Assembly (NCBI GenBank): GCA_964187785.1
Contig: OZ076409.1
Coordinates: 45,200,001-45,264,000, forward strand
DNA length: 64,000 nt
Direction of reading: 5' to 3'
Source: Amphiscolops sp. MND2022
Lineage: Eukaryota
Shown: piece by piece, positions 1 to 64,000 of the stretch
Layout of the letters: the number at the start of each line of letters is the position of its first letter
How positions within the stretch are numbered: position 1 is the stretch's first letter
Notes under the pieces: generated by a model
Told to the model about the DNA's origin: nothing
The model's input: only the letters and a program-made list of their open reading frames with translations
Database searches by the model: none
Position numbers and translations under genes: made by a program

Positions 1-1359
1 TGAAGGAATGGCTGGGAAGGTAGTTGGTACTGATGCGTTGATCGGTGCGGGCACTGTTGTAAGAGACGTCGGGTTAAAATAGTATACGGTTCCTCCAACG
101 GTGACTGGAAGAATAGGCGAAGCAGTTGGGGCCACACTAGTAGCCGGCAAAACTTTCGGAAACACGGTGTGGTTCGTAGTTACGGGAGTTGCGGTCACAG
201 GTTGGTTACTTGGTCCTGTCGGAAACGTCCAGGTTGAGAAGTTTGGAAGAAGATGACTTGCGGGAACAGTGACTGTTGAAAAGGGAAATGACGTGGCGGT
301 CGCCAAAGGGGCTGATGCTGTAGCAGTTACAGATGGAGCAATTTTCCTCTGAGGCGTTGTGGTTGATTGGGGATCTTGGACGTGGCCAGTGTTTGGTAGG
401 TAAACTATTGAACTTTTTTCCGTAACTAAAGGCACGTTGTTAGTTGTTGGTGCGGTTGGAAGGGCTACAGGAGTCACTAGTGGGAAGCTAGGTGTTGGTG
501 TTGTTGTAGGGGCTCCACTGTTGACTGAATTTTCTGCTGCAGTAGTGACGGTAACGGCGTTCGGGTACAAAGTTCCAGCATTTGTGGGCTCACGTGCAGT
601 AGCTACGGGTGAAATGTTAACCCACTCGCTGACACGGACCGTATCGTCAGCTTTAGTCGAAGCAGGTAGTTGCGACACAGTGACTAGAAACTCTGATTGA
701 GAGTCCGACAGGTCCTCAGTCACTTCAAGCTCAGTGAGTGTCAGCTAGTTTCTTTCGATTCTCCTCTTCTAATCGTTCTACTCGAAGTGCTTGCTCCTTC
801 TTGAGTCGGTCGGGCCAACGTCTAAGTAGTTCTTGTTATTCCTCTAGACGTTCAAGTTACAGATACTGCTGTTGCTACGCAGATCTAAGGGCGGCTTAGT
901 TTGGCCTTCCTGTCTCCTCTTTCCATTGCTTGGCAATCAACAAGTTCCTTTGTCACTGACTGGATGTTCTCGATTGTCTGAATGTCTTTGAAGCTGGCGT
1001 TTTGATTGGTGGCTTGTTCTTTGTGACGATTAAGATGCTCCATCGACGATTGGACATTGATCGACTTAATCCCGAGCCTTCTTCAAAACCTCAGCAATTC
1101 GAGTGGTCACTTCGTTCAACCAAGTTTTCAAATCTTCTTCAACAAGTGACGGGGTTTCTGTTCTGCCAGCCAGTTCGAAAAGTTGTTCATGTTTGGCAAA
1201 CAGTTTTGTCATTGCTTCATCTCATGAAGTAACAAGTCTTTCATCCCGGACACGGCTATCTTTGTTCTCCACGGCATCTTGAAATCTCTGTAATTCGGTC
1301 TCGGCCTTGGCACGACTTTCGAAAAGCTTTCTAACTTTGTCTTGCCTGGTGTCGGTCAT
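1..1359 (-). pseudogene. Degraded gag-like ORF N-terminus, probably from a BEL/Pao-type LTR retrotransposon; runs off the window start
   Basis: Minus-strand translation from the ATG at 1359 gives MTDTRQDKVRKLFESRAKAETELQRFQDAV..., then a charged coiled-coil (LRVERLEEENRKKLAD), a VSEWVN motif and a long Pro/Thr-rich tract. It has many stops and a frameshift. The family is inferred from this architecture only. Confidence 0.5.
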
Positions 1360-1944
1360 TTTCGTCGTTTTTTTTCGTTAGAAAAGGAATCAAGGTAGTA
1401 GGGAAAGTGTTAATCGAAATACAACTAGGGATAAATTCTTCGACAGCGTCAACCAAGCAATTAAGCTTAGACACAGCTGAACGGAGGAAACGTTCGGTTT
1501 CACGGTAACGGTGTGGAGCTGATGGAAGCCGTATCTCACGATAACAGCAACGGTAGAGAAGTTTTACGATTTTTTTTTCAATTTTTAAAAGTAGTTACAA
1601 GAAACGGGAGGAAATGTGACGACACTTCAATTTAAAAACACGCTCTTCTCGAAAGGGTGACGTTCGTGCTATACTCACTGCCCAAAGAGCGGAAGAAGGC
1701 CGAAAGGATTTCATCCAGACGAAAAAGTCTGGACACCGTCCAAACGGCAGGAAGAAAGGGGCACCGACTGCTATGTTTTATGGTTTCTTCTGAAATTCGG
1801 TTCACTTTCTTCAGTCATTCTGCAGCACTTTTCCCATGAACAAAGTTGAACTCATCTACCCAAAATTACTACAGCCGAGAAAGGCGCATTGACTTCAGAT
1901 CGTTTCACTGTCGAACTTCAACCTTTAGTTCTTTCCGGTCGTCT

Positions 1945-2186
1945 TCTGTAAGCGTCGACCATGTTTCTGCTTCTAACAGTAACGAATAGATCCCATAATA
2001 ACGTGTAATTACATAAACGAATGTTTCATACATATTCAGGCGTCAAATCGGAAACAAATAGTTGCTACATGTATATAGTGATCACATGTACAGGCGGCAG
2101 CGGAGAGTGAAAAAACAGCAAATAACTGACGCCAAATCAAGCTGTTAATACGGGGTAAGCAAATCCAACTAAGATAAACACTGACA
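1945..2186 (-). mobile_element. Putative 5' LTR and primer-binding site of the element above
   Basis: The minus strand reads ...AGAAACA|TGGTCGACGCTTACAG at 1962/1961, i.e. CA followed directly by TGG. A candidate TG start is at 2186. No second LTR is in the window to confirm it. Confidence 0.3.
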
Positions 2187-2221
2187 AGTGAACTACAATA
2201 AAATTTTCCATAAACATCAAG

Positions 2222-3040
2222 GTGCTGAAAAGTGCATTAACTAACGCTGAAAAGGGAGATGCCTATGCAAGAGAATTCAAATGCCTGACAAGGCGTGCAC
2301 AAAAGTTAATTTGTACCCTATGGTCTTCTGATGTTTCTTATGGAAAGCGAAGCCTAGTCATTCAGCATATAAAAACTGAGAGACACAAGAACAAACAGCA
2401 ACAATCGGAGCGACAAACTTTACTATCCAACTGTCCTCAGACAAACTACTTTGCCATACACTTTTGTAATGCATTTTTATCAGCTAATATACCAATGGAA
2501 AAATTAGGGAACACCCAGTTAAAAACTCCTCGAAAATTACACCAAAAATGCCATAATCGACACTATTCTTCAACTAGAAGGGAATTTGCCATCATGGGAT
2601 ATTGTGAAATTGCTTGATATTGTCTGTGAAAAGCTGTCAGATCCAGTCAGCAAAGCCAATTTTGACGAGAACATGGCCAAAAAAATCGGGACTAAAAATG
2701 CTTTCAGACATGGTCAAGGGAAAATTTTCTGATCGAGGAAACCTATGGACTGCTGGCGATAGAGATATTCTTGGTAGAGTTTCTATCCCGAACTGCTTTG
2801 TGGAACGGTTTTTCAGTAGATACAAGGATATACTGTCATGCAGACGGCAAAGTCCTACTAAGAACAATATTGCAAAAATGTTGTTTTGCTCTTGTAACTC
2901 TGATCTTTAGTAATTTTGCATTTAAGTTATTGCAAAATTCAATGTTTGAAAGCACATATTTTCTTACATATTCGACCTATTTCAGGCACATAAATATTTA
3001 CATATTTTAAAAGTTAAAGAACATATTATTATCGGCTCTA
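2222..3040 (+). mobile_element. Internally deleted hAT-type (CGGBP1-like) transposase relic
   Basis: BED-like finger remnant (ICTLW...VIQHIKTERH) and FLSANIPMEKLGN, followed in another frame by a hAT C-terminal signature (CFVERFFSRYKDILSCRRQS). The catalytic middle is missing. Confidence 0.6.
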
Positions 3041-3402
3041 GTAACGAATTGAAGACTTAACTTTGTCGATAACTAACGTCGACAATAACTTACTCAGAAA
3101 ATATCAACAGTGGGGAAATAAATGAACATCTTCACTAAAAATGCTGCCTCTTCAATTGACCAAAATTAGTGTCAGAATTGGGAAGAATTTAGTTTGCTCC
3201 TGACTGAAGTTTGATCCACAATATTATGCAGCCGGTCGAATTTAGTACAAGGTGAATCTCTTCTTGAGTCGTTGCCTCTCCATGACCACCATGAAATAAC
3301 TATAGCTTATGTTTCTATAGATCGTTTTTCAAAACAAAGGCCGATAATAATTGATTATTTGAAGCCAATTTCTATCAAATTTTGATCCCACAATGATGAC
3401 AA

Positions 3403-3533
3403 AAGCAATCAAAAATTAGATGTAAAGCGCCAAAAAGAACGAAATACCTAAAAAATATTTGACAACAATATTGTCAAATATTTTCCAGGTATTTCGTTCT
3501 TTTTGGCGCTTTACATCTAATTTTTGATTGCTT
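3403..3533. repeat. Long inverted repeat (~63-bp arms, 5-nt loop)
   Basis: AAGCAATCAAAAATTAGATGTAAAGCGCC...TTTGACAA-CAATA-TTGTCAAA...GGCGCTTTACATCTAATTTTTGATTGCTT, with 2 mismatches. Confidence 0.95.
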
Positions 3534-3614
3534 GGAAAAGGCCTTGCTATTTTTGTTACTGTTGTTTGTAATATTACAAACAACAGTAACAAAAATAGCA
3601 AGGCGTTTTCCAAG
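3531..3614. repeat. Near-perfect 84-bp palindrome with no spacer
   Basis: CTTGGAAAAGGCCTTGCTATTTTTGTTACTGTTGTTTGTAAT|ATTACAAACAACAGTAACAAAAATAGCAAGGCGTTTTCCAAG, with 1 mismatch. Confidence 0.95.
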
Positions 3615-3668
3615 TTTATTTTACCGAAATCGGAGAAATATCTCCAAAATATGAAATATTTTTACATG

Positions 3669-3733
3669 TCTGGGGATCGAACCCACTGTCTTTTGCACCG
3701 AAAGCTAGCGCGCATCCTTTTTGCCAAACTGCC
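3669..3733 (-). mobile_element. tRNA-derived SINE-like head
   Basis: The minus strand has an A-box-like TGGCAAAAAGG and a B-box GGTTCGATCCC at tRNA-like spacing, but no intact cloverleaf. Confidence 0.5.
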
Positions 3734-4378
3734 TAGAAAGTATTCGATTTCTATTTGGTTTTAATCTCATTGCTTGTCAACATTTTTCTTCTACATAAAA
3801 ATGGAATTATAATATCTTGGATGATTATTAGATATCTAAAACGTAGTGTGGCAATTTGCAAGAGCATTGCCCAGGTTTCCAGGACAAGACTAATCTCTTC
3901 GAAAGATTTTGGAATATCTTATCCAAAGGTTTGCGCACTATATTCGTGTAGTGTTTTTTAATCAACGAAAAACCCAAATTAGGAGTGATCCAAAATATTT
4001 ATATAGCGGTTCATACCGCTTCAAAGCCTCAAAACTTTTTCCAAAACATGCCAACTCTGAATAAATATGGCGTAGACTTTTCAAGGCTTTGAATCCTAAT
4101 GCATGTTTGGAAACAATGGTTTATTGCCCACCGATAGCAAAACTTTTAAAGCATCCATGAAGAATAATCTTGACGGAATTGTTTTATATGGAAACAAAGG
4201 GGACCATGGAAATTAACGGCTGTGTAGCGCTAAAAGCTGAATAAGTCTCAAAAATATGCTGAAAGTAGCTTTTAAAAAATCTCGCAAATTTCAGAGTGAC
4301 AAAAATTAGTCGAAGGGTATCCTGTAGCCTAAAAAACGCTTTTCTTTGACTGAAATCATTTCAGAAATTGTGAAAAAA

Positions 4379-4961
4379 CGTACGGCGACAACTCATATCA
4401 AGCGACAACTCATATCAAGCGACAACTCATATCAAGCGACAACTCATATCAAGCGACAACTCATATGAAGCGACAACTCATATCAGGCGACAACTCATAT
4501 CAATTTATAAAAGCGACAACTCATATCAAGCGATAACTCTTATCAATCAAACTCATATCAGAAAATTTAAATCTATATTAATTAGATAATTAGAGAAAAT
4601 TAGATAATTGACAAGTAATTTTAGAAAGAGTAACAAGCTTTTATGGTAAATATCAGTGTCATGGATAATCATTTCGTTATCACACCTTTGTTCAAATGGT
4701 TGTGGAGAAAATAGTTGTGGTGGGTAGAGTGCCTAAAAGGCGAAATAATTATAAATAAACTAGAACTTTTAATTGCATTTATTCTTAAATTTTTCTTGAA
4801 ATTGAGTACAAGTATTTGTAACCTATTGGCAAACCTGATATGAGTTGTCGCTTTTTCCTAATTGATATGAGTTATCGCTTGATATGAGTTGTCGCTTTTT
4901 CAAATTGATACGAGTTGTCGCCTGATATGAATTGTCGCTTGATATGAGTTGTCGCTATGCC
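4379..4961. mobile_element. Non-autonomous foldback/MULE-like element with inverted subterminal 17-bp tandem repeats
   Basis: GCGACAACTCATATCAA repeats on the left and reverse-complement repeats on the right, flanked by a 9-bp direct repeat GTGAAAAAA (4370-4378 and 4962-4970). Confidence 0.85.
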
Positions 4962-5152
4962 GTGAAAAAAAAATCGCACAGTGCCAAAAAACCAGAAAAA
5001 GGGCCCCTTTAGGCTTCAAAAACGTCTTTTCCGAAGATAAAACGAAAGACACTCTTCAATAAAATACACTGTTTAAAAAAATAGCAGTGTAGTCGAAAAA
5101 AAAGCTGAAGAAAAAAATTGACCTTCAAGGTTTGCAAACATGGAAAATTTTG

Positions 5153-5234
5153 GCCACGGTGGGATTCGACTACCAGGATTTTGACCAGGGCAGATTAGGA
5201 AGCACGTACCCTAACAATTAGGCCACGTCACGGC
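5153..5234 (-). mobile_element. Degenerate tRNA-derived SINE-like head
   Basis: Minus strand GCCGTGACGTGGCCTAATTGTTAGG...GTCGAATCCCACCGTGG, with A/B-box-like motifs. Confidence 0.4.
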
Positions 5235-6304
5235 GAGAAGAAAATTTGTTCACAAAGTGGATGTTTCAGATGCATTCTATTGTCTGGCAAAACAGCTAGT
5301 CACTGTAATAGCCGAACGCATTTCCTAGAAAATGCGCTGACTCAAAAAATGGAAGTTGATGAAAGTTTTGATATTCAACTTGACTTTAAAAGTCTACTTC
5401 CAGTCCAGCTTCTAAGGTATTTGATAAAACGTGCAGACATAGCTCGTACTGAAATGTCAAGTTTACGAAACACCGCGGTATCAACATTTTACTTACCTTC
5501 TATCTCATTTTCGGGTTGGCAAATTTCTGTAAAGGGTTGTTCGTTCATTTTTGGTTGACTTGTGTCCAGTGTTTCAACAAAAACCAGATGTTAGCAAGTT
5601 TTACAATCGCGTAGAACAAAAACGATTGAAAGTTTGGCTGTGCTCAATCAATATGATACGAAACTAAATGTTTTCAAAATGAATTCAAACGAGCACACGA
5701 ATATTTAACTTGGTTATTGCATCGCGAGTTTAATTTTTGAAGACTCTTCAAAAATTATTCACTCACTCGTGCGAAGTTCAAAAAACTTGTTTAATGTACC
5801 AGACACACAACATGAAAGACAGAAAGCGCTAGAGCTCTAGATGTGAATATAAGCATAACATGCGAAGGTACTCGATGAAAGAAAAAATTGATTTGATTGG
5901 AGAAGCGAAACTTGAAAATGGCTAAACTAGCTTGAAAAGGCGTTAGAAACGTAATCTTGGAATCTTTTTATAAACGTAAACCTAACAAGATGTTGATATG
6001 GACAGAACTAAAAACGAGGCGCATCTGAAAACGCTAGATTACGTGACACAAGCCTTTACGTCACGAAATAGAACGAGTACGTATTGATGTTAGAACTGTG
6101 CAACGTTACGATATATGGTCACCGAAACACTTACGCGGAGAAAGTATACCATCTCAAGAAAAACATTTTCCAAATGCAAAATATATCCGGAAAAGAGAAT
6201 AGACAATACTTCTTTTCCTCTAATAGCTCACGTGTCATTCCCCATATGCTCTTTTTTAATCTTCCGTGGTGCTTCGCGGGACCCAATTTCGAATGACTTG
6301 TGAA

Positions 6305-6766
6305 GTCATTTACAAATGCCTTCTAGTGACCGATTCAAAATTTTCAAAACTTTTCAGTACTTTGACGCTTTGAAGTCCTTTTGCTATTTTCGCGCCTTAG
6401 ACATGGCGCCGACTTGGGCCGGCCCCGGCTTGTTTAAACTTTCATTTAGACGACAGACCTTCATGAGACCGAAGACCAATATATTTTCTTGACGTTTTCT
6501 GTAAATGTCGAAGTTAAACAAACGGGCTAACGAATGTCATTTACAAATGCCTTCTAGTGACTGATTCAAATTTTCAAAACTTTTCAGTACTTTGACACTT
6601 TGAAGTCCTTTTGCTATTTTCGAGCCTTAGATATGGCGCCGACTTGGGCCGGTCCCGGCTTTTTAAAACTTTCATTTAGACGACAGAGCTTCATGAGAAC
6701 GAAGACCAATATATTTTCTTGACGTTTTCTGTAAATGTTGAAGTTAAACAAACGGGCTAACGAATG
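6305..6766. repeat. Two-copy tandem duplication, unit ~231 bp
   Basis: GTCATTTACAAATGCCTTCTAGTGA starts at 6305 and at 6536; the units are highly similar. Confidence 0.9.
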
Positions 6767-7984
6767 TTTTATTGAATGCGATAACTGTACGTTTTATGAA
6801 GGCAGCTTTCTGCAATGAGCGGCTGTTCTGTCTCCGCGACCATGAATGCTGGCAGGTATGTTTGTTTTTACTTACATGTTGAATGTTAGCGCCTTATTAT
6901 GTTGATGTAGCTACAAGGGTTTGGTGAGGAGTTTAGTGTAAAATTCATACGAACTCAAATTGTACAAACCAGTGTATAATATAGCAACGGCAATGTATAT
7001 TTAGTCAGCGCGTCATCCTTTTAAGGAAAAATGCCCGACTCTTACAGTGACCTTTTTCCTTCAGATGACAGACCTCGCACTGATCAGTCACCTTTTTGTA
7101 CAGAAACTACTTAGATATAGCGCAGCCTTCGATATAGCGCCAACTTAAAACGTTCTTGTCCTGTTTTCAATCAAAGTTCAAGTGTTTAACGTTTTTGGTT
7201 TCAAGTTTATTTGTTTGACCCGTTCATGGTTTCTTTAGTCATCTCAAGCAAGTTTTGGTATCACCTCCAGTTCTTCTTGGATTTCTCCGTCCAACTGTGC
7301 TGATCCACTGGCTTCTTCCGGGGCCTCGTTTTCCCTCCTTCCACGCTTGATTCCATTACTTTTTGCCCAAAACCGGTTTTTTCTTTGTTCTTCAGCTTTG
7401 GCGTTATGTAATGCTATCGGTTTCAGGCTCCCTCCTTTTTGATTTTTTTTCGCGGTTTTTCTGCTGTCTCTCTCATTTTCTTCAATTTTCGGGCTTTGGA
7501 ATGCACTTTTCTATTTCTCTGTTTTACGTCACGTTTCGCAATCACTTGACGCCCTCTAGGCGTGTTGTGTGTGATTGTGCTACTTGATTCTGCCGTGCCA
7601 GCACAGCGCTAATTCTTGAATTGGCTTTCCGATTTTGTTTTCCTTGTTCTGCTCGGAGAAATATTGTTAAATCATCGTCCTTCAGGGATTTGTCGGGTCA
7701 GAGTTGTACGGCTTCATCCATTCTTAAGCAATGTTTAAGTTTTTATTAAGAATGCCTGTCTTTCAAATACTTTCTCAAATGAGCTTCTGCTATTGACCGT
7801 CGCGGCCGTTCGCAGAGCGAGCAGGAGTCGAGATAAACCAGCTATTCCTTATTCGATGATATATGATTTGTCAAACTTTTGTCATTCGTTTATTTTTCTG
7901 ATAAGGTATCCGGGTTTTCCACTTCCTCGATGTTTCGCTACAGGACATTCTATGTCATTGGTGAAGTGGCATTCATGTGTCAGT

Positions 7985-8200
7985 TTATATCCAACCCTTT
8001 CGATGCTGTCTGCCGCGAAAGTGCTTTTCCCAGTTTTATATTAAAGTTTGCTTCATCCAATCTCTACAGAACTTCTTTTGACTTCGTCATATATTCTTCT
8101 CGATTCTGTGTGTTACAATGAGGATATCATCATTGAAAGCAAATGTGTTTGAGATACCTGCGAGGGATAAATTCATGGTTTGTTGGAATTCCGTTAACGT
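7985..8200 (-). mobile_element. Ty3/Gypsy reverse transcriptase fragment (degraded)
   Basis: Minus-strand TEFQQTMNLSLAGISNTFAFNDDILIVTH...KEVL*RLDEANFNIKLGK matches the YxDD region of Gypsy RT. Confidence 0.75.
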
Positions 8201-9684
8201 CATTTTTCAATGTTTTCTTATTGTGTTTTGCTTTCTTTATGAGTGCATTATACTGAATTATTGGACTTACGTGTTTTTGAGCTCCACGGAATTTTGCATG
8301 TACAGTTGAATCCGCCTATTTCGTATCGCTAGGGATCGAATGAAATAGTACGAAGTATGAAAAATGAGAATTATTGGCTGCACTACTTTGATCTTCGCGG
8401 AATGGGGATTTGTGTAACTAATTACTCGAAAATCCAAAAAACCCGGATACAAGTTAACCGGAGTTTACTGTAGTTGCCAGTCTCATCTACTGATGCATTT
8501 TACACCGGATCGTGTCACCAGTTTTCGTGCTTCTCGAAAGCTATTGTTGCCAACTTCCAATTCGCAAAAATGTATGCCAATAAAGCAACAAGTTTGTTGT
8601 TGAAGTCGACGTACTTATCGTCTTTTGGCAGCGACCGAACAAACAATACGCCATACTGCAATATCTTCACATAATTTTTCAGATTATATTGATGAAATTA
8701 TAGATGATAAAAAAAGTACGGTCACATAATTTTTGCTACTGCATGGTCTACACTGTTTAACAATGTTCTGTAACGGTCAGATTCGTTTGCTCTATGTCGT
8801 ACTACTTCTGCAGTGGATATGAAGTATTTTTCTGTTATCGCGGCAGCAAAAAGGTCGCTCCACTTCTTCCTTTCTGTTCTCGATTTTTTGGGGGATCACC
8901 CCAATTTGGGGTCAGCCCAGCCAATGCTGAGCTCCCTTCTTTTCTTTGTTGTTCATTGATATTGTTCTGTCGCAGCGCCATGTTAAATAAAACAATTTGT
9001 GGTAAACGAATATTTAATTGAATGCAATAACTGTACGTTATGAAGGCAACTGCAATGAGTGACTGTTCTGTCGCCGCAGCAAGGGATGCTGGCAAAGTAT
9101 TTTGCAGTTTTTTACATCTTGAAATGTTAGTGTCTTTTTATGTTGATGTAGCTAAATGGCCTCAACAACAGTAGGGGAAAGTTTTTATCTGACTCAGAGG
9201 GTAACATCCGGTTTTGTTGGCAAAGAGTTTCGGTTTCACCCATGTACTGCCCGAGGATATATTAAATCTTGTTTGAACCCCAGTGAAGTGGTGAGATGAG
9301 ACCTTCTCGTTTTGGTAGTGTTTGTACAAACCGAATAAATTGATCAACCGTACATTGCAATAGAAAGACGTGATATAGTGATTATCTCCATTAGATCGGA
9401 CCCTGATCTGCATTTTTTAAACTAGTAGAAATTATCTTGAAGGCATGGAAACGAACTCCACATTGTTATTATAAAAGACCCGGTATAATCGCGACCATTC
9501 ATTCCGTGCCAGTTGCCAAATTAGTTCAGAATGCCAAAATCTTTGAAAGGGTGCTCTCGTTCAATGTGTCATCCGTTTCATTTTTAACATGCTTATTTGA
9601 TTTCAAACGATATGTCCGTTCACATTTGGCACTGTGCAACTAATTTCATTTTCACAAAACTTTGATATTGTTAGGAATATTATA

Positions 9685-10866
9685 CACTCTTGTTTGTAGC
9701 TACCGAACTAACACGTAGTTTGTACATGCAAAAGTGAACGCTTGATTTGCGCGTTAATTAAACACCCGCTGAAAACATTGACAAACATTTCATCAGCCAT
9801 GTTCATTGCGTTTCAAACGCTCAGTCTTTGAATTCACGTATTCTGAAAGAATTGAAAGATTGGGTCCGAGGAAAACCAGTGGTAAAATCAGAAAAAAAGT
9901 CATTCAGAAATTCCTTCAAAACTTTTCTGAATCGAAAATTTCGAAAGACTTTTTAGTCTCAAAAACTTCTGTGCATCGTATTTTTGTGGCGTACAACAAA
10001 GACGGCAGGATTGAACGCAAGAAAGGACCAGGCAGAGCACCGAAAACTACCGAAAAATCGAAAAATATTCTTAGACGCCTCTCAGTAATGTGTCCTAAAC
10101 TTACATCTGAGCTGCTCAAAAACGACTGGGCAGATGGATACAAATATCACGCCAGTAGTATTAGAAGAAGTTTGTTGAAATATGGGCTTTTCAGGAGAAG
10201 GGGTGCCAGAAAACCTCTTTTGACCAAGAAACAGATTTCAACTTGTCTCAAATGGTGCAACAAAAAAGGAAAAATTACGATGTTTTACTGGAAGAAAGTG
10301 ATATACAGCGATGAGACCAGAATAGAGATACGAGCCAGTCGCATACATTTGTCTCAAAACCAAAAGTCTCAAATTATCGGTACAATCATAAATACCTCAC
10401 CTCAAAAGTACTGGGCAAACAAAAATCGACCAGCTATTCCAACAGGACAATGCCCCATGCCACAAATCGTCCAAAGTTTTATCCTTCTTTGAAAAAGAGG
10501 GAATTGCTCTACTCCCAGACTGGCCAGCTAGGTCCCCGGGCTTTACTATCATCGAGAATTGGTGGGACTATTTGAACACACTAGTAGCAAAACATAACAT
10601 TTCAAATCTCTAAGAATTTTCGACAATTGTTCAACAAGAACTTTTCAAAATTCCGGACAGTTTAATCGAGAATTTGTTTGATTCAATCCCAAGAAGAATT
10701 GATGCCGTTATCAAGAACAAAAGCCTTCTGATACGATACTGAAAACTCTTCCAAACTTGGTACGTTACCGTTTCATAAATATTACTAACATAGTTTTCTT
10801 AAAACTGTTGTAACTCTTATACCTAGGGCATTCTTACAACTGGTTCGGTTACTACAAACAAAGTTG
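9685..10866 (+). mobile_element. Tc1-family transposon relic (DD35E spacing) with internal deletion, frameshift and premature stop
   Basis: HTH region, GRAPK linker and KVIYSDE. A second frame gives LFQQDNAPCH...WPARSPGFTIIENWW and C-terminal SIPRRIDAVIKNK ending at 10742. Degenerate TIRs: TA|CACTCTTGTTTGTAGCTACCGAAC and GTTCGGTTACTACAAACAA. Confidence 0.9.
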
Positions 10867-11719
10867 AAACAATTTTTGATATTAGGAAAAGAAAGTTTTA
10901 TAAGCCGGAAGGGCCTTTTTGGGTTATTTTGATACTATCCAACTTTCAGTTTCAAAAAAGTCTTCGTTTGGTTTTCCTGATCTTTCTAGTCAAAAAAACT
11001 TCAAACTCAAATGTACTTCTTTTTTGTCGGGAATGCACTTGTTTGGAACTGGGTATGAAAACAGCTATTCCCCGTTTTTTGTTTTACAAAAAAGCTTTTT
11101 CAAGCCCAGAGACTTCCTTCGAGTTTTTTAAATTTGTTCAAAAACCAAATGAATGGCTCAAAACAGTATCTTAAAGCTTTGAAATGCTTTTTGAGCGTTA
11201 TGCGGGAACCGACACATTATGGTTCCAGTCGCAATGTCTTCTGAATAAACTTCCGTGGATAGATTCATTTTTTGTTGAGCTGAAAGGAGATTTTAGCAAG
11301 GTTTGAGATGAGAACTTTGGAACTTTTGACATGCTTCGGATGACGCATTTTACCACAAAAAGCCAAACCACCTAAAAACTCTAAAGAATGTTTTCAGTGT
11401 TTTTGCAACCAAGGACAGTCATCATTCGAGTTTTACCTGATCTCAGGCAATGAATCTCACACTTGCAACGAAAGACAGTATTAGTCAATCCATAGAACAA
11501 GGTCTTTGTTGCCACTTCTCTGTTCAAAATTTTCCAGTAAAGGTTGTTCAGAAACAAGTACTTTAGTAGTTGGGAAACATTGTTTAAAAAACAAACAAAC
11601 GTTTAATTTAACAAAAAATCTAAATGCTGGAACCATAACAGCATGTATGCTCCAAGTAATTTTCAAATTTATACACCAACTCAAAATTGGACTTTTCGCC
11701 TCTGTATTGCATCAAAAAA

Positions 11720-11885
11720 CGGGATCGAAGGTCCACGATATTTTTGTTAGTTATCTCTCAGATAGAAAACTACGTTTTTCACAAAGGAAGAAATAAATCG
11801 TGCCTGAAGGTTGAAACGGGTGTACCTCAGGGTTCAGTCTTAGGACAAATTAGCCATCTTTGCTGATGATTCTACAATCATAGAA
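11720..11885 (+). mobile_element. Non-LTR retrotransposon (LINE) RT fragment
   Basis: SYLSDRK, VETGVPQGSVLG and IFADDSTII motifs in order across frameshifts. Confidence 0.8.
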
Positions 11886-13371
11886 GCATCATAGGAATCA
11901 TGATTTTACAATCAATTAAAGACTTCACTCTCTGCAAGAGATTTTACAATGTAACAAAACTTTGTCTTCGAACTCTTCTTTGTAGAGAATATAAAAGAGT
12001 TTTTTGACAATTACGACAAGGTGGTCATTTGCAAAAATTTTTTTGAAATGCCTCCTCGAAACGATCAATGTACCAGGCGGCACAAAAAAGATCACTTCAC
12101 AACTGCGTACAGTAGAATATCTATCCAGAGAAAACTTTCAAGTGACGATTTCAATTTGAGGATTTGATATCAAACATACCTAACGTTTTCGTTGCTGATA
12201 AAAAGCAACTGCTTCCGCTGTTACTTCGAACAATTCGAAACTTAAGATCGAAATAAGTTCAAATTTCCTCACCATTATAATTAAGAATATTGGTTGACGA
12301 AAAAGTATGGAGTAGTGTATTTTTCATCATTACCACTATCTGGTTATCTACCGGAGGGACTCGACTAGTTTTGATCTCTTTTCCTGTCCAGATTGGATTG
12401 TTATTTGCTCTGAGTCATAAAAGTTGTTATTCTCCTTTCCAATCAAACAAACGTTTCTTTTTCTTTCAAAACATCATAGGGTCTTTTATTTTTCTGGGCC
12501 TAATTGAGAACTACATTAATTTGAACGTTCCCTGTTTGCTTATAATTAGGTGATGGTCATATTGGTACCCTCACTCTTCTGACATCCAAAACAAATGAGA
12601 ATGCGACACAGGCCGAAACAAATGCCATTGCCGCCGCTGCTCTCTGGACTGATTTTTTAGTTACACTAAACAAAAATAATTTCAAAAGGAGTTGCGAAGT
12701 GAGTTGAAACCCAAATTATGAGGATTTGCCATCCTGGCTTCTAACAATGTCAGGACGTTTTTGAGTGTCGTGATTTGCATTGATTTCTAAATTATCAGCA
12801 GCAGAAGTATCTGCGGGTTCAAAATGAGGTTCAAGAGAATTGACCTTCGCACAAAACATAGACTTGACAGCCGCACTTTCGAACAATTGTGTCTGAGAGA
12901 TTTGTTGATACGTCGCATTATTGCTGGCCCTCTGCATATTATTTTTCTTGAAGTTGTCTAGTCCTCTTGACATCCTTTGATTCATTTCCTCTGCCAATTT
13001 TGCCACTTTCTCGACTATGCTATTAGTTTCTTAATAATTTGTTTCTGTCCTACTGTGATACTCTGTTAGCTTCATTATATCGCAAAAATTTGCGTCTATT
13101 GGTTAACAGGGCTTTTTCAATACTCTGGTTTGGTCCATCGGACTCATTCATCAAGTTATAATTCATGCTCTATACAGATCAGATTACCATTTCCGATCAA
13201 TGAGTTCAAAATTAGACGTGATGTCAGGTTCAAATGACCTCTTTGCTCTGTTCTCACGATGCTACTTCGAGATTAAAAGGTCTAATAAACAGCAATGATA
13301 TGTAAACAGGATAAAGCGGTGTATTTCAGTTCCACATTCAGGTCGGTGGTAGGTTCCGTTCCACATTGCAC

Positions 13372-13474
13372 TTCGGTTTTCATTTACTCTGACCGGTTCC
13401 AAAGGTACATAATAGTTTCAGAACTCAAAGCTATTATGTACGTTTGGAGCCGGTCAGAGTAAATGAAAATCGAA
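13372..13474. repeat. Inverted repeat / hairpin with a ~47-bp stem
   Basis: TTCGGTTTTCATTTACTCTGACCGGTTCCAAAGGTACATAATAG...CTATTATGTACGTTTGGAGCCGGTCAGAGTAAATGAAAATCGAA; duplicate at 42101-42203. Confidence 0.9.
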
Positions 13475-15774
13475 ATGATAGTTGCCTACTTTCGTCGTCC
13501 AATCAGATTTGCGATCGGCTTTATATTTGTTCTTTTTGAAGCTCGTTCGGTTATACGAACGGTTACCATTCGGGTCATGTTGACGTAATTGTCAAATGTT
13601 GGCATTGTTTATGAACAGTGCTTCCAATTAAAGCAGCACTACGTGTAGGAAGAAGAGGGTATCAAAGGAAGTGGAAGGCGTAATCTTTTTGAGACATTCG
13701 CTGAGTTTTTTTGAAAGCCTGTTTGGACACATTGCACTAATTTTAAAAAAAAAAACTTGCCAGCATGACATTTACTTCAATTATTACCGAGGGTTGCTAC
13801 AAATATCTGACTGCCCCATCACTGAACAATTCAAGACTGGAGCTAAAACTCAAGATGGCGCGTCCCTTCATTTTGACGCGTTTCCTTCTACAGTTGCAAA
13901 CTGCCATCGTTCATTTCTATCAAATCACAGCTTTCATGAAATTTTATGGAAAAACTTTAGTGATCTCGCAAGTAATCTTGAATTGCAACCCCTGCGCCAC
14001 CTGACACTGAATTGCGAAACAACCACAAGTATGAATTGAGAATGGATACTTTTTACAGCACTTGGGTTAAGTAGGTGCAAAAAGTGAACACTTTGAACCA
14101 GAGCCGCATATGCGGTAAAGGAGTCGGCTTAGGTCTGTTTCCTTCTGACTCGCTCGAATCCCAGCCATAAAAATTTATTGAAATTGCACACATGGGACCA
14201 TATTGTAGAAATGGACTGTAGAAAATTTCGTTCGAATCGTAAGGACATATTTTGAGAAAATCGAAAAAAGTCGAAAAATGACTGTTTTTTGGCCATTTTT
14301 GGCTGTTTCTCAGATCCCAGTCATACGATTTTGATGCCTTTGCGCACGCAGGGACCCCTTTGGGTGTAGAATAACTGCAAAATTTAATAAAAATCGTATG
14401 AACAGTTTGAGAAATTAGAAATTTTCATTGAAAGGTCGGGAGAAAAAAAAACACGATTGCATAAGTAGTCGAACATTTTTCCGACTCCCTAAAAACGCCG
14501 TCAAAGGCGCGACGTTCAGGTGATTTCCTAATGTGACGTTTAGCAATAACTCCTTTGCTGGACAATGCGACGTTTAATGCAAAATGTAGGGTCTCATCTT
14601 CAAAAGTCGAAATACAGTCAACACATACGTCACCGCAGCTACATTGCTTATGAATTGAGATTGGTTGTTTTCAATTAGCGATTTCCGCATTTTTCCGGTT
14701 TAGGCAGAGATCAGTTGAGCCGTGATTGGCCTTGAATCCTACAAAACTATTTTTAGCAGAAACTTTTCTTTCCGTCGTTCTTTTTATAGGCTAGCAAACC
14801 AATGGTTAGATTTTCAGCCTCGGACACCAAAAACATCGACGTCCAGAACCTCGAAAACATTCTAAGGATGCCCACTTTGGTGTTTTTCACTCGGATTTTT
14901 TTCGTCACTATGCAACTTTTGAAATTTTTTGGATTGCACCAAAGGGTCTTCCAATTTTTTCTCGGAAATTTTCATATCTCCTAAGGGTCCCCCTTTCAAT
15001 TTTTTTCATATTTTGCAACCACTGGAGTTTCACAAAACCCAAAGGGCCCCCCCTTTTACAATTTTGAGCATAGATATAGCTCGGACTTTGGCAGTTTCCG
15101 GTTTGTTGGGAATAGGATGGGCTATTTCAAACTAAAGCGCTGACAATTTTGCCCGATTTTTTCTCTAATTCAATAATCAAGAATTTCCCAGTGTTATGTT
15201 TTCAATAGACAACGTCGGTGCCCAACTTAAGGCTCAAAAACAGCCAAATATTAAATTTGTTCTGGGATAATCAAGAAAAATCTCAGAAATTTTAGTGCCA
15301 GAGACCATTTTAGACCCCACAGTGCCGAAAAAAACAAAGGGAACACATTGGTTTCATCTACATTTGCCAACGCAAAAGTAGACGAAAAAATTAAAGAATT
15401 GGTTAGTTTGTCGTTTTAAAGAAGTTACAATAATAATCTGCATTTTAAAGAGAGTGCCGACTGAACATGGGATTTTCATGATTCAATGAACATATAAAAG
15501 TCAAATTTGTTCTTAAATTGTTGTTGTTAGCATAATGTTGACTATTCTTCAATGAAATATTACAACAATTTCGAGTTCCAATATTACCGAAATAATCGAA
15601 AAAATCCATCAGCATCTAAGTCTAAACTTTCAGAAACGAATGCTTATTTCCACAGAATTTCTCATTTTTAGAAACTTTTAGGCTTCTCATTTATTATAAA
15701 TTTGATGACCATATTAAAATGGAATGGTAAAAAAATGGTGTTGCAAAATGAATTGATAGTTTTTAGGAAGTTCA

Positions 15775-15780
15775 TTTATT
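15775..15780 (-). promoter_or_regulatory. Candidate polyadenylation signal of the zinc-knuckle gene
   Basis: AATAAA on the minus strand ~210 nt after the stop codon. Confidence 0.45.
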
Positions 15781-15987
15781 CAAATTATATTTCTTTAACT
15801 CAAATAATACAAAAGGATAAATCAATATAGCACGCGTAGACTTTGATGCACCATTTGTAAGCTTCATTTGGACAGCATTGAAGAATTCCAGTGATAAATG
15901 ATATTGAAGAAAATCAACTGTGAAATATTGCAAATTTTACTGTTTAAGTGTATTTAACCTAAATGCTCATCGCCACATGGAACTCGT

Positions 15988-17550
15988 CTAATGAAATAGA
16001 GAAGAAGCGTTAACTGTTGCAGAGTCAGATTGAGGTTGAGTTTCGCTGGAACTGCAACTAATTGTGCAATTGGAAACATTGGTAGACTCTAATGTTGATG
16101 GTACGAATAATCTAACAGGTGCTGCCGCTGCTATTGCACTGTTTGATAAATTGCTGCTTGCTGCGTTCGTTGAAGCGGACCCACTACTGGGCGCCGCGTT
16201 CATTGATGATGCGGACACAACCACCACTGATGGACTGCTCACGCCCATCCTTTCAGAGCTCTCTGATGGCATAGTGGACGTCACCGCAGCAGAGTTGGTT
16301 ACACTGATAGGAACTGACCATGATGACATCGGAGGCTGATAACCCGGGTATACCAAACGGATGGGATTTCTCAACGCGTTTATCTGTCCTACCAGAGACG
16401 CATTCTCATGAGGACAGTCATTGCTTTTCTGCTGAAAAAAATCATACACCAGCTTGAGAGGGTTGCCTAAACCAACAGGTCCCCCGCTGTTGTTGTATGG
16501 ACCATTGATGATAGGTAGACCAGCGGGGCTTGAAGATGAAGGCGTCATGTTTGGAAAAACCCGCGTTCGAGAACCATCATTTGTGGGTGTTGTGTTGTTG
16601 TTCATATCGAGAAGCCCTGGTTTGTTATTACCCGTGTTGGAGTTCGAGCTGTATTTCCGACGTCTGGTATCTGTAGAGCCTCGCACATTTTGGCTACCTC
16701 GATTCATGTTTCTGTTGTAAGCACCAGCCGGATTAGCATTGTTGTTATTGCCACGTTTGACTGCATTATTGTTGTGAGGATGATAAACAGGACCAGTATT
16801 GCTATGGAAGCCTTTCGGTGGCCTCCTTTCATGTGATTTTAAGGTTGTGTTGGGACTACACAAAGTTTCATTCAAGTCATCGATACGGCAATTACCATAG
16901 CTATGACCTTCACCGCCACAGTTAGAACAACACTCACGCTTCGCTCTAACATAGTCATCGTAATTGACAGGTTCGCCGTTAACAGTGAGAAAAAAACGTC
17001 TCCAGTTTTCGGGACAAAAAGCTTTTTCATGGCCCATATTAGAGCACCTGTAACATTGGGATTTCAATTGGTGGCGTTTCGGACATTCGTTGTGAGAATG
17101 TCCGCTTTCCAGACAAACTGGACAAAGCTTGTAGGGACATTGGTTGTGATCAGTATGTTCATGGGAACAACAATTGGCACATATCCTTCGTCGAGCACCG
17201 TCTGCAGGGGTTATTCTTGGACAGTCTCGTGATAGATGCCCATAACATTTACAGTATTCACAGCATACGGGTATAACAGGATAGATATCGTTATTCACTA
17301 GAGAAACTTTTCCCTCCACGTTAACATTACCATTAAAATTGGTACTCAAGGGGAAATGTCTTGTTCCGGGGTTTTCATGCTCAAAATTCTTCACACCTTC
17401 ATTTTCCAAAACAAACCATGATATCATATCAACATTTTCTTTATCATCGTCGTCATTGGCATCGAATCCGACTTGAGCCATGAAAAATGAAGAATTATTG
17501 CTGGGACCTTTCAAGTTCTTACCAGACTCATTTCCAATTGAGTCACCCAT
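15988..17550 (-). CDS. ZCCHC7: Zinc-knuckle protein of the ZCCHC7/Air1-Air2 family (TRAMP RNA-binding subunit); may have further 5' exons
   Basis: Intact 520-aa ORF with five CCHC knuckles. CPENWRRFFLT follows knuckle 4, matching the IWRxY linker of Air/ZCCHC7. It has an N/S-rich low-complexity tail, an in-frame TTTCAG acceptor 15 nt upstream of the ATG, and AATAAA downstream. Confidence 0.8.
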   Translation of the reverse strand: MGDSIGNESGKNLKGPSNNSSFFMAQVGFDANDDDDKENVDMISWFVLENEGVKNFEHENPGTRHFPLSTNFNGNVNVEGKVSLVNNDIYPVIPVCCEYCKCYGHLSRDCPRITPADGARRRICANCCSHEHTDHNQCPYKLCPVCLESGHSHNECPKRHQLKSQCYRCSNMGHEKAFCPENWRRFFLTVNGEPVNYDDYVRAKRECCSNCGGEGHSYGNCRIDDLNETLCSPNTTLKSHERRPPKGFHSNTGPVYHPHNNNAVKRGNNNNANPAGAYNRNMNRGSQNVRGSTDTRRRKYSSNSNTGNNKPGLLDMNNNTTPTNDGSRTRVFPNMTPSSSSPAGLPIINGPYNNSGGPVGLGNPLKLVYDFFQQKSNDCPHENASLVGQINALRNPIRLVYPGYQPPMSSWSVPISVTNSAAVTSTMPSESSERMGVSSPSVVVVSASSMNAAPSSGSASTNAASSNLSNSAIAAAAPVRLFVPSTLESTNVSNCTISCSSSETQPQSDSATVNASSLFH

Positions 17551-20456
17551 GCATAGATGCTTCCCCTGAAATTACGACCAGCGTGCCCAACAAAAAGTAT
17601 AACTTTTGAAATGAAAACAGCGACATCAATCCAATTTCTTAAATATGAAGTCGGTGGCGACATTAAGAAATAGGGTTTCCAGTCATCTAGAGATATTCAA
17701 GAAGTAAAAGCATCAAATTTTGTAAAGGATGACTTCATATAAGGATGTCTCCAATATCGATCCCATGAAAATATCAAAGTAACGCGTAAAATATTCGAAT
17801 GCACTTTCATGATAAATGGTGAGTTCATTCATATCTCAAATTGAGTTTCCGTTGGTATACAAGAGGAAGATGGGTGAAAAAGATTTCATTGTTAGTCGAG
17901 ACGATTAGCATTTCAAACATTTTCTTTAACGCAAGATTTTCTCTGAACTCAAAATCTTTCCTTGCCAATCATTCCGACCTTCATGGAGTGAAAATGTCAC
18001 TTTTATGTCGCACATTGATGGGTAGAACTTGCACCCCTCAAGGACTACATATAATACTAGCTAATCTGCCTAATTAGTCTATGCTTTTGAAAAGTTAAAT
18101 TCTTTGTTGACAAATATTTTCGCATTTAGGTGAATACTTGAACACTTAGGTCACGTCAAGTCGCTATTTTCGACCAATAACTAAAACATGCCAATCATGC
18201 CTTAAAAGCCGTAACACTATACTTATGCGCTAAGCTATGTGTTGCGTAATATTTGTCATCAATTTATCAACAACTGCTTTGAAATGAGAGTTTGAGCCTG
18301 TCAATCAATCAATATGGAAAAAACTTGATTGAATTGACGTATAGATTATAGATCATAAATGGGGCTGAAACGACAGGTTCTTTTGGCTCAACAATAGTTG
18401 CGACAACTTTAGAAGTTTTGTTACGTAACTAAATGTCTAGTTTGAGCGATGGTGCGGATAATAGCAAAACGGGACTCACGACGATTAGCATTCCATGATA
18501 CCACCAAAATTAGCGACGACACGACGCTTACTAGTAAAAGTTTAGGTTTCATATGCAGAAACATTACATTTCAATACTTGAAAAATTTGCGAAAACAATT
18601 GGCTTTTTTGAATAGATTGATTTCAATTTTTCTTATATCGCAATTCGGTGATTACTAAAAACGTTTACCATTGTCGACCACTTTCTATAGTTAGGGGTAA
18701 AAACCCGACGTTGACGTCCACTATCGCAGATTCAAGGGCAAATTTTCGTACCACCGGCTGTTCTTAAAACTTTTTAATCGACGATCAATTTTCCTGACAA
18801 TATGTCAAAGAAATATCAAACAGAAAATGCAGTGTGGTCTCGCCTCATTACTGTCTCAGCCATAAACTGGCGACACTCTCTTATTGATTTTTTTGGAATC
18901 GAAAAAGATGGTGCATGATAGAATATAATTCCGAAATCACCGAGACTTCAGAATTTCTAATGACAACTTTTGGTAACTTGAATCACCGATCTGTGAAAAA
19001 TGTAGTCACCAAACCGGAAATTTCCACAATTGGTTGTATAAATTCGCCCGGGGATTGCAAGTCGATAAATTTTTCGACTGGCCAGCGAATCACCGCCTCC
19101 ACCCCAAAGGTTGTCGACTTTTGTTGAAGTATTTCTGAAGCAAAGCGCCTATCCATACCTCAAAACTGCTAACATCAACAGACACCAAATTATCCGTAAT
19201 TGATATAAAATGTCGTTTCAAATGAACAAAATTGCAAATGATTGACAATTGGTTTGAAATTATATTACTGTTCTCACGACCAGATGTTTAGTCACCATTG
19301 GCTCTGAAGTAACAAGATGAGAACGTCTCAAGTCGGTGCCACGTTCCAAAATAACTGAATCTTTCAAATAGGCTAAAAAGCTGTGACTATGAAAGTTTTG
19401 AAAAATCTCACATTGCCGAAAGCCACCTTTTCGGCATTTCCTGACTGGAAACAAAAATAAAGGGCGACCATTAGGTAAAACTTGAAAATAAAAGTGCCGA
19501 AAGAAAAACAGAAAAAGGGGGCTTAACACTTTTTTGTTTCGGTGATGCGAAAATGACGGAAATTTAAAGGACAGAGAATATAGCCTCTGTTAGTACTCTT
19601 TAGTTCTTAGGCTAGAAGCGTATCCGTTTCGCCACATTTGCGTCGTTTCGTCGCATTCGTGTCTGCCTTAACAAATAAAATGACTAATAGTCTGGCGAAT
19701 AACTAACTAGTTCAAGCAAACTAACTTGTTTCGTGGACAATTTTGCACCCACGTTTCATACATGTTTCAATGTAACCACAGACGAAACCGCACCCGGGTC
19801 AATTGGTATATCACATAAGATTCAAGAAAAAAACTAAGTTTTTTGCATGACAATATCTGTTTTTCATGCTGTTTATAAAAGTTGGACTGTTCAGGTCTAT
19901 TTCATGGTAACCTTTTCACCCGAGTTTTTTGGTTTCACTTTACTCAAGCCTTCACATTTTAGTTTCCCGAACTAGAGATGTAAAAAAATTACAACTGCGC
20001 AATAGTGGCTCATAGGATTCCATCTCTCAATGAAGCTTGATTTAGAAGAAATTGTGCGGAACAATTTTCAGCAGTTAATTCTGACTCTTTGCGATCGAAA
20101 TTTTTGGCATTTTGGGAATAACTTCTGAAGAAAGGACGTCTGAAAACTAATGTTTCAAGATATGAAATGAGCATGGCATGGCTTAAGACGTTATTCCTTC
20201 ACCCACAATTATTGTTACTAGCAAACCCTTCTCTCTGAAGGACAACAATCTTGCACTTCTGAAGTAACATCTTGGGTTTTGATTTGCGGTAAACGGTTAC
20301 AAAAAGACTCAATTTTATGTTTAAAAATTCAATTATCAAAATCTTCCATATACAAAACATTGTCTATAGAAACGTTTGAATTATCATCTACATCGGTGTC
20401 ATGTGAAAAAAACTTGTCATCACTTTTGCCAACTCGAAACGTTGGAGGTACTTGTT

Positions 20457-20935
20457 GAATGATCGTTGATCCCGAAGACCTTTGAAAGATCTTTGATCTC
20501 GCTTATCTGAAGATCCTCGAATGAGGATTAATCTCGAAAATCTTCCGAATACTCTTGAATGACCATTGATGTCGGAGATCTTCCAAAAATCCTTGAAAGA
20601 TCTTTGATCTCGAAGATCTTTGAATGATCTTCGATCTCGAAGATCTTTATCTTTCGAAGACTCTTGAATGATCTCTGATCTCGAAGATCTCCCGAAGAAC
20701 CTTGAATGATCTTTGAATTCGAAGGTCTTCCGGAGATCCTTGAATGATCTTTGATATCGAAGATCTTCCGAGAGTCTTTGAATGATAATTGATCTCGAAG
20801 ATCGTCCGAAAGTTCTTGAATGATTTTCCATCTCGGAGATCTTCCGATGATCTTTGATATCGAAGATCTTCCGAAAGTCCTTGAATGATAATTGACCTCG
20901 AAGATCTTCCGAAGATCCTGGCATGGTATTTGATC
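20457..20935. repeat. Short array of the 38-bp GATC/TCGA satellite (segment A1)
   Basis: Variants of TCGAAGATCTTCCGAAGATCCTTGAATGATCTTTGATC; duplicate at ~49200-49678. Confidence 0.9.
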
Positions 20936-21728
20936 TTCTCAAGGTCACTTTTTTCAGGAATATCTTTTGATTGACATACCATTTTTTAAAAGATCTTTCG
21001 ATTGTTACGTAATTTACTGTCAAGGTTGATTGGCTCTCTGATATTTGATCAGCAGTCAATTTTTAGAAAGAACTATTTTGAAGAGAACGATCCATAATAT
21101 GATATAACACTCTTCCCAAAAGTTTACGCTAGTAGTAAAAGTATATATGATCAATAAACTTCACTCAAAAAAATCTTCCCATTCATCTCAATTGTAAAAC
21201 TAGAAATCATAATTCGTTTCACAATTTAACAAATTTAGTAAATACGTTATTCTAGACGAGGGGTCAGTTAAATCTGTGAATGACAAACACATCACTAAAA
21301 TTACCATGACCGTCACTACTTTGTGAAAAATTTCAACCTAGGGACAAAATTTTAGAAACTACTAAATACTGTACTACTACGAAAACAATATTGAAAATCA
21401 ATTTGAAACGCTTCCAACGTCTAAAACATTAGCATAAAATCTAAAACAAAAACCCTTATCTACGGATTGTCGCGAAAGGAACTAAAAATAATAGGATGTG
21501 AAAGGATCACAGGGTTGAGTCAGTAGTTTTTCTTTAAAACTCATTATGAAAAGTTCAAGTTCATGAAATACACACTCAAAATCACTCAAATTGAAAAATA
21601 CAGCAATGTAATAAGCCACGTTCAAATGCCCTTGGTTTAGAAAACTCACTTTGACCTAACTATCTGACTCCACGGCATTAACAATGGTGACTTCCCATAG
21701 CTCCGAAAGCAAAATCGAGTGCCATAAC

Positions 21729-23154
21729 CAGGGGTCCGCAATTATTAATTGCAATTAAATTGGCATTTAAAATTTTAAAAACCAATTAATTGAAAATTGG
21801 ACACTTCATGAAACAATTATTGCAATAATTGGCAAATCAAAACAACAGTTGTCAATGCATAAATTCAGACAAAATTGATGAAAATTTGCCCAAAAATAAT
21901 GAACTCAAAGAGTCATTCAGTAGCGTTGACGACTTCGTTGACGAGACTCAGGTCCCACAGTCTCTTGTTCGACATCAGAAACAGCTGCTGCTCCAGATAA
22001 ATAGGTTGTATCTTCCGTCGCAAGTCATCATAAGCATATCCAGCCCGGCTGAAAAGTCTCTCCATCAAGTTCGACGTGGGAACCAGAAATCTGCAGTCCA
22101 AATATTTATCTGACCGCCGCTCGCATCTTCTCTTCCTCAGAATTTCCATGGCAAAATCCAAGGGCACTTCATTCTCCTTCCCCATCTCTTCAACTTCTTG
22201 GACATGAAGCCGCAATTTTTTCACGGCCAAGTTCTCTTGCAAAGTCAGATTCTCATCAGAGTTCAATATTTTTACGACGCCATTCTCGAAGTCTTTGTTT
22301 TTCACAATGCTACTATTGACATGAATATACTTCTTGCGACCATCGATTGACACCTTTTTGATGATTTCATCTAGCAGAAGGCGTGCACTTGCCATATCCA
22401 TGTCTGAGCGCTGAAGGGCAAGAGTAACCGATTTCAAGGGCTCCAAAAGCTCGCCGAGTTCTTTGAGACGAGCATCTTCCGCGGGGCATAGCATGAAGGA
22501 TATCATTGCTGGTATATGCTGTAGGTGATCTTTGATCTTCATGTATCTCTCAATCATTTGCATAACACTGAGCCAACGTGTAGTGTTATTGACAATAGGT
22601 GTTATTGGCGATCTCTTTCTCAACCCGATCAGAAACAAGGTGCATGTACTTCTCAAGGGTGTGAACAGAGATTTTATCCAACGACGAATATTTGCGTGTT
22701 AGGCTACTCTCCACAAATGAAAATGGCTTTAGTTCCATACACACCCATTCCAACCATCCGTATACAGTTTCACTCTTTCGACAATGCATAAATCGAAGCG
22801 TCTGCTGATCCGAAATAGATGTATTGTCGTTTCCATGTTGAGAACGGATATGTTGCATTAGGTTAGACCAGCCTGTACCATCTTTCCTTTTTAGAAGTTT
22901 TCCACAGTGGCACTTGTAAACATCATTCTCTAGTTTAGTGAAATACTTCTTCGTTAAAGCCTTGTAGTCTTTTGGCGCTTCAACTTTAGATGTCATTTCA
23001 AACCTGAAAAAGATAATGCATTGCGCTCAATCAATTATTGCAATAATTGGCTTGTTAATTTCCAATAATTGAAAAATGCAAGATGGGAAAATCAAATAAT
23101 TGATCAATTATAATTGCAATTATTGCTTCATCAATTTTTAATTGCGGACCCCTG
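21729..23154 (-). mobile_element. hAT transposon, internally deleted; transposase frameshifted in this copy
   Basis: Perfect 16-bp TIRs CAGGGGTCCGCAATTA and 8-bp TSD GCCATAAC, with an empty site at ~33799. Encodes a BED finger, a TRW motif and PTSNLMERLFS. Confidence 0.95.
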
Positions 23155-23708
23155 GCCATAACTGGGAATATTAATTCTACTTATCTTGGTAAATAATAAG
23201 TCTCAGCCCAACAGTGCTAATTTAAATAAAGGCGCTTCCGCAAACTGTTAACTTGAAGAAATCACTGGGGGAGAGCTGAGGGCATTGACAGTGCGGGGAA
23301 AGATGAAAAACAAACAACTTGTCAATAATTTGCCCACTTGCGCGAATTTTATGTGTGAAAATACGCTGGAAATTCGGAGCTATGACACTAGATTTTGAAT
23401 TCGGAGCTATGAGTAGTCACCATTAATAACAGTGCTAACACACTTATTGTAGCTTCTGCGGAAACCGCAAAGGTCACAGTTGATCATTCATGTAGATTAT
23501 TTTCTGCGATGTTTTTTTAGCTGGTAAGGAATGAGTGAAGACATAGTACAGGACACATAGCCCTTGATTCCCTTCATCACGGCAATTGTTTCTAGTACAA
23601 TCACAGCCAGGGGTGTTCAATAAATATTTATGGGTAAATGAATGTATTTTTACACTCAAATGAATATAAATATTTGTTTTTGGACCTGTTAAAATGAAAA
23701 TAAATATT

Positions 23709-23944
23709 ATATATATATATATATATTGATCTTCGGGGTGCTCCTTTTTGCGAGCCAGTACCATCGAGGATGTAGGATATAATGCTTATGGTTCGTGTTT
23801 GGGGCGTGCAAATCGTTCCGTCTGCTTGATGAATAGCGGGAGCTGTGAGTTTAACATGGATTCGGCGAGGTTTCCAAAGTTGAATTCACTCCGGATTTCT
23901 TCGTATCTGGGACTTTCTAATATGAAGTGGTGAACAGATTCTAC
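23709..23944 (-). mobile_element. 5'-truncated LINE insertion (ORF2 C-terminus, 3' UTR and (AT)n tail)
   Basis: Encodes VESVHHFILESPRYEEIR...FIKQTERF...*. It has an 11-bp TSD AAATAAATATT and an empty site at ~34350. The duplicate at 52452-52691 has (AT)11 versus (AT)9 here. Confidence 0.85.
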
Positions 23945-24211
23945 AAATAAATATTCTTGAGATAATTAAAACTAAGAGCGTTTAACTCAACATATCGTCA
24001 GCCAATTAAATTCAAAAAGAGTAATCTTGAGCTAATTTCCAGAAATACCTTTGTCAAGTACCTTGGACTACTGACTCAAAAGGTTGAAGAGTCCATTACA
24101 AAAGCCCTGTCGCCGCCTTTTGGCCTGATTATGATGTGTATACTGATTTATGCCATTATAAATTGCTGTAATTATTATATGTTTTATTTTAGATGTCGAT
24201 GTCCCTTTGAT

Positions 24212-24550
24212 GGGTGGGCGGAAATAGGTCGAAGGAACGGGATCGAAAATCAGAGTTAGTCCTCAGGTCGACATACCAAATTTTTGAATGGGATCGAGAC
24301 AACTCGGATCGAAATTTTTATAACGTAGTCAGATATGTTCACATACCCCTAGTGCCCTGAATGCAGGAGCGAAGCGACGTGCCATATGGCCATGCCTCAA
24401 TGTTGCTACTTGGCGAAGAGAGCGAAGCGACCACGCCATACAACAAATACGATAAAATTCGACCGCATTCCATTCGATCCCTGCAATTCGATCAAAAGGT
24501 TCGACCTCTGTCCTTTCGACCAGAAAAAATCGACCTATTTACTGCCACCC
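24212..24550. mobile_element. MITE family G (GGGTGG...CCACCC termini), insertion a
   Basis: Inverted termini with TCGA-rich subterminal motifs. TSD (C)CCTTTGAT; empty site at ~34615; duplicate at 52959-53297. Confidence 0.9.
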
Positions 24551-24778
24551 CCTTTGATATGTGCTTTGATATTTGCCGTCTAGTGAAAACTTGCTTTTAT
24601 AGAAAAGCGTTTTGATCTGCGAAAAAAACGACAATTGGTGTCCAGAGCAGAATACAATTCAAGGGCTTCGGGCAATAAGTTCGATTTACTAAGTTCGAAT
24701 TTGAACTAGTGCAATAAGTTCGAATGGAATAGTTTCGAGACACCAAGTTCGAATTTTCAAATCGGGCATATCCGGTGT

Positions 24779-25128
24779 GGGTGGGCGGAAATAGGTCGAA
24801 GGAACGGGATCGAAATTCAGAGTTAGTCCTCAGGTCGACAATACCAAATTTTTGAATGGGATCGAAACAACTCGGATCGAAATTTTTATAACGTAGTCAG
24901 ATATGTTCACATACCCCTAGTGCCCTGAATGCAGGAGCGAAGCAAAGCGGAGCGACGTGCCATATGGCCATGCCTCAATGTTGCTACTTGGCGAAGGGAG
25001 CGAAGCGACCGAGCCATACAACAAATACGATAAAATTCGACCGCATTCCATTCGATCCCTGTAATTCGATCAAAAGGTTCGACCTCAGTCCTTTCGACCA
25101 GAAAAATTCGACCTATTTACAGCCACCC
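24779..25128. mobile_element. MITE family G, insertion b (nested in T-a)
   Basis: 9-bp TSD ATCCGGTGT; empty site seen in T-b at ~27194; duplicate at 53526-53875. Confidence 0.92.
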
Positions 25129-25173
25129 ATCCGGTGTAAACTGGACATCATTCACACAAGAACCTGAGAGCTC

Positions 25174-25730
25174 GGTTACCAGTCACTTGGCTTAATACCA
25201 TTTGGCTTAATTTTTTCGTCGAGTCATTTGGCTTAAAAATTTTAAGCCAAGTGACCACAAAATTAGGCCAACTCCATTCCAACTCAAGGAATAAATATGT
25301 CAACTCCCGGAAATATCATAATGTGGGGCATATGCGGTGTATGCACGCTCGCCCTCACCGTCGCAAAGACAAGCTCCAACTACGATCGGTTCGCGATCTC
25401 CGTTCCCGCTAGGTCTTTGCTCCTGTTCTACCTCGCTCAGCAAGATGGGAACATAAGCGGCCCCAAGGGGCCGCAGGGCACTAGAGGAAATTGGGACATA
25501 TCCGAGGGGTACTTGATATGACACGTTATAATAATACGCTGACTACGTTTTAAAGATCAATTCGACAAAATCGGCCACGTGTTTCCAACTAAGTGGTTTT
25601 AAGTCAAATGACTTTAAGTCAAGTGACCAATACCCGAGACACTTAGCTTAAAAAAATTAAGCCAAGTGACCAATTGTATTAAGCCAAATGACTTAAAGCC
25701 AAATGGCATGAAGCCAAGTGACCATTTACC
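25174..25730. mobile_element. MITE family A (AAGCCAAGTGAC subterminal repeats, GG termini; Merlin/MULE-like), nested in T-a
   Basis: Ends GGTTACCAGTCACTTGGCTT and AAGCCAAGTGACCATTTACC. 8-bp TSD GAGAGCTC; empty site at ~27231; duplicate at 53921-54477. Confidence 0.92.
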
Positions 25731-26201
25731 GAGAGCTCCACCGCCTAGGATCTACAGGATTCTGAAAACTGAAATGCGGGGCATACCCGGTGTATGAACG
25801 CTCGCCCTCACCGTCGCAAAGACGAGGTCCCACTACGATCGCTTCGCGATCTCCGTTCCCGCTAAGTCTTTGCTCCTGTTCGACCTCGCTTAGCAAGATG
25901 GGAACATAAGCGGCCCCAAGGGGCCGCGGGGCACTAGATGAAATGGGGTAATATCAGTGGCACGTTTCATACTTAGTTCAAAATTCGTACACAGTGATTC
26001 GAACTTGTTCCGGTTTTTGGAAAATTCGAACTTAGTCCATTCGAAATTAAAATTCGAACTTATGGGTTCGAACTTTTTACCGTGCCCCATTTCAATGTTA
26101 GCATGCTTAAAAGTATCGCTGCCAGTTCCTTGTTCAACTCAATTGAAGAACTTCAAATCAGTTTGCGTAAACAACTACGAGGACTCGTCCATGCCGGTCC
26201 C

Positions 26202-26741
26202 GAATTCCGGACGTTTCGGCAAAAGACGTTTCGGCGAAAACATGGCAACGGACGTTTCGGCAAAAAAAATATGCCGAAACGTCTCAGGCTAAAAACATTT
26301 GCCGAAACGTTTCGTATGATGTGTGGGGCATATCCGGTGTATGCACGCTCGCCCTGACCGTCGCAAAGACCAGCTCCCACTACGATCGCTTCGCGATCTC
26401 CGTTCCCGCTAGGTCTTTGCTCCTGTTCGACCTCGCTTAGCAAGATGGGATAATATGCGGCCCCAAGGGGCCGCGGGGCACTAGAGGAATGGGATATATC
26501 CGAGGCACGTTTTATGCTTTGCATCATTCCTACATTAATGGTCTTATCGTTTTTCTTTCAATTTTTTCTTCAATTCCACAATTCTACAAACTGGTATTCT
26601 ACAAACTGGACCTAACCAGTTTGTAGAAAATCAAAAACATAACCAAGATAATACGAGACGTTTCGGCGTGAAAAATTTCGGCGCCCGAAACGTTTCGAAG
26701 TTTTTTTTGCCGAAACGTCTTTGCCGAAACGTCCTGTTCCC
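26202..26741. mobile_element. MITE family C (CCGAAACGTTTCGG subterminal repeats)
   Basis: Ends GAATTCCGGACGTTTCGGC and GCCGAAACGTCCTGTTCCC. 8-bp TSD CCGGTCCC; empty site at ~34826; duplicate at 54949-55487. Confidence 0.9.
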
Positions 26742-27087
26742 CCGGTCCCGGTTCCAGCCTGAACCCAGAGTCCGTGAACAAATCAAAAGACGTTTACAAC
26801 TATCTAAAGTCCGAAGAACTGAAAAATACGAGAATAACCCTGTGGCACAATCTGATTAATAATACTATCACACCCCACAAAAGTAATAACTATCAACCGC
26901 AAAGTGTAAATCAGCTTGCGGCTTCATTGAGAAGTCTCACAAACTTATGCGACATAGTTTATTGTCAACGTACAGGGTCCCCGAATATCTTTGAAGACCT
27001 GAGAACATTGGACTGCCCAATCATCCAAGTCACGACAGATATTTTGATCAAGTCAGAGCAGCGCACTGAAGTACTCATCGAGAAATA

Positions 27088-27596
27088 GCCTTCGGGCAAT
27101 AAGTTCGATTTACTAAGTTCGAATTTGAACTAGTGCAATGAGTTCGAATGGAATAGTTCCGAAACACCAAGTTCGAACTTCCATATCGGGCATATCCAGT
27201 GTAAACTGGACATCCTTCACACAAGATCCTGAGAGCTCCACCGCCTAGGATTTAAAGGAATCTAAAAACTGAAATGTGGGGCATATCCGGTGTATGCACG
27301 CTCGCCCTCACCATCGCAAAGACCAGCTCCCTCTACGATCGCTTCGCGATCTCCGTTCCCGCTAGGTCTTTGCTCCTGTTCGACCTCGCTTAGCAAGATG
27401 GGAACATAAGCGGCCCCAAGGGGCCGCGGGGCACTAGATGAAATGGGGAAATATCAGAGGCACGGTTTATACTTACGGTGGTTAGTTCAAAAATCGAACA
27501 CAGTGATTCGAACTTGTTCCGGTATTTGGATTATTCGAACTCAGTCCATTCGAAATTTAAATTCTAACTTATGCGTTCGAACTTATTACCGTGCCC
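27088..27596. mobile_element. MITE family T, insertion b (uninterrupted, 509 bp)
   Basis: 9-bp TSD CGAGAAATA; empty site at ~35162; duplicate at 55834-56342. Confidence 0.92.
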
Positions 27597-27634
27597 CGAG
27601 AAATACAAAGCCTTACATCATTCCAGCGAATAAT

Positions 27635-30600
27635 CTTTGATCCCGAAGATCTTCTGAAGACCTTTTAAAGATCTTTGACCTCGCTTATCTGAAGATCCTC
27701 GAATGAGGATTGATCTCGAAGATCTTCCAAATATTCTTGAATGACCTTTGATGTCGGAGATTTTCCGAAAATCCTTGAAAGATCTTTGATCTCGAAGATC
27801 TTCCGAAGAACCTTGAATGATATTTGAATTCGAATTCCTTGCTTAGATCTTTTAATGACTTTCAATCTCGACGATCCTCCGAATATCTTCGATTTCGAAA
27901 ATCTTTCGAAGATTCTTGAATGATCTCTGATATTGAAGATCTTCCGAAGGTCATTGAATGATCTTTGATCTCGAAGATCCTTGAATGATCTTTGATATCG
28001 AAGACCTCGGGAAGGCCCTTGAAAGATCTTTGAATGATCTTCGAACTCGAAGGTCTTCCAAAGATCCTTGAATGATATTTGACCTAGAAGCTCTTCCGAA
28101 GATCCTTAATGATCTCTGGTCTCGGAGAACGTCCGAAAATTCTTGAATGATAATTGATCCCGAAGATCGTCCGAAAGTTCTTGAGTGATTTTCCGTCTCG
28201 GAGATCTTTCGATGATTGTTGATCTCGAAGATCTTCCGAAGATCCTTGAATGATCTGTGTAATGGAAGATCTGCTGAAGGTCCTTGATCCCGAAGATCTC
28301 CCGAAGAACCTTGAATGATCTTTGAATTCGAAGGTCTTCCGGAGATCCTTGAATGATCTTTGATATCGAAGATCTTCCGAGAGTCTTTGAATGATAATTG
28401 ATCTCAAAGATCGTCCGAAAGTTCTTGAATGATTTTCCATCTCCGACAATTTTTGGAGGATCTTCGATCTCGAAGATCTTCTGAAAGTCCTTGAACGATC
28501 TTCGACCTCGAAGATCGTCTGAAGATCCTGTAATGATTTTTGATCTCGAATCCTTGCTTAGATCTTTTAATGACTTTCGATCTCGACGATCCTCCGAATA
28601 TCTTCGATCTCGAAAATCTTTCGAAGATTCTTGAATGATCTCTGATATTGAAGATCTTCCGAAGGTCATTGAATGATCTTTGATCTCGAATTCCTTGAAT
28701 GATCTTTGATATCCAAGACCTCGGGAAGGCCCTTGAAAGATCTTTGAATGATCTTCGAACTCGAAGGTCTTCCAAAGATCCTTGAATGATATTTGACCTA
28801 GAAGCTCTTCCGAAGATCCTTAATGATCTCTGGTCTCGGAGAACGTCCGAAAATTCTTGAATGATAATTGATCTCGAAGATCGTCCGAAAGTTCTTGAAT
28901 GATTTTCCATCTCCGACAATCTTTGGAGGATCTTCGATCTCGAAGATCTTCTGAAAGTCCTCGAACGATCTTCGACCTCGAAGGTCGTCTGAAGATCCTG
29001 TAATGATTTTCGATCTGGAATCCTTGCTTAGATCTTTTAATGACTCTCGATCTCGACGATCCTCCGAATATCTTCGATCTCGAAAATCTTTCGAAGATTC
29101 TTGAATGATCTCTGATATTGAAGATCTTCCGAAGGTCTTTGAATGATCTTTGATCTCGAAGATCCTTGAATGATCTTTGATATCGAAGACCTCGAGAAGG
29201 CCCTTGAAAGATCTTTGAATGACCTTCGAACTCGAAGGTCTTCCAAAGATCCTTGAATGATATTTGACCTAGAAGCTCTTCCGAAGATCCTTGAATGATC
29301 TCTGGTCTCGGAGAACGTCCGAAAGTTCTTGAAGGATAATTGATCCCGAAGATCGTCCGAAAGTTCTTGAATGATTTTCCATCTCGGAGATCTTCCGATG
29401 ATCTTTGATCTCGAAGATCTTCCAAAGATCCTTGAATGATCTTCGTCCTCGAAGATCGTCTGAAGATCCTGGAATGAGTTTCGATCTCGAATCCTTGCTT
29501 AGATCTTTTAATGACTTTCGATCTCGACGATCCTCCGAATATCTTCGATCTCGAAATCTTTCGAAGATTCTTGAATGATCTCTGATATTGAAGATCTTCC
29601 AAAGGTCTTTGAATGATCTTTGATCTCGAAGATCCTTGAATGATATTTGACCTAGAAGCTCTTCCGAAAATCCTTGAATGATCTCTGGTCTCGGAGAACG
29701 TCCGAAAGTTCTTGAAGGATAATTGATCCCGAAGATCGTCCGAAAAACCTTGAATGATTCTCCATCTCGGAGATCTTCCGATGATCGTTGCTCTCGAAGA
29801 TCTTCCGAAGATCCTTGAATGATCTTCGACCTCGAAGATCGTCTGAAGATCCTGGAATGATTTTCGATCTCGAATTCCTTGCTTAGACCTTTTAATGACT
29901 TTCGATCACGACGATCCTCCGAATATCGTCGATTTCGAAAATCTTTCGAAGATTCTTGAATGATCTCTGATATTGAAGATCTTCCGAAGGTCATTGAATG
30001 ATCTTTGATCTCGAAATCCTTGAATGATCTTTGATATCGAAGACCTCGGGAAGGCCCTTGAAAGATCTTTGAATGATCTTCGAACTCGAAGGTCTTCCAA
30101 AGATCCTTGAATGATATTTGACCTAGAAGCTCTTCCGAAGATCCTTAATGATCTCTGGTCTCGGAGAACGTCCGAAAATTCTTGAATGATAATTGATCTC
30201 GAAGATCGTCCGAAAGTTCTTGAATGATTTTCCATCTCCGACAATCTTTGGAGGATCTTCGCTCTCGAAGATCTTCTGAAAGTCCTTGAACGATCTTCGA
30301 CCTCGAAGATCGTCTGAAGATCCTGTGATGATTTTCGATCTGGAATCCTTGCTTAGATCTTTTAATGACTCTCGATCTCGACGATCCTCCGAATATCTTC
30401 GATCTCGAAAATCTTTCGAAGATTCTTGAATGATCTCTGATATTGAAGATCTTCCGAAGGTCTTTGAATGATCTTTGATCTCGAAGATCCTTGAATGATC
30501 TTTGATATCGAAGACATCGAGAAGGCCCTTGAAAGATCTTTGAATGACCTTCGAACTCGAAGGTCTTCCTAAGATCCTTGAATGATATTTGACCTAGAAG

Positions 30601-32965
30601 CTCTTCCGAAGATCCTTGAATGATCTCTGGTCTCGGAGAACGTCCGAAAGTTCTTGAAGGATAATTGATCCCGAAGATCGTCCGAAAGGTCTTGATTGAT
30701 TTTCCATCTCGGAGATCTTCCGATGATCTTTGATCTCGAAGATCTTCCAAAGATCCTTGAATGATCTTCGTCCTCGAAGATCGTCTGAAGATCCTGGAAT
30801 GAGTTTCGATCTCGAATTCCTTGCTTAGACCTTTTAATGACTTTCGATCACGACGATCCTCCGAATATCTTCGATTTCAAAAAATTTTCGAAGATTCTTG
30901 AAAGATCTCTGATTTTGAAGATCTTCCGAAGGTCATTGAATGATCTTTGATCTCGAAGATCCTCGAATTTTTGATATCGAAGACCTCAGGAAGGCCCTTG
31001 AAAGATCTTTGAATGATCTTCGAACTCGAAGGTCTTCCAAAGATCCTTGAATGATATTTGACCTAGAAGCTCTTCCGAAGATCCTTGAATGATCTCTGGT
31101 CTCGGAGAACGTCCGAAAATTCTTGAATGATGATTGATCCCGAAGATCGTCCGAAAGTTCTTGAATGATTTTCCATCTCGGAGATCTTCCGATGATCGTT
31201 GCTCTCGAAGATCTTCCGAAGATCCTTGAATGATCTTCGACCTCGAAGATCGTCTGAAGATCCTGGAATGATTTTCGATCTCGAATTCCTTGCTTAGACC
31301 TTTTAATGAATTTCGATCACGACGATCCTCCGAATATCGTCGATTTCGAAAATCTTTCGAAGATTCTTGAATGATCTCTGATATTGAAGATCTTCCGAAG
31401 GTCCTTGAATGATCTTTGATCTCGAAATCCTTGAATGATCTTTGATATCGAAGACCTCGGGAAGCCCTTGAAAGATCTTTGAATGATCTTCGAACTCGAA
31501 GGTCTTCCAAAGATCCTTGAATGATATTTGACCTAGAAGCTCTTCCGAAGATCCTTAATGATCTTTGGTCTCGGAGAACGTCCGAAAATTCTTGAATGAT
31601 GATTGATCCCGAAGATCGTCCGAAGGTTCTTGAATGATTTTCCATCTCGGAGATCTTCCGATGATCGTTGCTCTCGAAGATCTTCCGAAGATCCTTGAAT
31701 GATCTTCGACCTCGAAGATCGTCTGAAGATCCTGGAATGATTTTCGATCTCGAATTCCTTGCTTAGACCTTTTAATGACTTTCGATCACGACGATCCTCC
31801 GAATATCGTCGATTTCGAAAATCTTTCGAAGATTCTTGAATGATCTCTGATATTGAAGATCTTCCGAAGGTCCTTGAATGATCTTTGATCTCGAAGATCC
31901 TTGAATGATCTTTGATATCGAAGACCTCGAGAAGGCCCTTGAAAGATCTTTGAATGACCTTCGAACTCGAAGGTCTTCCTAAGATCCTTGAATGATATTT
32001 GACCTAGAAGCTCTTCCGAAGATCCTTGAATGATCTCTGGTCTCGGAGAACGTCCGAAAGTTCTTGAAGGATAATTGATCCCGAAGATCGTCCGAAAGTT
32101 CTTGAATGATTTTCCATCTCGGAGATCTTCCGATGATCTTTGATCTCGAAGATCTTCCAAAGATCCTTGAATGATCTTCGTCCTCGAAGATCGTCTGAAG
32201 ATCCTGGAATGAGTTTCGATCTCGAATTCCTTGCTTAGACCTTTTAATGACTTTCGATCACGACGATCCTCCGAATATCTTCGATTTCAAAAAATTTTCG
32301 AAGATTCTTGAAAGATCTCTGATATTGAAGATCTTCCGAAGGTCATTGAATGTTCTTTGATCTCGAAGATTCTCGAATTTTTGATATCGAAGACCTCGGG
32401 AAGGCCCTTGAAAGATCTTTGAATGATCTTCGAACTCGAAGGTCTTCCAAAGATCCTTGAATGATATTTGACCTAGAAGCTCTTCCGGAGATCCTTGAAT
32501 GATCTCTGGTCTCGGAGAACGTCCGAAAGTTCTTGAATGATTTTCCATCTCGGAGATCTTCCGATGATCGTTGCTCTCGAAGATCTTCCGAAGATCCTTG
32601 AATGATCTGTGTAATGGAAGATCTGCTGAAGGTCCTTGATCCCGAAGATCTTCCGAAGATCCTCGAATGATCTCTGATCTCGAAGATTTCCCGAAGAACC
32701 TTGAATGATCTTTGAATTCGAAGGTCTTCCGGAGATCCTTGAATGATCTTTGATATCGAAGATCTTCCGAGAGTCTTTGAATGATAATTGATCTCGAAGA
32801 TCGTCCGAAAGTTCTTGAATGATTTTCCATCTCGGAGATCTTCCGATGATCTTTGATCTCGAAGATCTTCCAAAGATCCTTGAATGATCTTCGTCCTCGA
32901 AGATCGTCTGAAGATCCAGGAATGGTATTTGATCTCAAAGATCTTCCGAAGATCCTTGAATGACA
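27635..32965. repeat. Long satellite array: 38-bp monomer in ~470-bp higher-order repeats (~5.3 kb)
   Basis: Landmark GACCTAGAAGCTC at 28081, 28795, 29266, 29649, 30120, 30591, 31060, 31530, 32001 and 32470. Confidence 0.95.
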
Positions 32966-34734
32966 ACTTCAGCAGTATTTCTTCCGATTTGATATGAGCA
33001 GTCTAGTTCTTTCTCAAGGTCACTTTTTTCAAAAATACCTTTTGATTGACATACCAATTTTTAAAAGTTCTATCGATTGTTACGTAGTTTACTGTCGAGG
33101 TTGATTGGCTCTCTGATAATCTTTCATCAGCAGTCAAATTTTAGAGAGAACTATTTTGAAGAGCACGATCCATAATATGATATACCACTCTTCCCGAAAC
33201 TTTACGCTAGTAGTAAAAGTATATATGATCGATAAACTTCACTCACAAAATTCTTCCCATTCGTCTCAATTGTAAAACTAGAATCATATTTCGTCTCTCA
33301 ATTTATTAACAAATTTGGTAAATACGTTATTCTAGACGAAGGGTCAATTAAATCTGTGAATGACAAACAGATCACTAAAATTACCTTGACCGTCACTACT
33401 TTGTGAAAAATTTCAACCCAGCGACAAAACTTTAGAAACTCCTAAAAACTGTACTACTACAAAAACAATATTAGAATACAACTTGAAACGCTTCAGACGT
33501 CTAAAACATTATCATAAAATTTTAAAAAAGCCCTTATCTACGGATTGTCGCGAAAGGAACTATAAATTAATAGGATGTGAAAGGATCAGAGAGTTGAGTC
33601 AGTAGTTTTTCTTCAAAACTCAACATTAAAAATTCAAGTTCTTGAAATACACTTTCAAAATCATTCAACTTGAAAAATAAGCAATGTAATAAGCCACGTT
33701 CAAATGCCTTTGGTTTAAAAATCTCACTTTGACCTAACTATCTGACTCCACGGCATTAACAATGGTGACTTCCCATAGCTCCGAAAACAAAATCGAGTGC
33801 CATAACTCGGAATATTAATTCTACTTATCTTGGTAAATAATAAGTCTCAGCCCAACAGTGCTAATTTAAATAAAGGCGCTTCTGCAAACTGTTAACTTGA
33901 AGAAATCACTGCGGTAGCTAAGGGAATTGACAGTGCGGGGGACGATGAAAAACAAACAACTTGTCAATAATTTGTCTACTTGCGCAAATTTTACGTGTGA
34001 AAATAATACGCTGGAAATTTCGGAGCTTTGACACTAGATTTTGAAATCGGAGCTATGAGTAGTCACCATCAACAATAACAGTGCTAACACACTTATTGTA
34101 GAGCTTCTGCGGAAACCGCAAAGGTCACAGTTAATCATTCATGTAGATTATTTTCTGCGATGTTTTTTAGCTGGTAAGGAATGAGTGAAGACATAGCACA
34201 TTACACATAGCCCTTGATTCCCTTCATCACGGCAATTGTTTCTAGCACAATCACAGCCATTGGTGTTCAAGAAACAATTATGGGTAAATGAAATTATTTT
34301 TACACTCAAATGTATGAAAATATTTAATTTTGGAGCTGTTAAAATGAAAATAAATATTTTTGAGATAAATAAAACTAAGAGCCTTTAATTCAACATACCG
34401 TCAGCCAATTGAATTCAAAAATAGCAATCTTGAGCTAATTTCTAGAAATACCTTTGTCAAGTACCTTGGACTACTGACTCAAAAGGTACAAGAGTGCAAT
34501 ACAGAAGCCCCGTCGCCGCTTTTTGGCCTGATTATGATGTGTTTACTGATTAATGCCTTTAATATATATTGCTGTAATTGACACATGTTTACATATATTT
34601 GAGATGACGATGTCCCTTTGATATGTGCTGTGATATTTGCCGTCTAGTGAAAACTAGCTTTTATAGAAAAGCGTTTTGATCTGCGAGAAACACGACAATT
34701 GTTGTCCAGACCAGTATACATTTCAAGGTTAGCA

Positions 34735-35327
34735 AGCTTAAAAATTATTGCTGCCAGTTCCTTGTTCGTTTCAATTGAAGAACTTCAAATCAGTGTGCGT
34801 AAACAACTACGAGAACTCGTCCACGCCGGTCCCGGTTTCAGCCTGAATCCAGAGTCCGTGAACAAGTCAAAAGACGTTTACAACTATCAAAAGTCCGAAG
34901 AATTGGAAAATACGAGAATAATCCTGTGGCACGATCTGATTAACAAGACTATCACACCCCACAAAAGAAATAACTATCAACTGCAAAGTGTATATCAACT
35001 TGTGGCTTCATTGAAAAGTCTCACAAACTAATGCGGCATATTTTATTGTCAACATAGAGGGTCCCCGAAAGTCTTTGAAGACCTGAGAACATTGGACTGC
35101 CAATCATCCAAGTCACGACAGATGTTTTGAGCAAGTCATAGCAGCGCATTGAAGTACTCGTCGAGAAATACAAAGCCTTACATCAATCGAGCGATCTCCA
35201 ACTCAGATCCCTAGGTGTAGTCCTAAAATATTGTCCGAACCTGAAGCAGATCTTGAAAATAAGAGGCACCAAGCGAAGAACTCACGAGCAACTAAGAGAG
35301 GCTAAGAGAAAAAGAGAAGACAACTAA
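34735..35327 (+). pseudogene. Full-length but disrupted paralog of the unknown ~197-aa ORF
   Basis: KIIAASSLF...IILWHDLINKTI...YKALHQS...KRKREDN*, with two stops and a frameshift; duplicate at ~62335-62927. Confidence 0.5.
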
Positions 35328-35496
35328 AGGTGAGCTTTTAGAGTCTTGTACTCAGAGCCGCTGTTGTTACATCTTTATAGCTTCTCGAATTAAAGAGGAG
35401 CTTTTAGAGTCTTGGACTCAAAGCCCCGTTAGTAATTCTTAGCCATTGAAACTCAAATTGTTCGAATCGTGTTTTTCCAGGTCATCACCAAAATCA

Positions 35497-36059
35497 ATGG
35501 GTAAACCCGAATTGAACCTGAAGGAACCCGAACAATTAGTGATGTGGCTCAGGGCGTTCAAGGCGCGAGCGCGGGTCGAAAAGAAAAGGGACGTCGACGC
35601 AATCCCTGGAACTAGTGGACCGCCAGCTGTCGCTGTCATAGCAAAAGATTATCAGGTGACTAATTTCTTCATGAGCCAATGCAGCCTCGAAGCGTTGATA
35701 AAGCTCAGTAGCCTCGTCGCGCCCAGAAACATTGAAGACATGAAATTCATAGACATTCGTAAGGATCTCATAAATTACTTGAAGCCACAAGAGAGACTGG
35801 TGGTTGCAGAACGCACTGGCGTCCTTCAGATGTCTCAAGGAGAAGAAGAAGAAGAAGAAGAAGAAGAAGAAGAAGAAGAAGCAGAAACCGACTACCTTGC
35901 TAAGCTCCGAGAGGCTGCGCGTTATTGTAAGTTTGTCGATCTCAAAGCTTCTCTGGATCCTGAAGCTGAAGTGATCCGATTACAATTCATTGCCGGACTA
36001 TAAGACAACGAATCAAAACTCAAGTTGCTTGAAGCACTCAGAGCAAACGACAACTTGAC
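35497..36059 (+). pseudogene. Gypsy-type gag, truncated by the duplication junction
   Basis: ERLVVAER...YLAKLREAARYCKF...IRLQFIAGL* gag core; (GAA)13 at 35842-35880. Confidence 0.75.
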
Positions 36060-36625
36060 GGTTTCAGGCTCCCTCCTTTTTGATTTTTTTTCGCGGTTTT
36101 TCTGCTGTCTCTCTCATTTTCTTCAATTTTCGGGCTTTGGAATGCACTTTTCTATTTCTCTGTTTTACGTCACGTTTCGCAATCACTTGACGCCCTGTAG
36201 GCGTGTTGTGTGTGATTGTGCTACTTGATTCTGCCGTGCCAGCACAGCGCTAATTCTTGAATTGGCTTTCCGATTTTGTTTTCCTTGTTCTGCTCGGAGA
36301 AATATTGTTAAATCATCGTCCTTCAGGGATTTGTCGGGTCACAGTTGTACGGCTTCATCCATTCTTAAGCAATGTTTAAGTTTTTATTAAGAATGCCTGT
36401 CTTTCAAATACTTTCTCAAATGAGCTTCTGCTATTGACCGTCGCGGCCGTTCGCAGAGCGAGCAGGAGTCGAGATAAACCAACTATTCCTTATTCGATGA
36501 TATATGATTTGTCAACCTTTTGTCATTCGTTTATTTTTCTGATAAGGTATCCGGGTTTTCCATTTCCTCGATGTTTCGCTACAGGACATTCTATGTCATT
36601 GATGAAGTGGCATTCATGTGTCAGT

Positions 36626-36841
36626 TTATATCCAACCCTTTCGATGCTGTCTGCCGCGAAAGTGCTTTTCCCAGTTTTATATTAAAGTTTGCTTCATCCA
36701 ATCTCTACAGAACTTCTTTTGACTTCGTCATATATTCTTCTCGATTCTGTGTGTTACAATGAGGATATCATCATTGAAAGCAAATGTGTTTGAGATACCT
36801 GCGAGGGATAAATTCATGGTTTGTTGGAATTCCGTTAACGT
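36626..36841 (-). mobile_element. Ty3/Gypsy RT fragment, duplicate
   Basis: Copy-2 equivalent of 7985-8200. Confidence 0.75.
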
Positions 36842-38325
36842 CATTTTTCAATGTTTTCTTATTGTGTTTTGCTTTCTTTATGAGTGCATTATACTGAATT
36901 ATTGGACTTACGTGTTTTTGAGCTCCACGGAATTTTGCATGTACAGTTGAATCCGCCTATTTCGTATCGCTAGGGATCGAATGAAATAGTACGAAGTATG
37001 ACAAATGAGAATTATTGGCTGCACTACTTTGATCGTCGCGAAATGGGGATTTGTGTAACTAATTACTCGAAAATCCAAAAAACCCGGATACAAGTTAACC
37101 GGAGTTTACTGTAGTTGCCAGTCTCATCTACTGATGCATTTTACACCAGATCGTGTCACCAGTTTTCGTGCTTCTCGAAAGCTATTGTTGCCAACTTCCA
37201 ATTCGCAAAAATGTATGCCAATAAAGCAACAAGTTTGTTGTTGAAGTCGACGTACTTATCGTCTTTTGGCAGCGACCGAACAAACAATACGCCATACTGC
37301 AATATCTTCACATAATTTTTCAGATTATATTGATGAAATTATAGATGATAAAAAAAGTACGGTCACATAATTTTTGCTACTGCATGGTCTACACTGTTTA
37401 ACAATGTTCTGTAACGGTCAGATTCGTTTGCTCTATGTCGTACTACTTCTGCAGTGGATATGAAGTATTTTTCTGTTATCGCGGCAGCAAAAAGGTCGCT
37501 CCACTTCTTCCTTTCTGTTCTCGATTTTTTGGGGGATCACCCCAATTTGGGGTCAGCCCAGCCAATGCTGAGCTCCCTTCTTTTCTTTGTTGTTCATTGA
37601 TATTGTTTTGTCGCAGCGCCATGTTAAATAAAACAATTTGTGGTAAACGAATATTTAATTGAATGCAATAACTGTACGTTATGAAGGCAACTGCAATGAG
37701 TGACTGTTCTGTCGCCGCAGCAAGGGATGCTGGCAAAGTATTTTGCAGTTTTTTACATCTTGAAATGTTAGTGTCTTTTTATGTTGATGTAGCTAAATGG
37801 CCTCAACAACAGTAGGGGAAAGTTTTTATCTGACTCAGAGGGTAACATCCGGTTTTGTTGGCAAAGAGTTTCGGTTTCACCCATGTACTGCCCGAGAATA
37901 TATTAAATCTTGTTTGAACCCCAGTGAAGTGGTGAGATGAGACCTTCTCGTTTTGGTAGTGTTTGTACAAACCGAATAAATTGATCAACCGTACATTGCA
38001 ATAGAAAGACGTGATATAGTGATTATCTCCATTAGATCGGACCCTGATCTGCATTTTTTAAACTAGTAGAAATTATCTTGAAGGCATGGAAACGAACTCC
38101 ACATTGTTATTATAAAAGACCCGGTATAATCGCGACCATTCATTCCGTGCCAGTTGCCAAATTAGTTCAGAATGCCAAAATCTTTCAAAGGGTGCTCTCG
38201 TTCAATGTGTCATCCGTTTCATTTTTAACATGCTTATTTGATTTCAAACGATATGTCCGTTCACATTTGGCACTGTGCAACTAATTTCATTTTCACAAAA
38301 CTTTGATATTGTTAGGAATATTATA

Positions 38326-39507
38326 CACTCTTGTTTGTAGCTACCGAACTAACACGTAGTTTGTACATGCAAAAGTGAACGCTTGATTTGCGCGCTAATT
38401 AAACACCCGCTGAAAACATTGACAAACATTTCATCAGCCATGTTCATTGCGTTTCAAACGCTCAGTCTTTGAATTCACGTATTCTGAAAGAATTGAAAGA
38501 TTGGGTCCGAGGAAAACCAGTGGTAAAATCAGAAAAAAAGTCATTCAGAAATTCCTTCAAAACTTTTCTGAATCGAAAATTTCGAAAGACTTTTTAGTCT
38601 CAAAAACTTCTGTGCATCGTATTTTTGTGGCGTACAACAAAGACGACAGGATTGAACGCAAGAAAGGACCAGGCAGAGCACCGAAAACTACCGAAAAATC
38701 GAAAAATATTCTTAGACGCCTCTCAGTAATGTGTCCTAAACTTACATCTGAGCTGCTCAAAAACGACTGGGCAGATGGATACAAATATCACGCCAGTAGT
38801 ATTAGAAGAAGTTTGTTGAAATATGGGCTTTTCAGGAGAAGGGGTGCCAGAAAACCTCTTTTGACCAAGAAACAGATTTCAACTTGTCTCAAATGGTGCA
38901 ACAAAAAAGGAAAAATTACGATGTTTTACTGGAAGAAAGTGATATACAGCGATGAGACCAGAATAGAGATACGAGCCAGTCGCATACATTTGTCACAAAA
39001 ACAAAAGTCTCAAATTATCGGTACAATCATAAATACCTCACCTCAAAAGTACTGGGCAAACAAAAATCGACCAGCTATTCCAACAGGACAATGCCCCATG
39101 CCATAAATCGTCCAAAATTTTATCCTTCTTTGAAAAAGAGGGAATTGCTCTACTCCCAGACTGGCCAGCTAGGTCCCCGGGCTTTACTATCATCGAGAAT
39201 TGGTGGGACTATTGGAACACACTAGTAGCAAAACATAACATTTCAAATCTCTAAGAATTTTCGACAATTGTTCAACAAAAACTTTTCAAAATTCCGGACA
39301 GTTTAATCGAGAATTTGTTTGATTCAATCCCAAGAAGAATTGATGCCGTTATCAAGAACAAAAGCCTTCTGATACGATACTGAAAACTCTTCCAAACTTG
39401 GTACGTTACCGTTTCATAAATATTACTAACATAGTTTTCTTAAAACTGTTGTAACTCTTATACCTAGGGCATTCTTACAACTGGTTCGGTTACTACAAAC
39501 AAAGTTG
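38326..39507 (+). mobile_element. Tc1-family relic, duplicate
   Basis: Copy-2 equivalent of 9685-10866. Confidence 0.9.
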
Positions 39508-40360
39508 AAACAATTTTTGATATTAGGAAAAGAAAGTTTTATAAGCCGGAAGGGCCTTTTTGGGTTATTTTGATACTATCCAACTTTCAGTTTCAAAAAA
39601 GTCTTCGTTTGGTTTTCCTGATCTTTCTAGTCAAAAAAACTTCAAACTCAAATGTACTTCTTTTTTGTCGGGAATGCACTTGTTTGGAACTGGGTATGAA
39701 AACAGCTATTCCCCGTTTTTTGTTTTACAAAAAAGCTTTTTCAAGCCCAGAGACTTCCTTCGAGTTTTTTAAATTTGTTCAAAAACCAAATGAATGGCTC
39801 AAAACAGTATCTTAAAGCTTTGAAATGCTTTTTGAGCGTTATGCGGGAACCGACACATTATGGTTCCAGTCGCAATGTCTTCTGAATAGACTTCCGTGGA
39901 TAGATTCATTTTTTGTTGAGCTGAAAGGAGATTTTAGCAAGGTTTGAGATGAGAACTTTGGAACTTTTGACATGCTTCGGATGACGCATTTTACCACAAA
40001 AAGCCAAACCACCTAAAAACTCTAAAGAATGTTTTCAGTGTTTTTGCAACCAAGGACAGTCATCATTCGAGTTTTACCTGATCTCAGGCAATGAATCTCA
40101 CACTTGCAACGAAAGACAGTATTAGTCAATCCATAGAACAAGGTCTTTGTTGCCACTTCTCTGTTCAAAATTTTCCAGTAAAGGTTGTTCAGAAACAAGT
40201 TCTTTAGTAGTTGGGAAACATTGTTTAAAAAACAAACAAACGTTTAATTTAACAAAAAATCTAAATGCTGGAACCATAACAGCATGTATGCTCCAAGTAA
40301 TTTTCAAATTTATACACCAACTCAAAATTGGACTTTTCGCCTCTGTATTGCATCAAAAAA

Positions 40361-40526
40361 CGGGATCGAAGGTCCACGATATTTTTGTTAGTTATCTCTC
40401 AGATAGAAAACTACGTTTTTCACAAAGGAAGAAATAAATCGTGCCTGAAGGTTGAAACGGGTGTACCTCAGGGTTCAGTCTTAGGACAAATTAGCCATCT
40501 TTGCTGATGATTCTACAATCATAGAA
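40361..40526 (+). mobile_element. LINE RT fragment, duplicate
   Basis: Copy-2 equivalent of 11720-11885. Confidence 0.8.
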
Positions 40527-41939
40527 GCATCATAGGAATCATGATTTTACAATCAATTAAAGACTTCACTCTCTGCAAGAGATTTTACAATGTAACAAAA
40601 CTTTGTCTTCGAACTCTTCTTTGTAGAGAATATAAAAGAGTTTTTTGACAATTACGACAAGGTGGTCATCTGCAAAAATTTTTTTGAAATGCCTTCTCGA
40701 AACGATCAATGTACCAGGCGGCACAAAAAAGATCACTTCGCAACTGCGTACAGTAGAATATCTATCCAGAGAAAACTTTCAAGTGACGATTTCAATTTGA
40801 GGATTTGATATCAAACATACCTAACGTTTTCGTTGCTGATAAAAAGCAACTGCTTCCGCTGTTACTTCGAACAATTCGAAACTTAAGATCGAAATAAGTT
40901 CAAATTTCCTCACCATTATAATTAAGAATATTGGTTGACGAAAAAGTATGGAGTAGTGTATTTTTCATCATTACCACTATCTGGTTATCTACCGGAGGGA
41001 CTTGACTAGTTTTGATCTCTTTTCCTGTCCAGATTGGATTGTTATTTGCTCTGAGTCATAAAAGTTGTTATTCTCCTTTCCAATCAAACAAACGTTTCTT
41101 TTTCTTTCAAAACATCATAGGGTCTTTTATTTTTCTGGGCCTAATTGAGAACTACATTAATTTAAACGTTCCCTGTTTGCTTATAATTAGGTGATGGTCA
41201 TATTGGTACCCTCACTCTTCTGACATCCAAAACAAATGAGAATGCGACACAGGCCGAAACAAATGCCATTGCCGCCGCTGCTCTTTGGACTGATTTTTTA
41301 GTTACACTAAACAAAAATAATTTAAAAAGGAGTTGCGAAGTGAGTTGAAACCCAAATTATGAGGATTTGCCATCCTGGCTTCTAACAATGTCAGGACGTT
41401 TTTGAGTGTCGTGATTTGCATTGATTTCTAAATTATAAGCAGCAGAAGTATCTGCGGGTTCAAAATGAGGTTCAAGAGAATTGACCTTCGCACAAAACAT
41501 AGACTTACAGCCGCACTTTCGAACAATTGTGTCTGAGAGATTTGTTGATACGTCGCATTATTGCTGGCCCTCTGCATATTATTATTCTTGAAGTTGTCTA
41601 GTCCTCTTGACATCCTTTGATTCATTTCCTCTGCCAATTTTGCCACTTTCTCGACTATGCTATTAGTTTCTTAATAATTTGTTTCTGTCCTACTGTGATA
41701 CTCTGTTAGCTTCATTATATCGCAAAAATTTGCGTCTATTGGTTAACAGGGCTTTTTCAATACTCTGGTTTGGTCCATCGGACTCATTCATCAAGTTATA
41801 ATTCATGCTCTATACAGATCAGATTACCATTTCCGATCAATGAGTTCAAAATTAGACGTGATGTCAGGTTCAAATGACCTCTTTGCTCTGTTCTCACGAT
41901 GCTACTTCGAGATTAAAAGGTCTAATAAACAGCAATGAT

Positions 41940-42020
41940 TAGGGATGCAGTCCCGGGATCGGACATTGGCTAATCCCGAATCCCGGGATTAGGAATAGTG
42001 GTATGGGATTAGCATCCCTA
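41940..42020. mobile_element. 81-bp miniature hAT element present only in copy 2
   Basis: TIR TAGGGATGC/GCATCCCTA and 8-bp TSD GCAATGAT; clean empty site at 13292-13299. Confidence 0.92.
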
Positions 42021-44730
42021 GCAATGATATGTAAACAGGATAAAGCGGTGTATTTCAGTTCCACATTCAGGTCGGTGGTAGGTTCCGTTCCACATTGCAC
42101 TTCGGTTTTCATTTACTCTGACCGGTTCCAAAGGTACATAATAGTTTCAGAACTCAAAGCTATTATGTAGGTTTGGAGCCGGTCAGAGTAAATGAAAATC
42201 GAAATGATAGTTGCCTACTTTCGTCGTCCAATCAGATTTGCGATCGGCTTTATATTTGTTCTTTTTGAAGCTCGTTCGGTTATACGAACGGTTACCATTC
42301 GGGTCATGTTGACGTAATTGTCAAATGTTGGCATTGTTTATGAACAGTGCTTCCAATTAAAGCAGCACTACGTGTAGGAAGAAGAGGGTATCAAAGGAAG
42401 TGGAAGGCGTAATCTTTTTGAGACATTCGCTGAGTTTTTTTTGAAAGCCTGTTTGGACACATTGCACTAATTTAAAAAAAATTGCCAGCATGACATTTAC
42501 TTCAATTATTACCGAGGGTTGCTACAATATCTGACTGCCCCATCACTGAACAATTCAAGGCTGGAGCTAAAACTCAAGATGGCGCGTCCCTTCATTTTGA
42601 CGCGTTTGCTCCTACAGTTGCAAACTGCCATCGTTCATTTCTATCAAATCACAGCTTTCATGAAATTTTATGGAAAAACTTTAGTGATCTCGCAAGTAAT
42701 CTTGAATTGCAACCCCTGCGCCACCTGACACTGAATTGCGAAACAACCACAAGTATGAATTGAGAATGGATACTTTTTACAGCACTTGGGTTAAGTAGGT
42801 GCAAAAAGTGAACACTTTGAACCAGAGTCGCATATGCGGTAAAGGAGTCGGCTTAGGTCTGTTTCCTTCTGACTCGCTCGAATCCCAGCCATAAAAATTT
42901 GAAATTGCACACATGGGACCATATTGTAGAAATTGACTGTAGAAAATTTCGTTCGAATCGTAAGGACATATTTTGAGAAAATCGAAAAAAGTCGAAAAAT
43001 GACTGTTTTTTGGCCATTTTTGGGCTAATTTTGGCTGTTTCTCAGATCCCAGTCATACGATTTTGATGCCTTTGCGCACGCAGGGACCCCTTTGGGTGTA
43101 GAATAACTGCAAAATTTCATAAAAATCGTATGAACAGTTTGAGAAATTTGAAATTTTCATTGAAAGTTCGGGAGAAAAAAAAACACGATTGCATAAGTAG
43201 TCGAACATTTTTCCGACTCCCTATAAACGCCGTCAAAGGCGCGACGTTCAGGTGATTTCCTAATGTGACGTTTAGCAATAACTCCTTTGCTGGACAATGC
43301 GACGTTTAATGCAAAATGTAGGGTCTCATCTTCAAAAGTCGAAATACAGTCAACACATACGTCACCGCAGCTACATTGCTTATGAATTGAGATTGGTTGT
43401 TTTCAATTAGCGATTTCCGCATTTTTCCGGTTTAGGTAGAGATCAGTTGAGCCGTGATTGGCCTTGAATCCTACAAAACTATTTTTAGCAGAAACTTTTC
43501 TTTCCGTCGTTCTTTTTATAGGCTAGCAAACCAATGCAGTTAGATTTTCAGCCTCGGACACCAAAAACATCGACGTCCAGAACCTCGAAAACATTCTAAG
43601 GATGCCCACTTTGGTGTTTTTCACTCGGATTTTTTTCGTCACTATGCAACTTTTGAAATTTTTTGGATTGCACCAAAGGGTCTTCCAATTTTTTCTCGGA
43701 AATTTTCATATCTCCTAAGGGTCCCCCTTTCAATTTTTTTCATTTTTTGCAACCACTGGAGTTTCACAAAACCCAAAGGGCCCCCCCCCTTTTACAATTT
43801 TGAGCATAGATATAGCTCGGACTTTGGCAGTTTCCGGTTTGTTGGGAATAGGATGGGCTATTTCAAACTAAAGCGCTGACAATTTTGCCCGATTTTTTCT
43901 CTAATTCAATAATCAAGAATTTCCCAGTGTTATGTTTTCAATAAACAACGTCGGTGCCCAACTTAAGGCTCAAAAACAGCCAAATATTAAATTTGTTCTG
44001 GGATAATCAAGAAAAAAGAAAAATCTCAGAAATTTTAGTGCCAGAGACCATTTTAGACCCCACAGTGCCGAAAAAAACAAAGGGAACACATTGGTTTCAT
44101 CTACATTTGCCAACGCAAAAGTAGACGAAAAAATTAAAGAATTGGTTAGTTTGTCGTTTTAAAGAAGTTACAATAATAATCTGCATTTTAAAGAGAGTGC
44201 CGACTGAACATGGGATTTTCATGATTCAATGAACATATAAAAGTCAAATTTGTTCTTAAATTGTTGTTGTTAGCATAATGTTGACTATTCTTCAATGAAA
44301 TATTACAACAATTTCGAGTTCCAATATTACCGAAATAATCGAAAAAATCCATCAGCATCTAAGTCTAAACTTTCAGAAACGAATGCTTATTTCCACAGAA
44401 TTTCTCATTTTTAGAAACTTTTAGGCTTCTCATTTATTATAAATTTGATGACCATATTAAAATGGAATGGTAAAAAAATGGTGTTGCAAAATGAATTGAT
44501 AGTTTTTAGGAAGTTCATTTATTCAAATTATATTTCTTTAACTCAAATAATACAAAAGGATAAATCAATATAGCACGCGTAGACTTTGATGCACCATTTG
44601 TAAGCTTCATTTGGACAGCATTGAAGAATTCCAGTGATAAATGATATTGAAGAAAATCAACTGTGAAATATTGCAAATTTTACTGTTTAAGTGTTTTTAA
44701 CCTAAATGCTCATCGCCACATGGAACTCGT

Positions 44731-46293
44731 CTAATGAAATAGAGAAGAAGCGTTAACTGTTGCAGAGTCAGATTGAGGTTGAGTTTCGCTGGAACTGCAA
44801 CTAATTGTGCAATTGGAAACATTGGTAGACTCTAATGTTGATGGTACGAATAATCTAACAGGTGCTGCCGCTGCTATTGCACTGTTTGATAAATTGCTGC
44901 TTGCTGCGTTCGTTGAAGCGGACCCACTACTGGGCGCCGCGTTCATTGATGATGCGGACACAACCACCACTGATGGACTGCTCACGCCCATCCTTTCAGA
45001 GCTCTCTGATGGCATAGTGGACGTCACCGCAGCAGAGTTGGTTACACTGATAGGAACTGACCATGATGACATCGGAGGCTGATAACCCGGGTATACCAAA
45101 CGGATGGGATTTCTCAACGCGTTTATCTGTCCTACCAGAGACGCATTCTCATGAGGACAGTCATTGCTTTTCTGCTGAAAAAAATCATACACCAGCTTGA
45201 GAGGGTTGCCTAAACCAACAGGTCCCCCGCTGTTGTTGTATGGACCATTGATGATAGGTAGCCCAGCGGGGCTTGAAGATGAAGGCGTCATGTTTGGAAA
45301 AACCCGCGTTCGAGAACCATCATTTGTGGGTGTTGTGTTGTTGTTCATATCGAGAAGCCCTGGTTTGTTATTACCCGTGTTGGAGTTCGAGCTGTATTTC
45401 CGACGTCTGGTATCTGTAGAGCCTCGCACATTTTGGCTACCTCGATTCATGTTTCTGTTGTAAGCACCAGCCGGATTAGCATTGTTGTTATTGCCACGTT
45501 TGACTGCATTATTGTTGTGAGGATGATAAACAGGACCAGTATTGCTATGGAAGCCTTTCGGTGGCCTCCTTTCATGTGATTTTAAGGTTGTGTTGGGACT
45601 ACACAAAGTTTCATTCAAGTCATCGATACGGCAATTACCATAGCTATGACCTTCACCGCCACAGTTAGAACAACACTCACGCTTCGCTCTAACATAGTCA
45701 TCGTAATTGACAGGTTCGCCGTTAACAGTGAGAAAAAAACGTCTCCAGTTTTCGGGACAAAAAGCTTTTTCATGGCCCATATTAGAGCACCTGTAACATT
45801 GGGATTTCAATTGGTGGCGTTTCGGACATTCGTTGTGAGAATGTCCGCTTTCCAGACAAACTGGACAAAGCTTGTAGGGACATTGGTTGTGATCAGTATG
45901 TTCATGGGAACAACAATTGGCACATATCCTTCGTCGAGCACCGTCTGCAGGGGTTATTCTTGGACAGTCTCGTGATAGATGCCCATAACATTTACAGTAT
46001 TCACAGCATACGGGTATAACAGGATAGATATCGTTATTAACTAGAGAAACTTTTCCCTCCACGTTAACATTACCATTAAAATTGGTACTCAAGGGGAAAT
46101 GTCTTGTTCCGGGGTTTTCATGCTCAAAATTCTTCACACCTTCATTTTCCAAAACAAACCATGATATCATATCAACATTTTCTTTATCATCGTCGTCATT
46201 GGCATCGAATCCGACTTGAGCCATGAAAAATGAAGAATTATTGCTGGGACCTTTCAAGTTCTTACCAGACTCATTTCCAATTGAGTCACCCAT
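44731..46293 (-). CDS. ZCCHC7: ZCCHC7/Air-like zinc-knuckle protein, duplicate
   Basis: Translation identical to 15988-17550; the two substitutions I found are both synonymous. Confidence 0.8.
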   Translation of the reverse strand: MGDSIGNESGKNLKGPSNNSSFFMAQVGFDANDDDDKENVDMISWFVLENEGVKNFEHENPGTRHFPLSTNFNGNVNVEGKVSLVNNDIYPVIPVCCEYCKCYGHLSRDCPRITPADGARRRICANCCSHEHTDHNQCPYKLCPVCLESGHSHNECPKRHQLKSQCYRCSNMGHEKAFCPENWRRFFLTVNGEPVNYDDYVRAKRECCSNCGGEGHSYGNCRIDDLNETLCSPNTTLKSHERRPPKGFHSNTGPVYHPHNNNAVKRGNNNNANPAGAYNRNMNRGSQNVRGSTDTRRRKYSSNSNTGNNKPGLLDMNNNTTPTNDGSRTRVFPNMTPSSSSPAGLPIINGPYNNSGGPVGLGNPLKLVYDFFQQKSNDCPHENASLVGQINALRNPIRLVYPGYQPPMSSWSVPISVTNSAAVTSTMPSESSERMGVSSPSVVVVSASSMNAAPSSGSASTNAASSNLSNSAIAAAAPVRLFVPSTLESTNVSNCTISCSSSETQPQSDSATVNASSLFH

Positions 46294-49200
46294 GCATAGA
46301 TGCTTCCCCTGAAATTACGACCAGCGTGCCCAACAAAAAGTATAACTTTTGAAATGAAAACAGCGACATCAATCCAATTTCTTAAATATGAAGTCGGTGG
46401 CGACATTAAGAAATAGGGTTTCCAGTCATCTAGAGATATTCAAGAAGTAAAAGCATCAAATTTTGTAAAGGATGACTTCATATAAGGATGTCTCCAATAT
46501 CGATCCCATGAAAATATCAAAGTAACGCGTAAAATATTCGAATGCACTTTCATGATAAATGGTGAGTTCATTCATATCTCAAATTGAGTTTCCGTTGGTA
46601 TACAAGAGGAAGATGGGTGAAAAAGATTTCATTGTTAGTCGAGACGATTAGCATTTCAAACATTTTCTTTAACGCAAGATTTTCTCTGAACTCAAAATCT
46701 TTCCTTGCCAATCATTCCGACCTTCATGGAGTGAAAATGTCACTTTTATGTCGCACATTGATGGGTAGAACTTGCACCCCTCAAGGACTACATATAATAC
46801 TAGCTAATCTGCCTAATTAGTCTATGCTTTTGAAAAGTTAAATTCTTTGTTGACAAATATTTTCGCATTTAGGTGAATACTTGAACACTTAGGTCACGTC
46901 AAGTCGCTATTTTCGACCAATAACTAAAACATGCCAATCATGCCCTAAAAGCCGTAACACTATACTTATGCGCTAAGCTATGTGTTGCGTAATATTTGTC
47001 ATCAATTTATCAACAACTGCTTTGAAATGAGAGTTTGAGCCTGTCAATCAATCAATATGGAAAAAACTTGATTGAATTGACGTATAGATTATAGATCATA
47101 AATGGGGCTGAAACGACAGGTTCTTTTGGCTCAACAATAGTTGCGACAACTTTAGAAGTTTTGTTACGTAACTAAATGTCTAGTTTGAGCGATGGTGCGG
47201 ATAATAGCAAAACGGGACTCACGACGATTAGCATTCCATGATACCACCAAAATTAGCGACGACACGACGCTTACTAGTAAAAGTTTATGTTTCATATGCA
47301 GAAACATTACATTTCAATACTTGAAAAATTTGCGAAAACAATTGGCTTTTTTGAATAGATTGATTTCAATTTTTCTTATATCGCAATTCGGTGATTACTA
47401 AAAACGTTTACCATTGTCGACCACTTTCTTTAGTTAGGGGTAAAAACCCGACGTTGACGTCCACTATCGCAGATTCAAGGGCAAATTTTCGTACCACCGG
47501 CTGTTCTTAAAACTTTTTAATCGACGATCAATTTTCCTGACAATATGTCAAAGAAATATCAAACAGAAAATGCAGTGTGGTCTCGCCTCATTACTGTCTC
47601 AGCCATAAACTGGCGACACTCTCTTATTGATTTTTTTGGAATCGAAAAAGATGGTGCATGATAGAATATAATTCCGAAATCACCGAGACTTCAGAATTTC
47701 TAATGACAACTTTTGGTAACTTGAATCACCGATCTGTGAAAAATGTAGTCACCAAACCGGAAATTTCCACAATTGGTTGTATAAATTCGCCCGGGGATTG
47801 CAAGTCGATAAATTTTTCGACTGGCCAGCGAATCACCGCCTCCACCCCAAAGGTTGTCGACTTTTGTTGAAGTATTTCTGAAGCAAAGCGCCTATCCATA
47901 CCTCAAAACTGCTAACATCAACAGACACCAAATTATCCGTAATTGATATAAAATGTCGTTTCAAATGAACAAAATTGCAAATGATTGACAATTGGTTTGA
48001 AATTATATTACTGTTCTCACGACCAGATGTTTAGTCACCATTGGCTCTGAAGTAACAAGATGAGAACGTCTCAAGTCGGTGCCACGTTCCAAAATAACTG
48101 AATCTTTCAAATAGGCTAAAAAGCTGTGACTATGAAAGTTTTGAAAAATCTCACATTGCCGAAAGCCACCTTTTCGGCATTTCCTGACTGGAAACAAAAA
48201 TAAAGGGCGACCATTAGGTAAAACTTGAAAATAAAAGTGCCGAAAGAAAAACAGAAAAAGGGGGCTTAACACTTTTTTGTTTCGGTGATGCGAAAATGAC
48301 GGAAATTTAAAGGACAGAGAATATAGCCTCTGTTAGTACTCTTTAATTCTTAGGCTAGAAGCGTATCCGTTTCGCCACATTTGCGTCGTTTCGTCGCATT
48401 CGTGTCTGCGTTAACAAATAAAATGACTAATAGTCTGGCGAATAACTAACTAGTTCAAGCAAACTAACTTGTTTCGTGGACAATTTTGCACCCACGTTTC
48501 ATACATGTTTCAATGTAACCACAGACGAAACCGCACCCGGGTCAATTGGTATATCACATAAGATTCAAGAAAAAAACTAAGTTTTTTGCATGACAATATC
48601 TGTTTTTCATGCTGTTTATAAAAGTTGGACTGTTCAGGTCTATTTCATGGTAACCTTTTCACCCGAGTTTTTTGGTTTCACTTTACTCAAGCCTTCACAT
48701 TTTAGTTTCCCGAACTAGAGATGTAAAAAAATTACAACTGCGCAATAGTGGCTCATAGGATTCCATCTCTCAATGAAGCTTGATTTAGAAGAAATTGTGC
48801 GGAACAATTTTCAGCAGTTAATTCTGACTCTTTGCGATCGAAATTTTTGGTATTTTGGGAATAACTTCTAAAGAAAGGACGTCTGAAAACTAATGTTTCA
48901 AGATATGAAATGAGCATGGCATGGCTTAAGACGTTATTCCTTCACCCACAATTATTGTTACTAGCAAACACTTCTCTCTGAAGGACAACAATCTTGCACT
49001 TCTGAAGTAACATCTTGGGTTTTGATTTGCGGTAAACGGTTACAAAAAGACTCAATTTTATGTTTAAAAATTCAATTATCAAAATCTTCCATATACAAAA
49101 CATTGTCTATAGAAACGTTTGAATTATCATCTACATCGGTGTCATGTGAAAAAAACTTGTCATCACTTTTGCCAACTCGAAACGTTGGAGGTACTTGTTG

Positions 49201-50471
49201 AATGATCGTTGATCCCGAAGACCTTTGAAAGATCTTTGATCTCGCTTATCTGAAGATCCTCGAATGAGGATTAATCTCGAAAATCTTCCGAATACTCTTG
49301 AATGACCATTGATGTCGGAGATCTTCCAAAAATCCTTGAAAGATCTTTGATCTCGAAGATCTTTGAATGATCTTCGATCTCGAAGATCTTTATCTTTCGA
49401 AGACTCTTGAATGATCTCTGATCTCGAAGATCTCCCGAAGAACCTTGAATGATCTTTGAATTCGAAGGTCTTCCGGAGATCCTTGAATGATCTTTGATAT
49501 CGAAGATCTTCCGAGAGTCTTTGAATGATAATTGATCTCGAAGATCGTCCGAAAGTTCTTGAATGATTTTCCATCTCGGAGATCTTCCGATGATCTTTGA
49601 TATCGAAGATCTTCCGAAAGTCCTTGAATGATAATTGACCTCGAAGATCTTCCGAAGATCCTGGCATGGTATTTGATCTTCTCAAGGTCACTTTTTTCAG
49701 GAATATCTTTTGATTGACATACCATTTTTTAAAAGATCTTTCGATTGTTACGTAATTTACTGTCAAGGTTGATTGGCTCTCTGATATTTGATCAGCAGTC
49801 AATTTTTAGAAAGAACTATTTTGAAGAGAACGATCCATAATATGATATAACACTCTTCCCAAAAGTTTACGCTAGTAGTAAAAGTATATATGATCAATAA
49901 ACTTCACTCAAAAAAATCTTCCCATTCATCTCAATTGTAAAACTAGAAATCATAATTCGTTTCACAATTTAACAAATTTAGTAAATACGTTATTCTAGAC
50001 GAGGGGTCAGTTAAATCTGTGAATGACAAACACATCACTAAAATTACCATGACCGTCACTACTTTGTGAAAAATTTCAACCTAGGGACAAAATTTTAGAA
50101 ACTACTAAATACTGTACTACTACGAAAACAATATTGAAAATCAATTTGAAACGCTTCCAACGTCTAAAACATTAGCATAAAATCTAAAACAAAAGCCCTT
50201 ATCTACGGATTGTCGCGAAAGGAACTAAAAATAATAGGATGTGAAAGGATCACAGGGTTGAGTCAGTAGTTTTTCTTTAAAACTCATTATGAAAAGTTCA
50301 AGTTCATGAAATACACACTCAAAATCACTCAAATTGAAAAATACAGCAATGTAATAAGCCACGTTCAAATGCCCTTGGTTTAGAAAACTCACTTTGACCT
50401 AACTATCTGACTCCACGGCATTAACAATGGTGACTTCCCATAGCTCCGAAAGCAAAATCGAGTGCCATAAC

Positions 50472-51899
50472 CAGGGGTCCGCAATTATTAATTGCAATTA
50501 AATTGGCATTTAAAATTTTAAAAACCAATTAATTGAAAATTGGACACTTCATGAAACAATTATTGCAATAATTGGCAAATCAAAACAACAGTTGTCAATG
50601 CATAAATTCAGACAAAATTGATGAAAATTTGCCCAAAAATAATGAACTCAAAGAGTCATTCAGTAGCGTTGACGACTTCGTTGACGAGACTCAGGTCCCA
50701 CAGTCTCTTGTTCGACATCAGAAACAGCTGCTGCTCCAGATAAATAGGTTGTATCTTCCGTCGCAAGTCATCATAAGCATATCCAGCCCGGCTGAAAAGT
50801 CTCTCCATCAAGTTCGACGTGGGAACCAGAAATCTGCAGTCCAAATATTTATCTGACCGCCGCTCGCATCTTCTCTTCCTCAGAATTTCCATGGCAAAAT
50901 CCAAGGGCACTTCATTCTCCTTCCCCATCTCTTCAACTTCTTGGACATGAAGCCGCAATTTTTTCACGGCCAAGTTCTCTTGCAAAGTCAGATTCTCATC
51001 AGAGTTCAATATTTTTACGACGCCATTCTCGAAGTCTTTGTTTTTCACAATGCTACTATTGACATGAATATACTTCTTGCGACCATCGATTGACACCTTT
51101 TTGATGATTTCATCTAGCAGAAGGCGTGCACTTGCCATATCCATGTCTGAGCGCTGAAGTGCAAGAGTAACCGATTTCAAGGGCTCCAAAAGCTCGCCGA
51201 GTTCTTTGAGACGAGCATCTTCCGCGGGGCATAGCATGAAGGATATCATTGCTGGTATATGCTGTAGGTGATCTTTGATCTTCATGTATCTCTCAATCAT
51301 TTGCATAACACTGAGCCAACGTGTAGTGTTATTGACAATAGGTGTGTTATTGGCGATCTCTTTCTCAACCCGATCAGAAACAAGGTGCATGTACTTCTCA
51401 AGGGTGTGAACAGAGATTTTATCCAACGACGAATATTTGCGTGTTAGGCTACTCTCCACAAATGAAAATGGCTTTAGTTCCATACACACCCATTCCAACC
51501 ATCCGTATACAGTTTCACTCTTTCGACAATGCATAAATCGAAGCGTCTGCTGATCCGAAATAGATGTATTGTCGTTTCCATGTTGAGAACGGATATGTTG
51601 CATTAGGTTAGACCAGCCTGTACCATCTTTCCTTTTTAGAAGTTTTCCACAGTGGCACTTGTAAACATCATTCTCTAGTTTAGTGAAATACTTCTTCGTT
51701 AAAGCCTTGTAGTCTTTTGGCGCTTCAACTTTAGATGTCATTTCAAACCTGAAAAAGATAATGCATTGCGCTCAATCAATTATTGCAATAATTGGCTTGT
51801 TAATTTCCAATAATTGAAAAATGCAAGATGGGAAAATCAATTAATTGATCAATTATAATTGCAATTATTGCTTCATCAATTTTTAATTGCGGACCCCTG
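50472..51899 (-). mobile_element. hAT transposon duplicate with a continuous 361-aa internally deleted transposase ORF (50656-51741)
   Basis: Same TIRs and TSD as copy 1. Two extra bases at ~51343 (GGTGTGTT vs GGTGTT) put the two halves in frame. Confidence 0.95.
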
Positions 51900-52958
51900 G
51901 CCATAACTGGGAATATTAATTCTACTTATCTTGGTAAATAATAAGTCTCAGCCCAACAGTGCTAATTTAAATAAAGGCGCTTCCGCAAACTGTTAACTTG
52001 AAGAAATCACTGCGGCAGCTAAGGGCATTGACAGTGCGGGGGAAGATGAAAAACAAACAACTTGTCAATAATTTGCCCACTTGCGCGAATTTTAAGTGTG
52101 AAAATACGCTGGAAATTCGGAGCTATGACACTAGATTTTGAATTCGGAGCTATGAGTAGTCACCATTAATAACAGTGCTAACACACTTATTGTAGCTTCT
52201 GCGGAAACCGCAAAGGTCACAGTTGATCATTCATGTAGATTATTTTCTGCGATGTTTTTTTAGCTGGTAAGGAATGAGTGAAGACATAGCACAGGACACA
52301 TAGCCCTTGATTCCCTTCATCACGGCAATTGTTTCTAGTACAATCACAGCCAGGGGTGTTCAATAAATATTTATGGGTAAATGAATGTATTTTTACACTC
52401 AAATGAATATAAATATTTGTTTTTGGACCTGTTAAAATGAAAATAAATATTATATATATATATATATATATATTGATCTTCGGGGTGCTCCTTTTTGCGA
52501 GCCAGTACCATCGAGGATGTAGGATATAATGCTTATGGTTCGTGTTTGGGGCGTGCAAATCGTTCCGTCTGCTTGATGAATAGCGGGAGCTGTGAGTTTA
52601 ACATGGATTCGGCGAGGTTTCCAAAGTTGAATTCACTCCGGATTTCTTCGTATCTGGGACTTTCTAATATGAAGTGGTGAACAGATTCTACAAATAAATA
52701 TTCTTGAGATAATTAAAACTAAGAGCGTTTAACTCAACATATCGTCAGCCAATTAAATTCAAAAAGAGTAATCTTGAGCTAATTTCCAGAAATACCTTTG
52801 TCAAGTACCTTGGACTACTGACTCAAAAGGTTGAAGAGTCCATTACAAAAGCCCTGTCGCCGCCTTTTGGCCTGATTATGATGTGTATACTGATTTATGC
52901 CATTATAAATTGCTGTAATTATTATATGTTTTATTTTAGATGTCGATGTCCCTTTGAT

Positions 52959-55900
52959 GGGTGGGCGGAAATAGGTCGAAGGAACGGGATCGAAAATCAG
53001 AGTTAGTCCTCAGGTCGACATACCAAATTTTTGAATGGGATCGAGACAACTCGGATCGAAATTTTTATAACGTAGTCAGATATGTTCACATACCCCTAGT
53101 GCCCTGAATGCAGGAGCGAAGCGACGTGCCATATGGCCATGCCTCAATGTTGCTACTTGGCGAAGAGAGCGAAGCGACCACGCCATACAACAAATACGAT
53201 AAAATTCGACCGCATTCCATTCGATCCCTGCAATTCGATCAAAAGGTTCGACCTCTGTCCTTTCGACCAGAAAAAATTGACCTATTTACTGCCACCCCCT
53301 TTGATATGTGCTTTGATATTTGCCGTCTAGTGAAAACTTGCTTTTATAGAAAAGCGTTTTGATCTGCGAGAAAAACGACAATTGGTGTCCAGAGCAGAAT
53401 ACAATTCAAGGGCTTCGGGCAATAAGTTCGATTTACTAAGTTCGAATTTGAACTAGTGCAATAAGTTCGAATGGAATAGTTTCGAGACACCAAGTTCGAA
53501 TTTTCAAATCGGGCATATCCGGTGTGGGTGGGCGGAAATAGGTCGAAGGAACGGGATCGAAATTCAGAGTTAGTCCTCAGGTCGACAATACCAAATTTTT
53601 GAATGGGATCGAAACAACTCGGATCGAAATTTTTATAACGTAGTCAGATATGTTCACATACCCCTAGTGCCCTGAATGCAGGAGCGAAGCGAAGCGGAGC
53701 GACGTGCCATATGGCCATGCCTCAATGTTGCTACTTGGCGAAGGGAGCGAAGCGACCGAGCCATACAACAAATACGATAAAATTCGACCGCATTCCATTC
53801 GATCCCTGTAATTCGATCAAAAGGTTCGACATCAGTCCTTTCGACCAGAAAAATTCGACCTATTTACAGCCACCCATCCGGTGTAAACTGGACATCATTC
53901 ACACAAGAACCTGAGAGCTCGGTTACCAGTCACTTGGCTTAATACCATTTGGCTTAATTTTTTCGTCGAGTCATTTGGCTTAAAAATTTTAAGCCAAGTG
54001 ACCACAAAATTAGGCCAACTCCATTCCAACTCAAGGAATAAATATGTCAACTCCCGGAAATATCATAATGTGGGGCATATGCGGTGTATGCACGCTCGCC
54101 CTCACCGTCGCAAAGACAAGCTCCAACTACGATCGGTTCGCGATCTCCGTTCCCGCTAGGTCTTTGCTCCTGTTCTACCTCGCTCAGCAAGATGGGAACA
54201 TAAGCGGCCCCAAGGGGCCGCAGGGCACTAGAGGAAATTGGGACATATCCGAGGGGTACTTGATATGACACGTTATAATAATACGCTGACTACGTTTTAA
54301 AGATCAATTCGACAAAATCGGCCACGTGTTTCCAACTAAGTGGTTTTAAGTCAAATGACTTTAAGTCAAGTGACCAATACCCGAGACACTTAGCTTAAAA
54401 AAATTAAGCCAAGTGACCAATTGTATTAAGCCAAATGACTTAAAGCCAAATGGCATGAAGCCAAGTGACCATTTACCGAGAGCTCCACCGCCTAGGATCT
54501 ACAGGATTCTGAAAACTGAAATGCGGGGCATACCCGGTGTATGAACGCTCGCCCTCACCGTCGCAAAGACCAGGTCCCACTACGATCGCTTCGCGATCTC
54601 CGTTCCCGCTAAGTCTTTGCTCCTGTTCGACCTCGCTTAGCAAGATGGGAACATAAGCGGCCCCAAGGGGCCGCGGGGCACTAGATGAAATGGGGTAATA
54701 TCAGTGGCACGTTTCATACTTAGTTCAAAATTCGTACACAGTGATTCGAACTTGTTCCGGTTTTTGGAAAATTCGAACTTAGTCCATTCGAAATTAAAAT
54801 TCGAACTTATGGGTTCGAACTTTTTACCGTGCCCCATTTCAATGTTAGCATGCTTAAAATTATCGCTGCCAGTTCCTTGTTCAACTCAATTGAAGAACTT
54901 CAAATCAGTTTGCGTAAACAACTACGAGGACTCGTCCATGCCGGTCCCGAATTCCGGACGTTTCGGCAAAAGACGTTTCGGCAAAAACATGGCAACGGAC
55001 GTTTCGGCAAAAAAATATGCCGAAACGTCTCAGGCTAAAAACATTTGCCGAAACGTTTCGTATGATGTGTGGGGCATATCCGGTGTATGCACGCTCGCCC
55101 TGACCGTCGCAAAGACCAGCTCCCACTACGATCGCTTCGCGATCTCCGTTCCCGCTAGGTCTTTGCTCCTGTTCGACCTCGCTTAGCAAGATGGGATAAT
55201 ATGCGGCCCCAAGGGGCCGCGGGGCACTAGAGGAATGGGATATATCCGAGGCACGTTTTATGCTTTGCATCATTCCTACATTAATGGTCTTATCGTTTTT
55301 CTTTCAATTTTTTCTTCAATTCCACAATTCTACAAACTGGTATTCTACAAACTGGACCTAACCAGTTTGTAGAAAATCAAAAACATAACCAAGATAATAC
55401 GAGACGTTTCGGCGTGAAAAATTTCGGCGCCCGAAACGTTTCGAAGTTTTTTTTGCCGAAACGTCTTTGCCGAAACGTCCTGTTCCCCCGGTCCCGGTTC
55501 CAGCCTGAACCCAGAGTCCGTGAACAAATCAAAAGACGTTTACAACTATCTAAAGTCCGAAGAACTGAAAAATACGAGAATAACCCTGTGGCACAATCTG
55601 ATTAATAATACTATCACACCCCACAAAAGTAATAACTATCAACCGCAAAGTGTAAATCAGCTTGCGGCTTCATTGAGAAGTCTCACAAACTTATGCGACA
55701 TAGTTTATTGTCAACGTACAGGGTCCCCGAATATCTTTGAAGACCTGAGAACATTGGACTGCCCAATCATCCAAGTCACGACAGATATTTTGATCAAGTC
55801 AGAGCAGCGCACTGAAGTACTCATCGAGAAATAGCCTTCGGGCAATAAGTTCGATTTACTAAGTTCGAATTTGAACTAGTGCAATGAGTTCGAATGGAAT

Positions 55901-56342
55901 AGTTCCGAAACACCAAGTTCGAACTTCCATATCGGGCATATCCAGTGTAAACTGGACATCCTTCACACAAGATCCTGAGAGCTCCACCGCCTAGGATTTA
56001 AAGGAATCTAAAAACTGAAATGTGGGGCATATCCGGTGTATGCACGCTCGCCCTCACCATCGCAAAGACCAGCTCCCTCTACGATCGCTTCGCGATCTCC
56101 GTTCCCGCTAGGTCTTTGCTCCTGTTCGACCTCGCTTAGCAAGATGGGAACATAAGCGGCCCCAAGGGGCCGCGGGGCACTAGATGAAATGGGGAAATAT
56201 CAGAGGCACGGTTTATACTTACGGCGGTTAGTTCAAAAATCGAACACAGTGATTCGAACTTGTTCCGGTATTTGGATTATTCGAACTCAGTCCATTCGAA
56301 ATTTAAATTCTAACTTATGCGTTCGAACTTATTACCGTGCCC
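52959..56342. mobile_element. Duplicate of the nested MITE cluster
   Basis: The same six insertions as 24212-27596, at offset 28746-28747. Confidence 0.92.
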
Positions 56343-56380
56343 CGCGAAATACAAAGCCTTACATCATTCCAGCGAATAAT

Positions 56381-59300
56381 CTTTGATCCCGAAGATCTTC
56401 TGAAGACCTTTTAAAGATCTTTGACCTCGCTTATCTGAAGATCCTCGAATGAGGATTGATCTCGAAGATCTTCCAAATATTCTTGAATGACCTTTGATGT
56501 CGGAGATTTTCCGAAAATCCTTGAAAGATCTTTGATCTCGAAGATCTTCCGAAGAACCTTGAATGATCTTTGAATTCGAATTCCTTGCTTAGATCTTTTA
56601 ATGACTTTCAATCTCGACGATCCTCCGAATATCTTCGATTTCGAAAATCTTTCGAAGATTCTTGAATGATCTCTGATATTGAAGATCTTCCGAAGGTCAT
56701 TGAATGATCTTTGATCTCGAAGATCCTTGAATGATCTTTGATATCGAAGACCTCGGGAAGGCCCTTGAAAGATCTTTGAATGATCTTCGAACTCGAAGGT
56801 CTTCCAAAGATCTTTGAATGATATTTGACCTAGAAGCTCTTCCGAAGATCCTTAATGATCTCTGGTCTCGGAGAACGTCCGAAAATTCTTGAATGATAAT
56901 TGATCTCAAAGATCGTCCGAAAGTTCTTGAATGATTTTCCATCTTCGACAATTTTTGGAGGATCTTCGATCTCGAAGATCTTCTGAAAGTCCTTGAACGA
57001 TCTTCGACCTCGAAGATCGTCTGAAGATCCTGTAATGATTTTTGATCTCGAATTCTTGCTTAGATCTTTTAATGACTTTCGATCTCGACGATCCTCCGAA
57101 TATCTTCGATCTCGAAAATCTTTCGAAGATTCTTGAATGATCTCTGATATTGAAGATCTTCCGAAGGTCATTGAATGATCTTTGATCTCGAATTCCTTGA
57201 ATGATCTTTGATATCGAAGACCTCGGGAAGGCCCTTGAAAGATCTTTGAATGATCTTCGAACTCGAAGGTCTTCCAAAGATCCTTGAATGATATTTGACC
57301 TAGAAGCTCTTCCGAAGATCCTTAATGATCTCTGGTCTCGGAGAACGTCCGAAAATTCTTGAATGATAATTGATCTCGAAGATCGTCCGAAAGTTCTTGA
57401 ATGATTTTCCATCTCCGACAATCTTTGGAGGATCTTCGATCTCGAAGATCTTCTGAAAGTCCTCGAACGATCTTCGACCTCGAAGGTCGTCTGAAGATCC
57501 TGTAATGATTTTCGATCTGGAATCCTTGCTTAGATCTTTTAATGACTCTCGATCTCGACGATCCTCCGAATATCTTCGATCTCGAAAATCTTTCGAAGAT
57601 TCTTGAATGATCTCTGATATTGAAGATCTTCCGAAGGTCTTTGAATGATCTTTGATCTCGAAGATCCTTGAATGATCTTTGATATCGAAGACCTCGAGAA
57701 GGCCCTTGAAAGATCTTTGAATGACCTTCGAACTCGAAGGTCTTCCAAAGATCCTTGAATGATATTTGACCTAGAAGCTCTTCCGAAGATCCTTGAATGA
57801 TCTCTGGTCTCGGAGAACGTCCGAAAGTTCTTGAAGGATAATTGATCCCGAAGATCGTCCGAAAGTTCTTGAATGATTTTCCATCTCGGAGATCTTCCGA
57901 TGATCTTTGATCTCGAAGATCTTCCAAAGATCCTTGAATGATCTTCGTCCTCGAAGATCGTCTGAAGATCCTGGAATGAGTTTCGATCTCGAATCCTTGC
58001 TTAGATCTTTTAATGACTTTCGATCTCGACGATCCTCCGAATATCTTCGATCTCGAAATCTTTCGAAGATTCTTGAATGATCTCTGATATTGAAGATCTT
58101 CCGAAGGTCTTTGAATGATCTTTGATCTCGAAGATCCTTGAATGATATTTGACCTAGAAGCTCTTCCGAATATCCTTGAATGATCTCTCGTCTCGGAGAA
58201 CGTCCGAAAGTTCTTGAAGGATAATTGATCCCGAAGATCGTCCAAAAAACCTTGAATGATTCTCCATCTCGGAGATCTTCCGATGATCGTTGCTCTCGAA
58301 GATCTTCCGAAGATCCTTGAATGATCTTCGACCTCGAAGATCGTCTGAAGATCCTGGAATGATTTTCGATCTCGAATTCCTTGCTTAGACCTTTTAATGA
58401 CTTTCGATCACGACGATCCTCCGAATATCGTCGATTTCGAAAATCTTTCGAAGATTCTTGAATGATCTCTGATATTGAAGATCTTCCGAAGGTCATTGAA
58501 TGATCTTTGATCTCGAAATCCTTGAATGATCTTTGATATCGAAGACCTCGGGAAGGCCCTTGAAAGATCTTTGAATGATCTTCGAACTCGAAGGTCTTCC
58601 AAAGATCCTTGAATGATATTTGACCTAGAAGCTCTTCCGAAGATCCTTAATGATCTCTGGTCTCGGAGAACGTCCGAAAATTCTTGAATGATAATTGATC
58701 TCGAAGATCGTCCGAAAGTTCTTGAATGATTTTCCATCTCCGACAATCTTTGGAGGATCTTCGATCTCGAAGATCTTCTGAAAGTCCTTGAACGATCTTC
58801 GACCTCGAAGATCGTCTGAAGATCCTGTGATGATTTTCGATCTGGAATCCTTGCTTAGATCTTTTAATGACTCTCGATCTCGACGATCCTCCGAATATCT
58901 TCGATCTCGAAAATCTTTCGAAGATTCTTGAATGATCTCTGATATTGAAGATCTTCCGAAGGTCTTTGAATGATCTTTGACCTCGAAGATCCTTGAATGA
59001 TCTTTGATATCGAAGACCTCGAGAAGGCCCTTGAAAGATCTTTGAATGACCTTCGAACTCGAAGGTCTTCCTAAGATCCTTGAATGATATTTGACCTAGA
59101 AGCTCTTCCGAAGATCCTTGAATGATCTCTGGTCTCGGAGAACGTCCGAAAATTCTTGAATGATGATTGATCCCGAAGATCGTCCGAAAGTTCTTGAATG
59201 ATTTTCCATCTCGGAGATCTTCCGATGATCGTTGCTCTCGAAGATCTTCCGAAGATCCTTGAATGATCTTCGACCTCGAAGATCGTCTGAAGATCCTGGA

Positions 59301-60565
59301 ATGATTTTCGATCTCGAATTCCTTGCTTAGACCTTTTAATGACTTTCGATCATGACGATCCTCCGAATATCGTCGATTTCGAAAATCTTTCGAAGATTCT
59401 TGAATGATCTCTGATATTGAAGATCTTCCGAAGGTCCTTGAATGATCTTTGATCTCGAAATCCTTGAATGATCTTTGATATCGAAGACCTCGGGAAGGCC
59501 CTTGAAAGATCTTTGAATGATCTTCGAACTCGAAGGTCTTCCAAAGATCCTTGAATGATATTTGACCTAGAAGCTCTTCCGAAGATCCTTAATGATCTTT
59601 GGTCTCGGAGAACGTCCGAAAATTCTTGAATGATAATTGATCTCGAAGATCGTCCGAAAGTTCTTGAATGATTTTCCATCTCGGAGATCTTCCGATGATC
59701 TTTGATCTCGAAGATCTTCCAAAGATCCTTGAATGATCTTCGTCCTCGAAGATCGTCTGAAGATCCTGGAATGAGTTTCGATCTCGAATTCCTTGCTTAG
59801 ACCTTTTAATGACTTTCGATCACGACGATCCTCCGAATATCTTCGATTTCAAAAAATTTTCGAAGATTCTTGAAAGATCTCTGATATTGAAGATCTTCCG
59901 AAGGTCATTGAATGATCTTTGATCTCGAAGATCCTCGAATTTTTGATATCGAAGACCTCGGGAAGGCCCTTGAAAGATCTTTGAATGATCTTCGAACTCG
60001 AAGGTCTTCCAAAGATCCTTGAATGATATTTGACCTAGAAGCTCTTCCGAAGATCCTTGAATGATCTCTGGTCTCGGAGAACGTCCGAAAATTCTTGAAT
60101 GATGATTAATCCCGAAGATCGTCCGAAAGTTCTTGAATGATTTTCCATCTCGGAGATCTTCCGATGATCGTTGCTCTCGAAGATCTTCCGAAGATCCTTG
60201 AATGATCTGTGTAATGGAAGATCTGCTGAAGGTCCTTGATCCCGAAGATCTTCCGAAGATCCTCGAATGATCTCTGATCTCGAAGATTTCCCGAAGAACC
60301 TTGAATGATCTTTGAATTCGAAGGTCTTCCGGAGATCCTTGAATGATCTTTGATATCGAAGATCTTCCGAGAGTCTTTGAATGATAATTGATCTCGAAGA
60401 TCGTCCGAAAGTTCTTGAATGATTTTCCATCTCGGAGATCTTCCGATGATCTTTGATATCGAAGATCTTCCGAAAGTCCTTGAATGATAACTGACCTCGA
60501 AGATCTTCCGAAGATCCAGGAATGGTATTTGATCTCAAAGATCTTCCGAAGATCCTTGAATGACA
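56381..60565. repeat. Long satellite array, duplicate (~4.2 kb)
   Basis: Landmark at 56827, 57297, 57768, 58151, 58622, 59093, 59564 and 60032. Confidence 0.95.
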
Positions 60566-63096
60566 ACTTCAGCAGTATTTCTTCCGATTTGATATGAGCA
60601 GTCTAGTTCTTTCTCAAGGTCACTTTTTTCAAAAATACCTTTTGATTGACATACCAATTTTTAAAAGTTCTATCGATTGTTACGTAGTTTACTGTCGAGG
60701 TTGATTGGCTCTCTGATAATCTTTCATCAGCAGTCAAATTTTAGAGAGAACTATTTTGAAGAGCACGATCCATAATATGATATACCACTCTTCCCGAAAC
60801 TTTACGCTAGTAGTAAAAGTATATATGATCGATAAACTTCACTCACAAAATTCTTCCCATTCGTCTCAATTGTAAAACTAGAATCATATTTCGTCTCTCA
60901 ATTTATTAACAAATTTGGTAAATACGTTATTCTAGACGAAGGGTCAATTAAATCTGTGAATGACAAACAGATCACTAAAATTACCTTGACCGTCACTACT
61001 TTGTGAAAAATTTCAACCCAGCGACAAAACTTTAGAAACTCCTAAAAACTGTACTACTACAAAAACAATATTAGAATACAACTTGAAACGCTTCAGACGT
61101 CTAAAACATTATCATAAAACTTTAAAAAAGCCCTTATCTACGGATTGTCGCGAAAGGAACTATAAATTAATAGGATGTGAAAGGATCAGAGAGTTGAGTC
61201 AGTAGTTTTTCTTCAAAACTCAACATTAAAAGTTCAAGTTCTTGAAATACACTTTCAAAATCATTCAACTTGAAAAATAAGCAATGTAATAAGCCACGTT
61301 CAAATGCCTTTGGTTTAAAAATCTCACTTTGACCTAACTATCTGACTCCACGGCATTAACAATGGTGACTTCCCATAGCTCCGAAAACAAAATCGAGTGC
61401 CATAACTCGGAATATTAATTCTACTTATCTTGGTAAATAATAAGTCTCAGCCCAACAGTGCTAATTTAAATAAAGGCGCTTCTGCAAACTGTTAACTTGA
61501 AGAAATCACTGCGGTAGCTAAGGGAATTGACAGTGCGGGGGACGATGAAAAACAAACAACTTGTCAATAATTTGTCTACTTGCGCAAATTTTACGTGTGA
61601 AAATAATACGCTGAAAATTTCGGAGCTTTGACACTAGATTTTGAAATCGGAGCTATGAGTAGTCACCATCAACAATAACAGTGCTAACACACTTATTGTA
61701 GAGCTTCTGCGGAAACCGCAAAGGTCACAGTTAATCATTCATGTAGATTATTTTCTGCGATGTTTTTTAGCTGGTAAGGAATGAGTGAAGACATAGCACA
61801 TTACACATAGCCCTTGATTCCCTTCATCACGGCAATTGTTTCTAGCACAATCACAGCCATGGGTGTTCAAGAAACAATTATGGGTAAATGAAATTATTTT
61901 TACACTCAAATGTATGAAAATATTTAATTTTGGAGCTGTTAAAATGAAAATAAATATTTTTGAGATAAATAAAACTAAGAGCCTTTAATTCAACATACCG
62001 TCAGCCAATTGAATTCAAAAATAGCAATCTTGAGCTAATTTCTAGAAATACTTTTGTCAAGTACCTTGGACTACTGACTCAAAAGGTTGAAGAGTCCAAT
62101 ACAGAAGCCCCGTCGCCGCTTTTTGGCCTGATTATGATGTGTTTACTGATTAATGCCTTTAATATATATTGCTGTAATTGACACATGTTTACATATATTT
62201 GAGATGACGATGTCCCTTTGATATGTGCTGTGATATTTGCCGTCTAGTGAAAACTAGCTTTTATAGAAAAGCGTTTTGATCTGCGAGAAACACGACAATT
62301 GTTGTCCAGACCAGTATACATTTCAAGGTTAGCAAGCTTAAAAATTATTGCTGCCAGTTCCTTGTTCGTTTCAATTGAAGAACTTCAAATCAGTTTGCGT
62401 AAACAACTACGAGAACTCGTCCACGCCGGTCCCGGTTTCAGCCTGAATCCAGAGTCCGTGAACAAGTCAAAAGACGTTTACAACTATCAAAAGTCCGAAG
62501 AACTGGAAAATACGAGAATAATCCTGTGGCACGATCTGATTAACAAGACTATCACACCCCACAAAAGAAATAACTATCAACTGCAAAGTGTATATCAACT
62601 TGTGGCTTCATTGAAAAGTCTCACAAACTAATGCGGCATATTTTATTGTCAACATAGAGGGTCCCCGAAAGTCTTTGAAGACCTGAGAACATTGGACTGC
62701 CAATCATCCAAGTCACGACAGATGTTTTGAGCAAGTCATAGCAGCGCAGTGAAGTACTCGTCGAGAAATACAAAGCCTTACATCAATCGAGCGATCTCCA
62801 ACTCAGATCCCTAGGTGTAGTCCTAAAATATTGTCCGAACCTGAAGCAGATCTTGAAAATAAGAGGCACCAAGCGAAGAACTCACGAGCAACTAAGAGAG
62901 GCTAAGAGAAAAAGAGAAGACAACTAAAGGTGAGCTTTTAGAGTCTTGTACTCAGAGCCGCTGTTGTTACATCTTTATAGCTTCTCGAATTAAAGAGGAG
63001 CTTTTAGAGTCTTGGACTCAAAGCCCCGTTAGTAATTCTTAGCCATTGAAACTCAAATTGTTCGAATCGTGTTTTTCCAGGTCATCACCAAAATCA

Positions 63097-64000
63097 ATGG
63101 GTAAACCCGAATTGAACCTGAAGGAACCCGAACAATTAGTGATGTGGCTCAGGGCGTTCAAGGCGCGAGCGCGGGTCGAAAAGAAAAGGGACGTCGACGC
63201 AATCCCTGGAACTAGTGGACCGCCAGCTGTCGCTGTCATAGCAAAAGATTATCAGGTGACTAATTTCTTCATGAGCCAATGCAGCCTCGAAGCGTTGATA
63301 AAGCTCAGTAGCCTCGTCGCGCCCAGAAACATTGAAGACATGAAATTCATAGACATTCGTAAGGATCTCATAAATTACTTGAAGCCACAAGAGAGACTGG
63401 TGGTTGCAGAACGCACTGGCGTCCTTCAGATGTCTCAAGGAGAAGAAGAAGAAGAAGAAGAAGCAGAAACCGACTACCTTGCTAAGCTCCGAGAGGCTGC
63501 GCGTTATTGTAAGTTTGTCGATCTCAAAGCTTCTCTGGATCCTGAAGCTGAAGTGATCCGATTACAATTCATCGCCGGACTATAAGACAACGAATCAAAA
63601 CTCAAGTTGCTTGAAGCACTCAGAGCAAACGACAACTTGACTGTGGAAGAACTGCTTCAGCTTATTCAATATAGAACCCAGACCAAGAGATTTGCTGAGA
63701 ACTCAGTTCATCAGTCAACTTCAAGTGTAGTTGCGTATGCAGAAAAACGTGGCCCCAATAGTAAAAAAGGTCTGAGTTGCCATCAGAAGCCCGAGCAGTG
63801 TGGACGTTGTGGACGAAAGCTATTCCACCTACTCTATTAGTGCCCTGCTAAGGATGAAAAGTGCCACAATTGTTCGAAGCAAGGACACTAATCTAGAATG
63901 TGCAAAGCTAAAAGATAAGAAACCTCGCGAGCTGAAGCGAAAACGTATCGAAAATCAAATGCATCAGTGCACCATACATGTGATGAACCAAAACTTGAAG
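63097..64000 (+). pseudogene. Gypsy-type gag with C-terminal zinc knuckles and premature stops; continues past the window
   Basis: Same gag core with (GAA)7, then CGRCG...*CPAKDEKCHNCSKQGH*SRMC. Confidence 0.8.

Follow-up and report, generated by a model that had tools for sequence, protein, structure and literature searches.

A core predicted to fold, shared by four foldback MITE families and apparently exchanged between them, in Amphiscolops sp. MND2022

Described relatives and the carrier elements

Tm1 of root-knot nematodes, a Phantom-like Mutator/Foldback family, has composite TIRs made of 13–15 bp repeats, asymmetric terminal motifs of ~7 bp and 9-bp duplications, and among its non-autonomous members Tm1-HH has a conserved internal hairpin, the histone stem-loop (PMC3169594). 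Muta1 and other Aedes MULEs (type-2 foldback) have long TIRs and duplications of 8 or 9 bp; in the Aedes MULEs subterminal repeats of 9–15 bp bind the transposase, and their derivatives share their ends and have heterogeneous interiors (PMC5225508, PMC5499845). On the side of single-stranded DNA, HUH enzymes recognise hairpins (PMC10288648), and in some of the bacterial REPs associated with HUH transposases the 5' head is GTAG and the caps read GCGNAGC (PMC2817692, Table 1). Mini-hairpins of the GCGNAGC type are found at single-strand initiation sites of phages and plasmids, and their stability is far higher in DNA than in RNA, with the RNA figure taken from the four-base-loop form (PMC13037366).

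The interior of a MITE is usually seen as inert filler between transposase-binding ends. In the window, i.e. the whole stretch of 64,000 nucleotides analysed here, it is the interior that is conserved and seems to have been exchanged, and a signature of ssDNA folding sits inside cut-and-paste elements. Six carrier insertions belonging to four families, G, T, B and A, were defined against the empty paralogue at 34300–35250 or, for the two nested in T1, against T2 (Table 1). Empty paralogous sites are present for the carrier insertions and all six have target-site duplications. The arms of all four families are long TIRs made of spaced, family-specific short subterminal repeats; they give no alignment with each other, and the only parts that can be aligned across families are the cores of T, B and A. 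Judged by eye, T, B and A have a clear asymmetric terminal motif of ~7 bp outside the repeats and that of G is nearly symmetric. All six independent cores lie near the centre of their MITE, at 0.45–0.62 of the element length. Based on structure the carriers are assigned to four Mutator/Foldback-like MITE families. The earlier note, which had described G as a fourth MITE family, missed the Mutator/Foldback nature of the carriers. Merlin elements have similar duplications together with GG ends and would be a possible alternative assignment. No cognate MULE transposase was found among the frames scanned (20, then 60 of the 104 listed).

The nearest precedent found is Tm1-HH, which resembles the present elements in carrier anatomy and in having non-autonomous members with a conserved internal hairpin. 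However, Tm1-HH is one TIR family with a histone stem-loop (PMC3169594), whereas the multi-hairpin core described here is common to four families with unrelated arms, has DNA-type caps and bears signs of exchange. Compared to the Aedes MULE derivatives the situation is reversed, since it is the interior that the families have in common and the ends that set them apart (PMC5225508, PMC5499845). Among the papers searched none described eukaryotic MITE families with unrelated ends and a shared folded core; an earlier catalogue entry, e.g. in the Repbase reports, is possible. Familiar carriers seem in this case to hold an unusual, exchanged and strand-specific core, the function of which we infer below.

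The six insertions crowd, together with a 224-bp insert (23721–23945), within positions 23155–27627, while the paralogue at 33799–35170 is empty, and this segment is an insertion hot spot. In family T a second copy of the cassette end motif is located ~75 bp from the core (24766–24778 in T1; 27188–27204 in T2), and in T1 this copy is the insertion point of G2. A fifth foldback element, at 4383–4960, has 17-bp repeats in its arms and lacks the core.

Table 1. Positions of the carriers, boxes and hairpins (positions in the window unless a contig is named; structures are predicted)
Feature	Position	Strand	Remarks
G1, foldback MITE, family G	24212–24550 (339 bp)	+	8-bp target duplication CCTTTGAT; empty site near 34610
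G2, family G copy	24779–25128 (350 bp)	+	9-bp target duplication ATCCGGTGT; nested in T1; empty site in T2
T1, foldback MITE, family T	24663–26087	-	split by G2 and B; 8-bp duplication (7/8 match); core 25774–25937
B, foldback MITE	25174–25730 (557 bp)	-	8-bp duplication GAGAGCTC; core 25321–25484
A, foldback MITE	26202–26741 (540 bp)	-	8-bp duplication CCGGTCCC; core 26321–26484
T2, uninterrupted family T copy	27088–27596 (509 bp)	-	8- or 9-bp duplication; core 27274–27437
G tail 5' of box1 (AACGT...GATAT)	G1 24322–24348; G2 24890–24916	+	
box1 CTAGTGCCC	G1 24349–24357; G2 24917–24925	+	CTAG predicted unpaired
box2 ATG...TTGCTA	G1 24392–24408; G2 24970–24986	+	
box3 CATACA	G1 24437–24442; G2 25015–25020	+	
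G spacer-1 hairpin	24363–24382	+	tandem G.A, GCGAAGC cap; loop in G2 has 10-nt extension; predicted
G spacer-2 hairpin	G1 24411–24438; G2 24989–25016	+	GCGAAGC cap; two tandem G.A motifs in G2; predicted
Cassette 90-nt rod hairpin	27300–27389	-	three tandem G.A motifs, two larger G.A-bracketed loops, GAA cap; predicted
Same rod, other cassette copies	25347–25436; 25800–25889; 26347–26436	-	predicted
Perfect 8-bp GC hairpin, TT loop	27410–27427	-	between box1 and box2 of the cassette
G-type tail relics inside B	25504–25549	-	exact 11-mer 25539–25549 and diverged G tail ending at CT of G's CTAG
G.A mini-hairpin 13-mer, viral contigs L041–L046	around 601–623; in L045 482–504		

Boxes shared by family G and the cassette

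The core of T, B and A, a 164-bp cassette, and the core of G have three short boxes in common. The coordinates that the earlier note had given for them in G1 and G2 proved exact, and the conserved box order that it described was found on the minus strand of all four independent cassettes (B 25484, T1 25937, A 26484, T2 27437). When comparing G and cassette, box2 matches at 12 of 17 positions. The motif beyond the CTAG, claimed to be shared as well, is present in the form AACGT, 6–7 nt, GATAT, 11–13 nt, CTAG, but T2 reads AACCGT and the nearest copy in B is degenerate. Two further corrections concern B, which reads CCCT like G and has a mutated cap, and A, in which box2 begins ATTAT. Only the two G and four cassette copies were counted as independent, because the copies near 53–56 kb lie inside the 28.7-kb tandem duplication and are ~99.5% identical.

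The cores, delimited by eye, were compared between G and cassette by gapped local alignment. In the eight pairings the scores were reached by 0, 22, 5, 0, 0, 3, 2 and 0 of 4000 dinucleotide shuffles, and the T2 score was reached by 2 of 1284 real windows. In the control with the core-less foldback element, 1485 of 3000 shuffles reached the score. Chains of exact words on whole elements gave a weaker result (22, 110 and 0 of 500 shuffles, the 110 belonging to A), and nhmmer with G2 as query matched the cassette only at E 1.7. From these comparisons the relationship between G and cassette is real but distant. The spacers do differ between the two core types, as had been claimed, their alignment being no better than that of shuffles (178–3684 of 5000 and 2214–2593 of 3000).

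Predicted hairpins and the folding strand

The 90-nt rod of the cassette was found with a strand-symmetric aligner that accepts Watson-Crick pairs only. The sequence common to the four copies gives this rod 27 Watson-Crick pairs, plus 16 non-canonical appositions. Each of the 16 is G.A, G.G or G.T and mirror types are absent (p 3e-5 relative to an even split, 3e-4 relative to the core composition). Five mirror-type mismatches occur, in single copies only, and stem from private mutations. Five of the seven internal rod loops have G first and A last on both strands, which is the register of sheared G.A pairs. The sequence GCGNAGC occurs 8 times in the 854 nt of the cores compared to 7 times in 35,246 nt elsewhere, and all eight copies in the cores are on the CTAG-first strand. 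Selection on one folded strand, proposed in the earlier note, is supported by both the G-type appositions and the one-strand caps.

With standard DNA energies the cassette has a z of about -2, and with RNA energies it is the opposite strand that folds best (z -2.5 vs -1.9). A G.A-aware capped-rod score, devised after the motifs had been seen, was reached by none of 300 shuffles for T1, T2 and A, whose other strand scores 0; for B the score is 0 owing to the mutation in its cap. Ranking 43 non-satellite caps by the G.A-aware score placed three cassette rods as 1–3 and the G2 hairpin as fourth. The count of tandem G.A motifs alone is significant for T1 only and not for the other three cassettes or for G (2621–2867 of 3000 shuffles). 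Ordinary folding tests thus have a blind spot, as they miss G.A-rich rods.

In the comparison with shuffled controls that the earlier note had suggested, the G spacers do not fold better than shuffles under standard energies (DNA z +0.1 to +1.3). That they form stem-loops holds in a limited sense, since ordinary folding does not reveal it but hairpins are predicted once G.A pairs are allowed. Both G hairpins use the same motifs, namely the GGAGC...GCGAC tandem and the GCGAAGC cap, and the capped-rod score of the G copies was reached by 2, 2 and 0 of 300 shuffles, the opposite strand scoring 0. The 10 nt by which G1 and G2 differ make the spacer-1 hairpin longer in G2, and the GAA cap is kept in the twin of G2 while G2 itself has AAA. 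As a purely structural interpretation, the G hairpin may be regarded as a shortened rod.

The proposal that looped-out hairpins bring the boxes together could be sustained for two of the three boxes. In both core types box2 lies on one side of the foot of the second hairpin and box3 on the other; under DNA energies they pair with each other in G, not in the cassette, and the extended rod of the cassette also draws them together. Box1 is not drawn to the other two (at most 0.14 expected pairs), and its CTAG is unpaired at 0.83–0.87 under DNA energies.

Apparent exchange between families and possible functions of the core

In the 147 nt from CTAG to CATACA there are no fixed differences between T, B and A, all substitutions being private, and the identity between families (137–141 of 147) equals that within family T (141 of 147). 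Beyond these 147 nt another 17 nt are common to T, B and A and end at one shared point. On the other side, the 35-nt tail past the CTAG is identical at 24–27 of 35–37 positions between families compared to 31 of 35 within T. Invariant columns number 132 of 147 in the core and 17 of 30 in the tail (p 5e-5), and the sequence beyond the tail is unrelated between families. Because G tolerates very different spacers, the identity of the core is read as recent transfer and not as base-by-base constraint. Judged from these sequences, the core looks to have been recently replaced or exchanged between families with an edge at the CTAG.

Additional signs of replacement are found inside B, where a cassette-type tail and then the core directly follow a diverged G tail. 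The match to the G-type tail was reached by 1 of 5000 shuffles, and none of 1609 real windows reaches 26 compared to the 32 observed. The tails of A, T1 and T2 have no significant match to that of G (648–1273 of 5000). B therefore looks like a former carrier of a G core, which would tie both core types to one slot, and the CT/AG junction is seen in this one element only. Both the identity step at the CTAG and the G-type tail in B had been missed by the earlier note.

The core was also compared to elements that move through single strands. Helitron HLE1 resembles it in having a hairpin near a terminal CTAG (on one cassette strand), no target duplication at the core edges and variable ends, but on that strand the core is without the TC start and the A|T target, the folding strand is the other one and homology continues past the CTAG (PMC11417382). 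A hairpin followed by CTRR is present in all four cassettes on the CTAG-last strand, G has only a 4-bp stem there, and on the folding strand the core ends CACA/T. A Helitron 5' TC and A|T insertion was looked for on the CTAG-last strand, where the core starts (A)TGTG and the nucleotide after the CTAG is A (4 of 4 cassettes) or G (2 of 2 G copies). On the other strand the TAG has TC before it in four of four cassettes and in neither G copy, with a preceding A only in family T. By these criteria (PMC11417382) the core is not a canonical Helitron. Terminal inverted repeats of 11–18 nt with a 3' stem-loop and a T|T target, as in HLE2/Helentron elements, were not noticed at the core edges. A reading of CACTAG as a CACTA end was rejected as it has no inward-facing partner end.

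REPs with their RAYTs share with the core an unpaired tetranucleotide 5' of strand-specific hairpins, some of them capped by GCGNAGC (PMC2817692, PMC3733652), but the head is here CTAG and not GT(A/G)G, the module is 94–164 nt long with three boxes, and the host is eukaryotic (PMC2817692). No RAYT was found among the frames scanned (20, and 60 of the 104 listed). Replitrons, described from plants, algae and protists, resemble the cassette in the short direct-orientation motif at both of its edges, but G has one copy of the repeat and the frames scanned contain no Rep gene (PMC10288648). The motif concerned, similar to ATATGYCCC, is located at both edges and in the interior of the cassette.

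Our preferred reading, held tentatively, is that the three-box module of the four MITE families is a ssDNA signal which is nicked at the CTAG by a HUH-type enzyme and copied between MITEs. Mutator-type transposases would move whole carriers by acting on the arms, and the module would fold once its strand is exposed, be it during replication, during gap repair or as the loop of an element folded back on itself. The foot of the rod would then join box2 and box3, leaving the CTAG single-stranded 5' of the hairpins, where the folded strand could be nicked by a HUH-type enzyme acting in trans and encoded at another genomic site. Such a nick may seed the copying of the module from one MITE family into another and give the recent exchange with its junction at the CTAG. 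The weakest step is the assumption that the exchange is started by a dedicated HUH nuclease and not by host repair. Breakpoints in a conserved box are also expected from ordinary homology-driven conversion, and among the frames scanned in the window (20, and 60 of the 104 listed) no HUH family was found. In the window there is no solo core outside a MITE, all eight strong nhmmer hits being inside carriers. A bolder version, which we consider doubtful, is a eukaryotic REP-like parasite of parasites in which the CTAG-nicked module homes into the centre of any Mutator/Foldback MITE, replaces its older self and rides on the transposases. If the core is a nicking or priming signal, it would offer a testable handle on the high copy numbers of cut-and-paste MITEs and on the reason why interiors are common to unrelated families.

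Three other roles of the core, and one explanation by chance, were weighed against the nicked signal. The core could be a transposase-independent propagation enhancer, e.g. a priming site or a site excluding SSB/RPA, that aids the re-copying of MITEs in gap repair and spreads by host template switching at the shared boxes without a dedicated nuclease, which is possible but somewhat doubtful. It would fit that all six independent cores are central and none solo, that primase sites are marked by mini-hairpins, to which SSB binds poorly (PMC13037366), and that Muta1 can move by its ends alone (PMC5499845), so that a kept interior would need a separate benefit; but the junction in B is out of register (G tail, cassette tail, core), which is not what simple homologous conversion would produce, and the fifth foldback family has spread without any core. 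Passive cargo of the Pack-MULE type, captured several times from an element of high abundance (e.g. a non-autonomous Helitron) in which its structure had been selected, and with no role in the MITEs, is unlikely. Heterogeneous captured interiors are known in Mutator derivatives (PMC5225508), Tm1-HH carries its histone hairpin (PMC3169594), the cassette hairpin stops 10 nt before the end on the CTAG-last strand like that of Helitron right ends, and the opposite core junction is at one place in three families. However, captured cargo agrees poorly with a slot that holds two diverged core types and with homology continuing past the CTAG into a family-specific tail, and the window contains no donor copy.

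Multicopy small-RNA genes have a near-identical body and flanks conserved only at spaced motifs. The near-identical 164-nt body with its spaced flank motifs would match this general picture if the core were a small structured RNA gene spread by MITEs, with the AACGT/GATAT tail as upstream promoter, and this we regard as quite unlikely. The G.U and tandem G.A pairs fit RNA equally well, and by eye a shared AGCGASGT word could pair with box2, with a C-G/G-C swap between the types; but Rfam gave no match at gathering score and none over the cores up to E 10, ARAGORN found no tRNA, there is no common T-run after the core, and the caps have three-base GNA loops, which are typical of DNA (PMC13037366). 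Readings as hammerhead, HDV, H/ACA and histone stem-loop were dropped by eye against consensus features. It is very improbable that the boxes common to G and cassette arose by chance or by low-complexity convergence of unrelated MITE interiors. The weak nhmmer match, the word chain of A and the delimitation of the cores by eye would allow it, but the shuffles in all eight pairings, the G-type relic in B and the same position and folding strand relative to the boxes all argue against it.

Pattern scans beyond the window gave 20, 0, 6 and 37 loci in viral contigs, 0 loci for the three boxes and 15 for the tail with two boxes in metagenomes, and 5 loci in prokaryote genomes; on inspection none of these 83 loci had three boxes with the hairpin architecture. 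Using blastn, the loci L001–L040 gave one 26-nt match to the elements and nothing else, and neither the cassette against plasmids nor G against phages gave a match. In the metagenome contig L033 (1–74, minus strand) boxes 1 and 2 are separated by GC-rich palindromes in AT-rich DNA and the contig edge comes before any box3, a likeness that is probably due to chance. Six related viral contigs (L041–L046) have the same G.A mini-hairpin 13-mer just 5' of an ATG and after promoter-like hexamers (Table 1), which was rejected as a homologue of the core.

When analysing the rest of the window, a head-to-tail segmental duplication of ~28.7 kb was identified (7418–36062 and 36059–63644), 99.4–99.5% identical outside satellite and 99.5% between 23155–27627 and its twin. 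A GATC/TCGA-rich 38-bp satellite with ~148 copies and a higher-order period near 470 bp occupies 27628–32964 and 20452–20936. A single ORF on the minus strand (15988–17550) encodes a 520-aa protein with multiple zinc knuckles, which we take to be Air/ZCCHC7-like; all its look-alikes are eukaryotic and two relatives are 62% and 46% identical. Other transposon sequences are a Tc1/mariner transposase in two frames (9806–10610, plus strand) with HTH_Tnp_Tc3_2 and DDE_3 domains, and the remnant of a hAT-like BED-finger transposase, split at 21913–22996 (minus strand) and present as one 361-aa frame in its duplicate at 50656–51741 (minus strand). Near-perfect long palindromes, two of which abut, were found at 3403–3614 and 13369–13477, and a tandem duplication of 230 bp, 95% identical, is located at 6305–6767.

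Follow-up and report, generated by a model that had tools for sequence, protein, structure and literature searches.

How does one block of DNA come to lie in the middle of transposons whose arms do not align with one another? The question is raised by a nest of MITEs in the window, a 64,000-nucleotide stretch of the genome of Amphiscolops sp. MND2022 on the contig labelled C1 of a 1.07-Gb assembly. As reported in a preliminary description of this DNA, near-identical 164-bp blocks are present at 25321-25484, 25774-25937, 26321-26484 and 27274-27437, all in one orientation and with a pairwise identity of 92.7-95.7%. That description assigned them to three MITE families (A, T and C) with different ends and independent TSDs, and both ends and TSDs (8 bp for A, 8 bp for C, 9 bp and, with one mismatch, 8 bp for T) are borne out here. 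The features of the nest are given below, where core-1 is the block with its conserved continuation and core-2 a sister sequence.

24212..24549, minus strand: second family B MITE, 9-bp TSD; core-2 at ~24319-24444
24663..26087, plus strand: family T MITE, 8-bp TSD with 1 mismatch; own core-1 at 25774-~25970; B and A elements nested within its left half
24779..25128, minus strand: family B MITE, 9-bp TSD; sister core-2 at ~24887-25022
25174..25730, plus strand: family A MITE, 8-bp TSD; core-1 at 25321-~25510; nested inside the T element 24663..26087
26202..26741, plus strand: family C MITE, 8-bp TSD; core-1 at 26321-~26516
27088..27596, plus strand: family T MULE-like MITE, 9-bp TSD; core-1; empty site near 35165
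27274..27470, plus strand: core-1 of this T element, ~200 bp, comprising the 164-bp block and the conserved tail
27274..27290, plus strand: box copy 1, a ~16-bp direct repeat
27398..27413, plus strand: box copy 2
27443..27458, plus strand: box copy 3, right after CTAG; end homologous to the core-2 tail
34348..35170, plus strand: paralogous host stretch that lacks the insertions, with the empty sites of B, T, C and T
52958..56343, plus strand: second copy of the entire MITE nest, within a ~28.7-kb segmental duplication

The empty sites at 34348-35170, found for the two T copies, for C and for B, each hold the TSD only once, and therefore arms and core were inserted as units. The set of four blocks recurs at 54068-56183 in the ~28.7-kb duplicate. 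The duplication is a tandem one (window 7418-36062 and 36059-63644, 92-99% identity) that includes the MITE nest. A satellite of 38-bp units, which has a higher-order repeat of ~470 bp and long open frames on the minus strand, occupies 27628-32964, 56374-60564, 20509-20936 and 49252-49679. A 527-codon open frame (15988-17571 and 44731-46314, both on the minus strand) encodes several CCHC zinc knuckles and an Asn/Ser-rich tail, and has two relatives (59% and 43%). Transposase-like frames at 21913-23026 (minus), 50656-51771 (minus), 9782-10492 (plus) and 38423-39106 (plus) were read by eye as hAT-type and Tc1/mariner-type. The window also holds a coreless foldback element (4379-4961) with 17-bp subterminal repeats, an AT-rich interior and a 9-bp TSD.

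A 28-mer from the 3' end of the block has 1,696 exact matches in the assembly and its reversed control none. Six core-1 copies were found in eighty evenly spaced 10-kb stretches (800 kb), and the genome total is roughly 8,000, with a wide error because copies cluster. The block of 164 bp is real, but the extent given in the preliminary description is too short, as the shared sequence extends ~30-35 bp beyond CTAG: inspection by eye of the first 30 matches to the 28-mer on C1 showed the conserved tail continuing past CTAG in all of them, giving a core length of ~200 bp. A motif from this tail has 803 matches, and the first 30, also examined by eye, all have a whole or partial core upstream. The base following the 28-mer is A in 1,662 of the 1,696 matches and another base in 34 (T in 11). 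Copies not followed by A kept the tail in 27 of the 30 fetched, including all 10 T-followers fetched. Neither free copies of core-1 nor empty sites were found among 60 sampled matches (30 from the 28-mer, 30 from the tail motif), and all 60, sampled from a non-exhaustive genome search, lie in a MITE context. Since the tail is kept and a core lies upstream in the copies sampled, core-1 is a module that shows no insertion signature of a Helitron or SINE. A SINE or Helitron found mostly free, with such a signature of its own, is what the preliminary description had named as the finding that would speak against a portable module.

No TSD of its own was found for the block, as described before, but three direct ~16-bp copies of a box had been overlooked. 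They lie at the start of core-1, at about nt 125 and after CTAG, and the two internal matches to the tail were equalled by 13/1000 and 0/1000 shuffles. As the box occurs three times and also in core-2, these repeats are not a TSD. Both cores have a GC content of 59-60% (60% for core-1, computed over 164 bp), compared with 39.5% in the 800-kb sample and 37-45% in the arms. Apart from a FLYWCH start, no Pfam family was detected in reading frames that run through the core. Phage records gave no match and plasmids one chance-level match (E 0.2), and patterns of the shared motifs were absent from the scanned metagenome and viral contigs. Three sequencing runs each yielded 2 low-depth contigs over the core only, which were not taken as evidence of host range or expression.

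Families A, T and C do carry the block, yet the carriers are far from being limited to these three. At least 12 end types have two or more TSD-bounded core-1 copies each, i.e. A, C (with variants C2-C4), D, E, F, G, H, I, J, K, T and B', and others were encountered a single time or lacked a clean TSD. All carriers have G-rich ends, 7-9 asymmetric bases, tandem subterminal repeats, inverted arms and 8-9 bp TSDs, a design matching that of transposase-coding MULEs fetched from the same genome. Their TSDs fall within the 8-10 bp that define a non-autonomous MULE or foldback MITE, and empty sites are present too. The termini had been called unrelated; the arms of A, C and T indeed do not align (best match 14 nt, E 0.03), but all are of one MULE design, and there are related end types among them (A with D; C, C2 and C3; J with the L114 type). 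Inverted repeats bound 32 stretches in the 800-kb sample, of which 3 held a core, and none of the 32 had a core between ends of another TIR superfamily, in a census that missed family B. Nearest-end scoring gave a TSD for 53 of 84 elements, an underestimate, since D is wrongly scored as D/A and the scoring halts at repeats inside H and A. The host is likely an acoel worm, the best named matches to the mitochondrial COX1 of the assembly being acoel (Symsagittifera roscoffensis 75%, Baltalimania 73%) and those of other animals reaching about 65% or less. The available text of PMC6451197 describes another acoel genome in which MULEs, at 5.7%, make up the largest class of DNA transposons. In a different TIR element family (L284:5760-6580 and L286:1350-2050), copies contain all or part of a tRNA-like repeat, which is probably a nested SINE.

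Among TSD-bounded elements chosen by their ends, core-1 is present in 21/21 of A and 13/13 of C, and among all ends in 29/30 of A and 25/30 of C. Consensus cores of most well-sampled family pairs differ at 0-6 of 164 nt, no more than copies within a family; those of A, C and T differ by 1-4 nt and the outliers C3 and O by 15-31 nt. In 82 TSD-bounded copies, the ratio of rare to lineage-fixed alleles is 68:2 in the centre (nt 31-125) and 81:27 elsewhere (p=4.5e-5), with rare alleles evenly spread and lineage-fixed ones avoiding the centre (p=0.008 inside the 164 bp alone). Recent gene conversion would equally leave the centre conserved. Every donor has the core in its middle, and arm-to-arm copying therefore carries it along without selection. 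CpG is not hypermutable (0.0067 vs 0.005-0.006). Thirteen internal deletions were seen among 223 cores, none common to independent insertions of one family, in a census that left out copies with a diverged tail such as some of family O. Coreless MULE-like MITEs exist as well (the L236 family, L219, L242, L026/L341, the L056 type and the window element at 4379-4961), and the L236 family has 3 old copies, 77-80% alike, in the 800-kb sample. Some of these were amplified, so the core is dispensable. TSDs are present in an H derivative without the core (L126) and in a C2 element that has lost it by deletion (L079). In the available text of PMC5225508, Muta1 moved elements with unrelated interiors in yeast.

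Core-2, the interior of window family B, has 1,390 exact matches; 9 copies were found in the 800-kb sample, and it has several other arm types too. Aligned end to end, core-1 and the core-2 of L101 score 32.8, where the best of 500 shuffles reached 20.4 (0/500); the family B copy gives a weaker result (3/500 shuffles). The two cores share a 5' motif, TCGC tracts, nine bases ending in CTAG and the box. As judged from these alignments and motifs, core-1 and core-2 are homologous, and both occur in several families. The long stem and the GC hairpin at the terminus are missing from core-2, and its fold is no more stable than those of shuffles (z +0.65 to +2.9). A search for a third core type, a weak test with one exclusion pattern of core-1 spacing, gave 6 matches, all broken core-1 copies. 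An argument from chromatosome length was dropped, core-2 being much shorter.

The origin of the carriers can be followed at several loci. Core-1 was found in none of 30 MULE-transposase loci and core-2 in 2 of the 30, both times as a separate MITE. Both arms of the MITE at L206 match those of the autonomous element at L114 (94.6% over 130 bp and 90.5% over 211 bp). The ~2-kb interior of the latter is replaced in the MITE by the core, preceded by a flank and alleles typical of family E, and the left junction shows a 3-nt microhomology. Likewise, both arms of the core-2 MITE at L250 match the autonomous L097 (87% over 117 bp and 96.8% over 95 bp). The parents L114 and L097 both carry the Pfam MULE family and are both coreless. 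Family H, whose copies are near-identical with 9-bp TSDs, retains 42 codons from the start of an ORF that resembles FLYWCH (E 9e-5, 23.0 bits, just under the cut-off of 23.6), followed in 29/30 copies by a slipped duplication, a 40-bp flank common to another family and then the core. At L035:1176-1481 this truncated ORF runs on without a stop codon across the junction and the greater part of the core, over 102 codons in all. There is no further Pfam match, and the openness through the core is probably due to chance.

The core was captured repeatedly with different junctions, as in H and H' (L048). C and C4 (L158 and L312, two insertions) are separate captures with flanks from family A, and B arms occur with core-2 or with core-1. 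Junctions vary on both sides, and the core is whole from box to box in every amplified family seen. No parents of A, C and T were found among the fetched MULE-transposase loci, and one exclusion pattern gave 0 matches to an autonomous parent of H. According to the available text of PMC3814204, abortive gap repair with template switching leaves such scars, and we infer this route of capture for the present genome. An intermediate of a second route is seen at L101, where the TIR of a transposase-coding MULE harbours a core-2 MITE that has an 8-bp TSD of its own. L098-L101 are tandem copies of this MULE, which has a ~470-codon ORF; of the core-2 MITEs in their TIRs, that of L101 is complete, and those of L098 and L100 are truncated by other sequence. 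A fixed orientation of the core to the parental ORF was considered and rejected, as it is sense in H, L206 and L250 and apparently antisense in the L101 type. The T arms in the window (24764-24778 and 27188-27203) end with an extra copy of the first ~16 bases of the core, after which they switch to the inner flank of another family; this extra box is likely a restart of copying at the box. Taken alone, recurrent capture of the core is very probable. The parent pairs, the repeat captures and the arms derived from separate autonomous MULEs agree with the earlier proposal of a portable module swapped between transposon arms.

MULE-type MITEs also insert into one another. The left flank lies in a core-bearing MITE for 10/30 of C, 5/30 of A, 8/23 of B and 2/29 of H, compared with 20/3000 random positions. 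When both flanks of H were tested, 16/28 sites were in or at other MULE-type MITEs (random 28/3000). Insertions of family H (L121-L150) often lie only a few bases from the tip of another MULE-type MITE, with the TIR of the neighbour usually beginning directly after the right end of H, a pattern suggesting that H is tethered to ends bound by transposase. Hybrids with mixed ends, A/C (L071) and C/A (L024), have no TSD and look like dead recombinants; the missing TSD points to recombination between cores. MITE-into-MITE insertion as such is already described in PMC5172404.

Why the core is kept can be explained in several ways. We give about an even chance to the reading that it is copied in at the birth of each family and retained as a DNA-level, transposase-independent aid to transposition. 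A new MITE family would then consist of the arms of an autonomous MULE, with the ORF replaced by a core copied from resident MITEs, either through template switching in gap repair or by way of a nested insertion and a later deletion. The benefit would act as double-stranded DNA, the core being a putative docking spacer for a host protein or nucleosome that would bring the ends together or keep them accessible. Candidates for docking are the repeated ~16-bp box, the TCGC tracts and the 60% GC between more AT-rich arms. Because the subterminal motifs of the carriers differ, any shared benefit would come from a host factor or a DNA property independent of transposase specificity. In the text available for PMC9921582, GC-richer internal sequence raised the transposition of mPing and nucleosome-assisted pairing of the ends is proposed, while PMC3310237 describes a preference of Pack-MULEs for GC-rich cargo. 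A bolder version, possible but advanced only tentatively, would make the core a genetic element that has no ends of its own and serves as a universal booster whatever the transposase. Each MULE that becomes active would capture it anew, so that it outlives the families, and selection on a repeated protein-binding box would keep the core-1 and core-2 lineages. Alternatively, and with a real though clearly less than even chance, the core is a neutral hitchhiker, the relic interior of an early successful MITE that is copied by default while gene conversion keeps its centre uniform. Since MULEs insert into each other's arms and cores, core-bearing MITEs would be the nearest and most abundant repair templates, and the boxes could be worn transposase-binding repeats supplying microhomology for switching. 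Neutral copying is favoured by the strong nesting of H (16/28), by MITE-into-MITE insertion being known elsewhere (PMC5172404), by the core-2 MITE in the TIR of a coding MULE (L101), a real intermediate, and by the A/C and C/A hybrids; the uniformity of consensus cores, which differ no more than copies within families, and the amplification of coreless families point the same way. However, simple deletion is the usual route to a MITE according to the available text of PMC3814204, yet 0/34 intact A and C elements are coreless, the core is whole from box to box despite the variable junctions, and two old core types kept their end motifs through large internal change.

Retention as a DNA-level aid has further rivals, which fare less well. 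Helitrons have a subterminal GC hairpin or palindrome at the 3' end shortly before CTRR or CTAG, and insert between A and T with unrelated flanks. An 18-bp palindrome ending 6 nt before CTAG, together with direct repeats flanking the block, could thus make the core itself a mobile element, a non-autonomous Helitron or SINE targeting MULE MITEs. This is very improbable: the hairpin-then-CTRR feature is present in core-1, but insertion between A and T with unrelated flanks is absent, A follows almost every copy and the ten fetched T-followers keep the tail. Neither empty sites nor free copies (0/60) were found, the repeats are not a TSD, ARAGORN detected no tRNA in the core, and a tRNA, 5S or 7SL head is as absent as free copies with a variable TSD and simple-repeat tail. 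An ancient Helitron-derived origin of the core is possible. Action by folding or transcription, as a structured small RNA, ribozyme, promoter or ssDNA signal, is unlikely. The preliminary description had emphasized secondary structure, and the three stems it named are in the MFE fold, which is only moderately better than shuffles on both strands (z -1.9 to -2.4); a post hoc count places 0/13 lineage-fixed alleles within the 164 bp in these stems. Against this, 82 copies x 22 pairs (1,804 cells) gave 0 compensatory, 9 tolerated and 40 broken changes, in copies so nearly invariant that the test is not a strong one. Lineage-fixed alleles did not differ significantly between stem and loop (p 0.14-1 across the folding settings tried), core-2, without the long stem and terminal GC hairpin, folds like shuffles, and an Rfam search, which the preliminary description had proposed, gave no family near threshold in the core at permissive E-values and chance miRNA/snoRNA-like matches outside it. 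The absence of compensatory changes, of a stem/loop difference and of an Rfam match, together with a core-2 that folds like shuffles, make the ssDNA replication signal and the structured RNA the weakest functions suggested in that description, of which host-factor docking survives. Lastly, descent of all carriers from one MITE, its arms diverging fast while the core stayed, had been named earlier as the other finding that would undo the portable module. It is hardly credible: A with D, the C group and J with the L114 type are related, yet arms match separate coreless autonomous elements at 87-97%, and the arms of A, C and T are unalignable while their consensus cores are 1-4 nt apart. The parent-derivative pairs refute a single ancestor.

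Two standing questions are why some MITEs reach thousands of copies and where interiors unmatched to their parents originate. Here, the steps of birth are visible as parent, donor flank, junction scar and repeat capture. One interior naturally paired with a dozen arm types also offers a clean system for separating internal DNA from transposase in MITE success. If the core aids transposition, vectors based on DNA transposons would gain a portable enhancer, and selection would have a new level beneath that of the transposon family. If it is neutral, the system still shows how one sequence is carried to unrelated ends by MITE-into-MITE targeting, and it warns that core-sharing families will be merged or mislabelled in repeat annotation.

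Foldback MULEs, filler capture, nested MITEs and internal enhancers are already known. For one non-coding module of two old lineages that a dozen MULE families have picked up anew and that their parents lack, no precedent was found in the open-access literature, a scope outside which Dfam, Repbase, subscription journals and supplements lie. The CORE, V and Deu SINE superfamilies combine a conserved middle with exchangeable, partner-specific ends. The present core resembles them in its conserved middle, but those are retroposons, whereas this core belongs to a cut-and-paste system with very recent exchange. A GC palindrome before CTAG recalls the 3' terminus of a Helitron, from which the core differs in having no following T, no free copies and a conserved sequence running past CTAG. 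As described in the available text of PMC9921582, the internal sequences of Stowaway Ost35 and mPing are similar in that a gain in mobility is proposed via GC content, possibly with nucleosomes; those regions are family-specific with a measured effect, whereas the core is common to families with different binding motifs and its effect is proposed. As in the Pack-MULEs and filler capture of PMC3814204 and PMC3310237, as far as their available text goes, a parental ORF is replaced by ectopic DNA with GC-rich cargo, leaving microhomology and slippage scars. Unlike in Pack-MULEs, the cargo appears to be one non-coding module that passes from MITE to MITE and is recaptured, rather than a host gene fragment. 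Closest in design are the Muta1-type foldback MULE derivatives of Aedes aegypti, which, in the available text of PMC5225508 and PMC5499845, also have 8-9 bp TSDs, a short terminal motif, tandem subterminal repeats, parents with FLYWCH and MULE transposase, and interiors that are not parental. However, the interiors of the Muta1 derivatives are heterogeneous, while the many families described here have come to carry one or the other of two related cores.
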